Shown here: in pieces, positions 1 to 64,000 of the stretch
How positions within the stretch are numbered: position 1 is the first letter of the stretch
Layout: every line of letters begins with the position of its first letter
IMG/VR virus record: IMGVR_UViG_3300009132_000005
Coordinates: 3,530-67,529 of that record
Direction: 5' to 3' (one strand)
DNA length: 64,000 nucleotides
Source of the DNA: a virus
Made by a program: the position numbers and the translations under genes
Notes under the pieces: generated by a model
Seen by the model: the letters and a program-made list of their open reading frames with translations, nothing else
Database searches by the model: none
What the model was told of the DNA's origin: nothing

Positions 1-1
1 A

Positions 2-175
2 GATGATCAAGGTCTTGTTGATGAAACAATATTAGAAGCAGGTGATTTTACTATGGTTAAACCAGGTAAGTTCCATCAATTCGAAGGATTAGAAGACGGT
101 GTAGCTTTTGAGTTATACTGGGCTGAGTTTAATCACGATGATATAAATAGAAGAACATCAGGTAAAAAAGTATAA
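2..175 (+). CDS. Cupin-domain protein, 5'-truncated
   Basis: Frame-2 translation DDQGLVDETILEAGDFTMVKPGKFHQFEGLEDGVAFELYW...KKV* matches the cupin motif-2 pattern (GD..VKPG..H). Confidence 0.7.
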   Translation, partial: DDQGLVDETILEAGDFTMVKPGKFHQFEGLEDGVAFELYWAEFNHDDINRRTSGKKV

Positions 176-176
176 A

Positions 177-851
177 ATGAGAAAAAAACCAAAAGGACTT
201 AGAATATTTATAGGCCATGACTCTAGACATCCTATTGCTAGTAGAGTATGTAGACAGTCTATATTAAAATATTATCCAGGAGCTAGCGTTGTACAATTAG
301 ATAAAGCATTATTAAAAGCAAACGGTGTTTATGGTAGAGAAGATGTAGAAGGTGAATCAACAGAGTTTTCTTTTACTAGGTTTTATGTACCTTTATTAAT
401 GCATTATAACGGATATGCTATGTTTTGTGATAATGATTTTTTATGGAGAGTAGATCCTAGAGAAATAACTAGATACTTAGGTGATAAACCTATGGCTGTA
501 GTAAAACATGAAGAATACGAAGCAAAAGAAAATAAAATGGACGGTGTAAAAAACAAAAGTTATCCAAAGAAAAACTGGTCTAGCTTAATGTTGTTTAACT
601 GTTCTAAATTAAAAATGTTAACAAAAGAATATCTTGATAAAGCAACACCAGCTCAACTACATGAGTTTCATTTTTTAAACGAAAAAAATATTGCAGAACT
701 ACCTAAAAGATATAATATGCTAGTAGGTGTAGATAAATGTACAAAAGAAAACTCAAGAGCTTTACATTACACTATGGGTGGACCATGGTTTGATGAATAT
801 AAAAATTGTGAAATGTCTGAGGAATGGTGGAAGATATACGAGACTTTGTAA
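177..851 (+). CDS. Glycosyltransferase, GT-A fold (GT8-like)
   Basis: IFIGHD start, STEFSFTRF, DND (DxD-like) motif, KNWSSLMLFN, YN and LHYTMGGPW motifs. Confidence 0.8.
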   Translation: MRKKPKGLRIFIGHDSRHPIASRVCRQSILKYYPGASVVQLDKALLKANGVYGREDVEGESTEFSFTRFYVPLLMHYNGYAMFCDNDFLWRVDPREITRYLGDKPMAVVKHEEYEAKENKMDGVKNKSYPKKNWSSLMLFNCSKLKMLTKEYLDKATPAQLHEFHFLNEKNIAELPKRYNMLVGVDKCTKENSRALHYTMGGPWFDEYKNCEMSEEWWKIYETL

Positions 852-1630
852 GAAATAAAAAAATAATATTCGTAGGTAATTCTGTAGAGATCATGAAGCA
901 TAAGCTTGCAGATACTATAGATGCCTACGATATTGTTGTTAAGTTCGGTAGAGCTTTACAAGCTACAAAAGAACAAAAAGAATCTTTAGGCCATAGATGT
1001 GATATATGGGTTACAGGGCAGTTTAGAGCACCATGCTATAATAATGTTAAAGATGTTTGGGATAAAGATTTTAAAAATACTAAAGTTATTTTAAATAGAT
1101 GTAGAGGTAATTTTAGATTAAAAGACTGGATATTAGAAGATAGATTACCCAAAGACTTTCCTAAATACACAGAGATGTATACAGATCAACAGCTTGTTGA
1201 TATAATGAAGATGTTTGATAAAGATCTTTATAATCCTAATCACGATAGACCTAGTGCAGGTTTTATTACTTTAATGTGGTTTGTTAATGAAGTTAAAACT
1301 TATAAAAGTATTGATTTAATAGGCTTTGATTTTTTTGCTAAAACAGTTAGTACTCCTGGTTTAAGAGATAAAAGAGGTAGGTTAAGTGCTACAGATCCTC
1401 ATAGTTGGCATTTACCATGTTATGTAATGGCGAAGTCAGCTCATGATAAAGATCTAGAGCAACAGTATGTTTCTTTTTTAGAAAGAAGAGGTGATGTAAA
1501 TTGGATGGTTCTTAGTGATTTAAAAAGTAAATCTTTAAAATATGACGGTTGGATGAAAGGTGAAAAGCTTATTAAGACTAAACCTAGATATTCTAAGGTA
1601 TCAAAAATTTTGCCACGATCTCAGCAATAA
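824..1630 (+). CDS. GT29-like (sialyltransferase-family) glycosyltransferase
   Basis: Sialylmotif-like segments: L (IIFVGNS...IDAYDIVVK..G.RCD), S (PSAG...IDLIGFDF) and VS (AHD...E). Confidence 0.7.
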   Translation: MVEDIRDFVRNKKIIFVGNSVEIMKHKLADTIDAYDIVVKFGRALQATKEQKESLGHRCDIWVTGQFRAPCYNNVKDVWDKDFKNTKVILNRCRGNFRLKDWILEDRLPKDFPKYTEMYTDQQLVDIMKMFDKDLYNPNHDRPSAGFITLMWFVNEVKTYKSIDLIGFDFFAKTVSTPGLRDKRGRLSATDPHSWHLPCYVMAKSAHDKDLEQQYVSFLERRGDVNWMVLSDLKSKSLKYDGWMKGEKLIKTKPRYSKVSKILPRSQQ

Positions 1631-1715
1631 CCTCTATACATAACAATAAAAAAATTGGCAGAATATACTCCCACCAATCATACTTACCATTGTTATTAAA
1701 ATCAAAAAACTTCAT
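1593..1715 (-). CDS. Small membrane protein with an EF-hand-like loop
   Basis: MKFFDFNNNGKYDWWEY followed by a hydrophobic helix. Start moved to the internal Met. Overlaps the convergent GT29 3' end. Confidence 0.45.
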   Translation of the reverse strand: MKFFDFNNNGKYDWWEYILPIFLLLCIEVIAEIVAKFLIP

Positions 1716-1719
1716 GTTT

Positions 1720-2079
1720 TTAACATTTCCATCTTCTTCTAGCAGCTTTACCTCTTTCACCTGTCCAACCTTTTGATCTTGCACAAAATGATTTTCTACG
1801 TTTAGCGGCTTTACTACCAGGTTTAACTTTACCTGTTACTGCTGTTTTTAATTTACTACCAGGATTTTTACGTCTATATTCTTTAACGCCTTTAGCTGTC
1901 ATACCAGCTCCTTCTTTAGTTGTTCTAAAGTTTCTACCTTTACCTTTAGTAGTTTTTCTTACATCAGGTTTCTTTTTTCTTTTCTGTAAAGGAGAGCATG
2001 AGTCACAACTACCTTTTGATTCTCCACAAGTAGGGCAACCAGCTTCTCTATTTTGTAAATGTCTTTTTAACCAGCTCAT
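1720..2079 (-). CDS. Small basic conserved phage protein (DUF6321-like)
   Basis: GAGMTAKGVKEYRRKNPGSKLKTAVT...RRKSFCARS...ARRRWKC, plus N-terminal CxxC/CxxC. Confidence 0.65.
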   Translation of the reverse strand: MSWLKRHLQNREAGCPTCGESKGSCDSCSPLQKRKKKPDVRKTTKGKGRNFRTTKEGAGMTAKGVKEYRRKNPGSKLKTAVTGKVKPGSKAAKRRKSFCARSKGWTGERGKAARRRWKC

Positions 2080-2082
2080 AAT

Positions 2083-2457
2083 TTATTCTCCACATTTTTT
2101 ACTAGGGTCATCAACTCTTCTCCAGTCTTCTTTTTTAAACCAGTCTCTGAGTGTAGCTCCTTTTTTACGAGCGCCCTTTACGTTAGTTTTTGATGATCTT
2201 CTATACTTACCTTTAGATCCAGCTGATTTTTTAGCGTTAACTAATTTTTTTCTAGCTTCTGGACTTAAACTTCTTATTTTAGCTATAGGTAAACAGGTTT
2301 TAGTTGTACCACCACCTTTTTGTTTTTTCTTTTTAGCAGGTGAGTTTTTCTTACAGCTACCAGACGTAAATGCTTTTTTACCAGGCACAGGAGAATATCC
2401 AGGCCAACATCTACCTTTTTTCTTTTTAAATAAAGGTGATGGTAACTCGAAACTCAT
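2083..2457 (-). CDS. Small basic phage protein
   Basis: Lys-rich. Contains CWPGY...GSC, TCLP and LRDWFKKEDW...CG segments typical of marine phage basic proteins. Confidence 0.65.
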   Translation of the reverse strand: MSFELPSPLFKKKKGRCWPGYSPVPGKKAFTSGSCKKNSPAKKKKQKGGGTTKTCLPIAKIRSLSPEARKKLVNAKKSAGSKGKYRRSSKTNVKGARKKGATLRDWFKKEDWRRVDDPSKKCGE

Positions 2458-2654
2458 TTTTTATAACAACCTTTTTTTGCTGGTGATTTTTTCTTACCAC
2501 CACCAAAGTTAGCAGGTCCACCAGCCTTTGTACATCTTACTCCCCAACCGGAAGCATAAGCACTAGGCCAAACCTTGAATTTTCTTTTTGCTGCAGCTTT
2601 ACAAGCAGAGCTTATTTTTTTTAAAGGTGCGCCAGAGTGTATAGGATTAATCAT
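2454..2654 (-). CDS. Small basic phage protein
   Basis: ACKAAAKRKFKVWPSAYASG..VRC. Likely start MINPIH, which removes the long overlap with the upstream gene. Confidence 0.6.
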   Translation of the reverse strand: MINPIHSGAPLKKISSACKAAAKRKFKVWPSAYASGWGVRCTKAGGPANFGGGKKKSPAKKGCYKK

Positions 2655-3021
2655 TTTTTCTAGGATTAACAGGTATAGCTGGCGGACTAACATTAGGTGT
2701 TGGTCTAGGAGCATTTACCTGTATAGGTTTATTATTGTTATTACTATTATTGTTATTGTTGTTTATAGGTTTACCACCATTGCTAGGCGTATAAACAGGG
2801 TATGGGTTGTGATGATAATAAGGTCTATACCAATTATAATCATAACCGTAATTTATAATTCTGTAATTTACAGGTCTTATAGCATCAATAGGTATTTGTA
2901 AGGTATCACCTGTTTGAGTAATAGCTAAGACATGTGTTATTTGTAATTTAGGTTTTGGTTGTACTGAACAACTAGTTACAAGTACAGCTACCGCAAAAAG
3001 GGCAATTTTCCATAGTTTCAT
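2647..3021 (-). CDS. Lipoprotein with Pro/Asn-rich tail (o-spanin-like candidate)
   Basis: Signal peptide with lipobox VTSC. Lies immediately downstream of the endolysin. Confidence 0.55.
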   Translation of the reverse strand: MKLWKIALFAVAVLVTSCSVQPKPKLQITHVLAITQTGDTLQIPIDAIRPVNYRIINYGYDYNWYRPYYHHNPYPVYTPSNGGKPINNNNNNSNNNNKPIQVNAPRPTPNVSPPAIPVNPRKND

Positions 3022-3488
3022 TATATTAGTTTGTAAAATGTTTTTCTTGAACCTTCTTTTCTATAAGCTAACAAACACCTGTTTCTATTTTCTTCAGGTG
3101 ATACATAACTTACATGTACCCAGTCTGGGTTTTGATCTGTACCAAATTCCCATATCATCTGATCATAATCTAAGTTAGCTTTAATCCAATCGTACATAGC
3201 TTTATTACTTGCATGTCCATATGTATCGTCTATATCGATAGCTTGGCCCTTGCAATGTTGTGAGGCTATACTTCCACCAATAGCTTTATTAAGTTGAGGT
3301 CCACGATAAAACGAATTTATCTTTATAGGACCACCCACGTGCATTCTAAGAGGTTCAAATACTTTTTCTGCAACTAGCTTCATACTTGCTAAATGCTCTT
3401 CAGTAGGGTTGTTTTCTAAACCCAACCTATTAGCTGTTTGGCTGTATGTAGCTTCTTTATAGCTAACGTGTTTACTTATTTTATCCAT
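3021..3488 (-). CDS. Endolysin, peptidase M15 (Zn D-Ala-D-Ala peptidase fold)
   Basis: INSFYR..LN.AIGG...SQHCKGQAIDI and WVHVS Zn-ligand motifs. Confidence 0.88.
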   Translation of the reverse strand: MDKISKHVSYKEATYSQTANRLGLENNPTEEHLASMKLVAEKVFEPLRMHVGGPIKINSFYRGPQLNKAIGGSIASQHCKGQAIDIDDTYGHASNKAMYDWIKANLDYDQMIWEFGTDQNPDWVHVSYVSPEENRNRCLLAYRKEGSRKTFYKLI

Positions 3489-3628
3489 TATTTTTTTAAT
3501 GCTTTTTTAACAGCTTTAGCTTTTGCTTGTATTTTTAAAGCTTTAGCTATTATAATATCATCAACAGTAGTTTTACTCCAAAGTAAAACCCACATATCTT
3601 TCCAGTATTCTTTAGTTAATTTCCACAT
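3488..3628 (-). CDS. 46-aa cationic amphipathic peptide (not in ORF track)
   Basis: MWKLTKEYWKDMWVLLWSKTTVDDIIIAKALKIQAKAKAVKKALKK*. Its stop overlaps the endolysin ATG (TAATG) and it fills the gap exactly. Confidence 0.65.
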   Translation of the reverse strand: MWKLTKEYWKDMWVLLWSKTTVDDIIIAKALKIQAKAKAVKKALKK

Positions 3629-3632
3629 AATT

Positions 3633-3938
3633 TTATTTTTTCTTTTTTATTTTTTTTATAATATAATTTACAACTATTCCACCTAAAGTAGTAGCCGCTA
3701 AATCTAACGCATCAAACTTACCATACTTTATATAATCAAAAGTTTCTTTTGCAAAACCTGCTGCAAACGCAGATCCTGGTGGTAAATCTAATTCGTGACC
3801 AACATATTCTGAAACTACACCAGCTCCAAAATGATAGTATTTATCTTTGCCTATAGGCTGTGCACTAGCACAACCCGCAATAACCGTTACAAATAGGACA
3901 CATAATATTCTAAAATTTACTTGCTTGATTAATTTCAT
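3633..3938 (-). CDS. Membrane/lipoprotein (DKxxH family)
   Basis: Lipobox-like IAGC. DKYYHF..G, KE..D and DL.A...G motifs with hydrophobic helices. Confidence 0.55.
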   Translation of the reverse strand: MKLIKQVNFRILCVLFVTVIAGCASAQPIGKDKYYHFGAGVVSEYVGHELDLPPGSAFAAGFAKETFDYIKYGKFDALDLAATTLGGIVVNYIIKKIKKKK

Positions 3939-4329
3939 TTATTGTTTTCTGTATTTCTTCTAAGTCTGTAGGTAGCTCCAAGTCTAAACCTGCTTTCCAA
4001 ACTGCTTCTTTTATACCATCTTTAAATAGTATAATAGTAGGTGCCATACGTACCCTGTGTTTTTTCTTTGCATTAGGTGCTTTAGCTATATCAACTCTAT
4101 AATAAGTTGCGTCTTGTAATTGTTCCCACTCAGCAAAACAATTTGCTTCATTGAATTTAGCCCAAAATTCTACAATAACAGGTTTTGAGTCATCATCACC
4201 AAAAGCGCTCTTTGCGTTTATTTTATTTTCAAACTCATTGTCGTCTAACCAAAATTTTTCTGGCACATCAACTTGAGCAAACGTTATAAACGGTGTTAAA
4301 ATTAAAATTAAAATTAAAATATTTTTCAT
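3910..4329 (-). CDS. Secreted thioredoxin-fold protein lacking CxxC
   Basis: Signal peptide; PVIVEFWAKFN, YRVDI, VRMAPTIILFKDG. Confidence 0.65.
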   Translation of the reverse strand: MKNILILILILTPFITFAQVDVPEKFWLDDNEFENKINAKSAFGDDDSKPVIVEFWAKFNEANCFAEWEQLQDATYYRVDIAKAPNAKKKHRVRMAPTIILFKDGIKEAVWKAGLDLELPTDLEEIQKTINEINQASKF

Positions 4330-4613
4330 TATCTTCTTTGTTGTAATTCATAGAGTCTTTCATCTATTTTATCTAACTGATCTTTCATTGCTTCAACATC
4401 ATCTTGAGTATCTAATATTGTCTGACGAATCAACTCGTCTTTTAAATCATATTCAACTCTATCAATAACTGGAGCAGGTAGTTCTTTAGCAAGCGCTATA
4501 TCTGATTGTAAAGTAAACCACATTGTGGCTAGTGCAAAAACACCTGCTATTACCATACCTATAGTTTTTAAATCTATTGTTACTTTAGTTTCTTCTGATA
4601 TTTGTTTTGCCAT
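4329..4613 (-). CDS. Single-TM coiled-coil protein
   Basis: N-terminal TM helix and C-terminal heptads. Resembles its neighbour. Confidence 0.6.
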   Translation of the reverse strand: MAKQISEETKVTIDLKTIGMVIAGVFALATMWFTLQSDIALAKELPAPVIDRVEYDLKDELIRQTILDTQDDVEAMKDQLDKIDERLYELQQRR

Positions 4614-4615
4614 GA

Positions 4616-4930
4616 CTATTTTTTAGCGTTATCTATTTCTAACGCTTTAACAACATACTTTAGTTGTTCTACGTCATCTTGTAAATATTGTATTCTTAAA
4701 TCTTGCTTTGCATCATCTGGTAATGCACCCATTTCTCCACGTGGCCATTTAATTCTAAACTCTTCATTAAGTGCAACAGCATCTTGCATTCTAATTACGT
4801 CTAATTGTAATTGTGATATTTCAGCTGTTAAAGTAAACCAAACACTAGCTATTGATACGATACCAACAACCGCTCCGATTACCGCTTTTATATCTAATGA
4901 TACTTTTGATTTTTCTGATATTTCGCTCAT
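4616..4930 (-). CDS. Single-TM coiled-coil protein (paralog-like of 4329-4613)
   Basis: Shared pattern ISE..KV..D.K...WFTL...I. Confidence 0.6.
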   Translation of the reverse strand: MSEISEKSKVSLDIKAVIGAVVGIVSIASVWFTLTAEISQLQLDVIRMQDAVALNEEFRIKWPRGEMGALPDDAKQDLRIQYLQDDVEQLKYVVKALEIDNAKK

Positions 4931-6138
4931 TATCTAAATGTAAAATTAACCCCGAAGTTTGAGTTAAATATTTTTGAGTCCCAAAATTTAGTATATTCAC
5001 CTTCAACAAATATACCAATTGCTTTACTAACTTTCCAACCAAAAACTAAACCAGCTTGGTAGTCGTCCCATTGTTCACCTTCTAATAAATCATTATGTCC
5101 ACCTTTGCCCCAGCTGTTTCTGTGAAGATAGCTAAAGTCTTCATTACCTCTCACATACTTGTGATAAGGTAGTATGTAATTTCCGTATGCATGTAGCCAG
5201 AAATTAGCTTTATAATGATAGAAGTCAAAACCGACGATAGGTGCAACTTCAGCAAAAGGCTCTAATTCAGCCCAAGCTTCTTCATTGAAACGATTCATCA
5301 ATTCAAAAAATACATCATCTCTAAACTGTAGATCTGTATAAGCAACTATTTCACCACCAGCATCTACCCAATACCAATCACTAGTTTCAACACCATTTTC
5401 GTCAGTTGATGTATAATATATATCATCATATCCATATAAAAACCCTAATGAATACCATGGATTAGCTGGATATTCAAATGACTGACCTGTATTAGGATCT
5501 GTCCATGTTTCTATTTCATTTAACCATATTTCAATTGGGTTATATCCGTAAGGTTGTTGGTGAGTTCTATATATTGCACCAGCAGATATACTAAACTTCT
5601 TACCAATAGGCAACCTGGCTCTTATTTCACCAGATGTATATTCAAAACCTACATTACCTTGTTCTCTAGCTTCAAACTTACCAATATGATATTTACCTGT
5701 ATGTCTTACAAATAATCTTTTATTAGTAAATTCTTCACCATCTTTTCTTTCTTTTTCCCAATGTAATAGATATTCTAGCCCTTTTACAGCTGAAGTTGGT
5801 GCTGATAAAGCTATTTGTTTTTCAACTTTTTGATCACCTGTCCAGAAAGTTCCAGGCTTAGTTTCATAATCAAACCTAGCTAGTTTACGTATACCGAAGC
5901 CATATCTATAATCATATGGGTGATAGACTGTCTCGTCTACAACTTCTGGTATTGCATATAAATCATCTGGGTTTGTTCTAACGAAGTACTCTTTGTTTTC
6001 CATTTTAGCATTACCTACATTACCGGCAGCATAAAATGTACCATATTTTAAGAAGTCATTATATACTTCTTTAAAAAAGCTTTGCCCTATAGAATTAAAG
6101 CTAACTAATAAACATAGTATTGTTATTATTTTTTTCAT
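4930..6138 (-). CDS. Secreted, probable outer-membrane beta-barrel protein
   Basis: Sec signal peptide, aromatic-rich alternating strands, C-terminus NFGVNFTFR resembling a beta-signal. Confidence 0.55.
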   Translation of the reverse strand: MKKIITILCLLVSFNSIGQSFFKEVYNDFLKYGTFYAAGNVGNAKMENKEYFVRTNPDDLYAIPEVVDETVYHPYDYRYGFGIRKLARFDYETKPGTFWTGDQKVEKQIALSAPTSAVKGLEYLLHWEKERKDGEEFTNKRLFVRHTGKYHIGKFEAREQGNVGFEYTSGEIRARLPIGKKFSISAGAIYRTHQQPYGYNPIEIWLNEIETWTDPNTGQSFEYPANPWYSLGFLYGYDDIYYTSTDENGVETSDWYWVDAGGEIVAYTDLQFRDDVFFELMNRFNEEAWAELEPFAEVAPIVGFDFYHYKANFWLHAYGNYILPYHKYVRGNEDFSYLHRNSWGKGGHNDLLEGEQWDDYQAGLVFGWKVSKAIGIFVEGEYTKFWDSKIFNSNFGVNFTFR

Positions 6139-6186
6139 AGTTAAGTGAACGGTTTATATATTATTATTACTTGTTTTAAGAGTTTT

Positions 6187-9100
6187 TTAGTTATCAAAAG
6201 CTGCAAAAGGATCTTTCTTTTTATTTTTTTCGTCTCTTTTCTTTTGTTTTTTATCTAAATCAATAAATATCTGCATAAGATCTTCTTCTTCGTTTTTAGC
6301 ACCTACATCCCAGGTTCTCCAACCTAATGCTAATGCTATTCTTTGCCAAGCTCTATTTCTACTATCAGTAGCTTCAACTATACCATCAAGTTCACTAACA
6401 ACTCTGTCTAATGGCAAGTTAAGGAAAGCAGAAGCTAAATTACCTATTATTTCATAAGAAGGTGCTAGATTTATTCTACCATCAGCTGTTATTTCAAATC
6501 CTCTTTCTTCTAATAAATCTCTATTAAATTTTCTAGTTTGTATTGCACTGTAAACTTTTCTTGCTTTTGATCCAATAGGTGGTGAAATGTTTAGTAACTC
6601 TATTAATGTATAAGTATGATCTGCTCTAAATCCTTTAGCATCTTGTTTCTGATACTGCATTATAGCATTTTTTATAGTTGACACAACAGCACCTTTTAGA
6701 CCAGATCCTCTAAGTAACGTATCTATCATGTTATTTATCTGTCTAGCTTTTTTAGCATTTTCACTTTCTATTTGTTTCATTAAATCATCTTTTTCATCAC
6801 CTTCGAAACCTGGTAACAAACCAAACATAGCGTTTTGTAAAAATGTAAATATAAAGTTTTGTATAGCTCCATAGTAAACTATTTTACTAACATTTGTAAA
6901 ATCACTTTGAAGTTGTGTCATACCTTCATATTTTTGTCTTCTAATTAACATAGTACCAGCTTTATTTTGTAACCTAACCATTTGTTGTGTTACGTTTTGA
7001 AAAGCTAATACTAATCTACCTAATGGACTTGCTTGTTCTTGAGATATTAAAGCTGGATCACCAGACTGTTGTGTTTTTTCTGCTATTTCAGAAAAATCAT
7101 CAAAAGCTTTTTGTTTAGCTTCAGCATCTGTTAAACCTTGTTTCTTATATGTATTAAACCTGTTTCTATAAAATGGAGCACCACCTGCAGCGATAGCAAA
7201 GTTATCCATTAATTGTGTAGGTGTAAAACCTATTTGTAATAAATATGATATAGCTGAGTTAAATCTATTTTTTGAGTTTTTTGCAGCGTTAGCTATTTCT
7301 TGCCATTGTAAATCTGTTTGTAAACCTCTTCTTCTTTGTTTAAGTTTAGGAGAGTTCCATATCATAGCAAAGTCTTGCCAAAACTGAGGTTGATTACCAT
7401 AAGCTATAGCAGCTTTTAAAGGGTTGTTATCAGACCAGTTAACAAAATTTATAAATGATATACCCTGTAGTAAAGCTGATCTTCTGTTAAAGAACATTAT
7501 TGTACCAACAGAGTTATTAACCCAGTTAAGCCAAGCGTTTGTTGTTGCGTTAGCACCGCTAGGTCTATTAGTACCATTTTCCATTCTCCATAAAGCATCT
7601 TTTAGCGCATCAACATATGTTGAACCATATATAGCTTCAAGCTTATTAAACACGTCTGGTGTAAATGTTGCTTCTATAACTTTTAACCAGTCTTCTAAAA
7701 ATCTTTTTCTACCAACTTTTCTTGTTAAGTTATCTAGATCAGCAAGAACACTATTCATTTCCCAACCATCTTTTGGTGCAGGATATACACCATCTTTACC
7801 ACTACCTATGTTTTGTATTGCATCAGCATATTGTTTTAATCTAGGATCTGAATTTATTTCTTTTAATATACTATTTAAATCTCTTTTAGATATACCAGGT
7901 ATATTTTGACCTTGTTTATTATATATATAAACTCTTATACCTTGGTCGTAAGTAAAATTACCGTTCTGCATTAATTTAGTTAGCTTATCACTTTCAGCTT
8001 TGTAGTTTTTATTTAATTTTTTAAAATCACTTATTATAGAAGTTTTAGCTATATTAATAGCATCAACAGCTTTCATATAAGGTTTAAATAAATTATTTTG
8101 TAACCAAGCTAAATCTTTACTACCTTGTTCACCTTTACCAGCCATGTAATATAACAAGCCTTCAAAATCTTGTGCTGTAGAAGGTAGTATATAAAACTTA
8201 GACTGTTTACCTTTTCTTTGTGCAACAACTCTCGAGAATCTAGCATCTTTTGAAACACCACTTTGATGTGCTATTATTTCGTTTATTTTATCTTCGTAAT
8301 TAATAGATTCACTAAACGCTAGTTCAACTCTACCTTTTACATCAACATCTTTTAATGCGTCTTTTACTGCTTTTATATTTTTGATAGCATCGTCAGCAAA
8401 ATAAAAATCATTATAACCTTCACCAACTTTATTAATTATCCAGTCAGCTTTTGCTTGTGGTCTACCATCTTCTAAACCAGTTATATTTTCTATAGGTATG
8501 TTTAAGCCAATACCTTTTAAAAACGCGTGTATAGCATACGCAGCTTCTTGTGGTCTTGCTGTTAAAACAAATATATCACCACTACCAAACTTACCTTGAC
8601 GTTTTAATGCTAAATCAGCTAATGGACCTTTTTTACCATCGATAACTTTATTAAATTCACTAAAATCAAACTTAGCTCCTGCAGCTTCTAGATCAGCAGA
8701 TTCTAAAGCAAACTCAGTAGCATTTATTCTTCTCTTGCTGCCATCAGGCATTGTAACACCTACCTTGCTGTTAGATTTTGCTAGTGTATCATCAAAATCA
8801 AAAACACTTATACCTTTTCTTTTACCAGATAAACTATTAGCCATTTCTAAAGTATTTCTAGCGTTTTTAGTTTTCTTTTGCTCTACCTTTAATTTTATAT
8901 CGTCTTCTCTTTGTTTTATTAAAGTTTCTGCTGGTTTCATGTCAAATGTAAATACTTGACTTGGGTTAGGATATAATCTAATTCTTAAATCTTTATTAGG
9001 GTTATTTTTGCCAAATACATCTACAAAATCTAATTGAGATCTGTTACCTATCCATTGATCATGATATTCTAGTATATCATCTATAGCTTCATCTAAAGCT

Positions 9101-12100
9101 TCACCTTTAAGGTTTTTATATTTTAATTCAACTATATCAACCATTGTTGATGAGTTATCTGCTAGATGTTCGCCTTTCATTTTACCTAAAGGACCATCTG
9201 TTATTGTTATATATTTCAAACCTGTTAAAGCTCTAAAACCTTCAGCGGCATTAGTCTGTAGCTGTAACATGTTTATCATTGAAACATCTGATATACCACT
9301 TTTTAAAAGCTTTTTAATCAAATATTTAAATAATATTTTATTTTGCGCATTAGCTTCTTTTATCTCTGTTTGAAGTTTTTCATCAAGCAGTTGTTCTATT
9401 TTTTCACTAGCTGTTGTATCGCTTTGTAATATTTTATCAATCCTAAAAAATAAACTACCAGCTATTTTTATATTCATAGGTCTGACTTTACTAATGTCAA
9501 AACCTTCAGGAAATTGAGCTTTAGTATTATTTAGTTTAGATTTTATATCTTGTAATCTTTGGTAAAAATCACCTGTAACACCATCCTGGTAAACAGTAAG
9601 ACCTTTACCTTCTTTCATTTTTCCTAACTCTTCAAGAGTTACATTTAGATCTTCAGCAACTGTTTGTTTTAATGATAATGTAGCTTCTTTATCTTGTTTC
9701 GTTTTAGCGGGGTCTAACACTCTGTTTATAAAACCTAATGCATCAAAGCCTATAACCTCTAAAATTTCAGCACCAAACTCATTTGCTAATATTTCCATGT
9801 CATCAGCAAATACTTTTCTAAGATCATAATCTGATTTGCTAGTTAATGCATTTTTGACTTGATCTTTAACTTCTTGTGGTATTGCTGGATTTTTTTGTAT
9901 TGCTTGCAAGAACTTATAAACTTTTTGATCTTGTATTAAACCACTTTCATATATGTCTTGTACTATTTTAGCCATTTCAGGCGTAAATTCTTTATTGTAT
10001 TTTTCGTTTAGAACACCTTTGCTATCAAAAACAGAATCATAATCACCTTTCATTACTATTTTAGCTAGCTTAGTAAGCTTTTGTAATCCACCAGCTTCAC
10101 TAACACTAAACGCTAATTCAGGATCTCTTTTTATATTTTCAGCTAATTTACCAGTTACACCATCATACATAGCTTGCATGCTGTCAGAATTTTCCATAGC
10201 TGTAAACGTAGCATCAAGTATTAGTTCATTCGCTAAAGCATCTTTTAATGCTTTATGCGTTGTTTCTCTACCATCGTATTCTACTACACCTGTTAAATTA
10301 CCATCTTTGTCAACATATCCTTGCTTGTCACCTCTACCTCTTATTTTTAAACCATCTACAAAAGCTTTTTCAACAAAATCAATAAACTCTGCTTTTTCAT
10401 CAGGTTTCATCTTGCTCATGTCTTTTGGTTTGTATATTTTATTACCAGCTTTTTCATCACTAACAAACTGCCCTTGATCACTTTGTTGATTTGCTTTTGA
10501 TACATCAACATTCATAGTACCAATAACTTCACTTAAAAATGGAAAACTTGATCTATGTTTTACAGCAATAAGGTTTATTAAACTTTGTAATGTTTCTTCG
10601 TTTCTTATAAAATCTTTAAATTTCTTTGATTTTTGAGCACCTATAATATTAGTTATATCAGCTCTTAAGTTTTTAGCAGCATAATCCTGTATTATAGTTC
10701 TGGCTCTTCTAGGGTTTAAATCTAGTAGTTCTTTTACTGTTTTACCTTTAAATTTACCTTTAGTATCTTTTAAATTTAAAAACATTTCAGTATTAACCTT
10801 TAATGTTTTGTCGTATAGTTGACCACCAAATTCTATGTTTAAAAGTTTTCTAAACTCATTAAAGTCTTGTGTAGTTTTATTTATATCTAAACTACTATCA
10901 GTTGTGCTTATTTCAAAAGGTTGACCTGATGATTTTATTTCATCTATAGAATCTACAAACCTACCATATGTTGGTGATTTTTTTACAAAATCTAATATTC
11001 TTAAATCTACTTGGCCTTGTCCTTGAATAGATGATTGAATCCATTGGTTTATATTAGTACCAACATTAGGGTTCCATCTTGATATTATTTCTGCTAAACC
11101 TCTTGACCTAGATTTTTCACCTAATACAAATTCAGACGTTAAGTTATCTATTTCATAATCATCTGTATTTACAGACATCGTTTGCTTAAACTTCTTTCTA
11201 ATAAAGTTTTCCCAATAAAGACCTATCATTTCACCTACGTCTTTCTTTTCGTCTTTACTTAGTTTGTTCCAGTCAACAGCATTTATAATATCTTCAGTTT
11301 GTTCAAATAAAGTTTTGTCATCAGTCATTGAATCTGCTTTCTCATCTATAGATAAGCCATCATCAACAGGTGTGTTTTTATATTTATCAAATACTTCTTC
11401 TATTCTTTTCTTATCTAGATCAGTTTTCTTTAACGTACCGTTATCTAGCTTTTGTCCTAGTGTTATTAAAAAATCTATAACATCATTAGGTTTAGACATA
11501 GTATCTCTATCAATACCAGTAAAACCACTAATCCACCTACCAAAAGCACCCATAAATTGTTTATCTTGTGGTCTTGATAAATCCATTTGACTAGCTCTTT
11601 CAATAAAACCAGCAATTATTTCAGCAGGTATAAAACCTTTTTCACCGACTTGTACTCTTTGTGAAAGATCAAAACCAAACATATCATTATAAACTCTTGG
11701 TTGGTTTTTAAGTAAATATTCAACTATATCATTAGCTATAGCAGCTTCTACAGCAGCTTTCTTAGCTTTACCCTCTTTAGTTCTACCATCACCAAATAAT
11801 TTTAATACTTTATCCCAGAGTATCAAGTGACTAGTTTCGTGTGTTTTAGTTTGAGTTCTACTATTTTTTATTTCGTTTTCTTCTATAGTAGCAAACCTAT
11901 ATTCACCATTTACTCTAGCAGCTATACCATTTCTAGTTCCTTTTTTTGCATTTTTTATAGATTCCCAGTATTTTCTTTCACTTTTACTTAAGTTTTCTTT
12001 AGCTAATTCTTCATTAGCTCTATTAACAGCATCAGCTTCAGTTGGAAATATATCCGATGTGTAGTTTAACGACATTTCTTTATCCGTTAATATTTTATTT

Positions 12101-14646
12101 ATAGCTGCCTTGTTTGCTGCAACTTGTTCTGTGTTGTATATTAACTCAGCTTCTTTGTTTATAGCAGATTCATTAGTGTTTTTACCTTCACTTTCAAGGT
12201 TTTTTCTAGCTTGTTTTAATATTCTATCATGTCTATCAGGATCAACACCTTTTAGTAAAGTAAATCTATTACCATATTTATCAGGGCTTTTAAACTCATC
12301 TAATATACCTTCTAGTCTTTTATATTTTAAAGACAAAGCATTTATCATTGTCTCTTTTTTCTTTTCACTTATATCTGTTCTAGCTTGTATAGCCAAAGCT
12401 TCAGCTCTAAGATCATATTGAGCGCCAACAATAGACTTGAAATCTTCATAAACATTGTAACCCATTTTAGCACTCCATGTTTCATTAAAACCATCTATTT
12501 GTTTTACTGTATCATCTTGTAGCTCTTTTAATTCTTTTCTTATTTCTACAGCTCTTTTTGTTCTACCTAACTTATTATCTTTTAACTGCTGATATTCTTG
12601 TTTTAGCTCACGCATTGTTTGAGCATTATTTAATATACCTTCAACAACCTCTTTATTAGCCATAGATCTAGCTGCAGCACCTGTAACAACACCACCAGCA
12701 CCCATAACACCACCAAAAAATCCACCAGCAAAAGCAGCGTGATCTACATTTTCCAATATAGGTCTACCAGTAAAAATATTCTGAAAAATACTAGTTAAAC
12801 CCTCTGTTGTTGATTCAAGTCCAGCACCAATGGCAAACTCTTTAAAAGCGTTCTTCTTAAAATATTGTTTACCACTTAACATGGTTAAATCATCACTTTG
12901 ATTTTTTAATAAAGTTTTAAAACCACCACTCAAAGCTGTTTTACCTATAATAAACGTAGGTGCAACACCTAAAGCACCTTCAGCTAAACCAAAACCAGTT
13001 CCAACAAGCATTTTATGTAAATCCGATGTGTTTTTATCGTTGTAATCAAGGTCATCTAATCTAGTTAAATATTCTTGATATGTCATATCACCTATTTGTT
13101 GACCCGCTGATTGAACACCTATAACACTACCAGCAGCTGCTGCTGATAAATATGTTCCAGCACCAAGAACACTAGCCGCACCACCAGTTGCTATCATACC
13201 AGCAAATATAGGTAACTGCCTACCACTTTCTTCAAATAAAAATCTTCCAAAGTTATTCAAACTATCAAAAGCATCATCAAAATCTACATCTTTTCTAAAT
13301 TTTTTTCTTTCAGCATCCATACGTTTTCTTCTTTCTTGACCATAGTCTTCGAAAAAAGTAAATTCATTTCCTTCTTTTGGATTATAAACAAGAGTAGATC
13401 CTCCACCCGGTAATGAAACACCTTCAAGATCTCTAAGTATATTCACACCAGCTTCTAAATATTCCATACCACCTGTTAATAAACCACCACCTACGTCTAG
13501 TATTTGAAAACCTAACTTATCTGCCATGCTAAAGTTTAATTTACTTATAGCTAGCTCTTCTTGTGCGTCTCTACCTATTTCAGATCTTTTTAATAATTCT
13601 TCGTATTGGTTTAATAAATCATCTTTAAGTACATTATAATTATGTATTGATGATTGCAGGTCATCATATTGTTCTTTTGATATAAATCTACCATCTAATA
13701 ATTGTAATTTTTCTGACCCTTCAGGTATATTAAATTTATAATCTGGGTTTTTAATATTTTCTTCAAACTCTGCAATTTTAACCGCATCTTCTCCGTTAGA
13801 TATACCAGTAGCTTTTATTTGTAACTTGTCATACTCTGTTTTTATAGTTTTTGCGTCGTTACTTTTTAATCTAACATCTTCATTATATATATTTATAGCT
13901 TTTCTTTCACCATCAGAAAAACCAGCCCAAGCACGATCAATTTCGCTGTCTATAGCTTTTTGTCTATCTAAAATGTTTTTTTGGAATTTAAAATAGTCTT
14001 GGACAAGATCTATTGGGGGAACTTCGCCTTCCCATGTTCGGAATTGTTCAGGTAGTGTTGATAAATTTGTTTTACCGTTTTCTTCTTCAGAGTTCTTTTT
14101 TCTTTCTGTAAATTCTGCTGTTATAGCATCTAACTCTTCTTTGTATGGATATACTGTGTTTTTTTCCCTAGTACCAAAATAATCATAAGAACCATAATTA
14201 GAGCCTGTTTTTGGCGATGATGATATTTCATAAGGTTCAAAACTTAAATTTTCGTTAGCAATTTTAGCTTCTTCTATTTTTCTTTTTAACTGAGGATTTA
14301 TATCTGGGTTATTTATTTCACCATAAGATAAGTAACCAATTACACCATCATCATACTCAACTGGCACGTTTCTTATATCATAAGTATCTTCGTACTGCTC
14401 TTCTTCTGTATACCCAATTGTTACCTGAGTACCACCTTTTGTTATTCTTGTTTTTGGTTTACTAGGTTTTGTATATACTGTTCTTTTTCTATCAGGATTT
14501 ATATTTCTACCCGGCTCTAGGTCTCTTTCTATCTCTCCAGTTTCAAACGCAGAAAATGGATCATCATTTACAATTTCTGTATTTACTGTAAAAGCTGCAA
14601 AAGGATCATTAGTCTCGCTGCCATCAAGCGTACTATTGTTCATCAT
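6187..14646 (-). CDS. Giant internal virion/ejected polyvalent-type protein with HExxH metallopeptidase and HAD phosphatase domains
   Basis: 2819 aa, downstream of tail genes. Gly/Ala hydrophobic stretch, THETSH motif, VFDFDDTL..LTAR..K..FADD HAD motifs. Confidence 0.7.
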   Translation of the reverse strand: MMNNSTLDGSETNDPFAAFTVNTEIVNDDPFSAFETGEIERDLEPGRNINPDRKRTVYTKPSKPKTRITKGGTQVTIGYTEEEQYEDTYDIRNVPVEYDDGVIGYLSYGEINNPDINPQLKRKIEEAKIANENLSFEPYEISSSPKTGSNYGSYDYFGTREKNTVYPYKEELDAITAEFTERKKNSEEENGKTNLSTLPEQFRTWEGEVPPIDLVQDYFKFQKNILDRQKAIDSEIDRAWAGFSDGERKAINIYNEDVRLKSNDAKTIKTEYDKLQIKATGISNGEDAVKIAEFEENIKNPDYKFNIPEGSEKLQLLDGRFISKEQYDDLQSSIHNYNVLKDDLLNQYEELLKRSEIGRDAQEELAISKLNFSMADKLGFQILDVGGGLLTGGMEYLEAGVNILRDLEGVSLPGGGSTLVYNPKEGNEFTFFEDYGQERRKRMDAERKKFRKDVDFDDAFDSLNNFGRFLFEESGRQLPIFAGMIATGGAASVLGAGTYLSAAAAGSVIGVQSAGQQIGDMTYQEYLTRLDDLDYNDKNTSDLHKMLVGTGFGLAEGALGVAPTFIIGKTALSGGFKTLLKNQSDDLTMLSGKQYFKKNAFKEFAIGAGLESTTEGLTSIFQNIFTGRPILENVDHAAFAGGFFGGVMGAGGVVTGAAARSMANKEVVEGILNNAQTMRELKQEYQQLKDNKLGRTKRAVEIRKELKELQDDTVKQIDGFNETWSAKMGYNVYEDFKSIVGAQYDLRAEALAIQARTDISEKKKETMINALSLKYKRLEGILDEFKSPDKYGNRFTLLKGVDPDRHDRILKQARKNLESEGKNTNESAINKEAELIYNTEQVAANKAAINKILTDKEMSLNYTSDIFPTEADAVNRANEELAKENLSKSERKYWESIKNAKKGTRNGIAARVNGEYRFATIEENEIKNSRTQTKTHETSHLILWDKVLKLFGDGRTKEGKAKKAAVEAAIANDIVEYLLKNQPRVYNDMFGFDLSQRVQVGEKGFIPAEIIAGFIERASQMDLSRPQDKQFMGAFGRWISGFTGIDRDTMSKPNDVIDFLITLGQKLDNGTLKKTDLDKKRIEEVFDKYKNTPVDDGLSIDEKADSMTDDKTLFEQTEDIINAVDWNKLSKDEKKDVGEMIGLYWENFIRKKFKQTMSVNTDDYEIDNLTSEFVLGEKSRSRGLAEIISRWNPNVGTNINQWIQSSIQGQGQVDLRILDFVKKSPTYGRFVDSIDEIKSSGQPFEISTTDSSLDINKTTQDFNEFRKLLNIEFGGQLYDKTLKVNTEMFLNLKDTKGKFKGKTVKELLDLNPRRARTIIQDYAAKNLRADITNIIGAQKSKKFKDFIRNEETLQSLINLIAVKHRSSFPFLSEVIGTMNVDVSKANQQSDQGQFVSDEKAGNKIYKPKDMSKMKPDEKAEFIDFVEKAFVDGLKIRGRGDKQGYVDKDGNLTGVVEYDGRETTHKALKDALANELILDATFTAMENSDSMQAMYDGVTGKLAENIKRDPELAFSVSEAGGLQKLTKLAKIVMKGDYDSVFDSKGVLNEKYNKEFTPEMAKIVQDIYESGLIQDQKVYKFLQAIQKNPAIPQEVKDQVKNALTSKSDYDLRKVFADDMEILANEFGAEILEVIGFDALGFINRVLDPAKTKQDKEATLSLKQTVAEDLNVTLEELGKMKEGKGLTVYQDGVTGDFYQRLQDIKSKLNNTKAQFPEGFDISKVRPMNIKIAGSLFFRIDKILQSDTTASEKIEQLLDEKLQTEIKEANAQNKILFKYLIKKLLKSGISDVSMINMLQLQTNAAEGFRALTGLKYITITDGPLGKMKGEHLADNSSTMVDIVELKYKNLKGEALDEAIDDILEYHDQWIGNRSQLDFVDVFGKNNPNKDLRIRLYPNPSQVFTFDMKPAETLIKQREDDIKLKVEQKKTKNARNTLEMANSLSGKRKGISVFDFDDTLAKSNSKVGVTMPDGSKRRINATEFALESADLEAAGAKFDFSEFNKVIDGKKGPLADLALKRQGKFGSGDIFVLTARPQEAAYAIHAFLKGIGLNIPIENITGLEDGRPQAKADWIINKVGEGYNDFYFADDAIKNIKAVKDALKDVDVKGRVELAFSESINYEDKINEIIAHQSGVSKDARFSRVVAQRKGKQSKFYILPSTAQDFEGLLYYMAGKGEQGSKDLAWLQNNLFKPYMKAVDAINIAKTSIISDFKKLNKNYKAESDKLTKLMQNGNFTYDQGIRVYIYNKQGQNIPGISKRDLNSILKEINSDPRLKQYADAIQNIGSGKDGVYPAPKDGWEMNSVLADLDNLTRKVGRKRFLEDWLKVIEATFTPDVFNKLEAIYGSTYVDALKDALWRMENGTNRPSGANATTNAWLNWVNNSVGTIMFFNRRSALLQGISFINFVNWSDNNPLKAAIAYGNQPQFWQDFAMIWNSPKLKQRRRGLQTDLQWQEIANAAKNSKNRFNSAISYLLQIGFTPTQLMDNFAIAAGGAPFYRNRFNTYKKQGLTDAEAKQKAFDDFSEIAEKTQQSGDPALISQEQASPLGRLVLAFQNVTQQMVRLQNKAGTMLIRRQKYEGMTQLQSDFTNVSKIVYYGAIQNFIFTFLQNAMFGLLPGFEGDEKDDLMKQIESENAKKARQINNMIDTLLRGSGLKGAVVSTIKNAIMQYQKQDAKGFRADHTYTLIELLNISPPIGSKARKVYSAIQTRKFNRDLLEERGFEITADGRINLAPSYEIIGNLASAFLNLPLDRVVSELDGIVEATDSRNRAWQRIALALGWRTWDVGAKNEEEDLMQIFIDLDKKQKKRDEKNKKKDPFAAFDN

Positions 14647-14647
14647 A

Positions 14648-16099
14648 TTATCTTAATTTACTTATTATTCTAATTATTTCGTCTTTATTTAAGCTAGGAT
14701 CTATTTTATGACCTGCATCTATTTTATTTCTTTCACTTGTTTTACTCATGCTTACTGGCACTAAATAAGTACCACCGCCACTTCCACCAGTTACCTTAGT
14801 TGTAACTCCTGCGGCAGTAAGTAAAGGTGTTTGTTCTTCTTGTGATAATTTTTCAAAATCCTCTATATTCATACCAAACAAAGTTTTATATGTTTTATCT
14901 GTGTAAAAAGTTTCATAATCATAAGGATATTGTTTACCGTTTCTAGTAATTGTAAATGACCTTGTGCCGCCCGTACCCTCTCTATTTATTATTTCAAAAC
15001 CTTCTTCCCAGATACTATCTTTTTTACCTGGTAAATTACTTAAATATAATCTCCAGTCTGATTGTGTAGGCGGTGTTTCAAAACCACCAAACCAAGTATT
15101 AACGTCTTTTTCAGTATCAGCGGGTGTTGTTTCAGTTATTTTAGGTAAAGAAGCTGTATAACCTGCATCAGCCTGCTCATTTAATTTAATCATATGAGCT
15201 TCAATCATTTTTTCTTTTAAAAGTTTTTCTGCATTTGCTTTTGCAACAGGATCATCACCTTGCATAGCTTGTATTTCGTTTTGATATATATTTGGATCTA
15301 ACAACGTACCACCCATATCCATTACGTCTTCAAAAGCAGCAGATAATATACCTCCAGTACTTTCTTTATTTAAAAGTTGTCTATAGTCATTTCTTTTTAA
15401 AGCAGCTTCATTTTCTGTTAATTTTTTCTTACCATCATAAGCATTAACATATGTTTCCATCATTACTCCACCTAGCGCGTAGTTTTTGTTAAAATGTTCA
15501 GGTAAGTCTTTTACACGCACTCCTAAAAAGCTCATATTACCATTAGCGTCTATTTCTGGTTTTATTTTATTACTTTTTATATCTGATATAAAAACCTTGT
15601 CTTCGTCAGATACAAAATCAGATATTAAAGAACTATCAGCATCCTCGTTAAACCCAGAAAACTTTTGATCTAATAATCTTAATTCATTAGGTATTTTATT
15701 TAGTATTAAATCTTCACTGGTATTAATAAGGTTAGACATGTGAGATTTACCCGCAAAATCAGTAGCACCCATGTTTTTACTTAAATGTGTGTAATAACCT
15801 CTTTGAGCACCTGTTTCAACAACAAGTGGCATTATTATAGATTTATATTCAGAAGGTAAATTTGTAAACTGAGAAAAATCAATTTGAGGTGAATTTTCTA
15901 AATTATGCTGTACTATTGCATCAGCTTGTCTTCTTTTTAATTCTTGTTCACTAACTTTAGGCCCTAAATTTATACCAGTACCTTTAGCGCCTTGATTAAC
16001 AGCTGAAAACACATTTATATTAGCATTAGAAACACCTTTTAAATTACCAAAGTAATTAGGTGTTCTAGGAGTTGTTGTAGTTTGTTTTGTTGTTGCCAT
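14648..16099 (-). CDS. Putative internal virion protein
   Basis: 483-aa ORF between a pilot-like gene and the giant protein. Call rests on position only. Confidence 0.5.
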   Translation of the reverse strand: MATTKQTTTTPRTPNYFGNLKGVSNANINVFSAVNQGAKGTGINLGPKVSEQELKRRQADAIVQHNLENSPQIDFSQFTNLPSEYKSIIMPLVVETGAQRGYYTHLSKNMGATDFAGKSHMSNLINTSEDLILNKIPNELRLLDQKFSGFNEDADSSLISDFVSDEDKVFISDIKSNKIKPEIDANGNMSFLGVRVKDLPEHFNKNYALGGVMMETYVNAYDGKKKLTENEAALKRNDYRQLLNKESTGGILSAAFEDVMDMGGTLLDPNIYQNEIQAMQGDDPVAKANAEKLLKEKMIEAHMIKLNEQADAGYTASLPKITETTPADTEKDVNTWFGGFETPPTQSDWRLYLSNLPGKKDSIWEEGFEIINREGTGGTRSFTITRNGKQYPYDYETFYTDKTYKTLFGMNIEDFEKLSQEEQTPLLTAAGVTTKVTGGSGGGTYLVPVSMSKTSERNKIDAGHKIDPSLNKDEIIRIISKLR

Positions 16100-16111
16100 T
16101 ATATTTATTTA

Positions 16112-16717
16112 TTATGGTTGATCATCACCAAATTGAGCACCTGCAGCAGCACCTAAAGCACCGACACCACCCATTATACTAGCCGTTGCGTTTGCCCTTG
16201 CTTGATTAGCTGCACTTAATCTGTTTTGAGCCATACTCATTAAACCACTAGCTTTTTGATATTCTAATCCTCTAGCGGCAGTTGCACCAGCTACTTCAGC
16301 TTGTTGAACTTGAGCAGCACCTTGAGCAGCCATTTTAGCATTAGCAGCTTCTTGTTGAGCTATGCTAGCAGATGCAGCTTGGTTTTGTTGAGCACTTGCG
16401 TTTGCCATTGATTGTGCTAAAGCAGCTATACCAGATCCACCGGCAGCTCCTTGCATAGAAGACATAGTATTAGCTAGAGCAGCTTGGTTTTGCTGTGCTG
16501 CAAAATCAGCGGCTTGCGTATTAACCGTTAGATCTTCATATGGATTTTCCATGTTAGCAGCTAAGTTAGATGTATCTAAATTCATCATTCTAGCCTTAGC
16601 TCTTGCCATTTCTTGTTGTGCAGCCCTTTGTTCACGTTTACGTTTACCGCTACCAATTATACCACCGGCGATACCTGCTAAACCTTGAACTCCTGCACTT
16701 ATTGCTGCTCCTGTCAT
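16112..16717 (-). CDS. Ala/Gln/Gly-rich ejection (pilot-like) protein
   Basis: Gly/Ala hydrophobic ends around an AQ-rich helical core, typical of podovirus ejection proteins. Confidence 0.6.
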   Translation of the reverse strand: MTGAAISAGVQGLAGIAGGIIGSGKRKREQRAAQQEMARAKARMMNLDTSNLAANMENPYEDLTVNTQAADFAAQQNQAALANTMSSMQGAAGGSGIAALAQSMANASAQQNQAASASIAQQEAANAKMAAQGAAQVQQAEVAGATAARGLEYQKASGLMSMAQNRLSAANQARANATASIMGGVGALGAAAGAQFGDDQP

Positions 16718-16752
16718 ATTTATTAATTATTACTTATTATTATTATTACACA

Positions 16753-17070
16753 CTATTTGCTAGATTCAAATACTTCACTACCAACATCATATAACTCACA
16801 AGGTGTTGTGGCGTCGTTTCTCATTTTAACCTCAGCATAATAACCTCTTATAGATGATGTATTACCTCTACTATCTTTGCTAAATAATATAAAATCATTA
16901 GCGGTTGGTCTAACAACAGTACCACCTATATCACAACTTATAGTAGTGTCTGTAACTGCAGTAGCTACACCCATTTCTACTATAGTACCACTAGTGTTTT
17001 GATAATACATAGTATCACCAACTTGTACTGAATCTTGAATATGTGGAAATGTCATTGTTATATTAGGCAT
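16753..17070 (-). CDS. Small structural protein
   Basis: SVQVGD.YY...FILFSKD...SS.RGYYAEVKM.N. Located in the tail module. Confidence 0.55.
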   Translation of the reverse strand: MPNITMTFPHIQDSVQVGDTMYYQNTSGTIVEMGVATAVTDTTISCDIGGTVVRPTANDFILFSKDSRGNTSSIRGYYAEVKMRNDATTPCELYDVGSEVFESSK

Positions 17071-17080
17071 ATCTTATAAA

Positions 17081-20000
17081 TTAAGGGACGTAATCTAAAT
17101 CTACATCTATTGTAAATGATACATCTGATGTTGATGATATTACTTCGTCTGTTTTTGCTGTCCAAGTATAGTGTAAATCTTGTGATGGGGCTACGCCAAC
17201 TAAACTTGTTTTTGTAATTGTTAATTCTTGTGTTTGATGTATTGCTGAGCTAGATGCTGATGATATACTTAAAGTTATTTGCTGTAATGAGTTGCCATGG
17301 AAGTTACCATACATAACACCAGTACCACTTGTTAAACTAGTAAGTGATAAAGTACCAACATCTATAGCTTTTACATTTGTACCACTATTTCCATTACCAT
17401 CATTGTAACTAAACCTGTGATCACCTACTATTATACCACTTGCATCACCTGTTACTGTAACTGATAGTAATCTTGAACCACCACCAGATCCACCAGAAAC
17501 ACTAAGAAAATCGTTTAAAGGTAATGTACTAGTTAAATCGCCATCACCATACTTATTGATAAACATATCACCAGTTATTGTAACCGTTTTTGGTGACGCT
17601 GAGTTATTTATAGTAACAACAGGTAAGCCAAAATCTAATTCAAAATTGTTTGTAAATATAGAGTGATCTTCATCTGTTGGTGTTGATACAAAACCTGTAA
17701 AATCATCAATTTCAGGATCTCTAGTTTTACTTATATTGTTAGTAGCTGTAGCAGTTAAACTTAAAGCTATTTTTGAAAAGTCAGATCCTTCAACAGGATA
17801 TGCACTTGCTGTGTATGTTTTAGTTGCTGCGCTCGATGTTATTGTAAAATCAGCTGTTTGAGAAGCATTTAAGCTTACAGTAACGTCAGCAAATTGATTT
17901 ATATAAAATGGGTTTTGTACTACATTAGAAGAGTTGTATACATTTCCTTGTAAAACAGGATCTCCAGCACTTGAAGGAGTTATAGGTAATAAAGTAGTTT
18001 CGCCTATTGCTTCTATTTGTATGTAATATCTTCTAGTCACAGTAGTTTCTAAAAACGGTATTGTAACAGAGTAAACACCAGTTGATGGTATTTCTAAATT
18101 TGTTTCAGATCCAACAAACGTTGTACCGTTCCACCACTCTGTAAATGTTATTGTTGTGCTACTTATAGTCTGTGCACTTGAGAGCGTAACCGATGTACCA
18201 TTAACACTAACAACAGTAACAGTACCACTTATACCAGTACCTGTAACTAACATACCGTTGTGTATGTCATTGTTTGCAGCTGTAAGCGTTAAAGTTGTAC
18301 TTGAACCTGAAGTGCTAGCTGTTGAAGTTGTAGAGTTTTTAAATCTAAAATCTGCACCAACCGCACCAAAAACTTTTACTTCTTTATCTGTTGCAAATCT
18401 AGGAACAACATTACCATTAACAACTCTATATCCTGTAATTTTATTAGTATCTGCAGCATTTTCTAAAACAGAACTAGCGTTAAATATAATTTCATCATCA
18501 TTAGTATTAGATGCAGGATATTTATAACTTATGCTATACACACGTACGTGTACGTCTTCTAAAGTTTTACTATCTGATCCAATAGTTATGTTAGTATTAG
18601 TTGTATCTTTATCTTGAAAAGTAATTATGTATTCACTTTCTGGATCCTCATCTTGTCTTGTTATTTTAAAGTCTGGTTGTTCAGTAAAATTGTAACCAAG
18701 ATCTAATGTTAATGTAACTGTAGCTGCTAAAGTTGTAGATGTATAATTACTAGGTAAACCTGTAGCTGAGTTGGTTGGTTGAGCTGTAGCGTTACCAGAA
18801 CCAGCATAACTAATTACAGCAGTTACATTTGAATCTGTTTGTTCTTTTATATTAAGATCGTTTAATAAATATTGTTTTAAAACACCATCACCTGTAACAG
18901 CTAAACTTATAGTTAAATCACTACTAGGCATGTTAACACCATCTGTAAAGTTTATTGTTGCTATTACATTATCACCACTTTGAGCGAAAGCAACACTATC
19001 TACATAAGTTCCAGTAGTACCTACGCTAAGATCACCAGCTGTCAACGTGCTACCTGTATTTGGTGTTATTAATATAGTTATACTAGAATTTGTACTGTGT
19101 ATTTCTGTACCTATTGTAACGTCAAATGTAGCGCCTGGGTTTGTTGTATTAGCAATACCAGTTAAAGCTACATTAACGGTTCTATCAGCTAAAGAAGTAT
19201 CACCAGATATATTAGTTAGCTGACCAACACCTTGAACATTAAATTCAGTAGAATCTAAGTTAGCTAAAGTTGTTGCATCACCTTTTATATTATTATAATA
19301 TCTACCTTCTTTTTTCTTAAACTCTTTTACAAAACCTTGTTGTAAGTCAGTTTGTATATATTCAGTATACCAACCTTTGGTATTTGTAGATGTAGCATTA
19401 CCATAATCATTTGTATATACTCTAGAGGCAGAACCTCCATAGTTTAATGTTTTAAAGCCTTTAATTGTTTCAGGCATTTCGTTTATTAAAAACGTTACAG
19501 ATGAATCATATTGTACACCATAAAAATTATTTCTAGTATCATTAGTGTGAACGTGTAATTCACCATTTTTTATAGAATAATACTTATTATTTAAAGACAA
19601 AGCAGCTTCAGGTATAAATGATTTAAAACTAGGAAAACCTCTAACTTTTTCATCAAAAGAAACTGTTTGATCACTTAATGTTAAATTATATAAACCTTTT
19701 GAACCATCATAACTACCTAATATTAATGTTGAATTAGGTAATGTGTCTTTAAAAAAGTCTCTCATGCCATGCTCTGATATTGCTGATAAACCATCTCTTG
19801 ATAATCTTAATACAGCACCTCTTGATTTATCTACAAAATAACATCTATAAGCATACGATGAAAATGACTCAGGGTTTTGTGATATACCATATTCACCTAT
19901 AAAAGGTATTGTTTGGCCTAAAACTCTATTTGTTGCTGTTAATTGTGGATTACCACTAGCTTCAAACAAAGCGTCTTTATTAGCTAATACTTTTAAAACT

Positions 20001-23000
20001 TTATCTTCACAAAATACTATTAGATCTGTATTTCTAGCGTGTAACTTTTGTATACTACCGTAATGAGGATTAAGATCTTTTGTTATAGCTTCACCTTGTA
20101 TAAATTGATTTAATCTATTTACACCTGATGTTGAATTAAATATACCAGAGTATATTAAACCATTTTTTCTTCTTTCTTTTTTATATGGTTCATCTAAAAC
20201 AGCAGAAGCTTTAACACCTTTATCTATTCTAGGTGCGTTATAATCATCATTTATTCTATCAGACTCAACACCGTTACCAAAAGAGTAACAGTTTTTAAAA
20301 TCTAAAGCGTGTGTAGATCCGTGTTGTGCTATTGGTCTTGAAACACCTGTTTCAAAATATATATCTAAATCTACAGATTCTTTTGGCTCTGTTTCCCACA
20401 CAGCCGGGTTATCAGATGTTAATACTTCTACATCTGTTGTTATAACGTTTTGTAAAATTTGTATTTCATCTGCAAAATTAGAAGCACTACCTGATGAAGG
20501 ATATGTAAACGAGTCTTCATATGGTGTGCCATTTTTATAATGCTCAAAAGTTATATTATATTGTCTTCTTTTACTTGAAGCTAATCTTCTTCTGTTTCTT
20601 CTATATTTATATTCTATTTCACAAGCTGTAACTTTATATATTTCGCCTAAAGCATCAGTACTACTACCTTTAAATCTAAACAAAGTACCTGATGTACTTA
20701 TTGATTTTAAAAAATTATTTATAGTATTTGCTTTGTCAAAATCTTTACTACCAGACTTAGGCGATGCGGTATATAATATACGCATTGTATGAGATCCTAA
20801 TTTAGGATGCCCATTGTTAGCTTGTGTTATTTTTCTTCTTTTTGCCTCTGTATCAAACCAAGATGCTTCTTGTGTACCATCACCAGGTCCTGTGTTTTGT
20901 GCATTACCAAATATAGTTCTAGCATCCGATATACCATACTCTTCATCTTCATCTGGAAAAGATGCTATAATGTTTGTATCAAAATTACTATCTCTATTTA
21001 TTTTTACAAAAAACCTACCGTAAAACTCTGCTTTTCTTTCAAATTTCTCTTCAAAAAGTATTACGTCAAATTGAGTTCCAGAGCTTATAGTTGATACTAC
21101 CGTGTCACCAGTTTTTATAGGTTCAGCTAAAGTTATTTTATATATGTGTTTAAAACCTGTGCTACCAGTGCTATCTTCTTCACCTGTAGGACCACCACTT
21201 ACAACTTTATACTTGTCTGTTACAACACCACCTACAGATATTTGAATAACAGCATCAGAAGAAAAACCTTCACCAAAACTAGGATTTACTTGTGGATCTG
21301 GTCCTCTAAATTCAAAAGATATACTACCTACTTGAGGTATGTTAGATGATCTAGCTTTTACAGATCCATTACCTACAGCTCTTTGTTTTAATTTTAAAAA
21401 GTCAGGCGCATCATTAGATATATCTAATATTTTATATCTTGATTTAGTAGCTACAAACTCGTCAGAGTCATGTTTCTTTTTTAATATCAAATAAGTTTCT
21501 TCATCAACTTTGTTTCTTTCAGATGATGGAAAACTTAACCAAACATTACCATCTTCAGCTAGATAATATCTATCCATAGCTAAATTGTAATATTCGTTTG
21601 ATGTTTCTTTTATGTAGTATTTAAAATGTGTAGCCCAGTCTGGTGGCTGATTATTTAAAGTAACACTTATTGTATTTACTGTTTTTGCATAATCTTTACT
21701 AGTTTGTTTTGAAGCACTAGCACTAGTAAATACAGGTGATTGTCTATTATATTTATCTATATATACAACACCTGCTTGATATGTTCTTAATGATTTTAAT
21801 GATAACTCAGGTTCCTTTACTGTTGTTATACCAGACTGTGATATAGACATGCTAATATCAGGTAAGTTAAAATCAGGTATATCATAATTTTGTAAATAGT
21901 TACCATAAATAAGTCTGTTAGCTGTAACCTCTTGTGATAAAGCTTGTCTTGGTACGTTATCCCATGGCCTTAATATTTGATTAGGTTCTACAACTTTTGT
22001 AATTATTTCTGACTCTAACTTATACTCTGTTGGAAAAGTGCCATCAGAGGCATATTTAAGCGTGTCTACGACGTATATATTGTTGTTGTTTGACTCTTTA
22101 TATAATATATCAACTTTTTCTACATCAACAGGTCTTGATTCAGTTATATTTATTGTCAACTGTCTAAGGTTATTGATCATACCATCATTATAACCATCTG
22201 TAGATAAATATTCAAATGTGTCAGGTAAAAAAGCTAATTCACTAAAAGGAGAGAAAGTAGAATATTGTCCGTTATAATATTTCCATCTATAACCAAATCT
22301 TACAAACTTCTTTTCAAATAAAACACCTTCTTCACTCAATATAGCTTCCCATTGTAAAGGAACATAAGGTATTTCTACAGGAATACTTTGTATTGTACAT
22401 GTAAATACATTACTAGCGCTTATAGCGTTTATTAATAATTTTATTTCGTAAGTTTCTTGTTGACCAAGTTCTTCGTATACAGTTGTACAAGTTATTATAT
22501 CACCTACTAACCAATTAGGTAGAGGTGAAAATGTTAAAGATAAAGAAGTTCCAGCAGCTTTAGCAACACCTTCTGTATCTGTAAACGTTGTGTTAACAGC
22601 ATTACTTATACTAACACTGTTAGTACCAGTACCGTTACCACCTCTTGTAGAGCTACTCATTGTTAAAGTTGGAGCACTCATCGGCGCTAATTTAGCAACA
22701 GTTATATGTTCTTCTAAAAAAGCAGAAGCTGCAGATAATTCTGAGCTAGGTATTTTTTTACCTGTGTATTTTGTATGTGTTGTAAAATTATCAGCACAAC
22801 CAGATTTAAATACGTCTATTTCTATTTGTTTAGGTTCTTTTTCATTATCAGTCCACATTAATATATTTTCTAAAACATTTATACCAGTTATATATGTATT
22901 TGTTTTAAAATTTAATATATTGTTAGTATCAACTAATACAGGTGATATTATACCTTTTAAATCATCGTACTCAGCTATACAATCAGCTTCATCTGCTTTT

Positions 23001-23296
23001 ATAAACCAATATATTTTATCGTTTTCGTTATTTAATTTAGAACCAACACAAATAGCGTTTGTTAAACCAAAGCTAGTACCAGACCAATTACTGGTTATAC
23101 TTTGTGAGTTTGAATCATAAACTTTACCAATAACTTTAGTAGTACCTTTAATGTTTTGCACAGTGCCGACATCATCACCATCTGACGTTGACATTTCTAT
23201 ATTCAACGCGTCTCTGTATTCTCCATTAGGTACTAATCTCTCGTCCAGGTCTTTATTCATTTTACCTGATCGAAAATAATGTTTTATATCTGGCAT
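17081..23296 (-). CDS. Tail stabilization/nozzle protein (P22 gp10/crAss-like) with Ser/Thr-rich beta C-terminal extension
   Basis: GKMNKDLDERLVPNGEYRDALN N-terminus and NGVESDRI.DD.N, LIYSG, YGISQNPESF, RGAVLRLS.DG motifs. Confidence 0.75.
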   Translation of the reverse strand: MPDIKHYFRSGKMNKDLDERLVPNGEYRDALNIEMSTSDGDDVGTVQNIKGTTKVIGKVYDSNSQSITSNWSGTSFGLTNAICVGSKLNNENDKIYWFIKADEADCIAEYDDLKGIISPVLVDTNNILNFKTNTYITGINVLENILMWTDNEKEPKQIEIDVFKSGCADNFTTHTKYTGKKIPSSELSAASAFLEEHITVAKLAPMSAPTLTMSSSTRGGNGTGTNSVSISNAVNTTFTDTEGVAKAAGTSLSLTFSPLPNWLVGDIITCTTVYEELGQQETYEIKLLINAISASNVFTCTIQSIPVEIPYVPLQWEAILSEEGVLFEKKFVRFGYRWKYYNGQYSTFSPFSELAFLPDTFEYLSTDGYNDGMINNLRQLTINITESRPVDVEKVDILYKESNNNNIYVVDTLKYASDGTFPTEYKLESEIITKVVEPNQILRPWDNVPRQALSQEVTANRLIYGNYLQNYDIPDFNLPDISMSISQSGITTVKEPELSLKSLRTYQAGVVYIDKYNRQSPVFTSASASKQTSKDYAKTVNTISVTLNNQPPDWATHFKYYIKETSNEYYNLAMDRYYLAEDGNVWLSFPSSERNKVDEETYLILKKKHDSDEFVATKSRYKILDISNDAPDFLKLKQRAVGNGSVKARSSNIPQVGSISFEFRGPDPQVNPSFGEGFSSDAVIQISVGGVVTDKYKVVSGGPTGEEDSTGSTGFKHIYKITLAEPIKTGDTVVSTISSGTQFDVILFEEKFERKAEFYGRFFVKINRDSNFDTNIIASFPDEDEEYGISDARTIFGNAQNTGPGDGTQEASWFDTEAKRRKITQANNGHPKLGSHTMRILYTASPKSGSKDFDKANTINNFLKSISTSGTLFRFKGSSTDALGEIYKVTACEIEYKYRRNRRRLASSKRRQYNITFEHYKNGTPYEDSFTYPSSGSASNFADEIQILQNVITTDVEVLTSDNPAVWETEPKESVDLDIYFETGVSRPIAQHGSTHALDFKNCYSFGNGVESDRINDDYNAPRIDKGVKASAVLDEPYKKERRKNGLIYSGIFNSTSGVNRLNQFIQGEAITKDLNPHYGSIQKLHARNTDLIVFCEDKVLKVLANKDALFEASGNPQLTATNRVLGQTIPFIGEYGISQNPESFSSYAYRCYFVDKSRGAVLRLSRDGLSAISEHGMRDFFKDTLPNSTLILGSYDGSKGLYNLTLSDQTVSFDEKVRGFPSFKSFIPEAALSLNNKYYSIKNGELHVHTNDTRNNFYGVQYDSSVTFLINEMPETIKGFKTLNYGGSASRVYTNDYGNATSTNTKGWYTEYIQTDLQQGFVKEFKKKEGRYYNNIKGDATTLANLDSTEFNVQGVGQLTNISGDTSLADRTVNVALTGIANTTNPGATFDVTIGTEIHSTNSSITILITPNTGSTLTAGDLSVGTTGTYVDSVAFAQSGDNVIATINFTDGVNMPSSDLTISLAVTGDGVLKQYLLNDLNIKEQTDSNVTAVISYAGSGNATAQPTNSATGLPSNYTSTTLAATVTLTLDLGYNFTEQPDFKITRQDEDPESEYIITFQDKDTTNTNITIGSDSKTLEDVHVRVYSISYKYPASNTNDDEIIFNASSVLENAADTNKITGYRVVNGNVVPRFATDKEVKVFGAVGADFRFKNSTTSTASTSGSSTTLTLTAANNDIHNGMLVTGTGISGTVTVVSVNGTSVTLSSAQTISSTTITFTEWWNGTTFVGSETNLEIPSTGVYSVTIPFLETTVTRRYYIQIEAIGETTLLPITPSSAGDPVLQGNVYNSSNVVQNPFYINQFADVTVSLNASQTADFTITSSAATKTYTASAYPVEGSDFSKIALSLTATATNNISKTRDPEIDDFTGFVSTPTDEDHSIFTNNFELDFGLPVVTINNSASPKTVTITGDMFINKYGDGDLTSTLPLNDFLSVSGGSGGGSRLLSVTVTGDASGIIVGDHRFSYNDGNGNSGTNVKAIDVGTLSLTSLTSGTGVMYGNFHGNSLQQITLSISSASSSAIHQTQELTITKTSLVGVAPSQDLHYTWTAKTDEVISSTSDVSFTIDVDLDYVP

Positions 23297-23301
23297 ATTT
23301 A

Positions 23302-24438
23302 TTAGTGTTTAATCCATTTAGATTTACCTCTCATTATTTGAGTAAGCTCCTCTAATTTTAAATTTGATAATCTTAACTTAGCGTTTCTTATAGCTACAAA
23401 TTTTTCTCTTTTTAATAAAGGTATATATGTAGGTGCTACTGATGTGTGTGTGCTAGCTATAGCGTAAGCTATATATTTATACATTGCTTCTTCAGCAAAC
23501 TTATGTACTATCATTTCATCATCAGTTCCTAAACCATCACTTATATATTTAAGAATAACTATTTTACCGTTCATGCTACCACTAAAGTTTATATAACCTC
23601 TTTTTTCATCTATATAATAAACTCCATTAAATTGAGCATGTTCAGGTTCTATACCATATCTTCTACCTTCTAACGAATCAAAATCGTCATCACTCTTTTT
23701 GTACTCATTACCCTCACCTTCACCTTCATTAGAGCTTTGGTATCTAGTCCAAGCTTCTGAATCACTTATTTCTAATATACTACCATCTGATTGAAATAAA
23801 ATATCACCAGCACTATCTTGAGCGTAAGAAGTAGGGTTGCTAGTTTTTCTAGCAGGATATAATATTCTCTCTATACCATCTTCATCTATGTAACAAACCT
23901 TAACATAATTAACATAATCATGCGGTAAAGCCACTCTTAACGCTGGAGGTATTTCTATTTCCATAGATTTACTAGATTTAAAAGTGTCATAGCTTAACTC
24001 TTGTATTGCTCTTTGAGCATGGAAAGATATATCTGATCTTCTTGCTCTTGGTATAATTTTATCTTTACCAACATAACTAATCATAAAGTTATTTATTATA
24101 GTTTGTAATGATATAAATTGATAATTACCATATTGAGGATTTATTATTCTAACAAAAACAGTAGACCCTTGAGCTACAGGTGCGTTTAATGTAACTGTAT
24201 ATGTTGCTGCGTTATAAGTAAAATCAACACCTACACTAGTTGTTCCACTAACTACAGTGTCTACAGATATTTCACCAGCAGACTCTGGCATTGTTGCTAA
24301 ATTATTAAGCAACGTTTGATTTGCTGGAAATGTTAAAACATATTGACCAGCACTACCACCACCAGTTGCTTGAGCAGCAGAAGTTGTAAACTCTTGAGTT
24401 CCGTGATATTGTTCGTGTGTTCCTTCGAATAGTGGCAT
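23302..24438 (-). CDS. Tail tubular/ring structural protein
   Basis: FHAQRAIQELSYD, LPHDYVNYV, YISDG and AKLRLSN motifs. Position in the tail module. Confidence 0.6.
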   Translation of the reverse strand: MPLFEGTHEQYHGTQEFTTSAAQATGGGSAGQYVLTFPANQTLLNNLATMPESAGEISVDTVVSGTTSVGVDFTYNAATYTVTLNAPVAQGSTVFVRIINPQYGNYQFISLQTIINNFMISYVGKDKIIPRARRSDISFHAQRAIQELSYDTFKSSKSMEIEIPPALRVALPHDYVNYVKVCYIDEDGIERILYPARKTSNPTSYAQDSAGDILFQSDGSILEISDSEAWTRYQSSNEGEGEGNEYKKSDDDFDSLEGRRYGIEPEHAQFNGVYYIDEKRGYINFSGSMNGKIVILKYISDGLGTDDEMIVHKFAEEAMYKYIAYAIASTHTSVAPTYIPLLKREKFVAIRNAKLRLSNLKLEELTQIMRGKSKWIKH

Positions 24439-24440
24439 AA

Positions 24441-25220
24441 TTATTTATTTTCTTGTTGAATATTTTGCGCTTCTTCAGCAGCAGCAACTTGATAAACTTG
24501 TGGATCTTTGATTTCAATACCAGCAAGTTCTAGTATTTTTATTACTAATTCAGTTTCCTCTGATTGATGTAATTCAAAGTTTTGACTATTGTTAGCGTTA
24601 TATAGTGCTTCATCTAAAACAGTTGTGTAAGCCCATTGTACTGTAGCTGGTCTAGCTATATAATTACACACTACATTGCTTGTTATAGTTATAGGATAAA
24701 TTTGTATTGATCTTGATAAACCTATTTCATTGTCTGTTGTTGCTGCTTGAGCATTACCAGCAGCATCGTCTGGAACAACATTACTTGTTCTGACATAAAC
24801 AGGTCTAGTAGCACTTGGTGCTGTTAAAGGAGAGTTTTGAATATGGTGTATTTCGTTTTGGCTTATTTTTTCTACTTCTACATAACCACCTTTGTGTTTA
24901 TAGTATATTTCACCTAAACGATAATATAGCGGTAGAGTACCCATACCACCTTCGTTTGCATCACCAGACATAACAACCGCTTGTCTGTATCTTTCGAATA
25001 TATCTATTTTTTCTTGTAATATATCTACTTGATCTGCATACGTGTAATCGTTACCTGGTATTCTATTTAAAGCGTTTAAATCATAAAAGTATTGCTCAAA
25101 TATATCCATCTGAGCTTGATTAGCATATAGATTAAACTCTTGAGGTGTTATATAACCTCTTTGTTCTTTGTTAGCTATTGCTAAAACTCTTTGATAAACT
25201 GTATCTACACTAACTGCCAT
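24441..25220 (-). CDS. Head-tail adaptor/ring protein (P22 gp4-like)
   Basis: VDTVYQRVLAIANKEQRGYITPQEFNL.A.QAQ and FELH.SEE.ELV.KIL..AG. Confidence 0.6.
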   Translation of the reverse strand: MAVSVDTVYQRVLAIANKEQRGYITPQEFNLYANQAQMDIFEQYFYDLNALNRIPGNDYTYADQVDILQEKIDIFERYRQAVVMSGDANEGGMGTLPLYYRLGEIYYKHKGGYVEVEKISQNEIHHIQNSPLTAPSATRPVYVRTSNVVPDDAAGNAQAATTDNEIGLSRSIQIYPITITSNVVCNYIARPATVQWAYTTVLDEALYNANNSQNFELHQSEETELVIKILELAGIEIKDPQVYQVAAAEEAQNIQQENK

Positions 25221-25240
25221 ATTTTATTTTTTTATAGTAA

Positions 25241-25265
25241 GTAACCACCTCATAGAAGTGGTTAC
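25241..25265 (-). terminator. Hairpin, probable terminator or processing site
   Basis: GTAACCAC/GTGGTTAC stem just after the 25280-26035 stop. U-tract is weak. Confidence 0.45.
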
Positions 25266-25279
25266 CTCTATAATTGGTT

Positions 25280-26035
25280 TTATTTCATTTTTTTCTCAAT
25301 GGCTTTTAAAACCTCTATACCGTCATCTGTTTTAAACCAAGCAGCTAATGCTGAATATGGGTTTTCATCAAATGGTACAGACATTAACTTTCTACCATTG
25401 CCCCAAGTAAAACTTCTATTATCACTTGAGAGTTTAATAATGTTTGCTTCTACAGCTTTAATACCGATGTTTCTTAAATGAACATTATCATCAGCGGCTA
25501 GCTCTATAAAAGCTCCTGGATTATTTTTAGCATAAACTAAAGCATCTCTTTTTAATTCTTTAGTTGACATTTTGCTAACTTTATTTCCCTTTTCTACTCT
25601 TAATATAGCTTCTAAATCTTCTATTTCTAATTGTTTAGCTAAATTTAAAGCTTCTATTTGTAGTTCTATCTCATCAACTTCATTTTCAGCATAAACTTGA
25701 GGTGTATATTCATAATATAAAACATCTTTTTTAGGGTGATATAGTGATAACAGTTCTTGTAAAGCTCTGTTTTGCTTTGGTACTGATAATCTACCATCTT
25801 TAAAAAATATATGTCCTAAGGTTGAATAACCTTTTTGTTCATCTCTTATGCATGAACGTTGATTTGTAGCATATCTAAGTTCTCTATTGTAACCTAATTC
25901 TTCATCAAACCATAGTAATGGTTTTCTTCTTGTATGCTTTGATTGTATTGCTAAGACAGGTGGAGCGTTATCTCCTTTTACAATATATACTCTGTCTTTT
26001 ACCTCCCATTGAGGTTTTTTTGTTGTTTTTTCCAT
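25280..26035 (-). CDS. Conserved phage protein following the capsid gene
   Basis: RELRYATNQ.S..DEQ.G....HIFF.DG.L.VP. Function not recognised. Confidence 0.6.
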   Translation of the reverse strand: MEKTTKKPQWEVKDRVYIVKGDNAPPVLAIQSKHTRRKPLLWFDEELGYNRELRYATNQRSCIRDEQKGYSTLGHIFFKDGRLSVPKQNRALQELLSLYHPKKDVLYYEYTPQVYAENEVDEIELQIEALNLAKQLEIEDLEAILRVEKGNKVSKMSTKELKRDALVYAKNNPGAFIELAADDNVHLRNIGIKAVEANIIKLSSDNRSFTWGNGRKLMSVPFDENPYSALAAWFKTDDGIEVLKAIEKKMK

Positions 26036-26060
26036 GATATAATATAATTAAAAAAGTTAA

Positions 26061-26097
26061 AAATAAAGGCATTGGGTGCCGAAGCACCCGTACCTTT
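26061..26097 (-). terminator. Rho-independent terminator after the major capsid gene
   Basis: Minus strand GGGTGC-TTCG-GCACCC stem with UUCG loop, extended AAAGG/CCTTT pairing, then T-rich tail. Confidence 0.8.
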
Positions 26098-26108
26098 AAT
26101 AAATATTG

Positions 26109-27620
26109 TTATGCTTTCAATAATACGAAGTTATTCGCAGCTTGAACACATAAACATCTTTCTGATAAGAAGTTAACAACCATCTCATCAGCAGATGATG
26201 TATAGTTTCCACCAACAGATCCAGTGATCCATGATTTCATTTTTCTATCATCAGCTTCCGAAGCTCTATATCTTACGTGTAAGAAAGGTCTTTGGATGTT
26301 TTTACCTAATGACTCATCATATACTGTTGAAGTACCAGCTGGTACGATAACACCTTCGATGTCGCCAATAAGTCCTCTTGTTACTGAATCATTTAAGTAT
26401 TTCCAGTCAGATTTGTAGAAGTCATAAGAACCTCTTCTGAATCCAGAGAAGCCTAGGTTTAACGCCATATCTTCAGAGTTGTTGAATACTCCATAAGAAG
26501 TACCACCAACACCGTAGTTATTTTGTGAAGCTAACATGTTGTCAATTTCTAGAGCAGTAGATCTGTCTAAGAACATCATGTTTTCTTCAATAGCACCTTG
26601 CTTGTCTAATTCTTGAAGAATAGTATCAAACTCATTCATACCAACGTGTGCACCAGCAGCAACTTGATCTGTAACACCAGAAGTGTCAACAACATCAAAG
26701 TCAGTACCAGTCCAAACTAATCCTCTTGCTTCTAGAGCAGAGAATAAACCTTGAGTACCACCAACTGCGAAAGCAGAAGTACCACCAAAGGTGTGACCTG
26801 CAGGCATACTTACTTGCTCACCTTCAATCATAGCCATTTCTAAGTAATCTTGGAATCTTAGTCTAGCTTCGTGCTCTGATTTTAAATACCATAGGTAACC
26901 AGAAGCACCATTCTCAGAAGTAACTTCAACCCAACCAATCTGTGCAGTGTCAGAACCATTAACTTGGTATCTGTCTCTTAAGATAGCTGGTTTGTTGCTA
27001 AATCTTGTGAAAGAAGCGTCGATAGATCTTGAATCCTCAGAAGATCCTTTTACATATTCAGTACCATAAACGAAGATGTTAACGTCATCGCCATCAGCGA
27101 AGTTAACAGCACCGTTAGTAGATCCTGAATCAGGAGCTTGATCTAAGTGTGCTTGTGAATAAGGAGCAACTGTAATAGTAGCTGATCCACCACCTGATAC
27201 AACGATACATTTTAATACTTTTGCATTGTCAGTTGACGCTACAATAATAGTATCATGATTTTGTATTAAGTTGTTAGCAGGTAAAGTAATTGTGTTGGCA
27301 GAAGCGTCAGCGATTTGTACGTTATTAGCACCATCGTTATAAGCTTCAGCAGAATACGCGATGTGTAATCTTCCTTGCTCAGACCAAATAACTTGATCAG
27401 AAGCTAAAGGCATTTCTGCTCCAACCATATTTAAGAAGCCAGAGATAGTTCTTTTACCATATCTCTCTACTTCTTTTTCATAAATTTCTGGCAAGAATTG
27501 CTGTGCAAATGTTCCACCGCCAGAAGCGCTGTCGAACGACAAGTAGTTATCATTAAATAACTGCTGCGTCGGTCTTGGGGTTAGGTGATTTTGATAAGCA
27601 CCTACACTTGAAAAAGGCAT
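26109..27620 (-). CDS. Major capsid protein
   Basis: QQFLPEIYEKEVERYG, WSEQGRLH, MALNLGFSGFRRG.YDFYK, LSERCL..Q.ANNF. High-expression codon bias, follows the scaffold and is followed by a strong terminator. Confidence 0.8.
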   Translation of the reverse strand: MPFSSVGAYQNHLTPRPTQQLFNDNYLSFDSASGGGTFAQQFLPEIYEKEVERYGKRTISGFLNMVGAEMPLASDQVIWSEQGRLHIAYSAEAYNDGANNVQIADASANTITLPANNLIQNHDTIIVASTDNAKVLKCIVVSGGGSATITVAPYSQAHLDQAPDSGSTNGAVNFADGDDVNIFVYGTEYVKGSSEDSRSIDASFTRFSNKPAILRDRYQVNGSDTAQIGWVEVTSENGASGYLWYLKSEHEARLRFQDYLEMAMIEGEQVSMPAGHTFGGTSAFAVGGTQGLFSALEARGLVWTGTDFDVVDTSGVTDQVAAGAHVGMNEFDTILQELDKQGAIEENMMFLDRSTALEIDNMLASQNNYGVGGTSYGVFNNSEDMALNLGFSGFRRGSYDFYKSDWKYLNDSVTRGLIGDIEGVIVPAGTSTVYDESLGKNIQRPFLHVRYRASEADDRKMKSWITGSVGGNYTSSADEMVVNFLSERCLCVQAANNFVLLKA

Positions 27621-27646
27621 AATTTTTAAATTTTAATTGTTAAACG

Positions 27647-28915
27647 TTATTTTTTGTTAAATCTAACTTTGAACGCGTTGGAGTCATTTCCAGTAATAGC
27701 TCTAACCTTCATACCACCAGACTCAACAGTTTTATGTGTTTGTCTAGGGTCCATGCTCACGTTTTTAGCCTTAGCAACACTATCCTTGATAGCATCTGCT
27801 CGGCCCTGCTCATAGAAGTGGTTAGCGACCAAATCAGGATTCATTGCAGTAAATAAAGATTTATGATAACCAGCGGCATCACTCATTTCGTTTTTATCGT
27901 TTAAAAACTTTTTAACAAAATTAGTAATATCACTTTGAGTATCTTTAACCTTAGCAGCATCTTTAACATTAAACCTATAACGCTTATCACCTACGTTATA
28001 TTCAAAACCTTTGAATTTTTGGTTAAAAACATTATTTGTTTGTTGTTTAAAAATAGATGCTTGATGATCTGCAGCTTTTTGACTCTCATCTTGCTCTTTG
28101 TTATATCTATTAAAGAAATCAACAGCTTTTTGTTGTTCAGGTGTTAACTTAACACCAGCTTTAATTTCTGCATAGTATTTAGACTTTAAGCCGTCTAAGT
28201 GGCTTTTGGCATTTGCAACTTGCTCTTTTAACGCCAATTTTTTTCTACGGACATCTCTTTCTTCGTCGTTTTCTTCATCAAACGAAAACTGATCGTCCAT
28301 TAAAAAACTAATTTCATCATCCGTAAGATGTGGTTTAGTTTGTTTATAGTATTCTTTTAATAGTTGGTTTTCATCGTAACTTTCATAGTCTTGATTTAAC
28401 CTAACATACTCTTCTAGACTTCCACCAGTTTCATTCATAAAGTCTACAACTTTTTGAATATTCTCTGGTAATTGTTGCCCAGTTTCCTGAGATTCACCTA
28501 TTGCTTGTTCAATCTCGTCTTTTAATTCCTCTGTTTTAGTTTCAACTATTTCTTCTTTTTCTTCATCAGTTATTTCTTCAAGAACAGGAGTTTCTTCTTC
28601 TTTTACTTCCTCCTTAACTTCTTCTTTAACTTCTTCTTTAACCTCTTCTACAACTGATTCTTCAGTTTCTTTAGGTTCTTCTTCTTTTTTTACAGTTAAA
28701 TCTACTTTAGGTATTTCTTCTTTTTGAACCTCTTCAACCGGTTTAGATAAATCTACCTTTACTGGTTCGTTAGGTTTGTTAGCAAATCTTTTTGCTTTTG
28801 GCTTTATTTTCATATCGCCACCTTCAGCTAACTCAGGCTCTTTATCTTTAGGAGCATTGTCAACTGGTTTTACTGACTCAACCTCTTGAATCACTTCTTC
28901 TTTTTTTTCTGACAT
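27647..28915 (-). CDS. Capsid scaffolding protein
   Basis: Acidic disordered N-half with EEVK repeats, helical C-half with HFYEQG. Lies between portal and capsid genes. Confidence 0.7.
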   Translation of the reverse strand: MSEKKEEVIQEVESVKPVDNAPKDKEPELAEGGDMKIKPKAKRFANKPNEPVKVDLSKPVEEVQKEEIPKVDLTVKKEEEPKETEESVVEEVKEEVKEEVKEEVKEEETPVLEEITDEEKEEIVETKTEELKDEIEQAIGESQETGQQLPENIQKVVDFMNETGGSLEEYVRLNQDYESYDENQLLKEYYKQTKPHLTDDEISFLMDDQFSFDEENDEERDVRRKKLALKEQVANAKSHLDGLKSKYYAEIKAGVKLTPEQQKAVDFFNRYNKEQDESQKAADHQASIFKQQTNNVFNQKFKGFEYNVGDKRYRFNVKDAAKVKDTQSDITNFVKKFLNDKNEMSDAAGYHKSLFTAMNPDLVANHFYEQGRADAIKDSVAKAKNVSMDPRQTHKTVESGGMKVRAITGNDSNAFKVRFNKK

Positions 28916-28942
28916 AATATAATATTATAAAATTAAACAAAT

Positions 28943-31351
28943 TTATTTAGGATCAAAATTACCCATAGTAATTCCACCACCTAATATATCATTACCTGAA
29001 GACTCAAAGCTTTTAGCTTTATCTTGCGATTTTCTTCGCTCTTCTCCTTGTAATTTTACTCTTTGATCTTTTCGATCTTCTTTTAAAGTTTCTTTTCTAT
29101 CTAGTACTTGATTATCTACTTGCTTCATTCGCATACCTAATTTAAACTCATGATCCATAAGTTGTTTCTTTAGTGCTGCTTCTTCTTGAAGCTCTTTGCT
29201 TTTTATTTGAGCTTTAACTTGTTCTAGTTGTGTTTGCATCTGAGTTATAGCTTCTTGTTTTTGTACCTCAGCTTGAGCTGCAACTTGTTGCGCTTCAGCA
29301 TTAGCCTTTGCTTGTGCTTGTATGTTTCTTTGCTGTAACTCCTGATCTCTTTCTTGTTTTTTCCTACGTCTTATTTTAAGCAACTGATTAGCTAACTTAA
29401 CATTTTTAATCATACGTAAATCAATAGCATCTTCTAATTCTATACTTTGTTGAGTTAATGCCATTTGTATATTGTTTTCTAACAATTGTTTTTCTTCTTC
29501 ATCTGGTTCTAGTTCTAAAAATATACCAAAATCATATAGATGTAGATCAGTCATTTCTTCTAATGTAGCAACGTTATGTGCACCTATTTTTTGTATAAAT
29601 GCATCTCTTGTTGGTGAGTACTCTATAATATCTGATATTCTTAACGATAAAGCTTCACAAACCTCAGCTGTTAAATATAAACCAGCTTTTAGTATATGTC
29701 TAGTAGCTGTGTTACTATTTGCAGCAGCTATTTTTTGTATACCAACTAATGCTTTCGCGTCTGGTGTGCTAGCATCCCTTGCCTCATTTAATCCGGTCAC
29801 GTCTCTTATCATCTGCAGATAATAATTGTATGTCTGTATTAAACTCTGTAGCTTGCCACCGCCGTTACTACTTTGTATTTCTTGAATAGGCACCTTTCCT
29901 GGGTTTGGATCTCCATCCATAGTTAAGGATCTACCGATTATACTACCAGTTTGGAAGAACATGTTTAATGCTTCTTGCGGGTTGTAGTTCGTGCCATTGC
30001 CAAGGTCAATCTCTGCAAGGCCATCAGCATCCATAAATATGCCGTCAGGTACCATTCGCGAAAGAACTTGTTGGAGTTTAAGGTGTGTTAATTGAATCAT
30101 ATCAGCAAAACCAGTAATACGTCCTACTAGTGATTCAATTTTACCTTTATACATTCTTGGAGCGACTATATTGTAATTCATTTTTACTTTAGTATAATCA
30201 CTCTTAGGTCTCATCATATTTTTAGCAAGTTCCCATTTAAGTAATTTATCAGTACCTAATATAAGAACACCCTCGTATAAAACCTCTATTTGTTTTTCTA
30301 ACTTACCAAACCTTTGTTCTAAAGCAGCATCAACTATAGGGTTAAATGATTCATCTTTTACAATAACCTTACTACCACCTGTAGCTGTGTCTTTTACTTT
30401 ATAAACTTCTTTTGAATAAGTTTTATAGTTAAAGTACAATACTTGTACTTGATTTTTATCTATTTCATCATGCTCATGATGTTGGTTATAATAACCAGCT
30501 TTTCTAAAACTTTGACCTGATATTTCTTCTAACTCTTGTTGATCTAAATCAGGAAATTGTTTTACTAATTCGTTTATTGGTATTACTTTTACTTCACCAC
30601 AGTAATATATATCATCAAAATAAGGATCTGTTGTATAAGACCATATTAAATTAGCAGGATCAACATATTCTATAGTAACACCTTCTGATGTATTAAAACC
30701 TGTTTTAACAGCACCAATACCTAGTACAGTTAAATCATAGTAAAATCTTTTTCTTGTTAATTCGTATTTATTACCATCCAATAAAACGTTTAAAGCTTGC
30801 TCTTCTGCTATTTCAACAGCTTGTTTATAATTAAGCTGCATATGTAATTCTAACTCTTCTTTATTTTCTGGTACAAGTTCTTCAGGATTTTGTAATATAC
30901 CTTGACCATAAACACTTTTAACTTGTTTATCAAATTCTAAGTTGTTCATGTCTATTAATAAACTTTCCATATAAGCTGTTCTTTTGCTTACACCATATGG
31001 ATCTTGCGAGTATGCTTTTATATCATAAACTCTTTCTGAAATACCATTAACAACTATATCTACAAATTTTGGTATAATAGGTACTGGTTTCCAGTCTAAA
31101 TTAAGATAAGACATATCACCATTAATAGATAACTCGTCTTTGTATTTTTGAACTGACTGTTCACCTCTTGCATATAATCTAAGTTTATGAAAACTGTCTT
31201 GATTATTGGCGAACCTATAAGTCACACCATCTCTAACGAACCACTCGCTTTCGATAGCTTTAGCTACCTTCAAGCCATATTCTTGACTTATTTTTTCTAT
31301 ATCAGGAGCTACCTGACTTGGAAAATATTCTTTTGTTATTGATTCGGCCAT
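28943..31351 (-). CDS. Portal protein
   Basis: 802 aa after TerL. LRLYARGEQ, PIIPKFVDIVVNG, IRDVTGLNEARD and a Gln-rich coiled-coil C-terminus. Confidence 0.85.
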   Translation of the reverse strand: MAESITKEYFPSQVAPDIEKISQEYGLKVAKAIESEWFVRDGVTYRFANNQDSFHKLRLYARGEQSVQKYKDELSINGDMSYLNLDWKPVPIIPKFVDIVVNGISERVYDIKAYSQDPYGVSKRTAYMESLLIDMNNLEFDKQVKSVYGQGILQNPEELVPENKEELELHMQLNYKQAVEIAEEQALNVLLDGNKYELTRKRFYYDLTVLGIGAVKTGFNTSEGVTIEYVDPANLIWSYTTDPYFDDIYYCGEVKVIPINELVKQFPDLDQQELEEISGQSFRKAGYYNQHHEHDEIDKNQVQVLYFNYKTYSKEVYKVKDTATGGSKVIVKDESFNPIVDAALEQRFGKLEKQIEVLYEGVLILGTDKLLKWELAKNMMRPKSDYTKVKMNYNIVAPRMYKGKIESLVGRITGFADMIQLTHLKLQQVLSRMVPDGIFMDADGLAEIDLGNGTNYNPQEALNMFFQTGSIIGRSLTMDGDPNPGKVPIQEIQSSNGGGKLQSLIQTYNYYLQMIRDVTGLNEARDASTPDAKALVGIQKIAAANSNTATRHILKAGLYLTAEVCEALSLRISDIIEYSPTRDAFIQKIGAHNVATLEEMTDLHLYDFGIFLELEPDEEEKQLLENNIQMALTQQSIELEDAIDLRMIKNVKLANQLLKIRRRKKQERDQELQQRNIQAQAKANAEAQQVAAQAEVQKQEAITQMQTQLEQVKAQIKSKELQEEAALKKQLMDHEFKLGMRMKQVDNQVLDRKETLKEDRKDQRVKLQGEERRKSQDKAKSFESSGNDILGGGITMGNFDPK

Positions 31352-31355
31352 ATTG

Positions 31356-33548
31356 TTATTTTATTAACTTAGATAAGGTACCTTTATTTTCATACCTTGA
31401 AATCTTTATATTTAGTTTCTTTTTTTCTTTTACAGCATTAGGATTATATAAATGTCTATTACAACCCATTATAGCTAAACCACTACTAATAGCGGCGTCA
31501 AATTTTGTTCTATTGTTTATGTCAAACTTAGACCAATCGTGTAGAGTTTCTGTAAAATACATTTTACCTCTATCGCCAACATGATCTTGTATATACATTT
31601 CAATAGCAGCTGCATGAGCTTGCTTTATGTCTTCACTAGAGTTTGGTATACCACCTATTTCTTTTTCAGCTGTAGATAATTTATTCCAAACTTTATCAGG
31701 TCTATTCATACTAAAACCTCTATAACCACGCCTTCTTAAATAATACAATAGACGGGGTTTATTATTTTCAGCAAGTATAGGCATCCCGTAGAATATTAAA
31801 GACATTAGAACGTCCTCAAAGAATATCTCGGCTGTCTGTGGTCTAGCTATATACTCTAAGAAAAACTGATTTGGTGGGCAGTCTTCCATGCTAAACTTAG
31901 TTAAACCATGCAAAGAACCTTTCGATCCTTTTCCATCTACTGTTCCTGATATATCATAAGAGTCACATCCAAACGCTCCCATGTGTTCATTACCTGGGTA
32001 TTTAATTCCATTTTTAATAATTACATTGTTTTGTAATTCTACTTTTGGCACCCATGATACTTTAAATCTACCTTTTGCATCAGGATAAAACATTACTCTT
32101 GTATCTTTAATACCGTTTATCCATTGAAAATTCCCAGTAGATATATAATCCTGAGCAAACTCTTCGTTGTAATCTATCTGCTCGTATATCTTTGATAGAT
32201 TAAATATGCTGTTTTTAGTTTCGTCTCTGAAAGCATGTTCTTCAGTACGTGGAAATTGTCTATAAAATTCATTTAAAGCATCTCCATCGTTTTTTAATCC
32301 ATCAGCTTCATTTTGCCAATGATTAATAACACCAACATCTATGAAGTCACCGTGTGGTCCTTCAACTTCTGTTTCTGGTGTATCGAATACAGGTAACCCA
32401 TAAGAATCAATGAATCCCTCGTAGTTCCACTCCATAGGTATGAACAAACTATATAATCCCGAGCTAGTCTGTCCATTGCGGTTTCTTTTTGTGACATCTG
32501 AGTTTTTGTATAATTTTTTGAAGTTGTCACCACCTTTATCTAAAGCGTTTGATGTTGAACCCATCATACACTTACCGATAATTCTACTACCTAATCGCAG
32601 TGTTGTTTTTGTAACTCTCCAGTTATTTAATATGTTATTAGGTCTCTCCCATTTACCACTTTCATCGTGTACTAATAACTTTAGTTTTTCACCATCATAA
32701 CTATTATCACCTGTATTTTTCCAGTCAATAGTTGTATCTAATCCTTCTAACTCTTCTTTATTATCTATTGTTATATTTCTTCTAGTTAATTTACTAGCTG
32801 GCACTCTAAACGCTAATTCTGTTTTAGGTCGATCCATACCATCTTGAATCGGTTTAAAAAAGAAGGGATAGTTTACTGATATTGGCACTACCTTGTCTGT
32901 AAACATCTTTTTAGCATCAGGACCTGTTTTAGATAATATACCAAAACGCGAGTCACTTGATATTGTTGCTTGGTTAACTACTTCACCTGAAGCCATAAAT
33001 GAAAAACCAGATCGTCTATTTTTTAAATAACACATACCGTAGCATCTGCTATCAGCTTTACAAGCTTCCCAAAATATATAAAATAATCTATTAGCTTCTC
33101 TAAAATCAGGTTTACCTACGTCTATCTTAGACCATTGTAAGTACATGTAATGCGTACCTGTTATGTAAGTAGGAATATCATTGTTATAAAACCAAAAACC
33201 TTCATCTCTTTTTGTAAATTCATTCTCTATGTAATCAATGTATTTACTTTTAAAGTCATTTGGTAAGTTTTTCCAATCAAATATAGTTTTTACTCTTTGT
33301 AATTCTTTTGGATAAAGCTCTACCTCCCATTTATTTGAATCAAACTTTTTTATTTTTTTAGGTGTTTTCGGTAAAGCTATATTCAAATTTTGTATGCTAT
33401 ACACATCACCTATCATACCTGTCTTGCTTATAACTACAATATCATGCTCTTTGTTATAACCATATTTCCAAGCTTTTTTCTTATTAAGTCTCTTTATTGT
33501 ATTAGACCTAATAGGTTCTACTACTTTATATAAACTTTGTTCGTACAT
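31356..33548 (-). CDS. terL: Terminase large subunit
   Basis: Walker A-like KNRRSGFS, Walker B LLVHDESGK, motif III GSTSN, RNase H acidic GCDSYD and FDA motifs. Confidence 0.9.
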   Translation of the reverse strand: MYEQSLYKVVEPIRSNTIKRLNKKKAWKYGYNKEHDIVVISKTGMIGDVYSIQNLNIALPKTPKKIKKFDSNKWEVELYPKELQRVKTIFDWKNLPNDFKSKYIDYIENEFTKRDEGFWFYNNDIPTYITGTHYMYLQWSKIDVGKPDFREANRLFYIFWEACKADSRCYGMCYLKNRRSGFSFMASGEVVNQATISSDSRFGILSKTGPDAKKMFTDKVVPISVNYPFFFKPIQDGMDRPKTELAFRVPASKLTRRNITIDNKEELEGLDTTIDWKNTGDNSYDGEKLKLLVHDESGKWERPNNILNNWRVTKTTLRLGSRIIGKCMMGSTSNALDKGGDNFKKLYKNSDVTKRNRNGQTSSGLYSLFIPMEWNYEGFIDSYGLPVFDTPETEVEGPHGDFIDVGVINHWQNEADGLKNDGDALNEFYRQFPRTEEHAFRDETKNSIFNLSKIYEQIDYNEEFAQDYISTGNFQWINGIKDTRVMFYPDAKGRFKVSWVPKVELQNNVIIKNGIKYPGNEHMGAFGCDSYDISGTVDGKGSKGSLHGLTKFSMEDCPPNQFFLEYIARPQTAEIFFEDVLMSLIFYGMPILAENNKPRLLYYLRRRGYRGFSMNRPDKVWNKLSTAEKEIGGIPNSSEDIKQAHAAAIEMYIQDHVGDRGKMYFTETLHDWSKFDINNRTKFDAAISSGLAIMGCNRHLYNPNAVKEKKKLNIKISRYENKGTLSKLIK

Positions 33549-33823
33549 TACTTAGATCTTCTTTCTGCAAAACCACTAAAAGCTTGTGGTTTATCATCTT
33601 CTTTTACTTTACCGTCAAGCATATTCTGCTCGTCTTCTATACGATTTAATATCTCGAATGCATCAAATATGGCGAGCTTTTTAGTAGCGGCAGCGTTCTT
33701 GAGTCTATCTGCTGAGATGTCATCATCAGTTTCCACAATCGGTTCTTTCGCGACTTTAACAAGTTCTTTGACTGCTTCATAACCAGCTTGGATTATACTC
33801 TTTTTCCTTTCCTTGATATTCAT
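33548..33823 (-). CDS. Putative terminase small subunit
   Basis: Helical 91-aa protein coupled directly upstream of terL. Confidence 0.45.
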   Translation of the reverse strand: MNIKERKKSIIQAGYEAVKELVKVAKEPIVETDDDISADRLKNAAATKKLAIFDAFEILNRIEDEQNMLDGKVKEDDKPQAFSGFAERRSK

Positions 33824-34382
33824 ATTTAATTGTAATTGAATTGCTAAATATTCTATATAATTTATCTTCGTCTATAACAAACTCATACTCTGTGTTAGGT
33901 TTAAACCCGACTAAATCACCAGGTTTTAAACCAGCTTCTGCTAAGTATTTATCACAATATTTTAATATACCAACCAAAGGTTGTTCTTTATCATCATTAA
34001 AAATATTATTAGACATAGACTCTATTGGTTTAACAAAACAAAAAGTATCATTTGCTTTCCAGGTATCGTTTGTTTTATATAAAAATATTTGATCTGGAAA
34101 AACAAAATACATATCATCTTTATAATATGATTTACTATCTTTTTCTCTACCTCTTATATCGTTCCACCTTCTAAAAACATTATGATGTACTATAACTATA
34201 TCACCAACTTTTATGTTTGTATCACCAACAGTTGGTGTAGATATAACTTCAGCATGTCTATTAACATATTGATGTGAAAAGTTTTCAGCGTTGAGTATTA
34301 ACTCTTTGTCGCCTACTTTCTTTTTGTTATTGTATCTATTATCATTTAAAGGTTTAACTATAAAGTTTAAAACACTTTTCAC
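33777..34382 (-). CDS. Tandem GroES-like co-chaperonin
   Basis: Two GroES-like units: FIVKP...AEVISTP...IKVGDIVIV and CFVKP...GILKY...LKPGDLVGF...YEF.I....YRI. Confidence 0.55.
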   Translation of the reverse strand: MKSVLNFIVKPLNDNRYNNKKKVGDKELILNAENFSHQYVNRHAEVISTPTVGDTNIKVGDIVIVHHNVFRRWNDIRGREKDSKSYYKDDMYFVFPDQIFLYKTNDTWKANDTFCFVKPIESMSNNIFNDDKEQPLVGILKYCDKYLAEAGLKPGDLVGFKPNTEYEFVIDEDKLYRIFSNSITIKYEYQGKEKEYNPSWL

Positions 34383-34618
34383 TAATATTCTAAATTATAT
34401 TCAACAGCTATAGCCATGTTTTTATTAAAATCTTTCCACGGTAGTATTTCATCTTCTTTTTTTATAAGTATTTTAAACTTATCTTCTTCTTCAATTATAT
34501 CGCAGATAAGATGACCTCCGTAAACTTCTTGGCCTACGGAGTAGTGCATCGCTTCGTTTTTATAATCTCTACCTATACTTATTTTACGAATTAAGTTTTT
34601 CATCTTTCGGTAGAACAT
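34382..34618 (-). CDS. Conserved hypothetical protein
   Basis: IRKISIG.DYK..AMHY.VGQ.V.GG...WK.FN.NM...VEY. Start may be MKNLI. Confidence 0.6.
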   Translation of the reverse strand: MFYRKMKNLIRKISIGRDYKNEAMHYSVGQEVYGGHLICDIIEEEDKFKILIKKEDEILPWKDFNKNMAIAVEYNLEY

Positions 34619-34871
34619 TTATAGATCCGTCTTCTATATTAATAGAAACATCACCGTATTTTTCTTTTAACTTTAAGTTGTTTGATTGTAATTTATTTTG
34701 TATATCTGTTATCTGATTACAAAGAGCGTTTTTCTGATACTCTAAATTACCAACTTGCATTTGTGTTTTGTTGATTTGACCAACAAGAGCTTTTATTAAT
34801 TGTAGCTCTTCATCTGTAACTTTTTCAGCAACTTTTGCTTTAGGTGCTTTTTTACTATAAGTTTTTGCCAT
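34584..34871 (-). CDS. Small coiled-coil protein (fibre-chaperone/prefoldin-like)
   Basis: Helical hairpin followed by KYGDVSINIEDG. Confidence 0.55.
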   Translation of the reverse strand: MAKTYSKKAPKAKVAEKVTDEELQLIKALVGQINKTQMQVGNLEYQKNALCNQITDIQNKLQSNNLKLKEKYGDVSINIEDGSINVLPKDEKLNS

Positions 34872-34929
34872 AATTTTATTTAATTTAAATTTGTTTCACT
34901 ATTTTATTATTACTCAATTGTCACACTTT

Positions 34930-35829
34930 TTACTTCTTTTTGTCAGGTGAAGCTATATACCAGTTTTTATACTTTTCTCTTTTAGCACAAATATACTCAA
35001 TATACTTATCTACTTTTGTTTTCCAGTCCTTGTCTATAGCTGGATTTATTATACCAGACTTATAACTAGAAAATGTTTTATCAACATAATGTTTTATATT
35101 ATCTTGATGATGATATAAAAAATTATTTATACAATAAAAAGATCCCATACGTATATTGTTCCAAACATCTACAGGTTCTATTGTTTTACCTAAAACACCA
35201 GCAAATAAAGGGCTTTCGCTTATATGTGTAGAGTAAACACCTTTTGCTTTCTGCATGTAATAATACATGTCTACGTTTTTAGGTAATATATTTTCTTCAC
35301 CAAAGAAATCTTTTAGTTCACCTATAATTTGATGTGTTGTTATAGGGTGTGGTTTAAAATAAACATTATTACCATGTTTATTAACTATATGTTTTAATCT
35401 ATTTAAACATACATTTTCTCTTAACTTGTTAGATCCTGGTAAAACTATTAAATAATCTTTAGCAGGGTATCTTTCTAAGTCTTCTTCTCTATCTTGATAT
35501 TTATTAGCGTTGCTATCAACAACTTTTTTAACTAACCAAGATGAATAATCTAACACTTTTGTATCTTTATCATACCAAGCATCTAGCATTTGTTCATTAC
35601 GCATTTTAAAATTTAGTGGCTGTAAATAAAAATTACCTGCGTACTCGGTATATGCTAGCGTTTTAAAGTATGGCATTTCTTCTGCCATAACATCATAACT
35701 GTGTTCTAAACCGTTTTCGCCACACTTTCTTATAACATAACCTTCAACTTGTTCTAAGTCGTATAAGCTGTTATTTTTTTTAAGAGGGCCTATTCGCTTT
35801 CTAAGCTCCTCTTTGTTAAACATTTCCAT
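34930..35829 (-). CDS. GT-B glycosyltransferase-like protein (KpsS/KpsC or sialyltransferase-like)
   Basis: LIVLPGS, VYFKPHP (HP motif), then AKGVYSTHISES...GVLGK, as in CMP-sugar GT-B C-terminal domains. Confidence 0.55.
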   Translation of the reverse strand: MEMFNKEELRKRIGPLKKNNSLYDLEQVEGYVIRKCGENGLEHSYDVMAEEMPYFKTLAYTEYAGNFYLQPLNFKMRNEQMLDAWYDKDTKVLDYSSWLVKKVVDSNANKYQDREEDLERYPAKDYLIVLPGSNKLRENVCLNRLKHIVNKHGNNVYFKPHPITTHQIIGELKDFFGEENILPKNVDMYYYMQKAKGVYSTHISESPLFAGVLGKTIEPVDVWNNIRMGSFYCINNFLYHHQDNIKHYVDKTFSSYKSGIINPAIDKDWKTKVDKYIEYICAKREKYKNWYIASPDKKK

Positions 35830-35888
35830 ATAATTAAATTTAATTGTTATAGTACTATAGTCACATATTATTACACTTTTCTACCTAA

Positions 35889-37499
35889 TTACTCGTTATT
35901 GCCTTGGAAAGGATTAGTACCAAGCTGTCCAAATTGATTAAAATTCTGATAATAACCTGTATTTGTTGAGTAAACAGTTGTAAATGTAGTAGTAGTACTG
36001 TATATTGTTGTTGTACTTGTGCTAGTATTATAGTTTGTTGATATACTTGTTGGCACTGTAGTACCAAAGCTAGTAATTGTGTTAGTACTTGTGTTATAAG
36101 TAGTAGTGGTACCGGTTGTAGTATTATACGCTGTAGTTGTAGCTGTATTGTATACTGTTGTTGTACTCTTACTAGTTAAAGTACTAGTATTAAACGTTGT
36201 TGTAGTAGATTTACTAGTGGTCTTAGATGTTGAAGTACTAGTATTGTACTGTGTTATAGTAGGTTTACTAGTTATAGTAGACGTATTAAACGTTGTTGTA
36301 TAAATAGTAGTTGTATCTTTAGAAGTACCATGAGATGTATTTCTATTTGTACTATATGTTGTATTTCTTTGTGTTGTGGTACTAGTGTTATACGTAGTAG
36401 TATAAGCTGTAGTAGTATTTTTATTAGTACTATATGTTGTAGTTCTACTTTCTTGAGTTGTAGTAGAAGTGTTAAACGTTGTTGTAGTACTAGTGTTATA
36501 TACAGTTATAGTTATTGTATCTGTTGTTCTACTAGTACTTCTAATAGTCTGAGCTGTACCAAAAGTTAACTTCATTGTTATTTGATACGTAGTATATACT
36601 GTGGTAGTACTAGTGTTAAATGTTGTTGTTGTGCTTGTACTAGTATTAAATGTTGTTGTCGTATTATATACTGTTAAAGTAGACGTATTAAAAGTTGTTG
36701 TAGTGTTGTTGTTAGTACTTACTGTAGTGTTTCTTTGTTCAGTAGTATTCTTGTTAGTACTCCATGTAGTATTAAATACTGTTGTTGTACTTGTATTAAA
36801 CACGGTATTAGTAGTATACGTAGTAGTTGTAGCTGTATTATAAACAGTTGTTGTTTGTGTACTAGTGTTGTAAGTAGTAGTTGTGTTGTTATTTGTACTT
36901 ACCGTTGTATTTCTTTGCTCTGTTGTATTTTTAAATGTAGCATAAGTAGTATTAAAAGTAGTTAGAGTAGAAGTGTTAAACGTCGTGGTAGTCGTATAAG
37001 TAGTTGTAGTAGCTGTATTGTATATTGTATTTGTACTAGTACTTGTGTTAAAATAAGTTGTTGTTTCATGATTAGTACTAACTGTAGTATTTCTTTGTTC
37101 AGTAGTGTTTTTGTTTGTAGAGTAAGTTGTATTTCTACTAGTAGATCTAGAGGTATTATAAGTTGTTGTAGTTGTATAAACAGTAGTAGTTGACGTATTA
37201 TACGTAGTAGTTGTAGTTTTAGTTGTATTAAATGTTGTACTAGTAGTATAAGTTGTCGTAGTGTTTCTACTTTCTGTAGTGTTTTTGCTAGTAGCAAAAG
37301 TAGTTGTAGTGTTTCTTGACTCAGTAGTATTTCTTGATTCAGTAGTATTTTTTGACGTTAAATAGTAAGTAGTCCAATAAGTAGTATATGCAGTAGTAGT
37401 ACTTCTTGATTCACCAGTGTTTTTACTAGTCGATCTAGAGGTATTACGTATAGTACTCGCAGATGTCGGTCTTGTTGTGTTTCTACTTGTATTTGGCAT
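35889..37499 (-). CDS. Thr-rich repeat protein A (536 aa)
   Basis: Uninterrupted ORF, Thr approaching half of residues. (Y/F)NT(S/T) repeats; KNTTEQRNTTVSTN recurs three times at 60-aa spacing. Confidence 0.75.
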   Translation of the reverse strand: MPNTSRNTTRPTSASTIRNTSRSTSKNTGESRSTTTAYTTYWTTYYLTSKNTTESRNTTESRNTTTTFATSKNTTESRNTTTTYTTSTTFNTTKTTTTTYNTSTTTVYTTTTTYNTSRSTSRNTTYSTNKNTTEQRNTTVSTNHETTTYFNTSTSTNTIYNTATTTTYTTTTTFNTSTLTTFNTTYATFKNTTEQRNTTVSTNNNTTTTYNTSTQTTTVYNTATTTTYTTNTVFNTSTTTVFNTTWSTNKNTTEQRNTTVSTNNNTTTTFNTSTLTVYNTTTTFNTSTSTTTTFNTSTTTVYTTYQITMKLTFGTAQTIRSTSRTTDTITITVYNTSTTTTFNTSTTTQESRTTTYSTNKNTTTAYTTTYNTSTTTQRNTTYSTNRNTSHGTSKDTTTIYTTTFNTSTITSKPTITQYNTSTSTSKTTSKSTTTTFNTSTLTSKSTTTVYNTATTTAYNTTTGTTTTYNTSTNTITSFGTTVPTSISTNYNTSTSTTTIYSTTTTFTTVYSTNTGYYQNFNQFGQLGTNPFQGNNE

Positions 37500-37500
37500 C

Positions 37501-38055
37501 TTAACTTATTGTTTCACCAGATATTGGTATTATTATTCTACCACCTGATTTTAAATTACTATTATAATTATTAACTAAATTTGTTTTATGATCTTGAGAT
37601 ATATCATCTGGCTCAGCCCATAAATCACATATAATTATATCATACTGCTTACTCAATGTGTGAGTAAACTCATTACCGTTAATAACATTAATATCACTAT
37701 TAATCCAATTAACAACTTCTATTATTTCAGCATCACTTTCTATAACATCTATACTCGTAATACCTTTGTTTATTTTTATATATTCTGGTAATAAACCTAA
37801 ACCTAAACCTAAAACTAATATATCACCCCACGTAGCTCCATTGTATTGAGTGTTTGTGTCATTAAAACCACAATCATTACAATCACCAGCTCTTATTTTA
37901 GCTGTTACCTCTGCATTATAAAATCTATGCACCACATCTGTTTTATATTTTAATTCAGATATAATATATTCTTCATTATCACTATTTACTTTAGTTACTT
38001 TATTTATTTCAAAGTTAGTTCCGTCGTGTGCAGGTATTAAGTTTTCGTTTATCAT
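37501..38055 (-). CDS. Class I SAM-dependent methyltransferase (spermidine-synthase-like)
   Basis: DILVLGLGLG (motif I), IDVIE, YDIIICD, LKSGGRII. Confidence 0.75.
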   Translation of the reverse strand: MINENLIPAHDGTNFEINKVTKVNSDNEEYIISELKYKTDVVHRFYNAEVTAKIRAGDCNDCGFNDTNTQYNGATWGDILVLGLGLGLLPEYIKINKGITSIDVIESDAEIIEVVNWINSDINVINGNEFTHTLSKQYDIIICDLWAEPDDISQDHKTNLVNNYNSNLKSGGRIIIPISGETIS

Positions 38056-38059
38056 AATA

Positions 38060-40138
38060 TTAAATTTGTTTAAATTCTACATCAACTTCTTCCATGCCAT
38101 AATCAACCCATTGATACCCACAAGAGTTTATTATAACTGCTCCGTCAATATGTTCAATTTCGTCGGCTATAACACCTTGCCATACACCTTTACCATATTT
38201 TTCATCTTTAAATTTAAATGAATATATGTTTAATCCTTTTGGTGATACACCTATCAGCTTAATATCTTTCTTTAATCTTCTGTCCGAGAAACCACCTCCA
38301 CCAGAACATTGGTCAAGAGAAATTACTCCACCAGCTCCACCACTTGTTCTATATTTGTGCGATGGACTAAAACCTGAAGCGTTTGTTGCACCATACCAAG
38401 CATCACTTAATGCCGAAGTACCACTAGAATTTGTATACACAAAACTACTTACTTGTGGTAATCCATTAGAAACGTTTGTTCCATAGTACGTGTTTGTAAT
38501 AAACTCACTACACACGAACATAAAACTACTTGCGCCTGTAGACGCAAAAGATGTAAGTGACGCTGCTGTACTATAAGTTGTTACGTATGTTGTAATAAAC
38601 GTAGTTGTAAAAGTTGTAGCATACGTTGTGTTATAAGTAGTTGTCGTGTTATAAGAAGTTGTGGTAGCTTTAGAAGTACCTCTACTTGTTCCACGACTTG
38701 TTGTATATACAGTACTAGTTGTATAAGTAGTAGTTGTAGTATAAACAGTTGAAGTAGCTTTACTAGTATTAAAAGTCGTACTAGTTGTGTAGGTAGTAGT
38801 TGTACTTCTACTCTCTGTCGTGTTTCTACTAGTTGCGAACGTAGTTGTAGTAGCTCTACTAGTAGACACTGTTGTGGTTCTACTCTCTGTAGTGTTTTTG
38901 CTTGTTGCAAATGTTGTAGTAAACGTAGTTAACGTAGACGTATTAAATACAGTATTCGTTGTGTAAACAGTTAACGTAGACGTATTGTAAATAGTTGTTG
39001 TTTTATGATTAGTACTATAAGTAGTTGTTGTATTTTTATTTGTACTAACTGAAGTTGTTCTACTCTCTGTCGTATTTTTACTAGTAGCATATGTAGTATT
39101 TCTACTTGTCGAGGTACTAGTATTATATGTTGTTCTAGTAGTATATATTGTAAGCGTTGTTGTGTTGTATACTGTATTAGTACTTTTACTAGTTGATGAT
39201 GTTTCTGTTGTACTTTTACTAGTTGATACAACGGTGCTTCTTGACTCTGTCGTATTTTTATTAGTTGATACTGTAGTAACTCTACTTGTACTAGTACTAG
39301 TGTTAAACACTGTGTTGGTTGTATACACGGTTAACGTGGTTGTATTATAAACAGTGTTAGTTGATCTGTTAGTGCTAAAGGTTGTGGTTCTTTGCTCTTG
39401 GGTAGATTTACTTGTAGAAAATACTGTTGTAGTGTTTTTTGAAGTTGATATAGTAGTTGTTTTACTAGTTGTTGTACTAGTATTATATATAGTAGCTGTT
39501 TCTTTTAATGTATTACCTAGAAATGTATTATAAGTTGTTGTAAATACAGTTTGTGTATCTTTCATCGTAGAAACTACCGTACTTCTTGAAGTAGAAAAAA
39601 CAGTACTTGTAGAATATACAGTTATGGTACTAGTATTATATACAGTATTAGTTGTTTTTGTAGTTACAGTAGATGTGTTGTAGGTTGTTGTAAAAACTGT
39701 TAAAGTAGATGTATTAAATACCGTATTAGTACTAGTATTATAAGCCGTTATAGTTATAGTGTTTGTACTTCTACTTGTAGAAAATGTAGTAGTATATACA
39801 GTCGTTGTAGTAGTACTTGTATTATAAGCAGTTGATGTGCTTGTGTTGTACCTTGTTGTAGTAGAAGTACTAGTATTGTATGTAGTGTTAAAAGCAGTTG
39901 TTGTAGACTTACTAGTACTAACTACCGTGCTAGTAGTAGTATTATAAGCTGTGGTAGTAGATGTACTCGTATTAAATGTAGTCGTTGTACTTTTAGTAGT
40001 AGCTGTGCTTGTGTTAAACACAGTTGATGTACTTGTATTAAATACAGTAGTTGTTGACTTAGATGTACTTGTAGATCTATTTGTAGACCTGTTAGTACTC
40101 TTGCTCCAAAAAACGATCTTACTCCACAGGAAATTCAT
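38060..40138 (-). CDS. Thr-rich repeat protein B with C-terminal peptidase S74 intramolecular chaperone
   Basis: KNTTESR units at 60-aa spacing. C-terminal FSDRRLKKDI...IYSFKF...GVIADE...VDY is the S74 signature. Confidence 0.8.
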   Translation of the reverse strand: MNFLWSKIVFWSKSTNRSTNRSTSTSKSTTTVFNTSTSTVFNTSTATTKSTTTTFNTSTSTTTAYNTTTSTVVSTSKSTTTAFNTTYNTSTSTTTRYNTSTSTAYNTSTTTTTVYTTTFSTSRSTNTITITAYNTSTNTVFNTSTLTVFTTTYNTSTVTTKTTNTVYNTSTITVYSTSTVFSTSRSTVVSTMKDTQTVFTTTYNTFLGNTLKETATIYNTSTTTSKTTTISTSKNTTTVFSTSKSTQEQRTTTFSTNRSTNTVYNTTTLTVYTTNTVFNTSTSTSRVTTVSTNKNTTESRSTVVSTSKSTTETSSTSKSTNTVYNTTTLTIYTTRTTYNTSTSTSRNTTYATSKNTTESRTTSVSTNKNTTTTYSTNHKTTTIYNTSTLTVYTTNTVFNTSTLTTFTTTFATSKNTTESRTTTVSTSRATTTTFATSRNTTESRSTTTTYTTSTTFNTSKATSTVYTTTTTYTTSTVYTTSRGTSRGTSKATTTSYNTTTTYNTTYATTFTTTFITTYVTTYSTAASLTSFASTGASSFMFVCSEFITNTYYGTNVSNGLPQVSSFVYTNSSGTSALSDAWYGATNASGFSPSHKYRTSGGAGGVISLDQCSGGGGFSDRRLKKDIKLIGVSPKGLNIYSFKFKDEKYGKGVWQGVIADEIEHIDGAVIINSCGYQWVDYGMEEVDVEFKQI

Positions 40139-40150
40139 ATAATAAAATTA

Positions 40151-41068
40151 TTATTGCGGGTAGCTGGCGAATCCAGATACGTAGTTGATTAATACTTTTG
40201 TAGATGTGGCTATAAAATAAGTCATTACAGCTATTCCATTGCTACCTGACCCAAATGTTATAGCACTTCCACCTGGCGTATAAGCTGTGTTTGGTAAAGC
40301 TGGATCGTCCCAACTAATAAAATTTGTAGATACTACATTGGGATTATTTATTATAATAGTACCAGACTGACCAACATTACTAGCAATGTTTGAAAAACTA
40401 ATACTGTGATCAACAAATGATTCATTAACAACTGTGCATATATAATAATTAGTTTTAACATCAAAGTCTATAGCAAAAACACCACTACTATGAGTTATTG
40501 TTGTTGCGCCTTGACCTTGAAAACTAAAATCACCGTAAATATGAAGATCTGCATCTTGTGAAGTACTACCTATTTCAACTAGAGAATCACCGTCCATGTT
40601 TGGCAACTTCAGAACTCTAACAGCAGCTCCACCATTTTGATTGTGACTCCAAAATTCAGCAGTACCAGAACTGTTACCATCATAATCGAACTGTAAACTA
40701 GTATTAGTACCAGATATATAAGGACCATATGTAGTTGCTTCGGCACCGTCGTTTCTAAGGTGTATTATTCCATCAACTTTTAAGTCTTCTTTTGTTCTTA
40801 TGTCTTTTTCAAACGTAACTTTTTGATCACTCTCAACAGTCATAGCTAACGTGTTTCCAGTATTTAATTTTAAAGTACCAGAAGCTGTTGTTAGCTCGTG
40901 AGCAGATGCACTAGCGGTTATTCTTAAATCATAATCATCAGAGTTTGGAGCTTTTAAATCAATAATACCTCCACTGTTACCACCAATTTCTAATTGACCA
41001 TACCCAGTTCCACCATCTACAAGTATCTGGCCTTTTACGTCTATATTTCCTAAAATTGGTATTGCCAT
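40151..41068 (-). CDS. Tail fibre/receptor-binding protein
   Basis: GGIIDLKAPNSDDYDLRI fibre motif, beta-rich C-terminal domain, MAIPIL N-terminus. Confidence 0.65.
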   Translation of the reverse strand: MAIPILGNIDVKGQILVDGGTGYGQLEIGGNSGGIIDLKAPNSDDYDLRITASASAHELTTASGTLKLNTGNTLAMTVESDQKVTFEKDIRTKEDLKVDGIIHLRNDGAEATTYGPYISGTNTSLQFDYDGNSSGTAEFWSHNQNGGAAVRVLKLPNMDGDSLVEIGSTSQDADLHIYGDFSFQGQGATTITHSSGVFAIDFDVKTNYYICTVVNESFVDHSISFSNIASNVGQSGTIIINNPNVVSTNFISWDDPALPNTAYTPGGSAITFGSGSNGIAVMTYFIATSTKVLINYVSGFASYPQ

Positions 41069-41090
41069 ATTTTTTATTTAAATTAAATAC

Positions 41091-41114
41091 AAACGGTACC
41101 CGCAGGCACCGTTT
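41091..41114 (-). terminator. Rho-independent terminator-like hairpin
   Basis: Minus strand AAACGGTGCC-TGCG-GGTACCGTTT followed by GTATTT. Confidence 0.6.
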
Positions 41115-41132
41115 ATATTATATATATTATTA

Positions 41133-43169
41133 TTACGAAGTTGGGTAAGTAGGTGTAACTGCAGTAGCTCCTTTTATTGAGGTGATATTAACCTCTACAT
41201 CTGAAGGAGGTGCAGCAGCAAACTTAACATATATATTATCATTACTGTCAGTTGATCCATCAGAAGTACATTCCCAGTCGATAATACAATTTCCGTAATC
41301 TGTTGTACTATCATCATTTTTTAATTGAGCCGTTACTAATAAATCAGTAGTACCTAAACCGTGGTTTATTACAGCTGATAACTGTGTAGCATGCAACGAA
41401 GCAGTTAATATAGTAGCTACAACTGATTTAGCAGCTAATGTATCAGGTGTTATAACTCTACTTTGATCAGTACCAGCTCTAACTTCAGCAGCAGTTGCTA
41501 ATTCAACCACACCTTGGTTTATTGCTGTAGCTTCTTCAGCAGCGATAGTTGCAGTACCATTAGAATAAGCAACATCAATGTGATCACCAGCAGCAACAAT
41601 TACAATACCTTTGTTTGTTGCACTTGAATCTTCACCAGCAATAGTTACTGTGTTAGCACCATCATCGTTAGTAACGTCAATACCTTCACCAGCAGTTATT
41701 ACAGCACCAATTCTATCATTTATTACTTCTGCTATTGCAACACCACCAAGTGTTAAAGCATCTGTTTCTAAAGTACCATCAACATCAACATCACCTGATA
41801 TATCAAGATTAGTAAATACTGAAGTACCTGTAGCTGTAAGTATACCCGTTACATCAACTGGATGTGAAAATACAAATTTATCACCTGCAGCGTTCCAAGT
41901 CATACTAGCATCAGTAGAAGCATCTACAGCATCTTGAATAGTAATACCAGCGCCGTCAGCAGTTGAACTTGAATCACCTGATGATTTATTTACTGTTATG
42001 TTTTTATCTTCAACATCTAATGTTCCAACGTTTGCTGTAATAGTATCACCTGATACAGTTAAATTACCACTAACCGTTAAATTTTCGGCAATAGTAATGC
42101 TATTTGCTAACTTAGCTCCTGTTACCGCATCATCAGCAATGTGAGCAGTATCAATAGATCCATCTACATAGTGTTCTGAATCAATTTGGTCATCTGCTAT
42201 CTTAGCGTTTGTAATCGCATCGTCCGCGATTTTTGCTGTAGTAACATTAGCATCTGTAATCTTTGCTGTTGTAACTGCATTAGTTGCTAACTTAGCGGTT
42301 GTAACATTTGCATCAGTGATTTTTGCAGTAGTTACAGCGTCATCAGCAAGCATAGCTGTTGCAACTTGAACTTCAGCAACTATACCGTCTGCTGATGTAG
42401 AACCTAATACTCTATTTGCTGTTGCAACGTTTTGTATTTTAGCATACGTTACTTGATCAGCTCCTATATGTGCTGTATCAATCGATCCGTCAACATATTG
42501 GTCAGAATCTACTGAGTTAGCCGCCATTTTAGCTAACGTAACGTTTGCATCAGCTATTTTAGCAGTTGTTACGCCTGCATCGTTTATTTTTGCAGTAGTA
42601 ACAGCAGAGTCAGCTATTTTAGCCGTAGTAACGTTAGCATCAACTATACTAGCTGTAACAACAGCATCTGAAGCTAAGTTATCAGCATCAACCGAATCAT
42701 CAGCAAGCATTGAGTGAACAATATCACCAGCTCCAATTACAAAGTCTAAGTTACCATTTGCATCGTCATAAGATACAGATATACCAGTCTCAGTACCATC
42801 AAGCATTCCACCAACATAGTCTTCAACTTGTTCTTGTGTTAATGTGCTGTTAGCTGATATTGTAACTACACCACCAGCTTCTGATAAAGTAACACCAGTT
42901 CCTTTTTTAAGAACTAAATCTTCTGATAATTCTAAAGTGTTATTAACGGATCCGTCTCCGTTTGTATCAATGGCAACCGTTCTAGTACCACCACCGGATG
43001 CTAGCGTTAGCCATGTTGATCCGTTGTATACCTTAACCGAGCCAGAGTCATAAATAATTTGCCCCGTCCCCGGTGAAGTCACATCACCTGAACCAGTCGT
43101 ATGGAGCAGTACGTTTTGGATTTCCGCTGATTTTTGGAAATCCATGTGATTTAAAATAGGTATTGCCAT
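41133..43169 (-). CDS. Tail fibre protein with VTTAKIAD 10-aa repeats
   Basis: Many (A/N)VTTAKI(A/T)D repeats, GNLTVSGDT...VEDKNI, GVVELATAAEV..G and HGLG motifs. Confidence 0.75.
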   Translation of the reverse strand: MAIPILNHMDFQKSAEIQNVLLHTTGSGDVTSPGTGQIIYDSGSVKVYNGSTWLTLASGGGTRTVAIDTNGDGSVNNTLELSEDLVLKKGTGVTLSEAGGVVTISANSTLTQEQVEDYVGGMLDGTETGISVSYDDANGNLDFVIGAGDIVHSMLADDSVDADNLASDAVVTASIVDANVTTAKIADSAVTTAKINDAGVTTAKIADANVTLAKMAANSVDSDQYVDGSIDTAHIGADQVTYAKIQNVATANRVLGSTSADGIVAEVQVATAMLADDAVTTAKITDANVTTAKLATNAVTTAKITDANVTTAKIADDAITNAKIADDQIDSEHYVDGSIDTAHIADDAVTGAKLANSITIAENLTVSGNLTVSGDTITANVGTLDVEDKNITVNKSSGDSSSTADGAGITIQDAVDASTDASMTWNAAGDKFVFSHPVDVTGILTATGTSVFTNLDISGDVDVDGTLETDALTLGGVAIAEVINDRIGAVITAGEGIDVTNDDGANTVTIAGEDSSATNKGIVIVAAGDHIDVAYSNGTATIAAEEATAINQGVVELATAAEVRAGTDQSRVITPDTLAAKSVVATILTASLHATQLSAVINHGLGTTDLLVTAQLKNDDSTTDYGNCIIDWECTSDGSTDSNDNIYVKFAAAPPSDVEVNITSIKGATAVTPTYPTS

Positions 43170-43200
43170 TTTTTTTCTGTTTTAGTTTAAGTTATTAATT

Positions 43201-43551
43201 TTATGTTTTTAAAAATGCATATCCGCTTTTTGGATTTGCGAACTCTATTTTTAAAGAGTCTTTTGTTAAATAAGTAACAACGCCCATAGCTTGAACGTTG
43301 TTATATGTTCCACCACCTGATAACTTTATATTTACATGTGGTAAGTAGTCTGTTAAATCTAAATTATGCGTAATGGTCCATGTATCAGAAGAGTTGTTCT
43401 GATGATGTTTATATGTACCAGTATTTGTAGCAAAAAAAGAAGATAAGTGTTGTATTTTAAAGTTTTTAGTGTTTCCTGATTCATCTGATCCTAAAAGCTT
43501 GTCTGATCCACTTATACTAGCGTCTAATGCTATGTTAGATATTTTTGGCAT
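43201..43551 (-). CDS. Small tail-fibre adaptor-like protein
   Basis: MPKIS...DKLLGSD..G.TKNF and WTITHNL. Start moved to MPKIS. Confidence 0.55.
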   Translation of the reverse strand: MPKISNIALDASISGSDKLLGSDESGNTKNFKIQHLSSFFATNTGTYKHHQNNSSDTWTITHNLDLTDYLPHVNIKLSGGGTYNNVQAMGVVTYLTKDSLKIEFANPKSGYAFLKT

Positions 43552-43558
43552 AATTTTT

Positions 43559-44020
43559 TTATTTTTTAAATATACTTGTAACCTTTTCTCCACTTCGTCC
43601 GCCGAAGTAGGCTAAAACAACCGCCATCATCACTTTTTCAAACGTATCGTTCCAAGTAACTCCAATATTAAAAGGTATTGATTCTACACTGTCTAATATA
43701 CCAGCTAATGAAAATATAACAATACACCACACTAAAACTAGCGGGCGTACATTTTTCGAAAGCCATGAGTCTGATGCAGCATCTGCCTGCCATCTTGAAG
43801 TTATAGACTCTATTTCTTTACTTTGTTGCTCGTATATTAATTGTTGTAATTTTATTTTTTCATCAGGGCTTACATCTGATTTACCTATAGCTTCAATAGC
43901 TTCTTTAGGTGATGTAACACCTTTAAGTATATTACCTAATGTTGGATTAGCCATAGAAGCAGCACCGAACAAAAGCTTACCTACGGTAGTTTCTGCAAAT
44001 TTCTTTTTTGGTTTACTCAT
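43559..44020 (-). CDS. Holin (3TM/GTA-holin-like)
   Basis: RWQAD..SDSWLSKNVRPL, two TM helices and AYFGGRS.EK. Confidence 0.75.
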   Translation of the reverse strand: MSKPKKKFAETTVGKLLFGAASMANPTLGNILKGVTSPKEAIEAIGKSDVSPDEKIKLQQLIYEQQSKEIESITSRWQADAASDSWLSKNVRPLVLVWCIVIFSLAGILDSVESIPFNIGVTWNDTFEKVMMAVVLAYFGGRSGEKVTSIFKK

Positions 44021-44023
44021 AGT

Positions 44024-45235
44024 TTAATTTTTATATCCTGCTCCTCTTCCAAATTTTCTTTTCATTATACCAGCAGATTTTCCTTTATAACCTCTTTTAT
44101 CAATAGGAGAATTTGATGGATTCTTACTTTGAACATATGCTTTCATTTCTTCTGGAGTCATTTCAAAGAATTTTTTCTTCATATCATCATCAGTTAAATC
44201 TTCTAAGTTAGGATCAGCTACTGGGTTGCTTGTTGAAGAGCTAGATGGTTTAAAGTCAAAATAACTGCCTATTGGTGCGTTATATTTACTTTGAGATGCA
44301 GCTTTTATCTTCATGTCTCTTTGACTATTTGGATCAAACTCATAAGCATCTTGATTTGCTTTAGCTATATCTTGTCTTATTGTTTTATCTTTAAGACCAA
44401 ATTCTTCTTTTACACCCTTAATTTCATTTAAAGCATTTAATTTCTTTTGTTGTCTATTACCACCAAAGGTACCTTTTATTTTTTCCATTATAGAAACCTT
44501 ACCATCACCATCAAGATCAACGTTTCTTTGTTTTTTCATATTGTCTCTAAACTCTTGTCTTTGTTTAGGGTCTAAGCCTTTAACAATATCTTTCATACCT
44601 TTTCTTTCCTCTCTGTTTAATCCTCTACGCATCCTACCTCTTGCAGTATTAGCATCCTCAACTTCTTTTTCACCCATGTTATATCTTTGTGACATAGGCT
44701 TGTTAGTTGTTACAGGACCATCAGGTACGAATTTAAATTCTTCTATGTTTTGACCAGAAGGAGGATTATTACTACCTTGTTTTAAATCTTTAAATAAATC
44801 AGTTAAACCTTCTGTCGTACCATAATCATCATCAACTAATTGTTGTATACTATAACCAGATTTATATTTATCCCTTAAAAACTTATTATAATCAGGACCA
44901 CCACTAGAGTCTTCATACTTTATAGCTTTACTTAAATCAGGCAACGCAGTACCTTCTTTATATTCTTGTAGTTTTCTTTTGAAATATTCACCTGGAGTAC
45001 CTTTATAGTTAAATCTACCTTGTGATTCAAAAGTATTAAACTGTAGTGGAGATGGAGATGAAGCACTCATCGTTATTGGATTTGCTACTTTTTTTGGACC
45101 ATTATCTTCTTCTTTATCAGGATCAAGGTTTATCCCCGTTGCTTGAGCACCTGCAGCAGCAGCTTCAAAAGCATTTTTTTGTAGAAGTTGTGGTTTTTTA
45201 CCTTTCTTTTTAAGTATGTCGTTGATTTTACCCAT
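44024..45235 (-). CDS. Hypothetical low-complexity protein (possibly internal head protein)
   Basis: 403-aa charged ORF with DLDGDGKVS loop and SPLQ motif. Confidence 0.55.
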   Translation of the reverse strand: MGKINDILKKKGKKPQLLQKNAFEAAAAGAQATGINLDPDKEEDNGPKKVANPITMSASSPSPLQFNTFESQGRFNYKGTPGEYFKRKLQEYKEGTALPDLSKAIKYEDSSGGPDYNKFLRDKYKSGYSIQQLVDDDYGTTEGLTDLFKDLKQGSNNPPSGQNIEEFKFVPDGPVTTNKPMSQRYNMGEKEVEDANTARGRMRRGLNREERKGMKDIVKGLDPKQRQEFRDNMKKQRNVDLDGDGKVSIMEKIKGTFGGNRQQKKLNALNEIKGVKEEFGLKDKTIRQDIAKANQDAYEFDPNSQRDMKIKAASQSKYNAPIGSYFDFKPSSSSTSNPVADPNLEDLTDDDMKKKFFEMTPEEMKAYVQSKNPSNSPIDKRGYKGKSAGIMKRKFGRGAGYKN

Positions 45236-45237
45236 TG

Positions 45238-45564
45238 TTATAGTTTTTCTTTTTTATAAGCTTCTTTTTCCCAAGGTAAGTTTTTATTACCTTCGTCCAT
45301 ATTAGCTCTGGAATATCTTTTACCTTTCCAATAGACATAGCTATCGTCATAACTAAGATCACCTCTATTCATTTGATCAAGGTGAACTTTTTCATGTTTG
45401 ATAGCTTCTTTGCCTAACTTACTGTCTTTGTCTACAGATTTGTCTAGGTATATAGAACCGTCTTTATTAGCTTCTGCTATTACACCATCAGCTAGATCTT
45501 TCTTAATGACATCAGGTTGTTGATCTTCATTATGAAAGCTAGGTGGCTTCATTTTAAATGACAT
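45238..45564 (-). CDS. Small zincin-like metallopeptidase
   Basis: AEANKDGSIYL, HEKVH (HExxH) and LPWEKEAY (third ligand). Confidence 0.7.
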   Translation of the reverse strand: MSFKMKPPSFHNEDQQPDVIKKDLADGVIAEANKDGSIYLDKSVDKDSKLGKEAIKHEKVHLDQMNRGDLSYDDSYVYWKGKRYSRANMDEGNKNLPWEKEAYKKEKL

Positions 45565-45827
45565 TACTTTCTATATTTCTTTTTGCAGCCTTTTTTCTTA
45601 AGAAGGTTGTCGCCGTATTTTTTTACGCCGCCTTTAGATTTAGATCCTAGCTGTTTAAAATCTGATCCAGTTAAAAATCCATCATTATTAGCGTCTAATG
45701 GTTCTTGGCCTTCTTTAACTTTTGATTTTTTTAATGGATTACCTAAGTTTAATTTAGGTAAACCACAGCTTTTGTCCTTAAGTATCATGTTTACTTTAGA
45801 AATTGCTTTTGGTCCTGCGTATCCCAT
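45564..45827 (-). CDS. Small basic protein with EF-hand-like loop
   Basis: LDANNDGFLTGSDF and a Lys-rich tail. Confidence 0.55.
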   Translation of the reverse strand: MGYAGPKAISKVNMILKDKSCGLPKLNLGNPLKKSKVKEGQEPLDANNDGFLTGSDFKQLGSKSKGGVKKYGDNLLKKKGCKKKYRK

Positions 45828-45829
45828 AA

Positions 45830-46270
45830 TTATCTAGTTTTGTCTTTTATCATATCATCTATAGCTTTATTATAAACTTTATCTGTATATGATTTATTAT
45901 TAAAAAATTTGTTTCTTTCGCTAGTAGGTAAGTCTTCTTCCGCTAAAAGTATACGGTATATCCTACTAATCAGTTGGGAGCATTTAAATGATGTCTTAAA
46001 AATACTATATTTAATTGAAGTGCGGTTACGATGCCTCCAAACCTCTATCCAGCCTTGTTCACGTAATCTCTCCCAACGTTTCTTATCCCATGAATATGTA
46101 TAAGTACCGTTGATAAAATCATTACGAGTAAATCTATCTTTACAATCAAGATAAATTAATAGCTCAAGGTCGGCATCGTTTAGCCCATAAGTTTTACAGG
46201 CCCATTTACGAACGAGCCTGTAATATTTGAATAAACCTATATCTCTTAAATCAGATGGGCTTAGTTTCAT
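45830..46270 (-). CDS. Winged-helix-like hypothetical protein
   Basis: L..ADLELLIYL...FTR..F...RL...GWIEVWR resembles a MarR-type winged helix. Confidence 0.5.
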   Translation of the reverse strand: MKLSPSDLRDIGLFKYYRLVRKWACKTYGLNDADLELLIYLDCKDRFTRNDFINGTYTYSWDKKRWERLREQGWIEVWRHRNRTSIKYSIFKTSFKCSQLISRIYRILLAEEDLPTSERNKFFNNKSYTDKVYNKAIDDMIKDKTR

Positions 46271-46515
46271 TCTACCAAGACTACGTCCTTTATTGTTATA
46301 ACCTGATATTCATTATCTTGCCAATTTATACTATGGCCAGCATGTTTATCATAGTGTACTATATCATTATCACATACTCCTTGCACTAAATTACCTATTG
46401 TCACAACTTTTCCTTTAGAATATCTACTTTCTTCGTCTTTTATTATTAAACCAGCTACCTTTTTAGGTTCTTGCTTAATATTTTCTATCACTATATAATA
46501 ATTAACTGCTCGCAT
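46267..46515 (-). CDS. groES: Co-chaperonin GroES
   Basis: KKVAGLII mobile loop, GKVVTIG, DIVHYDKHAG, DVVLV. Adjacent to groEL. Confidence 0.85.
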   Translation of the reverse strand: MRAVNYYIVIENIKQEPKKVAGLIIKDEESRYSKGKVVTIGNLVQGVCDNDIVHYDKHAGHSINWQDNEYQVITIKDVVLVE

Positions 46516-48076
46516 TGTCTAATCTTATGTTTGAAATTATACAATCTGCAGAAAATATTGTTTTTGCGACGCTAACTGCATTTTTTAGCGCTGTTTTTGT
46601 AACTAAAGCAGGATCTACTATACCAGAGTCAACCATTTTTACTAGTTTTCCACAAGTTACGTCAAATCCCATGCCTTTTTTATCAGGAATATCATAATTT
46701 TCTATACCTGCGTTGTCCATTATGGTAAAAAATGGCGATTTTATAGAATTTACTATTATTTCTTCACCAATATTTTTAGGTTTTATACTTTTTGCTGCAT
46801 TTAACAGACAAATTCCACCACCTGGAACAATACCTTCTTGTAAAGCTGCTTTAACAGCGTAAATAGCATCCTCAACTCTATCTTTTTTCTCTTTTAATTC
46901 AATTTTAGAGTTAGCACCAACCTTTATAACACCAACAGAACCGCTTAACATAGCTAATCTTTCTTGTAATTTCTTTTTAAAGAAAGGATCTTTGGTTTCA
47001 GGTATCTTTTTTTCTATTTCTTTTACCCTGCTTTCAACATCTTCGTTTAAAACGCCAGTTGTAAGGACTGTAGTTCTGTTATCTGTTACAGATTTCACTA
47101 CTTCACCTAAACAATCTGGCTGGATTAGATCGAGATCGTCTCCTAGTTCTTCATCTATTACTCTAGCACCAGTTAAAAGTGCTAAATCTTCAATAGTATC
47201 TCTTTTTCCTGCACCAAAACCAGGTGTATCAACAATATTTACTTTAATATTGCCTTTAACCTTGTTCATTAATAGTGCAGATTTTACTTGTGTGCTAACA
47301 GAAGCTACAATAAGTAGCGATCTGTTTTGCTTTATTACATGTTCTAATACATTTTGTATCTTTCTAATACTAGGTATTTCCGATGCAACTATTAATATGT
47401 ATGGATTTTCAAGCTCACATAGCTGTCTATCCTTATTTGTCATAAAATGAGGTGATGTTAGTTTAGAAGCTATTTGCACTCCTTCAACAATATCAGCATA
47501 AGTTACATCAGTTTCGCTCTCTTCCATCAAAACTACACCATCTTTACCTACTTTATTATATGTACTAGCTATTAGTTCACCTAATTCTTTATCATTATTA
47601 CAGCTTATTACTGAAACATGATTTAAAGTTTCACCGGTAACAGGTGTTGTATTGTCATTTATATACTCTACTACTTTTTCGTAACCTGACTGTATACCTT
47701 CTTTTATATTTCTTACACTTTCTTGTTCATACTCAGCATTACTAAATGCATTTTGTAATAGTGATTCAGCAAGGACGATAGCTGTAGTAGTACCGTCACC
47801 TGCTTCTTTCACTGTGTTTTTAGAAGCTTCTTTAATTAAAGTAGCACCTATATTCTCAACTGGATCAAATAATACTACAGAGTCTGCTACTGTAACACCA
47901 TCTTTTGTAACCAGTGGTCTACCGAAAGTGTCTTCATATATAACACACTTACCGGAAGCTCCTAGGGTAGATTTAACAGCTCTCGCTAGTTTATCTACAC
48001 CTTTCATAATTTTACCTTTAGCATCGACGCCAAAGTTAAGATCTTTTACGATCTCGCTTGGTTGACTATATTCCAT
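46502..48076 (-). CDS. groEL: Chaperonin GroEL
   Basis: VKSTLG..G, TKDGVTVA, AGDGTTTA, PGFG, KDRVEDA, GIVPGGG, GIVDP. Confidence 0.97.
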   Translation of the reverse strand: MEYSQPSEIVKDLNFGVDAKGKIMKGVDKLARAVKSTLGASGKCVIYEDTFGRPLVTKDGVTVADSVVLFDPVENIGATLIKEASKNTVKEAGDGTTTAIVLAESLLQNAFSNAEYEQESVRNIKEGIQSGYEKVVEYINDNTTPVTGETLNHVSVISCNNDKELGELIASTYNKVGKDGVVLMEESETDVTYADIVEGVQIASKLTSPHFMTNKDRQLCELENPYILIVASEIPSIRKIQNVLEHVIKQNRSLLIVASVSTQVKSALLMNKVKGNIKVNIVDTPGFGAGKRDTIEDLALLTGARVIDEELGDDLDLIQPDCLGEVVKSVTDNRTTVLTTGVLNEDVESRVKEIEKKIPETKDPFFKKKLQERLAMLSGSVGVIKVGANSKIELKEKKDRVEDAIYAVKAALQEGIVPGGGICLLNAAKSIKPKNIGEEIIVNSIKSPFFTIMDNAGIENYDIPDKKGMGFDVTCGKLVKMVDSGIVDPALVTKTALKNAVSVAKTIFSADCIISNIRLDNASS

Positions 48077-48100
48077 TAAATTAAATTGTTAGTTAATATA

Positions 48101-48391
48101 TTATTTAAATGTTTTCACTACTTTAGGTCCTTTTGTGAACTCTATCTTTTTATTGTAGTGATCGACTGATCCATCAATAGCGGTTTCTGCACCTTCTATT
48201 GTTTCACGTCTTGTAACGTCGTGCCATACATCTGTATTTTCGATGTCTTGGTATTCGGTTTGATAAAAACCATTTGCTAGCTGTACTATTCGCCAGTTTT
48301 TCTTTTCAGATAAATGCTTCCACGCATCAATGGTTTCTTGGGAAATTTGTGGTTGACTACTCCACGTTTGAGTCTTGTAAAAAAACGTCAT
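48101..48391 (-). CDS. Conserved hypothetical protein
   Basis: NWRIVQL.NG.YQTE...W.DVTRRETIEGAE.AID. Confidence 0.6.
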   Translation of the reverse strand: MTFFYKTQTWSSQPQISQETIDAWKHLSEKKNWRIVQLANGFYQTEYQDIENTDVWHDVTRRETIEGAETAIDGSVDHYNKKIEFTKGPKVVKTFK

Positions 48392-48423
48392 AATTTAGGT
48401 TTTTTATGGTTATCAGAGGTTGG

Positions 48424-48657
48424 TTATTCTTTCTTCGTACCGTGTCCCCTGTTTCCACGGTTCGCTTTTATACTAGTAAACCTTCTGGTTTTGTGGTCAT
48501 AATCTTTACCTTTTAAGCTTTTACCAGCTTTCTTAGCAGCACGTCTGAGCCTCTGGTTTTCAGCCCTCATTTTCTTACGTCTAGGACTATTTGCTGTAGC
48601 AAGATCTCTCTTTCTTTTAGCCATAGCCGCTCGCTTAGATAGTTTTTGCTTTGGCAT
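48424..48657 (-). CDS. Small basic protein with degenerate HNH-like end
   Basis: Arg/Lys-rich with GKDYDH...NRG. First gene of the minus-strand arm. Confidence 0.55.
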   Translation of the reverse strand: MPKQKLSKRAAMAKRKRDLATANSPRRKKMRAENQRLRRAAKKAGKSLKGKDYDHKTRRFTSIKANRGNRGHGTKKE

Positions 48658-48716
48658 AGTTTATTGTTTTACTTGTATGTTATAATAGTTACACGTAATA
48701 AAGTATATTTACAGAG

Positions 48717-48763
48717 TGTGACATTAGGGTATTACTAGGTATACTATTAGAGGCTATTGTCAT
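48717..48763. promoter_or_regulatory. TGACA...TGTCA element, copy 1
   Basis: Reverse complement aligns with 55948-55993 with one gap. Confidence 0.5.
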
Positions 48764-48950
48764 AAAAAAACACGTTAGATATAATGGGGTATAGGGTTGC
48801 CCCTACCCTACGCTCGACCTGCTGTTACAGGAAAACGCATTATTTCAACCGGGCCCCCATGTTCTATATAGATTATCCACGTGTATTCGTGTTTAGCATG
48901 TGTATAGCATCACTACACTTCACTACTTATTTATTAATTCACTCACATTA

Positions 48951-48975
48951 TAAATACGACTATAAATGGATAATA
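48951..48975 (+). promoter_or_regulatory. Early promoter-like motif, copy 1
   Basis: TAAATACGA-ctataaat-GGATAATA. Confidence 0.7.
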
Positions 48976-49113
48976 GATATGTATTTAATAAGTAATAATA
49001 ATGACATATTTCACTCACATAATTAAACAAACTAAATTAGAAGTCGCGAGACAGTGTGGAATACTACTAACTAATTTTATACTAATAAATAAACTATCCA
49101 CTTTTACCCAATA

Positions 49114-49138
49114 TAAATACTAACTAATTTGGATAATA
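49114..49138 (+). promoter_or_regulatory. Early promoter-like motif, copy 2
   Basis: TAAATACTA-actaattt-GGATAATA. Confidence 0.7.
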
Positions 49139-49182
49139 ATAATGTAACTAAATAATAATAATAACACTTAAATAATTTAACT

Positions 49183-49410
49183 ATGAGTAACTTAATCACA
49201 AAAAGATTTGTTGTAAGACAATCACTAATCGGAAAAAATGTAACATTCGAATTCACTAACAAAAAAGGTGACAAGATAACTTACAATCACGACAAAGTAT
49301 TTTCAATAATGAAAGATACACTAACTAAACTGCCATGCTGGCTAAAGTACAAAAGTTATACTGCTACTAACAATATACCTTTAGTACTTAGAAATAAAGA
49401 CTTAGTATAA
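49183..49410 (+). CDS. Early hypothetical protein
   Basis: 75-aa ORF after two promoter motifs, with AACT-ATG leader. Confidence 0.7.
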   Translation: MSNLITKRFVVRQSLIGKNVTFEFTNKKGDKITYNHDKVFSIMKDTLTKLPCWLKYKSYTATNNIPLVLRNKDLV

Positions 49411-49412
49411 TT

Positions 49413-49518
49413 ACTAGTCTTTGTTTCACCTCGGCGTTAACTTGTTCTCTCGAGTATAAATACAGTTGAACCAGACTAGTCTTGGAGCAGAGGTGTGTTT
49501 CGATTACACACACTAGTA
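49413..49518 (+). ncRNA. tRNA-like structured RNA 1
   Basis: ACTAGT/ACTAGT acceptor-like stem stacked on GTGTGT-TTCGATT-ACACAC T-arm (12 bp total). Third helix CTTTGTTTC/GGAGCAGAG. Intergenic. Confidence 0.55.
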
Positions 49519-49532
49519 CTAAATATATAATT

Positions 49533-49652
49533 ATGGCACACATTAATACATACAAATTAAAAGTAGCGTTCAGATTATATGGAAAACACTATAATCTTCT
49601 AACGACTGAAGAAAAAACACATGTAAACGAAGTAGTATACATGTACTATTAA
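49533..49652 (+). CDS. Small early protein (39 aa)
   Basis: MAHINTYKLKVAFRLYGKHYNLL...YY*. Read manually. Confidence 0.5.
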   Translation: MAHINTYKLKVAFRLYGKHYNLLTTEEKTHVNEVVYMYY

Positions 49653-49669
49653 CAACTAAATAAATAACT

Positions 49670-49864
49670 ATGAGTAAAATTAAATTCACGTACAACAGAA
49701 TGTACAACTATGTAAAAGGTAAATCAGTAGTAGAACTAATGTTTGAGTTCTTCGCTTTCGGAATATTAATGCCAATGGCAGTAAGTGGTATCAGCTTCAT
49801 GATATTCATGTTAGTAACTGGTCAAGTAACAGACGTAAATATTAACTGTGGCATTTGCTACTAA
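49670..49864 (+). CDS. Small early membrane protein
   Basis: One long hydrophobic segment and a C-terminal CGIC. Confidence 0.6.
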   Translation: MSKIKFTYNRMYNYVKGKSVVELMFEFFAFGILMPMAVSGISFMIFMLVTGQVTDVNINCGICY

Positions 49865-49875
49865 TACAATAAACT

Positions 49876-50013
49876 ATGCAATTTATATTAACTTGTGAAA
49901 ATGGTAAGCAAATAGATATGTCAAGTGACATACTAAAGCAAATGAGTGGCGAGATAACTCGTCAAGATGTAGAACAAAGAATTGAATTCTATCAAAAAAC
50001 TAATAAACTATGA
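49876..50013 (+). CDS. Small early protein (45 aa)
   Basis: MQFILTCENGKQIDMS...KL*, AACT-ATG leader, ATGA overlap with the next gene. Confidence 0.55.
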   Translation: MQFILTCENGKQIDMSSDILKQMSGEITRQDVEQRIEFYQKTNKL

Positions 50014-50138
50014 GAAAATTTAAACATGAAGAACTATGGTCGTTTAGTGACGAGCATGTCATTGACGGTATGATTTACTGTCATGAAATTGAGAAGTGGG
50101 TAACAGTAGAAGAATATACAGAATACTACTATGCCTAG
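50010..50138 (+). CDS. Small early protein (42 aa)
   Basis: MRKFKHEELWSFSDEHVIDGMIYCHEIEKWV...YA*. Confidence 0.55.
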   Translation: MRKFKHEELWSFSDEHVIDGMIYCHEIEKWVTVEEYTEYYYA

Positions 50139-50256
50139 AAAACACTCACATCACAAAATAATTAAATTAACTCGTCAGCAAATAATGATGATAGAAGATC
50201 GGTGGTGGGCTAGATATAATAAACTACCCAAAATAAATACGAATAAAGTTGGATAA
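50131..50256 (+). CDS. Small early protein (41 aa)
   Basis: MPRKHSHHKIIKL...INTNKVG*. Ends inside promoter copy 3. Confidence 0.45.
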   Translation: MPRKHSHHKIIKLTRQQIMMIEDRWWARYNKLPKINTNKVG

Positions 50257-50258
50257 TA
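50234..50258 (+). promoter_or_regulatory. Early promoter-like motif, copy 3
   Basis: TAAATACGA-ataaagtt-GGATAATA. Confidence 0.7.
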
Positions 50259-50267
50259 ATATAAAAT

Positions 50268-50459
50268 ATGACTATGAATAAATTAAAATTTACTAACTAC
50301 GACTTAAATAACAAACCTAAAAATGTTATACTAACAAAAGCAAACGGCGAAGTTGAAGTACTTGACGCTTGGCCTCACACTATGTACTATGACAAAGCAG
50401 ACAAACAGTACAGAACTTTTCCTGCTTTTACTAAAATTAACAATGAAACTTATGTATAA
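50268..50459 (+). CDS. Early hypothetical protein
   Basis: 63-aa ORF directly after promoter copy 3. Confidence 0.55.
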   Translation: MTMNKLKFTNYDLNNKPKNVILTKANGEVEVLDAWPHTMYYDKADKQYRTFPAFTKINNETYV

Positions 50460-50658
50460 AGATTATCCAGCAGACAAAATAGCAGCAAAACTCAAACAAG
50501 TTGAAGAGTTTGAAGCTAAATACGGTGAATCTACACGTACTATTGCATGGAAAAAGTGGTGTAATGACATCAACTATCGCAAACGTGAGTGGCAATTCAG
50601 GCAAGGTGTTGCAGAATATGCACTAAACAATGCACATAAAGCATTTATGGCGGGATAG
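50443..50658 (+). CDS. Early hypothetical protein
   Basis: Likely start MKLMYKDYP. Stop lies inside the tRNA 5' end. Confidence 0.55.
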   Translation: MKLMYKDYPADKIAAKLKQVEEFEAKYGESTRTIAWKKWCNDINYRKREWQFRQGVAEYALNNAHKAFMAG

Positions 50659-50721
50659 AGCAGGTGGTAGCTCGCGAGCCTCATAAGCTCGAGGTCGAAG
50701 GTTCGACTCCTTCTCCCGCAA
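50649..50721 (+). tRNA. tRNA-Met(CAT), initiator-like
   Basis: Cloverleaf: GGCGGGA/TCCCGCA, D stem GAGC/GCTC, anticodon CGAGC-CTCATAA-GCTCG, T arm GAAGG-TTCGACT-CCTTC. CCA not encoded. Confidence 0.9.
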
Positions 50722-50741
50722 CTAATTTAAATTTAATAACT

Positions 50742-51182
50742 ATGAGTAAATATACTTGGCGACAAGAACAGCAGATGCTATGTGACTCGTTCGCAAGAGC
50801 ATTATTAGTAGAGCACAATATAAAAGAAGTGACTACACAAAGACAAGCTAAAAATGGTACAAGAGAATTTGAGTTTCCAGTACCCGCTAGATCAGCTTTC
50901 TATGGTAATAAACTACATTATTCAAAAGAAAGACTAAGATTAGCAGTATACAAAACAGGTTATGTAAGAAATTGTAACAGTTGTTCTTCAAACTATCAAC
51001 TAAACAAAACATACAAAAGAGAAACAAGAACTACTTTCTTTGATACATCAAAAGGTGGTTTATACACTAGCTCTTATAGAAGTATAGCTAGACAATTAAT
51101 CTACAGCGAGTTTGCTAGATTAAACTATATGCTTCAGTATTATCTAAAGAATCACAATATAAATACGAATAAAGTTGGATAA
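50742..51182 (+). CDS. Early hypothetical protein
   Basis: Start MSKYTW. The longer ORF-track start runs through the tRNA. Confidence 0.65.
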   Translation: MSKYTWRQEQQMLCDSFARALLVEHNIKEVTTQRQAKNGTREFEFPVPARSAFYGNKLHYSKERLRLAVYKTGYVRNCNSCSSNYQLNKTYKRETRTTFFDTSKGGLYTSSYRSIARQLIYSEFARLNYMLQYYLKNHNINTNKVG

Positions 51183-51184
51183 TA
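51160..51184 (+). promoter_or_regulatory. Early promoter-like motif, copy 4
   Basis: TAAATACGA-ataaagtt-GGATAATA, identical to copy 3. Confidence 0.7.
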
Positions 51185-51190
51185 TATACG

Positions 51191-51403
51191 ATGACAAAAT
51201 GTAAATGTAAAAATATAATACCTCCACAGCGCCTCGCACTAGGTTACACCTCTTGCGTCGACTGTAGCACAGTAAAACCATATGGCTGTATATCCCTTAC
51301 ATACCATAAAACCGGTAATACTATACAAATTATGCCGAAAGAACAGGCGAAACGTGTCAGAAAGCTTGGCGCTCGCAGAGGTTACGGAACATGCTTAAGA
51401 TAA
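51191..51403 (+). CDS. DksA/TraR-type C4 zinc-finger protein
   Basis: CKC...IPPQRLALG...CVDC. Confidence 0.6.
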   Translation: MTKCKCKNIIPPQRLALGYTSCVDCSTVKPYGCISLTYHKTGNTIQIMPKEQAKRVRKLGARRGYGTCLR

Positions 51404-51407
51404 TAAT

Positions 51408-51605
51408 ATGGCAGTAATAAAACAAATGAATATAGTAGCAGAAGAAATAGCTACAGACGTAATAGATAATATAAAACAACAGTGTGATTGGCAGATCGGC
51501 CAGTTTCTACCAGAATCTAGTGAGGGCAATGAAATATACGAAGCTCATAGTTACCTCGTAGAACTGGTCGTCAGTCACATATCTAAAAAAGTAAACAATG
51601 AGTGA
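51408..51605 (+). CDS. Early hypothetical protein
   Basis: ORF in a tightly packed operon. Confidence 0.55.
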   Translation: MAVIKQMNIVAEEIATDVIDNIKQQCDWQIGQFLPESSEGNEIYEAHSYLVELVVSHISKKVNNE

Positions 51606-51885
51606 TTCAATTAAAGCATGGCATGAAATGCAAGAAGAAAAATTAGTTTCGCTACAAGCAGATGAAGCTATAGCTGAAGAACTAGGAAGAGCTAAATATA
51701 TATTCTTACTAGATTTTGGAAACGGTAAAGTATATAGATATGACATTAGCTCATTATGTAATGAAAAAAATAAATGGAATCCAGACTCTGAATCTTGTGA
51801 AGCATTTTTATATGGTGCAGGTCACAAGCTTACTGACTGCGAGTGGATGGTAACAAACACTGGTGGTATAGAGTTCGGTAACTAA
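51598..51885 (+). CDS. Early hypothetical protein
   Basis: YIFLLDF..GKVYRY...GH....CEWM. Confidence 0.6.
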   Translation: MSDSIKAWHEMQEEKLVSLQADEAIAEELGRAKYIFLLDFGNGKVYRYDISSLCNEKNKWNPDSESCEAFLYGAGHKLTDCEWMVTNTGGIEFGN

Positions 51886-51905
51886 ATAAATTTCGCCAAG
51901 AACAT

Positions 51906-52085
51906 TTGTGGTGCTAAACAGCGAGGCCTGATAAATCATTGCTGCAGTGCGTACGGAAGTGTATTATGTGAGGCGGTTTAGCGGCGGCATACTGGTCACG
52001 TTAGATAAGAAAACGAAGACACTTATCAAAACAGAAAGAGTGGATAAATGACAATACTAGGTAACTACCAGTCCACAACTGCTGC
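51906..52085 (+). ncRNA. Unidentified structured RNA (~180 nt)
   Basis: Nested helices TTGTGG/CCACAA, GCTAAAC/GTTTAGC, CAGCGA/TTGCTG, ACTGGT/ACCAGT and GATAAG/CTTATC with GNRA loops, in GC-enriched intergenic DNA. Confidence 0.55.
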
Positions 52086-52090
52086 TTTAT

Positions 52091-52192
52091 GGGCGTGATA
52101 TGGTAAGAGTATGATTAAAGGCGTAATTCCTTAGCGGGATGTGAGAAACGGCTCGATGATTACTAACGCAGGTTCGACTCCTGCCACGTCCA
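52091..52192 (+). ncRNA. tmRNA-like/tRNA-like RNA 2 (Ala-type acceptor)
   Basis: GGGCGTG/CACGTCC-A acceptor with G3:U70 and GCAGG-TTCGACT-CCTGC T arm. No D stem or canonical anticodon arm. Confidence 0.65.
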
Positions 52193-52202
52193 CAATACAA
52201 TA

Positions 52203-52227
52203 TAAATACGACAATAGTAGGATAATA
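52203..52227 (+). promoter_or_regulatory. Early promoter-like motif, copy 5
   Basis: TAAATACGA-caatagta-GGATAATA. Confidence 0.7.
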
Positions 52228-52247
52228 TAATTAAATAATAAATAAAT

Positions 52248-52475
52248 ATGAAATCAATCTACGAAATGCTCAAACCCGAACTAAAGGACGAGCTTAAATC
52301 AAGTGCTAGAAAATATGACAGCGCTAAAAGACTAAAGTATGTACTTATGTCTAAAACTATATGGCAAGACCTAACAGTGTCCGAGCTATCAGAACTTATA
52401 ACTTATTCTAACCTAACTAGTTACAAAATGTCACCATATGACTTTATGTACGGTGATAATTTATTAACTAAGTAA
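52248..52475 (+). CDS. Hypothetical protein
   Basis: ORF after promoter copy 5. Confidence 0.6.
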   Translation: MKSIYEMLKPELKDELKSSARKYDSAKRLKYVLMSKTIWQDLTVSELSELITYSNLTSYKMSPYDFMYGDNLLTK

Positions 52476-52936
52476 TGGCAGAACTACTAACAGACGATAT
52501 AATATACGAAGCTTTAGAAGCTGATGGTATTATGCAGGAACCAGATGCCAACTGGCTACTCGAATATATCGAGTCAGAATATGGCGGTAAGTTAGACAAA
52601 GACAGTAGTTGGAGTGATAACAAACATGAATTAAAAATATACAGTGAATCAACAGCTGATGGCTATGATATATACTGGTGTACTTATGATGAAAAACCTT
52701 ATGTATCAGAAGATGGTTATCAGTATGAAGCTTATGATACTTGGTCAGAACAAGCTATTGAAGCTTTAACTGATGGTCAAAATGTATGGGTAGAGTCTCA
52801 TATATGGGACGATATGGAATATGAATTCAACCATGAATTAGAACAATGGTGGACAGATATATACGAAGATGTATTCTGTGCAGATAAAAAAGATGAACTA
52901 TTAGAATCAGGAGACTATTATGAAGACAAAGAATAA
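52475..52936 (+). CDS. Highly acidic protein (possible DNA mimic)
   Basis: Very Asp/Glu-rich with many Trp/Tyr and no Arg. Confidence 0.6.
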   Translation: MAELLTDDIIYEALEADGIMQEPDANWLLEYIESEYGGKLDKDSSWSDNKHELKIYSESTADGYDIYWCTYDEKPYVSEDGYQYEAYDTWSEQAIEALTDGQNVWVESHIWDDMEYEFNHELEQWWTDIYEDVFCADKKDELLESGDYYEDKE

Positions 52937-53201
52937 ACAAGAAAAACCTAAATGGTTTACAGGTGCATGGTACGAAGAAGGTGATACTGTGCAAAATCCT
53001 TTCAGCGGTGAAGAATATACGTTGACAGGACCAGAATTAAGTATGTATGATTTTATCATGGGTGCTCAATGGACTATTGAAACAAAGTTTCAACAAGATG
53101 TTGTTGACCCTATGGTTGACAAGCTTTCAGATGACATGAGAAAAGGTTTAAACTGGTTTAGATCAGAAAACCCTAAAGCTTATATGGTATTACTAGATTA
53201 A
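52920..53201 (+). CDS. Conserved hypothetical protein
   Basis: V.NPFSGE...L...ELSMYDFIMG...GL.WFR..NP.AYMVLLD. Confidence 0.65.
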   Translation: MKTKNKQEKPKWFTGAWYEEGDTVQNPFSGEEYTLTGPELSMYDFIMGAQWTIETKFQQDVVDPMVDKLSDDMRKGLNWFRSENPKAYMVLLD

Positions 53202-53202
53202 T

Positions 53203-53334
53203 ATGGCAAAACTAACACTAAGAGCTTATATCTCTAAACATAAGAAAAAGAGACCAGGTGTTCATTCTAAAAACGCCTCGCGTGGACAAACTGGTTATAA
53301 GAAGAAATATAGAGGCCAAGGTATAAAAAGATGA
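53203..53334 (+). CDS. Small basic protein (43 aa, KKYRGQG type)
   Basis: MAKLTLRAYISKHKKKRPGVHSK...YKKKYRGQGIKR*. Fills the gap with an ATGA overlap. Confidence 0.6.
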   Translation: MAKLTLRAYISKHKKKRPGVHSKNASRGQTGYKKKYRGQGIKR

Positions 53335-53867
53335 GCACAAGAAACGTAACAATGGTCGTAGACCGAAAACACGCAGAAGAAAACGAGCTAGGTTTCGCTG
53401 CAGATCCTTGTCATTTCAGTGACAAAAGCTACGTAAATATGTATTTACATCATGATGGTTATCCTGAATGGCAAGGTGTACAGTTAGCAAACTGGTGTCA
53501 CACTAATGGTAGAATAGACGGTAGCGCTTTAGCTGCCAAGCTTGTACATGATATGTACTATGACAGTTGCTACTTATATAAAGACCATCAGCATATAGAT
53601 CACCATTATACTTATATCATATGGACAGGTAAAACTGATATATGGATTAGTTGCTGGGATCAGTATTCTAATAGAAATGTATTCGTGTTAAAACCTGAAA
53701 AGATTATATCTAAGTATATGGAAGACATGGAGTATACTGATTTTGCTAATGGCGAAATAAGAGCTGATAGAAATACATTATCAAATAAAGTTGATCTAAG
53801 CTTAAAAGACTATAATGGTCTTAGAAGTAATGCTCAAAGAATTATTGACATACTAACCACAGATTAA
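53331..53867 (+). CDS. Conserved phage protein (MSTR...Y.HHDGYP family)
   Basis: MSTR start, MYLHHDGYPEWQG and YTYII. Confidence 0.65.
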   Translation: MSTRNVTMVVDRKHAEENELGFAADPCHFSDKSYVNMYLHHDGYPEWQGVQLANWCHTNGRIDGSALAAKLVHDMYYDSCYLYKDHQHIDHHYTYIIWTGKTDIWISCWDQYSNRNVFVLKPEKIISKYMEDMEYTDFANGEIRADRNTLSNKVDLSLKDYNGLRSNAQRIIDILTTD

Positions 53868-53889
53868 ATACGAATGGATTTGGATAATA
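53865..53889 (+). promoter_or_regulatory. Early promoter-like motif, copy 6
   Basis: TAAATACGA-atggattt-GGATAATA. Confidence 0.7.
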
Positions 53890-54170
53890 TAAATGACGAT
53901 ATGCTAGATACATTAACTGATTTAGTTATAGAAAAACTTCTTTACAAATTTAAAAACGAAGTACATGCTATTACACCTATGAGTGTTAAAGATATACTAC
54001 AAGGTTTTGTTCCGTTCAAAGAAACAGACGAAGAGTTTCTTGTAGCTGAAATGGCAAGGCTTATGACGTTACTACATTTATACGAAGATAAAGAAGAATA
54101 TAGAAAAGCAGCAATAATAAAAAGAAAATTAGAAATAATACAAAATAAAATAAATAAACTAGATGATTAA
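53874..54170 (+). CDS. Protein with UVR (UvrB/C-type) coiled-coil motif
   Basis: EDKEEYRKAAIIKRKL. True start may be ATG 53901 because 53874 lies inside the promoter motif. Confidence 0.55.
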   Translation: MDLDNINDDMLDTLTDLVIEKLLYKFKNEVHAITPMSVKDILQGFVPFKETDEEFLVAEMARLMTLLHLYEDKEEYRKAAIIKRKLEIIQNKINKLDD

Positions 54171-55041
54171 CAAACCAATGCTAGCGCACAAGTTCGACGA
54201 CAAAAGAGTCGACTGGTCGCAACCCGTATACATACAACCTAAGCTTGACGGCGTTAGGTGTTTAATTAAAAGAGTATCAGACTTTCCTGGTCAAGAGCAT
54301 TTAGCCTCTTTCAGTGTAAAAGCATACTCACGTACAGGTAAAGAATTTAAAAATGTAAGGCATATTACAAATGCTTTGAAAGGATTTTTCTTTCATAACC
54401 CTGATGTAACACTCGATGGCGAGTTATACAACCACAAACTAAAAAACGACTTTGAAAAAATTATTTCATTAGTTCGTAAACAAAAACCTACCGATACTGA
54501 CAGGCGTGATGCTCAACATCTCGTGCAGTTTCACGCATACGATTACTTTGATGGTGTCAAATATGACAGCTACAAAACTCGTATGCAACAACTTGTAACG
54601 TCAGACATATATGACGCTCAGATCAAGTATGTACCTGCTAAGTTAGTTGATAGCTACAATTATGCTAGAGAATTACATCAAGAGTTTCTTGATCAGGGTT
54701 ACGAAGGCTCTATCATTAGACTTGATGGTCTGTACAAACACGGTAGGTCTTACGATCTAATGAAGTTTAAAGACTTCAGCGACACTGAAGCGACTATCAT
54801 TGGTTATGAATTAGGTAAAGGTAAAAGGACAGGCACGCTCGGCAAGTTCATAATGCTAGATGACGAAGGTGTAAAGTTCGGTTGTCCACCGGGCAAAGGT
54901 TATACCTACAAGGATTTAGCTGATATGCTCAAAAACGTTAATGACTATATCGGTCAGCGTGCTACCTTCACCTATTTTCAACGAACACAAGCTGGTAGCT
55001 ACAGACACCCGCTGTTTAAATGTATTAGAAATTATGAGTAA
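54163..55041 (+). CDS. lig: ATP-dependent DNA ligase
   Basis: QPKLDGVR (KxDG), LDGELY, FHAYD, GYEGSIIR, LMKFK and RHP motifs. Confidence 0.93.
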   Translation: MINKPMLAHKFDDKRVDWSQPVYIQPKLDGVRCLIKRVSDFPGQEHLASFSVKAYSRTGKEFKNVRHITNALKGFFFHNPDVTLDGELYNHKLKNDFEKIISLVRKQKPTDTDRRDAQHLVQFHAYDYFDGVKYDSYKTRMQQLVTSDIYDAQIKYVPAKLVDSYNYARELHQEFLDQGYEGSIIRLDGLYKHGRSYDLMKFKDFSDTEATIIGYELGKGKRTGTLGKFIMLDDEGVKFGCPPGKGYTYKDLADMLKNVNDYIGQRATFTYFQRTQAGSYRHPLFKCIRNYE

Positions 55042-55144
55042 ATTAATATGGCAACTATACAACGAAAACTTAATATCGGAAGAGGTAGCAAACCTCTTAT
55101 TAGACAAACATTATAATAGATTAAACAACAAAAGATATAAATGA
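55034..55144 (+). CDS. Small hypothetical protein
   Basis: MSKLIWQLYNENLISEEVANLLLDKHY...; bridges the ligase and the next gene. Confidence 0.5.
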   Translation: MSKLIWQLYNENLISEEVANLLLDKHYNRLNNKRYK

Positions 55145-55650
55145 ATATATTTTATTTAGATGCTGATCCAGTTAAAGCTGCAAAACTACAATACAATAAA
55201 CATGTAGTTAAGATGATACTTGAATCAGCTCAAATGCTTTGTACTGCACATCATTGTTATGGTAATGCAGAACAAAAACTAAATGTACCATACAAACAAG
55301 CTCATTTAAATCACCCATCAACCGTGTGGGCTAGAAAATCTAGAGCTACATATAGATGGTTATATTTACATATGATGGCATTAGGTGATGAGTACAGTAA
55401 ACGATATGGAAAAAAACATTTAACAATAACTAAATGTGCTGAGTTCCTAAACGTTCCACCTGTACATATACAAGGTGATGAGTTTACACAACCACCACAA
55501 GCTATGCCAGATGAATACAAGCGTGATTGTGCTATACACGCGTACTGGCTGTACTATGTACACGAGAAGAAAAATATAGCGCATAACAAAGAAAAATTAT
55601 ATGATAAAGAGTATATTAGTAAGCATTTTGGTTACAGCGACTGTATATAA
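55141..55650 (+). CDS. Pyrimidine-dimer DNA glycosylase/endonuclease V-like family protein
   Basis: MNIFYLD..P, KHVVKMILESAQML, HLNHPSTVW, EY..RYGK.H, PQAMPD. Confidence 0.75.
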   Translation: MNIFYLDADPVKAAKLQYNKHVVKMILESAQMLCTAHHCYGNAEQKLNVPYKQAHLNHPSTVWARKSRATYRWLYLHMMALGDEYSKRYGKKHLTITKCAEFLNVPPVHIQGDEFTQPPQAMPDEYKRDCAIHAYWLYYVHEKKNIAHNKEKLYDKEYISKHFGYSDCI

Positions 55651-55942
55651 TGCAGAACCTAACCAAACAGATGACACTCCTTTTATTACAGCATCAGGTG
55701 CTATAATACAAGAGTGTTGTCCAGGTGACCATAGGTGGTTAGCCGTAAGTAGAGATCTTGAAGCTCTTGGTTTCGTATTTGGCGCAAAAGTACAAATATC
55801 AGGAACAGGTAGGTTTGACGGTATATGGACTGTACAAGATAGAATGAACAAGAGATATGTTAGATCAATTGATTTATTAGTTGATGACCACATAAAACTT
55901 GGCAAATGGTACAACGTTAAAATAAAATTATTAGAAAAATAA
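55601..55942 (+). CDS. Secreted 3D-domain (MltA-like) protein
   Basis: Signal-like N-terminus, ATVYN...QTDDTPFITASG, AVSRD, VQDRM and IDL (three Asp). Confidence 0.75.
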   Translation: MIKSILVSILVTATVYNAEPNQTDDTPFITASGAIIQECCPGDHRWLAVSRDLEALGFVFGAKVQISGTGRFDGIWTVQDRMNKRYVRSIDLLVDDHIKLGKWYNVKIKLLEK

Positions 55943-55947
55943 TTTTT

Positions 55948-55993
55948 ATGACACAAGGTATTAATATATAATTAGTAATAAGCAAATGTCACA
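55948..55993. promoter_or_regulatory. TGACA...TGTCA element, copy 2
   Basis: Matches the reverse complement of 48717-48763 and overlaps the ATG of the HTH gene. Confidence 0.5.
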
Positions 55994-56624
55994 AGACAGA
56001 AATTTAAAATGGTTAAATGATAGGCGCATCGTATACAGAAGAGATCCTGATACTGATGTACCTACCATAGAAACCGATCAATATAAATACTACTCTGATG
56101 GTACGTATCAGTGTTATCACTTGTTTAATAGCAAGGCTAAGATAACTACATACAAATCATTGAAGTGGCACATGCTTGTTTTATATTACCTTAATATTGA
56201 TGGCATCGAAGGTGACCATTGGTCATTAGAAGATGACATGCGAGCTGTATTTAAATTTATAGCTAATAAAGAAAATGGTTTTGTAACCTTCTTCATTAAA
56301 CAGAGAATATTACATGAAATGATAGAAGATGTTTTTAACCAAGGTGGTGATCCACCTAATAACAAACTACGTAAAGTAGTATTTAAACCGTACTCTGGGT
56401 TAGACTTGAGTGGAAAATTAAAAATTGTAGGTCAGTTGATAGGTAGATCTTCAAACGTAGACGAAGAAGCTGTTTACCAATGCATGTTAGATTTAAACCA
56501 TTATAATAAGAAAATAACATGGGGTAGAGTAGCAGGTTTACTTGATTGTTCTACAAGAACTATTTACAGAAATTTAACAAAACAATTAAAGAAAGAAAAA
56601 CAAATATTAAATGAAGAGTTATAA
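55986..56624 (+). CDS. DNA-binding protein with C-terminal HTH
   Basis: ITWGRVAGLLDCSTRTIYRNL helix-turn-helix. Confidence 0.65.
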   Translation: MSQDRNLKWLNDRRIVYRRDPDTDVPTIETDQYKYYSDGTYQCYHLFNSKAKITTYKSLKWHMLVLYYLNIDGIEGDHWSLEDDMRAVFKFIANKENGFVTFFIKQRILHEMIEDVFNQGGDPPNNKLRKVVFKPYSGLDLSGKLKIVGQLIGRSSNVDEEAVYQCMLDLNHYNKKITWGRVAGLLDCSTRTIYRNLTKQLKKEKQILNEEL

Positions 56625-57378
56625 CGTATCTAACTATATCAGATGGAAAAAAGATATAGAAATAAAAATACATAATTTACCTGAAGTTATAAACGGTGAT
56701 TTTACTATATATAACAGAGAGCAGATGATAATTTGTTTTACACCTTTAGTAGAAAATCTATCAAGAAAGTTTTCCACTACACAACAAGCATCAGGTGTTA
56801 TGGATATTATGGATTTAATACAAGAGGGTAATTCAGGTTTAATAAAAGCTGTTGACAGGTTAGATTATACAACACTTAAAGATTCTGAAGATCAAGAAAA
56901 AACATTAAAGTCGTTTTTATCTAAAAGAATAAAAGGACATATACGTAGAGCAGTAGATATTAATCGTGGAGACATGAGAATACCTGAACACAAGCTAAAT
57001 GAAATACGTAGAAATTTTGGTAAAGATAAAAAAATGGTATCAATGTTTTTTAATTCTATATTTTTAAGTATAGATGATAAACCAAATCAAGATGATGATT
57101 CTGTTTATCAAATACCAGATAAATCAGAACCATACAATATGAACTTACTTAACGTTTATTTAAAAGGTTTAATGAAAAAGTTTTTAAATTTTAAAGAGTA
57201 TGAAGTACTTAGGTTAAGTTATGGTTTAGACTGTGATAAGCACTCAGCTAAACAAATTGCAGCTGAGTTAAATATTGAAGGCTCAAGCTCTTATGTTAGA
57301 GTTTCGCAGCTTAAAAAACAAGCAGTAAATAAACTAATAGATAATTGTGATCACTCGCAAGTGCTTGATTATCTTTAG
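56611..57378 (+). CDS. Phage RNA polymerase sigma-70-family factor
   Basis: Region 2 DLIQEGNSGLIKAVDR, MRIPEH, region 4 VLRLSYGL...SAKQIA..L...RVSQL. Confidence 0.85.
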   Translation: MKSYNVSNYIRWKKDIEIKIHNLPEVINGDFTIYNREQMIICFTPLVENLSRKFSTTQQASGVMDIMDLIQEGNSGLIKAVDRLDYTTLKDSEDQEKTLKSFLSKRIKGHIRRAVDINRGDMRIPEHKLNEIRRNFGKDKKMVSMFFNSIFLSIDDKPNQDDDSVYQIPDKSEPYNMNLLNVYLKGLMKKFLNFKEYEVLRLSYGLDCDKHSAKQIAAELNIEGSSSYVRVSQLKKQAVNKLIDNCDHSQVLDYL

Positions 57379-57451
57379 GTTATAGAGTGAAAAATCGTTA
57401 AATGATGTTCACTAATATGTAATTATAATATAGACTAAAATCAAATTAAAT

Positions 57452-57964
57452 ATGACTTTAAATGAAAAGCTGGCTCAGATCCAGACTAAGTTTAAATCGA
57501 AGAAAAGTAGATTTAACTCCTTCGGCAAATACAACTTCCGATCAGCCGAAGACATTCTCGAAGCAACCAAGCCCTATTTATTAGAATTAGGAGTGTCAGT
57601 AACTATAAACGAAAAACTCGTTGTAGATACTAACTTTCCTATCATAGAGTCTACAGCTACTGTTAGTGATGGCGACAATGCTATACACGCAACAGCTTTA
57701 GTTGGTGTAGACCTAGATCAGAAAGGTATGCAAATGCCTCAAAAGTTCGGCGCAGCATCGAGTTATGGGAAGAAATATGCATTAGGAAATTTATTCTTAA
57801 TTGATGACACTGCAGACAGTGATGCAACAAATACTCACGGCTTACCTATGGATAAAGTAGCTATACAAAAAGCTAAAAACTTTGTACAAGCAGGTGGTAA
57901 ATTAGAAGCAATCAAAAAGAAATATAATGTAACTCCTGAAATAGAAAAACAAATAACATTATAG
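57452..57964 (+). CDS. ERF-family single-strand annealing protein
   Basis: FGKYNFRSAEDIL and Q..GAASSYGKKYAL..LF.IDD..DSD. Confidence 0.85.
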   Translation: MTLNEKLAQIQTKFKSKKSRFNSFGKYNFRSAEDILEATKPYLLELGVSVTINEKLVVDTNFPIIESTATVSDGDNAIHATALVGVDLDQKGMQMPQKFGAASSYGKKYALGNLFLIDDTADSDATNTHGLPMDKVAIQKAKNFVQAGGKLEAIKKKYNVTPEIEKQITL

Positions 57965-57965
57965 T

Positions 57966-58697
57966 ATGACTAAAAAAGAAATTCTAAAGAAGTTAGAAAA
58001 TGATGAAGATTATTATGGAGACTTCGGTAGAAAGTATTTAAGTAACTCAGACATAGGTACTTTACTTACTAATCCATTAGCGTTTGGTAAGCCTAGTAAG
58101 CCATCGTCAGCGTTTCTTATAGGTGGATATTTTCATACTTGTATACTTGAACCAGATAAATTAAAAAAGTATAAAATTATAGAGTCAACAAGTAGAAATA
58201 CAAAAGCTTACAAAGAAATGTCAGGTGGAGAACTATGTCTGTTACAACATGAGGTAGATGGCATAGAATTAATGTCAGACAAAATGATGTCAAATGAAGT
58301 TTGTAAAAGTTTAATACAAGGTAAAAACAATGAGTATGAAGTTCCTGGTTTAAAAAAGCTAGGTAGCTATATGTGGAAAGGTAAAGCAGATATTGTGAAC
58401 CATGATGATAAATTAGTAATTGATTTGAAGACAACAGCAGATATAAATAAATTTAAATGGTCTGCATCTAAATACAATTACGATTCACAAGCATACATTT
58501 ACAGAAAATTATTTGGCTATGATATGGTATTTATTGTTATAGACAAAACTACACATCAAATAGGTATATTTGACTGTTCGTCTGAGTTTTATGAAAAAGG
58601 CAAAGACAAGGTTGATAGAGCAGAAAAAGCTTATGAGCTGTTCTATAAATCTGAGGGCTTCGACCCTAAACAATATTTCATAAGCAAAACACTTTAA
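57966..58697 (+). CDS. RecE-like PD-(D/E)XK exonuclease (DUF3799-like)
   Basis: LSNSD, G.YFH..ILEP, KGKAD, IDLKTT, Y.YD.QAYIY. Confidence 0.8.
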   Translation: MTKKEILKKLENDEDYYGDFGRKYLSNSDIGTLLTNPLAFGKPSKPSSAFLIGGYFHTCILEPDKLKKYKIIESTSRNTKAYKEMSGGELCLLQHEVDGIELMSDKMMSNEVCKSLIQGKNNEYEVPGLKKLGSYMWKGKADIVNHDDKLVIDLKTTADINKFKWSASKYNYDSQAYIYRKLFGYDMVFIVIDKTTHQIGIFDCSSEFYEKGKDKVDRAEKAYELFYKSEGFDPKQYFISKTL

Positions 58698-58707
58698 ATT
58701 TTATTAT

Positions 58708-58887
58708 ATGGCAAGAACAAGAAAAACGCAAACAAGAGTTTGCTCAGTAACAGGTTTAGAAACTAGTGTAAACAATTTTTATGCTAATCAAAACCATGTA
58801 AAGGCAGTAGATAATCTACGAAGAACAACTGGCGCAACAAAAGATCAGTTGGCAAGAATGTTTAACCAAATTAATCAATACGTATAA
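58708..58887 (+). CDS. Hypothetical protein (59 aa, not in ORF track)
   Basis: MARTRKTQTRVCSVTG...QYV*. Fills the gap. Confidence 0.6.
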   Translation: MARTRKTQTRVCSVTGLETSVNNFYANQNHVKAVDNLRRTTGATKDQLARMFNQINQYV

Positions 58888-58888
58888 T

Positions 58889-59200
58889 ATGGCAAGTATA
58901 ATAGCTACAAGTATTGACCTTACTAAAATACCTAAAGATAAAATTATCGAAGGTAAAAAAGGTAAATACTTACCGATTACTATTACCATAAACGATGAGA
59001 TCGATCAGTTTGGCAATCAAGGTCCTGTGACTGTACAACAGACAAAGGAAGAAAGAGATGCTAAAGTTGAAAAGACTTATCTTGGTAATGTAAAGGTTGT
59101 CTGGACAAATGACGTTAATGTTAGTCCAGCTCCTAAGCAAGAGCCAGTAGCTCAAGCAGCACCAGTTGCTCAAGCTCCGGCTGATGATTTACCGTTTTAA
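58889..59200 (+). CDS. Single-stranded DNA-binding protein (Bacteroidota-phage type)
   Basis: Short beta-rich core, YLGN, Pro/Ala linker, DDLPF C-terminus. Confidence 0.7.
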   Translation: MASIIATSIDLTKIPKDKIIEGKKGKYLPITITINDEIDQFGNQGPVTVQQTKEERDAKVEKTYLGNVKVVWTNDVNVSPAPKQEPVAQAAPVAQAPADDLPF

Positions 59201-59209
59201 ATATTATAG

Positions 59210-60940
59210 ATGCAAGTAGAAAGTAAAGAGATCAATGGATTTTTGATTGATGAGTTCAATCAATATGGCCTTGAAGTGGGTAAAACACAGGGGATTTGTC
59301 CTCTGTGTTCTCACACAAGGAAGCCCAAAAACCAGAAGCTTAAATGCTCTAGTTATGATTGGGAACGTGGTCTCGGTACTTGCCACAACTGTAATTCAAC
59401 TTATCAACTACATACTTACGAACGTAAGGGTGCTAGCGATCGTGAATACGTTCGACCGAGTTTCTCTACAAAAACTCACAAAGCACCGAGTAGTAAAGTT
59501 GTAGAATGGTTTAAGTCAAGGTGTATATCTCAGCAGACTCTCGAAGATTTAAACGTCTCCGAGGGTCCTGAGTTTATGCCACAAACTGGTAAAACTGAGA
59601 ACACAATTAAGTTTAATTACTTCATGGGTAATAAACTTATAAATATAAAATATAGAGATGGTGCTAAAAACTTTAAGTTATATAAAGGCGCTGAAAAAGT
59701 ATTTTATAATATTAACAGTATAGTTAACCATGAAGCATGTGTAATAGTTGAAGGTGAAATAGATGCTTTATCATTACACGAGGCAGGTGTGCCTAACGTA
59801 GTATCAGTGCCTAACGGCGCAACGTTAAATCACAACAACTTAGATTATCTTGATAATTGTATAGATTACTTTGAAGATAAAACTAAGATAATATTAGCAG
59901 TAGATGCTGATGAGCCAGGTCAAATGTTAAAACAAGAGTTTATACGTAGACTTGGTGCTGAGAACTGTTATATAGTAGATTTTGAAGACTGTAAAGATGC
60001 TAATGAGTATTTAATTAAACATGGCAAAGATAAACTTCAAAATGCTATACACAGCGCGCAGCAAGTACCTTTAGAAAATGTAACAACACTTAAAAATGTA
60101 GAAAATGATCTTAAAGACTTTGTTAAAAACGGTTTTAAACCAGGGTTTCAAGTTGGTTTACCAAATTTCGACGAAGTATTCAGTACATACACTGGTCAGT
60201 TCATTACTGTTACTGGTATACCTAGTAGCGGTAAGTCTGATTTTGTTGATCAGATGGTTGTAGGTTATAATAAGATGTATGGTTGGAAAACAGCCTTTGC
60301 ATCACCTGAAAATCAGCCTATATATTTACACGCTCATAAGCTTATGCGTAAAACATGGGGTGATATGCCATCTAGACATGACATAGGTGGTGGTAAATGG
60401 AAACAAGTATCAGATCATGTTAACGACAATTATTACTTTATTGATATGGATAAATATAGTCTAGAATCAGTATTACGTAAGGGTGCAGAGCTTGTTAAAC
60501 GTAAAGGTATTAAGTGTTTAGTTATAGATCCTTTTAATAAGGTAAGAGACATTAATGCAGTGTCAGATGATGTAAATAGATATACTATGGATTATCTATC
60601 AAAGATAGAAGCCTTTTGTAAAAAGTATGATGTTTTAACATTTATAGTAGCACATCCGACAAAGATGCAAAGAGATCAAAACGGTAAGATACAAGAGCCA
60701 ACAATGTATAACATCAAAGGTGGTGGTGAATGGTATGATGCTAGTTATCATGGCTTGTTAGTACATAGAGATTATGAAGCTAAAAATACTAAAGTAAAAG
60801 TATTAAAAGTTAAGTTTCAAAACCTAGGTGAAAACGGTGCTGAATCGTTTTTTACTTGGGAACCAAGATCTGGTTCTTTTGTACCACAAGTTAATGTATT
60901 AGACGAAGACAATGGCGGCAGCGCATTACCGTGGGAATAA
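59210..60940 (+). CDS. Primase-helicase (T7 gp4/Twinkle-like)
   Basis: CPLC..CHNC Zn ribbon, TOPRIM VEGEIDAL/DAD/KDANE, Walker A GIPSSGKS, VIDP, VAHP. Confidence 0.93.
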   Translation: MQVESKEINGFLIDEFNQYGLEVGKTQGICPLCSHTRKPKNQKLKCSSYDWERGLGTCHNCNSTYQLHTYERKGASDREYVRPSFSTKTHKAPSSKVVEWFKSRCISQQTLEDLNVSEGPEFMPQTGKTENTIKFNYFMGNKLINIKYRDGAKNFKLYKGAEKVFYNINSIVNHEACVIVEGEIDALSLHEAGVPNVVSVPNGATLNHNNLDYLDNCIDYFEDKTKIILAVDADEPGQMLKQEFIRRLGAENCYIVDFEDCKDANEYLIKHGKDKLQNAIHSAQQVPLENVTTLKNVENDLKDFVKNGFKPGFQVGLPNFDEVFSTYTGQFITVTGIPSSGKSDFVDQMVVGYNKMYGWKTAFASPENQPIYLHAHKLMRKTWGDMPSRHDIGGGKWKQVSDHVNDNYYFIDMDKYSLESVLRKGAELVKRKGIKCLVIDPFNKVRDINAVSDDVNRYTMDYLSKIEAFCKKYDVLTFIVAHPTKMQRDQNGKIQEPTMYNIKGGGEWYDASYHGLLVHRDYEAKNTKVKVLKVKFQNLGENGAESFFTWEPRSGSFVPQVNVLDEDNGGSALPWE

Positions 60941-61190
60941 AAAGTTTGGCATGGGACATTACATGCCTAATGAAGAAGAGATGAATGCTAGTAGGTGGTG
61001 TCTCAAAAACGATATATGTATAACTCCAAGAGCTATTAAATATGGCGAAAGAATATGGGTTGTAGATATAGAAAAAGGTAAATACCCTAACCGTAAATTA
61101 TTAGGTACGTCTGAACCTTATGGTCCGACTACAATATGGGAAAAGGTATTTGAATATAAATTATATTATTATAAGAAATATGCGAACTAA
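60912..61190 (+). CDS. Hypothetical protein
   Basis: ORF bridging the helicase and the TS-family gene. Start uncertain. Confidence 0.55.
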   Translation: MAAAHYRGNKKFGMGHYMPNEEEMNASRWCLKNDICITPRAIKYGERIWVVDIEKGKYPNRKLLGTSEPYGPTTIWEKVFEYKLYYYKKYAN

Positions 61191-61821
61191 ATTTAATAAC
61201 GCTAACGAAGCATTTAATTGTATAATGCATGAGCTTATAACCGAGGGTGTAGACTTTGATAATACAAAAGCTTTGTTTAATGTAGGTTTTACAATAGAAA
61301 ACCCATTAGACAATCATATTAAAAACAAGTTTAGAAAATGGTCTCATGAATATGCAGAAGCTGAGTGGCAATGGTACTTATCTGGTGATCCTAACATAAA
61401 TAAGCTAGGAGAACTATATGGTAAGATTCCACCTATATGGGAAAAAATGGCTGATAGCAATGGTAATGTAAATAGTAATTATGGTTATCAATGGCAACGT
61501 AATCATCAAATAGATTATGTAGTTGCTAAGTTAAAAGATAATCCAAACACAAGACATGCTGCTATTAGTATATACGACTGTAAAGAGTACGAAAAATACA
61601 GAAAAGATACACCCTGTACTTATGCGATACAGTTTACAATAATTAATAATACATTATGTATGTCTGTGTATATGCGTTCTAATGACATCTGGTACGGTTT
61701 CTGTAATGATCAATATCAATTTTCATCATTACAAAAAATGATTGCAGAGAGACTGTCTATTGACGTCGGATGGTATTATCATCATGCACACAATATGCAT
61801 ATTTATAACGATAAACTATGA
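61180..61821 (+). CDS. Thymidylate-synthase-family enzyme, dCMP hydroxymethylase type
   Basis: EYAEAEWQWY, P.IW...A...G.VNSNYG, catalytic PC, MRSNDIWYGFCND, HIY. Asp sits at the dUMP/dCMP specificity position as in T4 gp42. Confidence 0.75.
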   Translation: MRTKFNNANEAFNCIMHELITEGVDFDNTKALFNVGFTIENPLDNHIKNKFRKWSHEYAEAEWQWYLSGDPNINKLGELYGKIPPIWEKMADSNGNVNSNYGYQWQRNHQIDYVVAKLKDNPNTRHAAISIYDCKEYEKYRKDTPCTYAIQFTIINNTLCMSVYMRSNDIWYGFCNDQYQFSSLQKMIAERLSIDVGWYYHHAHNMHIYNDKL

Positions 61822-62579
61822 CATATTATATTTATCATATTCCGGGTAAAAAGATAGGCGTTACCTGTGATCTTAATAACCGGGTCACAGTTCAACAAGG
61901 ATATTCACCCGATGAATATGACATATTAGATAGCTCTGATGATATAGATTATATATCTAGCAAAGAGATACAATTACAACAAGAGTGGGGTTACAAAGTA
62001 GATATGGTGCCTTACAGAGATTTAAAAAGAAAAAAGAATATGAGAATAAACGTGACTGAACAAACCACAACTTTTCCTTGTCCTGTAAACAAATTAAAAG
62101 GACAGCTTATGGATAACATAGGTATGAAATGGGAAACAGAACATGGTAATTTTGAATTAACAACTGAGGTTGTAAAATGGATAATGTTAAATGTAAAAAC
62201 ATCTATGTTTAATAATGAAAGAAGCTATGTGTACAACAAAGCTCTTTCTAACTTCACAAAAAACCCTGACAAACCTGTCGATGAAGATGTGTTTGGAAAG
62301 ATAAGACAATGGGCTCAAACCAGAGGATTATATGACAAGGGTAATTCACACACACAATATGTTAAGCTTCAAGAAGAAGCTGGTGAACTAGCTAAAGCAT
62401 TACTTAAAAACGATAAACCAGAAATAATAGATTCTATTGGTGATATGGTAGTTGTATTAACTAACCTAGCGCATTTAGAAGGTTACACGATCGAACAATG
62501 TATAGCAACAGCATACAAAGTTATAAGTAAAAGAACAGGTAAAATGGTTAACGGAACATTTGTAAAAGATGAAAATTAA
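61818..62579 (+). CDS. MazG-like NTP pyrophosphatase fused to an N-terminal GIY-YIG-like region
   Basis: C-terminal WA..RGL, KLQEEAGEL, DSIGD..VVL. N-terminal YYIYHIPGKKIGVT.DL..R. Confidence 0.75.
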   Translation: MTYYIYHIPGKKIGVTCDLNNRVTVQQGYSPDEYDILDSSDDIDYISSKEIQLQQEWGYKVDMVPYRDLKRKKNMRINVTEQTTTFPCPVNKLKGQLMDNIGMKWETEHGNFELTTEVVKWIMLNVKTSMFNNERSYVYNKALSNFTKNPDKPVDEDVFGKIRQWAQTRGLYDKGNSHTQYVKLQEEAGELAKALLKNDKPEIIDSIGDMVVVLTNLAHLEGYTIEQCIATAYKVISKRTGKMVNGTFVKDEN

Positions 62580-62880
62580 AACAGAAGATAAGATAGTACA
62601 AGCTGTACTAAGGAAGATGGACGAACGTAGCTTGGTAGGTCAAAAGAAATATGGAGCTACAATGATGCAAGAAATAGAAGGTCAAACAAAAGATCTAAAT
62701 AGATTTCTTGTTGATGTACAAGAAGAATTAATGGATGCTTTATTATATATCGAAGCTGCAAAAAGATGTTTACAAGATGAAATAGAGGAGTCTATGTTAA
62801 AACGTATGGACATCATAGGCCAAAATGGCAATGACGGTTTGCATTACGATATAGAAGTTAATGATGAAGAAGTATTATAA
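62569..62880 (+). CDS. MazG/dUTPase-like all-alpha protein
   Basis: R...G.KKYG...QEELMDALLY. Confidence 0.55.
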   Translation: MKIKTEDKIVQAVLRKMDERSLVGQKKYGATMMQEIEGQTKDLNRFLVDVQEELMDALLYIEAAKRCLQDEIEESMLKRMDIIGQNGNDGLHYDIEVNDEEVL

Positions 62881-63319
62881 AAAGAAAAAACGAGGACCTG
62901 TACAATCAAAGAAAATAACATATGATGGTATTGTGTTTGCTTCGGGCCTCGAAAGATACATGTATCAAGCTTTAAAAAAGGCTAAGATCAAAGCTCTTTA
63001 TGAAGGGCAAACTTTTGAACTAGTAGAGGGTTTTGATTTTCCTTTTGAAGCTTATGAAAGATGTAGCAACGGTAAAGGTGATTATAAAAATAGAGGTAAT
63101 AAAAAAATACTGAACATAAAATACACACCTGATTTTATAGGTAAAGGTTTTATAATTGAAACAAAAGGTAGAGCTAATGAAAGTTTTCCAATGAGATGGA
63201 AGTTATTTAAAAAGCTATTGACAGAAAACAGACTTGGTCCTTTTACTCTTTATAAACCACAAAATCAAAAAGAGTGTGATATGACAGTACAATTAATAAA
63301 AGAAAAAGATGGAAAATAA
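62861..63319 (+). CDS. T7 endonuclease I-like nuclease
   Basis: FASGLE, YE, YTPDF, IIETKG. Confidence 0.8.
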   Translation: MMKKYYKKKKRGPVQSKKITYDGIVFASGLERYMYQALKKAKIKALYEGQTFELVEGFDFPFEAYERCSNGKGDYKNRGNKKILNIKYTPDFIGKGFIIETKGRANESFPMRWKLFKKLLTENRLGPFTLYKPQNQKECDMTVQLIKEKDGK

Positions 63320-63455
63320 TTGGGAATTAAGCTTTGGCTTATTTACAGGATTTTTATTTGGATATAGAAACTATCCAGATGTAGATAATAATAAAATAGA
63401 TCACGTGTTTTACGTGTTTATATTTGACATTTGTTTAACTTTACAACTTGATTAA
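63309..63455 (+). CDS. Small hydrophobic protein (48 aa)
   Basis: MENNWELSFGLFTGFLFGYRNY...HVFYVFIFDICLTLQLD*. Fills the gap. Confidence 0.55.
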   Translation: MENNWELSFGLFTGFLFGYRNYPDVDNNKIDHVFYVFIFDICLTLQLD

Positions 63456-63456
63456 T

Positions 63457-64000
63457 ATGGCAGCACCTATATTTACACCTCGTATACCATACAAACCTTT
63501 TGAGTACCCTGAGTATTATACTGAGGGTTGGTTGAAACAAGCTCAAGCTTTTTGGTTACATACCGAAATACCAATGTCAGGCGATGTTAAAGACTGGAAC
63601 GAAAAGTTAACACCAGAAGAAAAAAACCTAGTAGGTAATATACTATTAGGTTTTGCACAAACTGAGTGTGCAGTATCTGACTATTGGACTCAGAAAGTCG
63701 TATCATGGTTTCCAAAACATGAGATACAGCAAATGGCTATGATGTTCGGCTCACAAGAAACAATACACGCTGTAGCTTATAGTTATTTAAATGAAACACT
63801 TGGACTCGAAGACTATGAAGCGTTTTTGCATGAGCCAGCTACGGCTGCTCGTTTTGACAATCTCGTTGCATATGATGGCGACGATCCCGTCGGTATTGGA
63901 AAGTCATTGGCTGTTTTTTCTGCTTTCGCAGAAGGAGTATCTTTATATAGTGCTTTTGCAGTTCTTTATTCTTTTCAAATGCGTAATTTACTTAAAGGTA
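63457..64000 (+). CDS. nrdB: Ribonucleotide reductase class I beta subunit, 3'-truncated
   Basis: YKPFEYP, FWLHTEIPM..DVKDW, FAQTECAV, QETIHAVAYS, AEGVSLYSAF. Confidence 0.92.
   Translation, partial: MAAPIFTPRIPYKPFEYPEYYTEGWLKQAQAFWLHTEIPMSGDVKDWNEKLTPEEKNLVGNILLGFAQTECAVSDYWTQKVVSWFPKHEIQQMAMMFGSQETIHAVAYSYLNETLGLEDYEAFLHEPATAARFDNLVAYDGDDPVGIGKSLAVFSAFAEGVSLYSAFAVLYSFQMRNLLKG

Follow-up and report, generated by a model that had tools for sequence, protein, structure and literature searches.

Organization of the gene cassette

The window analyzed here, a 64,000-nucleotide stretch of viral DNA, derives from a podophage-like phage genome of 67.5 kb and carries on its minus strand two genes encoding threonine-rich proteins: protein B (38060-40138; 692 aa, 34% Thr) and protein A (35889-37499; 536 aa, 44.6% Thr), each delimited as an open reading frame and translated. 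Just upstream lie two tail-fibre-type genes (40151..43169, minus strand) which share a MAIPIL N-terminus, the stretch 41133-43169 giving matches to tail-fibre PHROGs. Between B and A resides a gene for a 184-aa class-I methyltransferase-like protein (37501..38055, minus strand), and A is followed by a gene for a 299-aa GT-B-like protein (34930..35829, minus strand). The cassette was found on 65 loci, some of them on the same contigs, in marine viral contigs; for the 299-aa protein, 404 protein clusters were obtained. It is gene position only, behind two tail-fibre genes, that suggests an association of A and B with the virion and, with it, a fibre serving adsorption.

The 184-aa protein matches the methyltransferase family phrog_15480 (E 1.4e-4), with Pfam matches to MTS and Spermine_synth below the cut-offs, and in related loci its gene likewise sits between those of B and A. 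In one clade (L023), this place is taken by a protein of 350 aa whose methyltransferase and Hint/intein matches are sub-threshold. The 299-aa protein is predicted to adopt a two-Rossmann-domain GT-B fold, nearest to Kdo- and sialyl-transferases, on the basis of an AF2 model with a pLDDT of 71.8 and a pTM of 0.72. GT-B enzymes top both fold searches, Foldseek included, with Z scores of 8-10.7 (in VIA-align, the polysialyltransferase 5wc6 at 10.7, WbbB at 9.0, and KpsC at 8.8 over 226 residues), values that may also come from the shared arrangement alone. At the sequence level, K159-P-H-P162 is invariant, H161-P162 occurring in 15/15 sequences. PMC2169525 assigns CMP-Neu5Ac binding in GT38/52/80 enzymes to an HP motif, and a D/E-D/E-G motif is a further sialyltransferase feature. 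No D/E-D/E-G string occurs among the invariant residues of the 299-aa protein, no Pfam family was assigned to it, and a profile search against PDB sequences gave no match. The putative enzyme resembles the retaining β-Kdo transferases (KpsC, WbbB, KrkA) and the (poly)sialyltransferases in its modelled fold, its invariant His-Pro being a candidate counterpart of their HP motif, and differs from them in lacking a recognizable D/E-D/E-G motif and any sequence-level match. No nucleotide-sugar synthesis genes were detected by Pfam among the 25 phage ORFs scanned.

Protein B ends in two non-repeat modules. Residues 528-617 (38288..38557, minus strand) form a conserved distal domain which has no partner in A and which, in an alignment of 11 B-type C-termini, retains invariant C, Y, L, and other residues. 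Residues 618-692 (38063..38287, minus strand) constitute a Peptidase_S74 intramolecular chaperone domain beginning with S618-D-R-R-L-K623; residues 618-664 match Pfam PF13884 (E 8.8e-5) with 23.2 bits, a small margin over the cut-off of 22, and the C-terminal domain also matches phrog_6121. S618, R620, and K623 are invariant in 11/11 B-type sequences. Work on endosialidases reportedly established a Ser-Lys dyad in which the cleavage-site serine is followed five residues later by a lysine, and S618 and K623 may be the equivalent of this catalytic pair. The C-terminal module is present on Q/A-rich proteins too, and a tblastn search of B against phage records returned the C-terminal 63 residues only, the low-complexity filter masking the remainder. 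Protein A carries no trimerization domain.

Repeats and two-residue register

Both proteins are built from repeats. In A, residues 130-309 (36573..37112, minus strand) comprise three 60-residue units, each starting with KNTTEQRNTTVSTN (positions 130, 190, and 250). In B, 60-residue units with a KNTT start span residues 234-473 (38720..39439, minus strand); KNTTESR recurs at 294, 354, and 414, and KNTT additionally occurs at 234. The recurrences of KNTTEQRNTTVSTN and KNTTESR had been pointed out in an initial annotation of the locus and are borne out, as is the periodicity itself: against 300 composition shuffles, the strongest autocorrelation lag is 60 in A (z 11.2) as well as in B (z 10.4). 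The even spacing of sub-units claimed there is equally evident. The top 20 autocorrelation lags are even in both proteins (20/20 each), mean identity in A is 0.301 at even versus 0.197 at odd lags, and spacings between [YFWKR]N units are even in 43/43 cases in A and 28/29 in B, the sole odd one (15) falling at B203, the site of a register shift. In A, the register is continuous over residues 1-530, with 263 of 292 informative residues sharing it. An unbroken two-residue register extends over ~520 residues in this phage and up to ~1,650 in relatives.

The repeats are ancient, and purifying selection acts on them. While repeat units retain 60-77% amino-acid identity, codon sharing at identical residues between copies equals the expectation from codon usage (between the A units at 130 and 190, the same codon in 21 of 46 identical residues, 21.1 being expected), so that synonymous sites are randomized to saturation. 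The earlier remark that synonymous codons differ between copies is thereby given a measure, and the proposal of selection on an ordered, strand-like structure holds in substance, given the unbroken register and the age and conservation of the repeats. A and B are old paralogues without recent homogenization, the A orthologues being nearer relatives of A than its own B is; recent gene conversion was rejected as the source of the shared period because of this relationship and because synonymous sites are saturated.

The period itself is a property of this phage and not a constant of the family or of a structure. Dominant periods among relatives span 28 to 116 residues, and the closest relatives (A/B of 525/684 and 500/663 aa) have dominant lags other than 60, contrary to the expectation that homologues would differ in length by multiples of 60. 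Sub-unit spacings are irregular as well (6, 8, 10, 14, 18, and more), and a regular solenoid with Thr ladders, as initially envisaged, is unsupported because of this irregularity in sub-unit length.

Reversed complementarity of A and B

When A is reversed (C- to N-terminus), it matches B residue by residue along 526 positions, the register slipping once, by one residue. Residues 1-526 of A line up with the threonine-rich region of B (residues 1-527; 38558..40138, minus strand), and the final ~10 residues of A overhang. The best gap-free reversed offset brings 47 aromatic-basic pairs together (z 11.6), against a mean of 6.1 (sd 3.9) over all offsets and 22 at the second best; the forward comparison has no peak, its maximum being 21 pairs (z 4.4). 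The fit consists of two segments with offsets -10 and -9. For a residue x of A opposite a residue y of B, x+y equals 528 for A1-318 and 527 for A319-526. The offset changes at a Thr-poor hinge at A residues ~305-325 (YQITMKLTFGTAQTIRS...; 36525..36587, minus strand), which is kept in close A orthologues; in B, a hinge with the register shift lies at residues ~191-216 (STMKDTQTVFTTTYNTFLGNTLKETA; 39491..39568, minus strand), the one parity shift of the pairing region being located near B195-215 and its only odd spacing at B203.

Among the 526 pairs, 31 of 34 basic residues of A face aromatics of B and 35 of 39 basic residues of B face aromatics of A, an observed/expected ratio of 8.6-9.1, whereas 13 of the 55 aromatics of A face threonine and not a basic residue. 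Basic-acid pairs do not occur (0), T-T pairs number 151 (1.48x), acids are opposite T in 9/11 and 7/8 cases, and small polar or aliphatic residues face one another. Every KNTTEQR or KNTTESR is opposite a (F/Y)xTxTTY of the partner chain: each K..R of the 60-residue units in A faces F/Y..Y of B (B398-385, 338-325, and 278-265), and the KNTTESR copies of B face (F/Y)xTxTTY at A234-228, 174-168, and 114-108. The parity classes computed from the two sequences agree with a constant x+y, class-a residues lying opposite class-a and class-b opposite class-b.

The fit is cognate-specific and co-varies across phages. A comparison of 20 cognate pairs, from the window and 19 related loci, yielded a sharp reversed peak in 20/20 (z 6.6-15.9), forward z never exceeding 4.4. 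In 19 of 20 cases, the B that an A protein matches best is its cognate one; the remaining case involves a near-identical phage. Even between phages whose 299-aa proteins are 89% identical, scores are at background. The threonine-rich cores, 296-1182 aa long, are closely matched in length between A and B (r = 0.999), no pair differing by more than 22. Block order is mirrored rather than colinear (rho < 0 in 18/20 pairs); in one related locus (L058), landmark motifs follow each other in mirror order with block sizes of 154/157, 384/391, 236/237, and 338/351. The true mirror order in this clade eliminates circular permutation as the source of the arrangement there, while the window pair has two blocks only, for which rotation and mirror order are indistinguishable at block level. 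Antisense coding was likewise discarded, since no minus-strand DNA similarity was found between the A and B genes and the reverse complements of Thr codons are not Thr codons. The decisive test is the residue-level aromatic-basic comparison only. Smoothed multi-channel composition profiles favour the reversed orientation in 13/20 cognate and 35/70 non-cognate pairs and do not separate it from the forward one, the T-content profile is a weak discriminator, and global A-B alignments are uninformative because of low complexity.

A candidate two-chain fibre and its alternatives

Judged on their sequences, A and B are probably the two chains of one fibre, paired as an antiparallel two-stranded β ladder. 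The residue-by-residue reversed fit implies that they would probably zip head-to-tail into a very long, thin fibre, which would measure about 170 nm at full extension. One face of the ladder would carry the aromatic-basic and Thr-Thr pairs and the opposite face Asn, Ser, and Val; strict two-residue alternation would be a requirement of such an arrangement, and the 60-residue period would be common to both chains because each K..R motif must meet the Y/F..Y motif of its partner. The unpaired C-terminus of B would continue into the distal domain and then the Peptidase_S74 chaperone, which is expected to trimerize and to cut itself off at S618. Chaperone trimerization suggests three A:B ladders per fibre, although a trimerizing chaperone on B may be hard to reconcile with a 1:1 A:B duplex, and the aromatics of A that face threonine count against the ladder. 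The methyltransferase-like and GT-B-like products probably modify the fibre or aid its assembly. Models of A show no usable fold (AF2 pLDDT 31; ESM Atlas pLDDT 0.19, with TM at or below 0.33 in all structure rows), but these are monomer predictions, and a two-chain form is outside their reach; a complex prediction for three copies of B 400-692 reached a score of 0.01 (mark 0.42) and counts neither for nor against. To our knowledge, a ~500-residue two-stranded ribbon devoid of a hydrophobic core has no solved precedent.

Co-assembly of A and B in register had already been proposed in the initial annotation, and the two proteins indeed look built for it, the fit being, however, antiparallel and not parallel. 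A parallel, in-register β structure, be it a homotrimeric triple β-helix or solenoid for each protein or a parallel A/B co-assembly, would attribute the shared period to a common coil geometry. Published work describes Peptidase_S74 domains as trimeric, as aiding fibre folding, and as being cleaved off, and ties them to trimeric fibres and triple β-helix folding, so that the C-terminus of B would suit such a structure, and even-length units with small residues on one face could do so too. Nevertheless, the forward maximum far below the reversed one, the mirrored block order, the irregular sub-unit lengths with super-periods of 28 to 116 among relatives, and the missing trimerization domain of A make this reading decidedly improbable. 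Only slightly better placed, and still unlikely, is the view of A and B as mucin-like stalks, extended, for the most part disordered, and heavily glycosylated, in which the alternation serves the transferase and no A:B duplex forms. A composition of 34-45% Thr, the failure to predict a monomer fold, and a 299-aa-type gene with a fold like that of Kdo-/sialyl-transferases after A, the threonine-rich ORF, in 51/51 loci with at least 500 nt upstream speak in its favour, yet it leaves unexplained the cognate-specific mirror complementarity, the match in core length, the regularly placed and conserved aromatic and basic residues, and the retention of repeat sequences despite saturated synonymous sites. 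The initial annotation had argued against a disordered mucin, and the mirror fit, which a disordered chain does not account for, agrees with that part of the argument; mucin-type glycan modification can still be envisaged because the GT-B-like gene always comes after A, and glycosylation of a folded ladder is compatible with the best explanation too. Ice or mineral binding by the Thr arrays in the style of antifreeze or ice-nucleation proteins, raised earlier as an alternative function, finds a parallel in the TxT-like alternation and hierarchical even periodicity only, which resemble ice-nucleation repeats. It is hardly credible in view of the absence of any sequence or family match (phmmer runs of either protein against PDB included), the variable coil length (spacings of 6-18 and more, super-periods of 28-116), the presence of Thr on both faces, with most 'a'-face Thr having a Thr opposite on the partner chain, and the position of the cassette among phage tail-fibre genes. 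The observations of the initial annotation are confirmed and its interpretation is partly supported.

The antiparallel ladder may extend to a more general principle, for and against which we see about equal grounds: a sequence-addressed protein duplex in which separate chains, from 300 to over 1,100 residues long, are held antiparallel by a simple side-chain code (aromatic-basic, Thr-Thr, acid-Thr) that fixes register over the whole length, lineage-specific pairs are kept by compensatory change, the conserved GT-B-like and methyltransferase-like enzymes decorate the ladder or assist in zipping it, and, in Caulobacter podophages, a single protein of ~217 residues achieves this by folding back on itself. 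Antiparallel pairing of two different chains by a readable residue code would represent a new constructional principle for fibres and a natural case of register control across hundreds of residues, of relevance to protein design. A literature search retrieved no description of such proteins or of mirror-paired fibre construction. Marine viral contigs carry the cassette in abundance, and it may therefore shape the host encounter of a common marine phage group; the enzymes that constantly accompany A and B make it conceivable that fibres are glycosylated or methylated in phages infecting Gram-negative hosts. Cultured Caulobacter phages of the BL198, Lullwater, and Percy group have a small version, with a Thr-alternating protein and a GT-B-like neighbour, and this makes bench tests feasible.

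The phage fibres known to us are parallel homotrimers, such as coiled coils, triple β-helices, and β-spirals. Like the K1F endosialidase, the L-shaped fibre pb1 of T5, and MYRF, B ends in a PF13884 domain, which lies behind a distal domain and has an invariant S-x-R-x-x-K motif; in contrast to these parallel homotrimers, ~527 of its residues find their complement in a second protein read backwards. Serine-rich repeat adhesins, which have dedicated glycosyltransferases, are single chains exported by bacteria, and they too alternate residue by residue. A and B resemble them in being long, alternating, rich in hydroxy amino acids, and encoded beside a gene for a GT-B-fold enzyme, but form a mirror-complementary pair with regularly placed aromatic and basic residues, neither of which is known from the adhesins. 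From ice-binding and ice-nucleation β-solenoids, whose coils are of constant length and carry a TxT ladder along a single flat side, A and B differ on both counts. An analogy for the proposed A:B duplex is base pairing in nucleic-acid duplexes, in that the side-chain code would set the register along the full length.

Repeats and alternating register

The neighbouring Thr-rich proteins A (536 aa, 44.6% Thr; 35889-37499, minus strand) and B (692 aa, 34% Thr; 38060-40138, minus strand) carry the 60-residue super-repeat proposed in the initial annotation. KNTTEQRNTTVSTN occurs in A at residues 130, 190, and 250, and KNTTESR in B at 294, 354, and 414, with KNTT at 234. Autocorrelation, scored against composition shuffles, placed the top lag at 60 in A (z 11.2) as well as in B (z 10.4). 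The top 20 lags are even without exception (20/20). The 60-residue period is underlain by a tighter constraint: positions alternate in a two-residue register, with T, Y, F, W, K, R, and E in one class and T, S, N, V, I, L, A, and Q in the other. This register holds for 263 of 292 informative residues in A, from residue 1 to ~530; in B, a single register shift near residues 195-215, where the lone odd [YFWKR]N spacing of the protein also falls, interrupts a register otherwise continuous to ~512. The even-length sub-units suspected earlier were thereby borne out, [YFWKR]N spacings being even in 43/43 cases in A and 28/29 in B. Repeat units are 60-77% identical at the protein level, whether the copies compared come from the same protein or one each from A and B, and 66-70% identical in DNA. 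Synonymous codon differences between copies, also remarked upon before, are real: identical residues share codons only as often as codon usage predicts. Codon sharing at chance, together with conserved protein repeats, argues that the repeats are old and have been maintained by selection on the protein.

The products of two companion genes of A and B, a 299-aa GT-B-like protein (34930-35829, minus strand) and a 184-aa methyltransferase-like protein (37501-38055, minus strand), served as leads to 65 IMG/VR loci, some of them on the same contigs. A Thr-rich ORF ends no more than 200 nt from the 299-aa gene in every one of the 51 loci whose contig extends 500 nt or more in that direction, and a second, B-type ORF lies farther upstream wherever the contig allows. 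These proteins range from ~350 to 1,661 aa, the register being continuous for up to ~1,650 residues, and their dominant long period varies by phage (28, 36/46, 48, 58, 60, 70, 94, 96/98, 34/68, 116). Length changes in multiples of 60, expected if the period were fixed, did not appear: the nearest relatives differ in A/B length by 11/8 and 36/29 residues. Varied periods and length differences thus indicate that 60 is not a structural constant. A and B of one phage nevertheless share their period spectrum (mean r 0.65 versus 0.10 between phages), and their Thr-rich cores are equal in length (r 0.999 over 296-1182 residues, maximum difference 22). A resembles its orthologues in other phages more closely than it resembles the B of the same phage.

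Mirror relation of A and B

When 40-residue segments of A were mapped on B, the order was anti-colinear (Spearman rho negative in 18 of 20 pairs, -0.74 here). In the clade of locus L058, A (period 96) and B (period 98) each contain six Thr-poor landmarks whose order is mirrored between the two proteins, and the block sizes correspond (154/157, 384/391, 236/237, and 338/351). Block rotation was rejected as the source of the L058 arrangement, for no rotation can give mirror order. Reading A from C- to N-terminus against B brings 47 aromatic residues opposite basic ones at a single ungapped offset (mean 6.1, sd 3.9 over all offsets; next best 22; forward maximum 21). The fit consists of two segments with offsets one residue apart that switch at a Thr-poor hinge: residue x of A lies opposite B residue 528-x for A1-318, and opposite 527-x beyond. 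Among the 526 resulting pairs, aromatics of the partner chain lie opposite 31 of the 34 basic residues in A and 35 of the 39 in B; basic-acid pairs number zero, Thr-Thr pairs 151, acids face Thr (9/11 and 7/8), and the residues opposite Asn are Ser, Asn, Val, or Thr. Each KNTTEQR of A is opposite F/Y-x-T-x-T-T-Y of B (B398-392, 338-332, and 278-272), and each KNTTESR of B is opposite a motif of that type in A, which accounts for the common 60-residue period.

A sharp reversed peak was obtained for 20/20 distinct A/B pairs (z 6.6-15.9), with forward z at most 4.4. For 19 of 20 A proteins the top-scoring partner is the cognate B, a near-identical phage providing the exception, and cross-pairings between close relatives are already at background. 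Self-complementarity is weak compared with the cognate fit, self scores counting each pair twice. No antisense DNA similarity between the A and B genes was found; judged from the sequences, the mirror relation is one between proteins, kept by compensatory change. A full-text literature search, extended to Cellulophaga phages, found no description of such mirror-paired proteins.

Structural reading and gene neighbourhood

A constant sum of paired positions with equal side-chain parity is what two beta strands in an antiparallel ladder would produce, and strictly alternating Thr-rich sequence suits long strands; A and B are therefore read as two strands that would form one long fibre. The co-assembly suggested by the shared period has a residue-level fit in its favour, but only with A reversed, there being no forward peak; parallel co-assembly, or separate triple beta-helices of A and B, leaves this reversed-only fit unexplained. 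A disordered glycosylated stalk likewise accounts for neither the cognate-specific mirror code nor the A/B length match, whereas glycosylation of a folded ladder is possible. For Thr ladders as an ice-binding face, offered earlier as an alternative function, no support was found. Structure models were uninformative on the fold of A (AF2 pLDDT 31; Atlas 0.19). The only long strands in the AF2 model make up a hairpin with the hinge at its centre (E294-311 and E327-344; A 294-344, window ~36468-36620), with pLDDT <50 and not interpretable.

Beyond the putative ladder, B has a conserved non-repeat domain without a partner in A (residues 528-617) and a Peptidase_S74 match just above the cut-off (618-692, E 8.8e-5), in which S618, R620, and K623 are invariant in 11/11 sequences. 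Abstracts on Peptidase_S74-type domains describe them as trimeric, fold-assisting, and self-cleaving, which suggests, by analogy, that three A:B ladders may make up each fibre. The same ~75-residue module (SDRxLKK...VDVEFKQI) terminates Q/A/N-rich, coiled-coil-looking proteins among the homologues of B 520-692 (P0004-P0022). Its presence on unlike protein bodies points to shuffling among marine-phage fibre types. The B-type protein of the L023 clade (L023:2545-4713) lacks a Peptidase_S74 domain and ends in eight Gly followed by CGRGCQ.

The phage genome is a single contig of 67,529 bp, nearly all of it covered by the window; its ends overlap by 119 bp, and it carries one tRNA-Met. The large terminase has its nearest matches at 62.5% in an uncultured Caudoviricetes record and at <60% in Flavobacterium, Cellulophaga, and Tenacibaculum phages. 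Minus-strand genes run from a GroEL-like chaperonin (46502-48076; phrog_5725, E 7.7e-138) through a holin, two tail-fibre-type genes (41133-43169 and 40151-41068), B, the 184-aa gene, A, the 299-aa gene, and a 201-aa GroES-like protein (33777-34382; phrog_13932), close to the fibre cassette, to terminase, portal, and other structural genes. Both tail-fibre-type proteins begin with MAIPIL(G/N), which probably marks a shared module for attachment; the longer alone matches tail-fibre PHROGs. The structural module includes giant minus-strand ORFs of 2,819 aa (6187-14646), without a PHROG match at E <= 1e-5, and 2,071 aa (17081-23296). GC skew becomes positive (+0.22, +0.16) only across the A and B genes (36000-40000), as minus-strand ACN codons would lead one to expect; a further result is spurious Val/Leu-rich ORFs in the other orientation.

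Putative companion enzymes and Caulobacter phage counterparts

The 184-aa protein has weak methyltransferase-type matches only. Between its two Thr-rich genes, the L023 clade encodes a protein of 350 aa (L023:4744-5796) with sub-threshold methyltransferase and Hint/intein matches. No Pfam family was found for the 299-aa protein, nor a name in 404 related clusters. Its AF2 model (pLDDT 71.8) is GT-B-like, the top fold matches being polysialyltransferase (Z 10.7), WbbB (9.0), and KpsC (8.8 over 226 residues), along with KrkA and GT80 sialyltransferases. Nucleotide-sugar genes were not found among 25 ORFs scanned. The 299-aa protein contains an invariant K-P-H-P, which may correspond to the HP motif by which bacterial sialyltransferases bind the CMP-sugar (PMC2169525).

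Cultured Caulobacter phages encode proteins distantly homologous to the 299-aa protein (21-26% identity). Each of these genes immediately follows that of a short Thr-alternating protein, which separates it from a tail-fibre gene; the short proteins are BL198 gp046 (L067:5321-5974), Lullwater gp41 (L069:2321-2968), and a Cr30 counterpart (L068:4620-4970). Those of BL198 and Lullwater fit their own reverse by aromatic-basic complementarity (peaks of 18 and 20 over a background mean of ~3.2-3.3, sd 2.6-2.8), which suggests that the Caulobacter phage protein may be a single-chain, fold-back hairpin version of the ladder.

Follow-up and report, generated by a model that had tools for sequence, protein, structure and literature searches.

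A conserved two-module structured RNA encoded directly upstream of a tmRNA-like tRNA-like domain in a phage genome

The small RNAs RNAC and RNAD of bacteriophage T4 are matured by RNase P. They come from the tRNA region of the phage, and the accounts cited here give their roles as still unknown (PMC3014915, PMC9697503). As far as those accounts go, they are the closest analogues in kind to the RNA described in this study, being phage RNAs that lie beside tRNA-shaped genes and have no assigned function. However, the likeness drawn here is one of description, and our RNA may differ from those of T4 in its host phylum, its pseudoknot and its modular build. A survey of IMG/VR has also provided 8495 candidate structured phage RNAs (Fremin et al. 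2023, PMC10690425), which, as they are characterised in that paper, resemble our RNA in being phage-borne and supported by covariation with no function assigned, some of them near tRNAs. The motif is far smaller than GOLLD and ROOL, and it did not match the Rfam models of either.

In mammals, the tRNA-like element downstream of MALAT1, mascRNA, lets RNase P set the 3' end of the upstream RNA, which is then protected by its own structure. The resemblance to our locus is that the closing stem of the RNA described here ends 4 nt before a tRNA-like element, at which cleavage is predicted; the differences are that the MALAT1 system is eukaryotic and nuclear and uses a triple helix as protection, and there is no homology. 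Another comparison is with the PK1 pseudoknot and tag region of tmRNA, since our RNA also has a pseudoknot followed by a short open frame beside an alanine-type tRNA-like domain (TLD). In tmRNA these parts are inside the loop closed by the TLD, whereas here they precede a TLD that is complete and closes on itself. Strands and loops also come in a different order, and no similarity was found with our covariance model, the Rfam tmRNA model or ARAGORN. The tmRNA of mycobacteriophage DS6A has been listed as 'TLD only', and a molecule similar to a TLD-only tmRNA was reported to inhibit tmRNA strongly, perhaps by SmpB titration (Hudson et al. 2014, PMC4131195). The likeness to DS6A, as it is presented in that paper, concerns the element neighbouring our RNA (52091-52192) and not the RNA itself, and the paper's treatment of DS6A mentions no upstream pseudoknotted leader (PMC4131195).

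The window analysed here is a stretch of 64,000 nt from an AT-rich and tightly packed genome. It covers bases 3530-67529 of an IMG/VR virus record that is 67.5 kb long and has direct terminal repeats. Its gene products include two giant proteins, one with a crAss muzzle C-terminal domain, together with GroEL, a primase/helicase, a DNA ligase, a sigma-70-like protein and an ERF recombinase. Because the primase is nearest to that of Cellulophaga phage phi10:1 (42% identity), the nearest cultured relative, the host of the phage is likely to be in the Flavobacteriia. A reading of the sequence alone had singled out a stretch of about 180 nt as GC-enriched and free of ORFs. The GC content is 0.44-0.45 across 51800-52100 compared with about 0.27-0.36 in most flanking bins, and the stretch is ORF-poor, with only short mechanical ORFs of 34 aa (+ strand) and 25 aa (- strand). 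The RNA starts 17 nt past the stop codon of a 95-aa ORF, which had no PHROG match and no Pfam match but has relatives at 49-80% identity in 40 viral loci by tblastn.

The region 51902-52086 is a structured RNA of two independent modules, A and B, the features of which are collected in Table 1. What had been noticed from the sequence is therefore real and more than chance, and the fold first proposed was partly confirmed. All of the complementary pairs listed in it are present where they had been placed, but the single multi-helix junction of 180 nt that they were taken to form is replaced by two modules that are independent of each other. Within module B, helices S1 and S2 cross to form a pseudoknot inside stem O, and the variable hairpin H is bordered by a conserved ACGUUAG and by AAAACAGAAAG.

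Table 1. Features of the two-module RNA and its surroundings, with positions counted from the first letter of the window
Feature	Position	Strand	Basis
95-aa ORF upstream of the RNA, function not assigned	51598..51885	+	Mechanical ORF list
Module A (closing helix P1, conserved loops, variable arm, GGAA hairpin)	51902..51969	+	Alignment A3, 17 distinct copies
Module B (closing stem around a pseudoknot, variable hairpin, conserved loops)	51980..52086	+	Alignment A1, 40 copies
Closing stem O, 5' strand AGCGGCGG; partner 52079-52086, CUGCUGCU	51980..51987	+	Covariation
Pseudoknot helix S1, 5' strand ACUGGU; partner 52067-52072, ACCAGU	51991..51996	+	Covariation
Variable hairpin H, GAUAAG 52004-09 / CUUAUC 52022-27	52004..52027	+	Relatives' lengths, RNAfold
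Pseudoknot helix S2, 5' strand GUGGA; partner 52072-52076, UCCAC	52040..52044	+	Covariation, RNAalifold
Loop of 22 nt, UAAAUGACAAUACUAGGUAACU, between S2 and S1, nearly invariant, contains ATG 52048	52045..52066	+	Alignment A1
Linker UUAU from module B to the tRNA-like element, predicted RNase P leader	52087..52090	+	Relatives' linkers
tmRNA-like tRNA-like domain (TLD)	52091..52192	+	Rfam tmRNA model, below gathering score
Promoter-like repeat, opens the next transcription unit	52197..52245	+	Found within the genome's own record, aligned

Relatives were collected in several ways. With the two flanking small proteins as queries, 51 related IMG/VR loci were obtained, and a blastn of 51886-52200 against them revealed a widespread 3' end of the tmRNA-like element, with parts of the upstream stretch recurring in about 8 of the loci. 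A first pattern, based on the GC-rich 5' strand, retrieved 118 stretches mostly from unrelated GC-rich phages; it was too loose and was dropped. A pattern made from the conserved AT-rich loop detected module B in 45 IMG/VR stretches, many of them on contigs of about 60-70 kb. Together with the window and the earlier loci this gave 43 distinct copies of module B, 40 of which could be parsed end to end and form alignment A1, and 17 distinct copies of module A were aligned as A3. The covariance model R1, built on module B, scored the copy in the window at 120.6 bits and found this one copy there; it also matched three genome-contig loci (L213-L215) and, of 44 neighbour-derived loci that extend only about 3 kb to either side of the neighbour gene, it detected module B in 8.

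Outside these loci, 50,697 deposited phage genomes yielded only a 28-nt, chance-level match by blastn and no match by megablast. The pattern scan of 185,579 species genomes returned three matches, all on small contigs of metagenome-assembled genomes (MAGs) of 608, 629 and 8559 nt, and R1 detected module B in 1 out of 141 Flavobacteriales genomes, on the same 629-nt MAG contig. Module B is restricted to one marine phage group, and among cellular genomes it is found only on those three small contigs. When R1 was run against 30 Flavobacteriales tmRNA loci on either strand with filters off, nothing was found (best E 0.49). Therefore, module B is neither a recognisable host RNA nor a recognisable piece of a host tmRNA. 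No description of the motif turned up in searches of the literature on phage structured RNAs and tRNA-like leaders, and a listing as an unnamed IMG/VR candidate is possible.

The fold of module B is supported by covariation. In A1, 92.1% of the 827 cells form standard pairs, a share that falls to 33-52% after a shift of the 3' partners by 1-3 columns; changes on both sides occur at 11 of 23 pairs, and none of 500 shuffles reached the observed values. Stem O (alignment columns 8-15 with 187-194) has 8 bp in the window and up to 12 pairs in relatives, with both-side changes at 6 of the 12, and it is also formed in the single-sequence fold of module B. GGCGG and CTGCT, which had been suggested to form a pseudoknot, do pair, but as part of this 8-bp stem (51980-87/52079-86) and not in a pseudoknot role. 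The pseudoknot is made instead by S1 and S2. The pairing of ACTGGT with ACCAGT, also noticed from the sequence, is S1, which is 100% paired across 36 distinct rows, the middle pair being U-A in 16, A-U in 13 and U-G in 7 of them with zero mismatches. At least two different backgrounds carry the A-U form (L036 vs L208; L119 vs L175), which points to more than one origin, and the support for S1 comes from this one covarying pair and four invariant pairs. S2 has both-side changes at 4 of its 6 pairs and 94.4% of its cells paired, including columns 149/183 with U-A in 20, C-G in 15 and G-C in 1. Given the alignment only, RNAalifold recovered the outer stem and S2, with compensated changes in 10 of 17 predicted pairs.

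The segment between S1 and S2 varies considerably in length, with 28-113 nt in 28 long-form copies and only 4 nt in 12 short-form copies. The GATAAG/CTTATC hairpin (H in Table 1) holds as a stem in nearly all of the long forms, for most of which RNAfold places a stem of unrelated sequence at this position, and it is absent from the short forms. By our own geometric reasoning, and not by computation, a join of about 6 nt in the 12 short forms would strain a coaxial pseudoknot.

The conservation of module B exceeds what pairing needs. Across the 40 copies, 38 columns of unpaired positions are invariant and a further 14 nearly so, compared with the 49-80% identity of the neighbouring protein in the same genomes, and the 22-nt loop (columns A72-T94 of A1) is mostly invariant. 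These invariant loops argue for a specific partner. When a target of the conserved loops was looked for within the window, the best complement of the 22-nt loop was a 13-mer at 47649 on the non-transcribed strand, which was judged to be chance, as a match of such length is expected about once per ten such searches by a rough composition-based estimate. Folding energy, for which a comparison with dinucleotide shuffles had been proposed, is no better than chance: the whole stretch folds at -38.1 kcal/mol, an energy matched by 162 of 200 shuffles (z = +0.83), and neither module B (z = -1.48) nor module A (z = +0.81) does better than shuffles when folded alone. The case therefore rests on covariation, which is strong in both module B (40 copies) and module A (17 copies), and not on energy. 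Judged by folding against shuffles alone, the finding would fail.

The description of the stretch as an unrecognised, conserved and structured non-coding RNA was upheld by this covariation together with the Rfam searches. Over 51900-52090, Rfam 15 (4227 models, ribozymes and riboswitches included) gave nothing at gathering score and nothing credible at E up to 10, and the module in six relatives had no match at E up to 1. These searches bear on the possibility that module B frees or gates the tRNA-like element independently of RNase P, as a small ribozyme that cleaves itself or as a sensor of a ligand. Such an RNA could well have a compact fold with a pseudoknot, many unpaired bases that do not vary and a processing site next to it, but none of the ribozyme or riboswitch models matched in the searches just given, and there is no downstream gene to regulate. 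This explanation is therefore highly improbable in our judgement.

Module A is closed by helix P1 (ACAU 51902-05 / AUGU 51966-69), which is followed by a conserved (A/U)UGUGG at 51906-11, a variable arm (base 51911-14 / 51949-52, inner hairpin 51919-24 / 51939-44) and an invariant ACGGAAGUGUAUU at 51953-65 with GGAA at 51955-58. In the 17 sequences, 87.3% of the cells are paired and 8 of 10 pairs show both-side changes, and 0 of 500 shuffles equalled this. Elsewhere P1 is found as GUGUGU/ACACAC, AUAUGU/ACAUAU, AAAUGU/ACAUUU, GUUUGU/ACAAAC or GCGUGU/ACACGC. As P1 is often a GU/AC dinucleotide repeat, the pairing in module A has to be read with the caveat that partners slid by +2 or -2 columns are still 63-74% paired. 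The CAGCGA/TTGCTG helix of the arm could be followed only in L209, the only other locus with the arm, where it is kept by way of one G-U.

Each of the two modules can be found without the other. Of the 37 B copies for which 150 nt or more of upstream sequence is available, only 12 are preceded by module A within 300 nt, and for 6 of 19 A copies the next 250 nt downstream contain no module B. In L189 module A is inside the insert of a TLD and not ahead of it, and elsewhere it is found nested within additional modules that are themselves conserved. This independence removes two of the helices that had been proposed to hold the stretch together. The outer TTGTGG/CCACAA helix is unsupported because CCACA has a covarying partner inside module B, GTGGA at 52040-44, and the two halves belong to modules that occur apart; TTGTGG is the invariant hexamer of module A. 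GCTAAAC/GTTTAGC did not hold either, as L209 has the first half only and L036 the second half only. The relatives carry at least four further modules besides A and B.

A 16-codon mini-ORF that had been likened to an ssrA tag also opens within module B, at ATG 52048. Of the 40 copies, 28 have an ATG at the corresponding position, and the other 12 have AGC or ACG there. All of the frames enter the tRNA-like element, inside which they stop at differing places. Most of the codons are in covarying helices, and the Q/L difference between the peptides is a compensatory change in S1. A small protein gene was therefore rejected, since its start, frame and stop are not conserved and its substitutions are compensatory at the RNA level, and the mini-ORF is not a conserved feature. 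If the conserved feature were instead the short protein MTILGNYQSTTAALWA, the similar N-terminal MTILVNY among the copies that have the ATG would be explained, but not the 12 without a start, nor the C-terminal halves and stops that differ, nor the changes that track base-pair compensation and not amino-acid similarity. This reading is close to refuted and can be considered close to excluded.

The TLD that follows module B has an acceptor stem (GGGCGUG/CACGUCC) with G3-U70, a T-arm and a discriminator A, CCA is not encoded, and a 51-nt insert in the form of a closed hairpin replaces the mRNA-like part. The Rfam tmRNA model, whose gathering score is 47, matched 52091-52195 with 32.4 bits and an E of 2.9e-11; the two model ends were aligned, and 51 nt took the place of the 306-nt middle. 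At the Rfam gathering score no tmRNA was found in the window or in 20 related loci, and ARAGORN found none in the window or in 45 related loci. Among 57 distinct relatives G3-U70 is kept in 56, and the pair 4:69 is C-G in 34, A-U in 18, G-C in 3 and U-A in 1. The TLD copies are 47-161 nt in total, with inserts of unrelated sequences ranging from almost nothing to more than 100 nt.

The nature of this element makes it necessary to consider whether module B could be the detached half, mRNA-like or pseudoknot, of a tmRNA in two pieces, in which case it would act on stalled ribosomes jointly with the TLD and SmpB, and the frame would be the tag template. The TLD has alanine identity (G3-U70) and no mRNA-like part, module A is able to sit inside a TLD insert (L189), and the frame in the window reads GNYQSTTAALWA, which can be set beside the GNTSYALAA encoded by one Flavobacteriales tmRNA. 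By our own reading, each of the three frames of the 22-nt loop contains a stop codon, and this applies to both forms. However, the frame is nearly all base-paired (S1, S2 and O), its peptide is not conserved and its ends vary inside the TLD. Module B is wholly 5' of a complete TLD and not in a loop closed by it; the acceptor stem is within one piece, in which pair 4:69 covaries, and as a hairpin of unrelated sequence closes the TLD by itself, two pieces would have no helix to join them. No conserved complement was seen between module B and the variable TLD insert. Moreover, module B also precedes tRNA-Met, R1 finds nothing in the 30 host-order tmRNA loci, ARAGORN reports no tmRNA, and the Rfam tmRNA model matches the TLD only, below its gathering score. 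The suggestion that the stretch is a detached partner of the tmRNA-like element is not supported by these results, and a two-piece tmRNA is very unlikely.

The next element 3' of the 40 copies of module B is a TLD of the GGGNGUG type in 17, a TLD of the GGGAGUG type in 15 and a tRNA-Met in 6, while in the remaining 2 another closed-stem module comes next and then a TLD. In all 40 copies the phage encodes module B on the same strand as the tRNA-shaped genes and directly beside them, with short, A/U-rich linkers. tRNA-Met and some TLDs occur without any module B; in the window itself there is a tRNA-Met without B at about 50649-50722 (Rfam 15 gathering score, ARAGORN), and the TLDs of B-less relatives come after other closed-stem modules or immediately after the end of an ORF. 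As every copy of module B is before a tRNA shape or the module that precedes one, and tRNA-Met exists without B, it follows that B needs the tRNA shape and not vice versa. We therefore read the tRNA shape as the processing handle of module B, and not module B as a helper of the tRNA.

With moderate confidence, we favour the explanation that module B is a non-coding RNA that obtains its 3' end through cleavage by host RNase P at the next tRNA-like element and that may then be a cargo acting in trans. RNase P cuts at the 5' end of any substrate with an acceptor stem and T-arm. Modules A and B would be transcribed together with the upstream small genes and the tRNA-shaped element 4 nt further 3', and a cut by host RNase P at the 5' end of the tRNA-like element could then generate the 3' end of module B. 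The expected product would be a compact A+B RNA, closed by stem O and with a 3' tail of 4 nt. In such a scheme the tRNA-like element would be the processing handle and module B, with module A, the functional cargo, which might be a stable RNA binding a protein or another RNA in trans through its invariant loops, although this last step is a guess. We infer cleavage, stability and action in trans here, the cleavage at the TLD from its tRNA shape alone, and the release of the 3' end by RNase P is consistent with the anatomy of the locus. The module A inside the TLD insert of L189 would stay joined to the tRNA-like element, therefore release would not be general for every module.

Module B could also act in cis, as a leader that guides the folding of the precursor or the timing or efficiency of its processing by RNase P, or that insulates the TLD from translated mRNA, and is then discarded. 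A leader could account for the fixed short distance of a few A/U-rich bases to the tRNA-shaped element in all 40 copies, and for the other closed-stem modules or ORF end before B-less TLDs. However, about 50 invariant unpaired bases and a pseudoknot exceed what insulation needs, and the same module B serves two TLD types as well as tRNA-Met when tRNA-Met and some TLDs do without it. We regard a cis-acting leader as rather unlikely for these reasons.

The transcription context was considered next to the RNA libraries. A promoter-like repeat, which we take to resemble T7-type promoters, is located directly 3' of the tRNA-like domain, and further copies at about 51154-51186 and 48945-48995 share with it a common core of ATATAAATACGA...GGATAATA. 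From the copies at about 51154-51186 and 52197-52245, it follows that the block of A, B and TLD is the last part of a short transcription unit with three small genes. On the + strand, intrinsic terminators were looked for and none was detected. In the RNA libraries, contigs from 3 of 4 runs cover A+B, for which DNA carry-over is possible, and being contigs they indicate presence and not ends, strand or level. One contig, 100% identical to the window, spans 51823-52027 and so runs from the upstream ORF into the RNA, and two runs have contigs of relatives covering 51894-52004, 52029-52085 and 51894-52056. The depth was about 18-41 over A+B compared with 0-5 over most neighbouring genes, with the exception of a 32-deep contig at 51696-51766; as these depths are per contig and unable to rank genes, they were taken as presence only. 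In one run (X18), a contig joins 52161 to 51892, and this joint is probably from a rearranged relative.

The link between the upstream ORF and A+B in the RNA-library contig, which is in the window's own sequence, would also be expected if module B were a cap for the 3' end of the upstream mRNA, with the stem and pseudoknot blocking 3'-to-5' exonucleases after the RNase P cut and so making the mRNA more stable. Comparable structures are found at the ends of phage early mRNAs after RNase processing, and MALAT1 has a structured end ahead of mascRNA. In L208, stem O starts a few bases past the stop codon of the upstream ORF and is thus within the 3' UTR, and the next promoter-like repeat is directly 3' of the TLD. 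However, a cap leaves the invariant loop sequences without explanation, the upstream gene varies between genomes, and several B copies are preceded by other RNA modules instead. It is therefore doubtful that capping is the role of module B.

A broader proposal can be made, which is speculative and which we do not expect to hold in full. Marine crAss-related phages may carry a kit of interchangeable stem-closed RNA modules (A, B and at least four more) that are placed before or in alanine-type TLDs serving as handles and scaffolds. Module B and the TLD-only tmRNA mimic might then be a two-part device that takes over or blocks host ribosome rescue (SmpB, tmRNA, RNase R) in infected cells, with module B binding a host factor by its 22-nt loop.

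To summarise, the RNA described here is a new phage RNA family with a link to tRNA mimics, and it is possible that it is listed among the 8495 candidates. Phage non-coding RNAs are poorly known and few have a mechanism, and the signature of module B is unusually clear; it is most often located before a tmRNA mimic that has no message part. As the modules occur free, nested in others or inside a TLD, they may be RNA parts that are 'tRNA-scaffolded' in nature. Release of module B by RNase P, if confirmed, would be a case from a bacterial virus of a tRNA mimic making the 3' end of another RNA, and it could provide an entry to how abundant marine Bacteroidota phages handle the translation quality control of their hosts.

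In the tmRNA-like domain, the G3-U70 pair was kept in 56 of 57 distinct copies from the window (52091-52192) and its relatives, and all four Watson-Crick forms were seen at pair 4:69 across distinct copies. The insert of this tRNA-like domain ranges from almost nothing to more than 100 nt; in the near-insertless copy of L044 (L-numbers denote related loci, mostly from IMG/VR), the entire element is about 49 nt. No encoded CCA was found in the copies of the window (52091-52192) and 57 relatives. Two additional kinds of tRNA-like element, both absent from the window, occur in relatives, namely a second alanine-type domain, which starts with GGGUAACUAC and has UUAUCC as its 3' strand, and a minimal acceptor/T-arm helix, GUCACAAUGG...GGUUCGAUUCCACUCGUGAC.

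In some relatives, another module closed by its own stem (CCCUCAC...GGGAAUAC...hairpin...UUGAAAACAAG...GUGAGGG) substitutes for module B, the conserved closed-stem RNA at this position in the window, or stands between B and the tRNA-like domain. Two loci carry a different leader, with a perfect 13-bp closing stem (AAGCAGUAGUAAG/CUUAUUACUGCUU) and an enclosed loop that includes GGUAAAUGACGUG; this leader is possibly a diverged form of B.

Module A, the conserved RNA upstream of B, is enclosed by larger conserved modules in relatives, one starting with GCUAGACGAGUAGCUUAAU and ending with AUAAGUGAAUAGCUAGC, and another starting with GAAAUAGGAGACAAU and ending with AUUGCGUCACACUAAC. In L189, the tRNA-like domain insert is itself the GAAAUAGGAGACAAU...AUUGCGUCACACUAAC module, carrying A inside. 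In the RNA-library run X18, whose contigs were aligned to the window, a single 65-nt contig joins 52161, in the tRNA-like domain insert, to 51892, at the start of module A, bridged by four extra letters; this joint suggests a relative with a different module order. Elsewhere in the window, a 13-nt stretch of the GroEL gene (47649-47661, sense strand) is identical to the beginning of the 22-nt loop of B, which we estimate to be a chance event of about 1-in-10.

Locations of the features in the window and in related loci
Feature	Location	Strand	Details
Promoter-like repeat copies	window 52197-52245, 51154-51186, 48945-48995	+	shared core ATATAAATACGA...GGATAATA
CCCUCAC/GUGAGGG module	L004, L009, L018, L034, L035, L044, L046, L192		directly 5' of tRNA-like domain
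Different leader	L005:1520-1620, L014:2450-2545		5' of tRNA-like domain
Nested module A	L035, L049, L068, L119, L136, L176, L179, L180		around module A
Nested module A	L175, L189, L202		
Additional tRNA-like elements	L006:536, L007:1562, L013:1446, L016:290; also L012:662, L019:1231, L023:633, L033:977		
Giant ORF	window 17081-23296	-	2071 aa; crAss muzzle C-terminal domain, Pfam PF25729, E 1.1e-09
Giant ORF	window 6187-14646	-	2819 aa

Three plus-strand gene blocks of the window are each preceded by a copy of the promoter-like repeat, which may resemble T7-type promoters, and a string resembling it was found 3' of the tRNA-like domain in L023.

In cellular genomes, B was found only in three small MAG contigs (L213, L214 and L215), labelled Flavobacteriales, Aliivibrio and Gammaproteobacteria. 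These are most likely phage fragments binned into MAGs and are therefore uninformative on the host. The crAss muzzle C-terminal domain in one of the giant ORFs indicates that the window stems from a marine, crAss-related podophage just 67.5 kb long.

Follow-up and report, generated by a model that had tools for sequence, protein, structure and literature searches.

A conserved family of short tmRNA-like RNAs in uncultured marine phages

tmRNA's tRNA-like domain (TLD), as set out in PMC3968760, has an acceptor that is charged only with alanine by way of G3:U70 and A73, a T stem-loop, a stemless and reduced D loop that must contact the T loop for SmpB to bind, and a helix, H2, where a long variable arm would stand. 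Molecules close to this domain alone have been described. Among the tmRNAs, PMC4131195 lists 'Mycobacterium phage DS6A (TLD only)' and reports, citing Mao et al. 2009, that a DS6A-TLD-like molecule is a strong inhibitor of tmRNA even if it cannot be charged, and that SmpB titration may be the cause; the result is restated in PMC11915505. CDS-less tmRNAs have been reported in jakobid mitochondria and some plastids (PMC4131195, PMC11915505), those of Mallomonadaceae plastids measuring around 65 bp, and the tags of some bacteria are two residues long (PMC11915505). Some phages carry full tmRNA genes, and there are elements that integrate into ssrA (PMC4131195).

Here we analyze a TLD-like RNA gene in a stretch of 64,000 nucleotides (the window) that covers the greater part of an IMG/VR phage genome, which is complete at 67.5 kb, has direct terminal repeats and has a GC content of ~32%. 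The genome encodes a GroEL-like chaperonin, giant virion proteins, a primase-helicase, a DNA ligase, Erf and a thymidylate synthase; it encodes no SmpB, and a search limited to integrases of the tyrosine type found none. The best isolate matches of the primase are phages of Cellulophaga (42% identity), Tenacibaculum, Riemerella-type hosts and Flavobacterium, which suggests that the host is probably a marine member of the Flavobacteriia; the runs that contain the phage DNA are marine, seawater and sponge metagenomes. The ORFs neighbouring the element belong to no Pfam or PHROG family and the protein atlas was uninformative for them, and a blastn search of 50,697 phage records, with the locus and with the 12 kb surrounding it as queries, returned no match.

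Anatomy of the element and its relation to tRNA and tmRNA

The gene spans positions 52091–52192 on the plus strand (102 nt, with predicted mature ends) and is present as a single copy in the 67.5-kb genome. The 5' acceptor strand GGGCGUG (52091–52097, with G3 at 52093) pairs with the 3' strand CACGUCC (52185–52191, with U70 at 52189) in seven pairs, G1-C72, G2-C71, G3-U70, C4-G69, G5-C68, U6-A67 and G7-C66, and is followed by the discriminator A at 52192. The D-loop analogue AUAUGGUAAG (ATATGGTAAG; 52098–52107) contains UGG and lacks the 4-bp D stem, with a possible 2-bp mini-stem around the UGG (52099–52100 with 52104–52105). A P2-like helix, assigned from comparative alignment and constrained folds, is formed by AGUA (52108–52111) and UACU (52161–52164) and encloses a hypervariable insert of 49 nt (52112–52160), a module flanked by UGAUUAAAGGCG and CGGCUCGAUGAU. 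An AAC linker (52165–52167; AAC in 41 of 49 family members, GAC in 4) leads into the T arm, GCAGG / UUCGACU / CCUGC (52168–52184), whose stem pairs are compensated in the family. The trailer is CAA (52193–52195), so that CCA is not encoded, and the same holds for the tRNA-Met gene of the window (50649–50722), which is trailed by CTA. The original prediction, made from the sequence of the window alone, had named the two acceptor halves, G3:U70, the discriminator A, the D-like loop, the AGTA/TACT helix and AAC, all of which are present, and had rightly likened the unencoded CCA to that of the real tRNA; the interior is small as predicted, but the figure of ~55 nt counts the helix together with the insert proper.

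No mRNA-like domain (resume codon, tag frame and stop codon) was found in the insert, which is missing altogether from a 47-nt form of the element, and none of the pseudoknots PK1–PK4 appears in the inserts of the family, which fold as simple or branched hairpins in constrained folds. A mini-ORF read by eye in the window insert (AUG AUU AAA GGC GUA AUU CCU UAG), with its implied resume codon, was rejected, the frame showing no conservation. Nor did an interpretation as a C/D box or K-turn hold (Rfam sR16 at 16.4 bits, E 1.1; no consistent K-turn fits by eye). The unconstrained fold of the window sequence alone is unremarkable (z −1.09) and does not recover the T arm, and the structural case therefore rests on the comparison with relatives given below.

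Over the window, ARAGORN called the element neither tRNA nor tmRNA, its sole call being the tRNA-Met; it likewise called none of the elements in the loci of five relatives, and Rfam at gathering thresholds recovered the tRNA-Met alone from the window. A permissive Rfam scan of positions 51850–52300 (451 nt) placed tmRNA (RF00023) at the top of the tRNA clan, above tRNA, with 32.4 bits and E 1.9e-11. The alignment runs from model position 1 to 374 and covers the two ends, 51 nt standing in for the core of 306 positions. The element has neither the D arm nor the anticodon arm of the RF00005 cloverleaf, and it does have what is expected of a tmRNA end: the acceptor with G3:U70 and A73, the T arm, a stemless reduced D loop, no anticodon arm and P2. 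All of the sequence-level TLD features that PMC3968760 sets out are thus present, in keeping with the predicted TLD architecture without an mRNA domain and not with an ordinary, intron-containing or decayed tRNA. The comparison with the Rfam tmRNA model held in part: tmRNA is the best match within its clan, but the score lies under the gathering score of 47, as do those of the relatives (25.2–39.1 bits). A scan of 9 relatives' loci likewise gives RF00023 as the top tRNA-clan member for 7 elements, which lie in 6 of these loci (25.2–37.9 bits). By itself an RF00023 score in this range is not specific, since whole-genome searches return short 75–77-nt matches at 25–40 bits, one of which (39.9 bits) turned out on reading to be a tRNA whose anticodon is UGC.

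The element fits the TLD-only (DS6A-type) definition given in PMC4131195, and the notion that it is a new kind of RNA does not survive the record of DS6A and of the CDS-less organellar tmRNAs (PMC4131195, PMC11915505); the kind is already known, and the present case is a large family with swappable inserts. A full-text search covering part of the literature found no description of the marine family, and the supplements and tmRNA database of PMC11915505 may already hold viral entries of it.

We located the DS6A element at JN698994 28478–28560 (43.2 bits on RF00023). Like the window element it is phage-encoded with a 7-bp acceptor carrying G3:U70 and A73, at a length of ~80 nt; its layout is GGGGCCG, CAAUGGUGGUC (an AAUGGU-type D-loop analogue), one hairpin at the P2 position, AC, a T arm, CGGCUCC and A, and its trailer, CUA and not CCA, again leaves CCA unencoded. 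DS6A differs in being a high-GC actinophage and in being entered as one phage sequence rather than as a family (PMC4131195 and PMC11915505, in the parts available), whereas the marine family has many members of 47–175 nt, inserts of reusable modules, lineages without G3:U70 and, often, another RNA, here called X, directly upstream. On a covariance model of the marine family (R1, below), the DS6A element scores 38.3 bits (E 1.3e-7), above the tRNA with anticodon UGC (Ala, by eye; 26.2 bits), with only generic TLD positions aligning; independent reduction from different host tmRNAs and common descent with DS6A are equally possible. The CDS-less tmRNAs of jakobid mitochondria and Mallomonadaceae plastids, compared by their published description only, are alike in being tmRNA cut to roughly the TLD, and differ in that they descend from a resident tmRNA, use imported SmpB and are not viral; in the permissive Rfam scan of the window, clan competition masks any score for the mt-tmRNA model.

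For comparison with full-length tmRNAs, thirty genes were read from a Bacteroidia set in which 137 of 151 genomes gave a match. The commonest form is GGGGCCG, A plus 2–4 nt, GGUUUUGACAGC ... GUUUGGAC GAGGG UUCGAAU CCCUC CGGCUCC A. It shares with the phage family A8, GGUU in the D-loop analogue, AC 5' of the T arm, a UUCGANU T loop and A73 followed by C, and 27 of the 30 genes leave CCA unencoded, as the phage element does. The Bacteroidia tmRNAs carry GGAC where the phage element has AAC, and they differ in their acceptors, which are GGGGCCG or GGGGCUG in 22 and other GGG-type sequences in 8, the phage's GGGCGUG occurring in none of the 30. A standard tmRNA also has the resume codon, tag frame and PK1–PK4 that the phage element lacks, real Bacteroidia tmRNAs exceed 100 bits on RF00023 where the phage element reaches 32.4, and tmRNA is not described with a 2-bp mini-stem around the UGG, such as covariation suggests for the phage D-loop analogue. 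On R1, three full-length tmRNAs from MAG loci (two of them labelled Bacteroidetes) score 18.9–28.2 bits at their ends, less than the DS6A element.

Conservation and covariation in related marine phages

Loci of related phages were fetched by the ligase (72 loci) and by the adjacent 153-aa ORF (11 loci), and most contain the element. From these we built alignment A1, of 49 distinct sequences including the window, using an extraction filter that demanded a perfect acceptor and T stem, 5' GGG, U70 and a T loop of the form UUCGANU; the 100% pairing of acceptor and T stem in A1 and its 48/48 G3:U70 are therefore partly built in, and the UUCGANU loop in 49/49 members is the form that the pattern demanded. 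The shared ends read GGGCGUGAWAUGGUWAG ... AAC GCAGG UUCGANU CCUGC CACGUCC A, then CUA or CAA, and members range from 47 to 175 nt in total length. Acceptor and T arm are near-invariant across phages whose ligases are 66–94% identical.

The specified structure pairs in 92.0% of the cells of A1, compared with 80.5% after shuffling (reached by 0 of 500 shuffles) and 33–51% when the partner strand is slid, and 10 of 17 pairs have changed on both sides, so that the covariation anticipated in related phages is borne out. In the acceptor, pair 4:69 is CG in 40 sequences, AU in 6, GC in 1 and UA in 1, and thus takes all four Watson-Crick forms while its neighbour G3:U70 remains a wobble (in A1, for which U70 and GGG were filtered). 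T-stem pairs 167:181 and 168:180 have 8 double changes each, and 169:179 is compensated too. All 5 counted pairs of P2 have changed on both sides, with 64–69% of cells paired, a figure limited by the alignment register, and a P2-like closing stem is found by constrained folds in every insert-bearing member. Columns 9:16 of the D loop are AU in 21 sequences and UA in 15, with 85.1% of cells paired versus 66.3% after shuffling (RNAalifold and direct count); the 2-bp mini-stem may be real or may be a sign of two subclades.

A covariance model, R1, was built from A1 and run on the window and 75 loci (824 kb). It finds matches in 56 of these 76 sources, related marine phage contigs, at E<=0.0036, 46 of them at 45.9 bits or above, and the window element scores 74 bits. 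The ten weakest matches (26.8–34.2 bits) overlap the range of tRNA and tmRNA ends on R1 (18.9–28.2) and were retained for their synteny and because no anticodon arm is seen by eye in any of them. Of the ligase loci, 53 have 3 kb or more of upstream flank, and in 45 of these an R1 match lies 0.9–2.6 kb upstream of the ligase (35 of 53 at the stricter 45.9-bit level); the other eight of the 53, L044, L045, L046, L050, L055, L066, L068 and L073, have no R1 match. In some loci the element sits 5–6 nt past a stop codon and ~12–15 nt ahead of the next ATG, and it often adjoins a tRNA-Met gene (L014, L018). Together, these results confirm that the element belongs to a real conserved gene family that is syntenic and whose stems covary.

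The G3:U70 pair, which the original prediction expected to be conserved, is kept in most of the family but not in all of it: 44 of the 56 R1 matches carry it, including one (L042) that also encodes CCA, and it is replaced in 11, by A:U in three (L028, L082, L053), by G:C in three (L051, L062, L063) and by U:A in five (L020, L057, L060, L064, L067), with one match (L054) unclear. Alanine identity is accordingly a trait of part of the family; as read from sequence, the predicted identity set persists throughout the closer clade and is gone from more remote ones. The family thereby offers a natural mutational series for a minimal TLD, with and without G3:U70, with and without P2, and with 47-nt forms.

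Among five isolate phages (Cellulophaga phi10:1, Tenacibaculum JQ, vB_RanS_PJN03, Flavobacterium elemoC and Maribacter Panino), R1 gave weak scores of 18–27 bits. The match in phi10:1 was rejected as a family member, as it looks like a long-arm tRNA with anticodon GUA. In Panino, an annotated 333-nt 'tmRNA' begins within an annotated tRNA-Asp and ends within a tRNA-Thr; its first ~90 nt, which have a 7:66 mismatch and no UGG, could be a mini-TLD with G3:U70 and UUUGGAC 5' of the T arm.

Inserts, minihelices and the upstream pseudoknot

The inserts differ widely among members, and each insert-bearing member folds its insert as a hairpin or branched rod in constrained folds. Near-identical stretches of at least 18 nt from 14 of the 47 inserts of at least 25 nt also occur outside any listed family member: parts of the window insert recur within a different RNA in L071 (2939–2957 and 2975–2992), and the module AAGAAAUAGGAGAY-GAAA-GUCACACUAACUU is found in TLDs (L012, L031), as a plain hairpin (L050, L073) and in a different frame (L044). 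By these sequence comparisons, the inserts are reusable RNA modules. At the other extreme, the syntenic element of L005/L075 is insert-free and 47 nt long, with an acceptor and T arm identical to those of the window element, from which the conserved ends look like the functional core. Other acceptor/T-arm minihelices of 41–47 nt occur in the same loci at the 3' end of structured RNAs; their acceptors are not of the alanine type, which suggests that mimics of the tRNA top half are put to wider use.

Directly upstream of the window element, with 1 nt between its end and G1 of the TLD, lies X (51977–52089, plus strand), a covarying pseudoknot. In an alignment of 13 distinct copies (A2), X has an outer stem (51980–51987 with 52079–52086), a helix S1 (51992–51996 with 52067–52071) and a helix S2 (52039–52044 with 52072–52077) that crosses S1 to make the pseudoknot. 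The pairs occupy 89.9% of cells in A2, compared with 82.8% after shuffling (reached by 0 of 500) and 29–54% in slid controls, and 9 pairs have changed on both sides. X has no Rfam match at E<=10, by which known ribozymes and riboswitches were discarded as its identity. In a two-motif text search over the 48 other distinct members, 13 carry both X motifs in the 215 nt upstream of the TLD and 17 carry one or both; in members without the motifs, the TLD is preceded by a different hairpin or by a stop codon. X is probably co-transcribed with the TLD. The runs at the locus are one RNA library (X20) and three DNA libraries, all in the form of contigs, which reveal no starts, ends or CCA; one contig of X20 joins a relative's copy of the window's insert module to X-like sequence, which does not amount to evidence of transcription. 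Taken with the X pseudoknot, the modular inserts point to a dense, undescribed repertoire of non-coding RNA in these phages.

Candidate functions

The roles put forward in the original prediction (a decoy for SmpB, AlaRS or EF-Tu, tag-less rescue, a defence decoy) are candidates. Our preferred reading, held tentatively and with a little less than even confidence, is that the element acts as a tag-less tmRNA mimic that would engage AlaRS, SmpB and EF-Tu and so perturb host trans-translation. The near-invariant acceptor and T arm, the G:U kept beside a freely covarying pair, A73, the potentially elbow-forming UGG and the dispensable insert argue that the top half is recognized by sequence-specific host proteins, for which AlaRS, SmpB and EF-Tu are candidates; we favour the tmRNA-mimic reading on this argument and on the precedent of inhibition by the DS6A-like molecule, and it gains further support from the likely host class, which leaves CCA unencoded in its tmRNA genes as the phage does. 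We infer that the RNA would be transcribed on the plus strand along with neighbouring small RNAs and genes and excised by host tRNA enzymes, RNase P at G1 followed by 3' trimming, with CCA then supplied by the host CCA-adding enzyme. The acceptor/T-arm minihelix would fold, and the UGG of the D-loop analogue would dock on the T loop to give a tRNA elbow. In the clade with G3:U70 and A73, which includes the window, the host AlaRS would charge the RNA with alanine, and SmpB and EF-Tu would bind it as they bind tmRNA. Since there is no resume codon, tag or stop codon, the RNA would not complete trans-translation and would instead compete with the host tmRNA, titrating SmpB or occupying stalled ribosomes, and the outcome would be an altered handling of stalled ribosomes and truncated proteins during infection. 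If these RNAs are indeed charged and bound by SmpB, interfering with trans-translation would be a strategy that recurs among phages, abundant uncultured marine ones included, and is not confined to one mycobacteriophage. Against the tmRNA-mimic reading stand the sub-gathering and non-specific Rfam score, the loss of G3:U70 in 11 of 56 matches, the minihelices with non-alanine acceptors, the want of a host tmRNA sharing the acceptor (among the 30 Bacteroidia genes) or the 3' 25-mer, the D-loop mini-stem, the absence of a phage SmpB and the A1 figures that the filter partly built in.

Engineered tRNA scaffolds used to produce recombinant RNA in E. coli carry a cargo RNA in a tRNA-like frame that the cell processes and stabilizes. 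A natural counterpart, somewhat unlikely in our judgment and nonetheless a serious rival given the lineages without G3:U70, the other minihelices and the module swapping, would be a generic processing and stability module whose top half recruits RNase P, 3' trimming and CCA addition, the inserts or neighbouring RNAs being the functional part; embedded or adjacent structured RNAs and flanking mRNAs would thereby be excised and stabilized. Consistent with this are inserts that are hypervariable and yet always stably folded, the 14 of 47 that share stretches with sequence outside the family, the minihelices with unrelated acceptors that end structured RNAs at the same loci, the spacing of 5–6 nt after a stop codon and ~12–15 nt before an ATG in some loci, and the often adjoining tRNA-Met gene. 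Structure alone would suffice for such a role, however, whereas the sequence of the acceptor and T arm is near-invariant and is retained exactly in the syntenic 47-nt form that has no insert to carry; to our knowledge, RNase P and 3' trimming need neither the retained G:U wobble nor A73. The laboratory scaffolds are a design, and the likeness to them is limited to interchangeable structured inserts in a tRNA-like frame; should the element be merely a processing handle, it would still be their counterpart in nature.

A broader conjecture, which we consider unlikely, takes in the other RNAs of these loci: the TLD, the 41–47-nt minihelices, the X pseudoknot and GACGAGUAG...AAGUGAAUWGCUA may be interchangeable frames in a combinatorial RNA system of marine flavobacterial-type phages, drawing on a shared pool of structured cargo, some of it with GNRA loops beside receptor-like internal loops. 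The tRNA-like frame would bring the cargo to, or hold it at, the translation machinery or defence proteins of an SmpB-like type; alternatively, it would allow the cargo to assemble into larger RNA complexes.

The anatomical evidence that speaks for a tmRNA mimic would serve equally for a tag-less ribosome-rescue RNA, in which an alanylated TLD and host SmpB accept the nascent chain and release it untagged, adding rescue capacity during the destruction of host mRNA, and the CDS-less organellar tmRNAs and two-residue bacterial tags reported in PMC11915505 also speak for it. We consider this improbable. The RNA has no stop codon, and we know of no route that frees peptidyl-TLD in that case; the loss of G3:U70 in 11 of 56 matches suits a charging-dependent function poorly, and the DS6A-like molecule is reported as an inhibitor (PMC4131195).

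Of similarly low probability is a decoy for defences that recognize tRNA or tmRNA acceptor ends, such as systems with an OB fold of the SmpB type or toxins by which these ends are cut or modified. SmpB-like domains with predicted tmRNA binding are described in Type IV restriction systems of the CoCoNuT kind (PMC11090510), and the protein-facing ends of the RNA are what the phage holds invariant; against this, no such system has been linked to these phages or their hosts, and no matching counter-defence gene is indicated within the window.

Lastly, although full phage tmRNA genes and ssrA-integrating elements exist (PMC4131195), the view that the element is a full-length phage tmRNA in decay, or host ssrA sequence copied as an attachment site, is very improbable, being largely refuted by the conservation and covariation in 56 of 76 sources, with both acceptor halves present, no integrase of the tyrosine type found in the genome and no host tmRNA bearing this 3' end. 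That last point comes from a scan of 185,579 species genomes with the 3' 25-mer, in which no host tmRNA carried it and 12 loci were returned: five in high-GC genomes, comprising four whole tRNAs (anticodon GAC or CAC) and one sequence without a 5' partner, and seven on low-GC, phage-like contigs that had been binned into MAGs.

Elements flanking the tmRNA-like RNA

The X RNA (window positions 51977-52089, plus strand) is a conserved pseudoknot represented by 13 distinct copies with three covarying helices; a variable hairpin sits between CACGUUAG and CAAAACAGAAAG, and the minimal form of the RNA, which lacks this hairpin, is 76 nt long. No Rfam family was found for the X RNA of the window. The tmRNA-like RNA (TLD; acceptor and T-arm ends with a variable insert, and without an mRNA-like domain) lies directly downstream of X in the window. 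The remainder (51886-51976, plus strand) of the 362-nt gene-free stretch carries motifs common to the RNAs of related loci (L-numbers; phage or MAG contigs): GCGUACGGAAGUGUAUUA is also found in L027 and L049, in both cases inside the TLD insert, and CUGAUAAAUCAUUGCU is also present upstream in L052; this segment probably holds further non-coding RNA.

A conserved AT-rich motif, consisting of AAAUACGA, about 6 nt and then GGAUAAUAUAAU, follows the TLD at 52196-52247; it is also located 3' of the TLD in L003, L005, L006, L007, L017, L019, L022, L065 and L069, and is a candidate phage promoter for the next gene. The window further contains a putative tRNA-Met(CAU) at 50649-50722 (plus strand), in which the acceptor stem is topped by a G1-A72 mismatch in the Rfam alignment and CCA is not encoded.

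Other tRNA-like ends in related loci

Minimal acceptor/T-arm RNAs of 41-47 nt, often located at the 3' end of a structured RNA, are found in L024 (3671-3717), L029 (3939-3985), L028 (3467-3513), L020 (3841-3887), L042 (912-956) and L011 (about 1704-1744); they lack the alanine-identity pair G3:U70, and their linkers are, for example, CUACGGUACUAAAGU or AUGGUUAAU. A second class of tRNA-like end, with the layout (U/G)AACUAG ... UGAGG UUCGAAU CCUCA CUAGUUA C, occurs in L009 (3502-3668), L016 (3285-3462), L021 (3258-3346), L031 (2470-2749), L045 and L046. These ends are preceded by a GACGAGUAG...AAGUGAAUWGCUAGC frame, which also carries variable hairpins.

MAG contigs and the Panino annotation

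The low-GC contig L096 (56 kb), which was assigned by binning to a Bacteroidetes MAG, carries two members of the TLD family in tandem (5388-5475 and 5545-5647), and the first copy is followed by an encoded CCA. Seven TLD-bearing MAG contigs look like mis-binned phage DNA.

The deposited 'tmRNA' feature of Maribacter phage Panino (PP540027, 27557-27889) is probably an annotation artefact, because it starts within an annotated tRNA-Asp and ends within a tRNA-Thr; its likeness to a mini-TLD is confined to the first ~90 nt.
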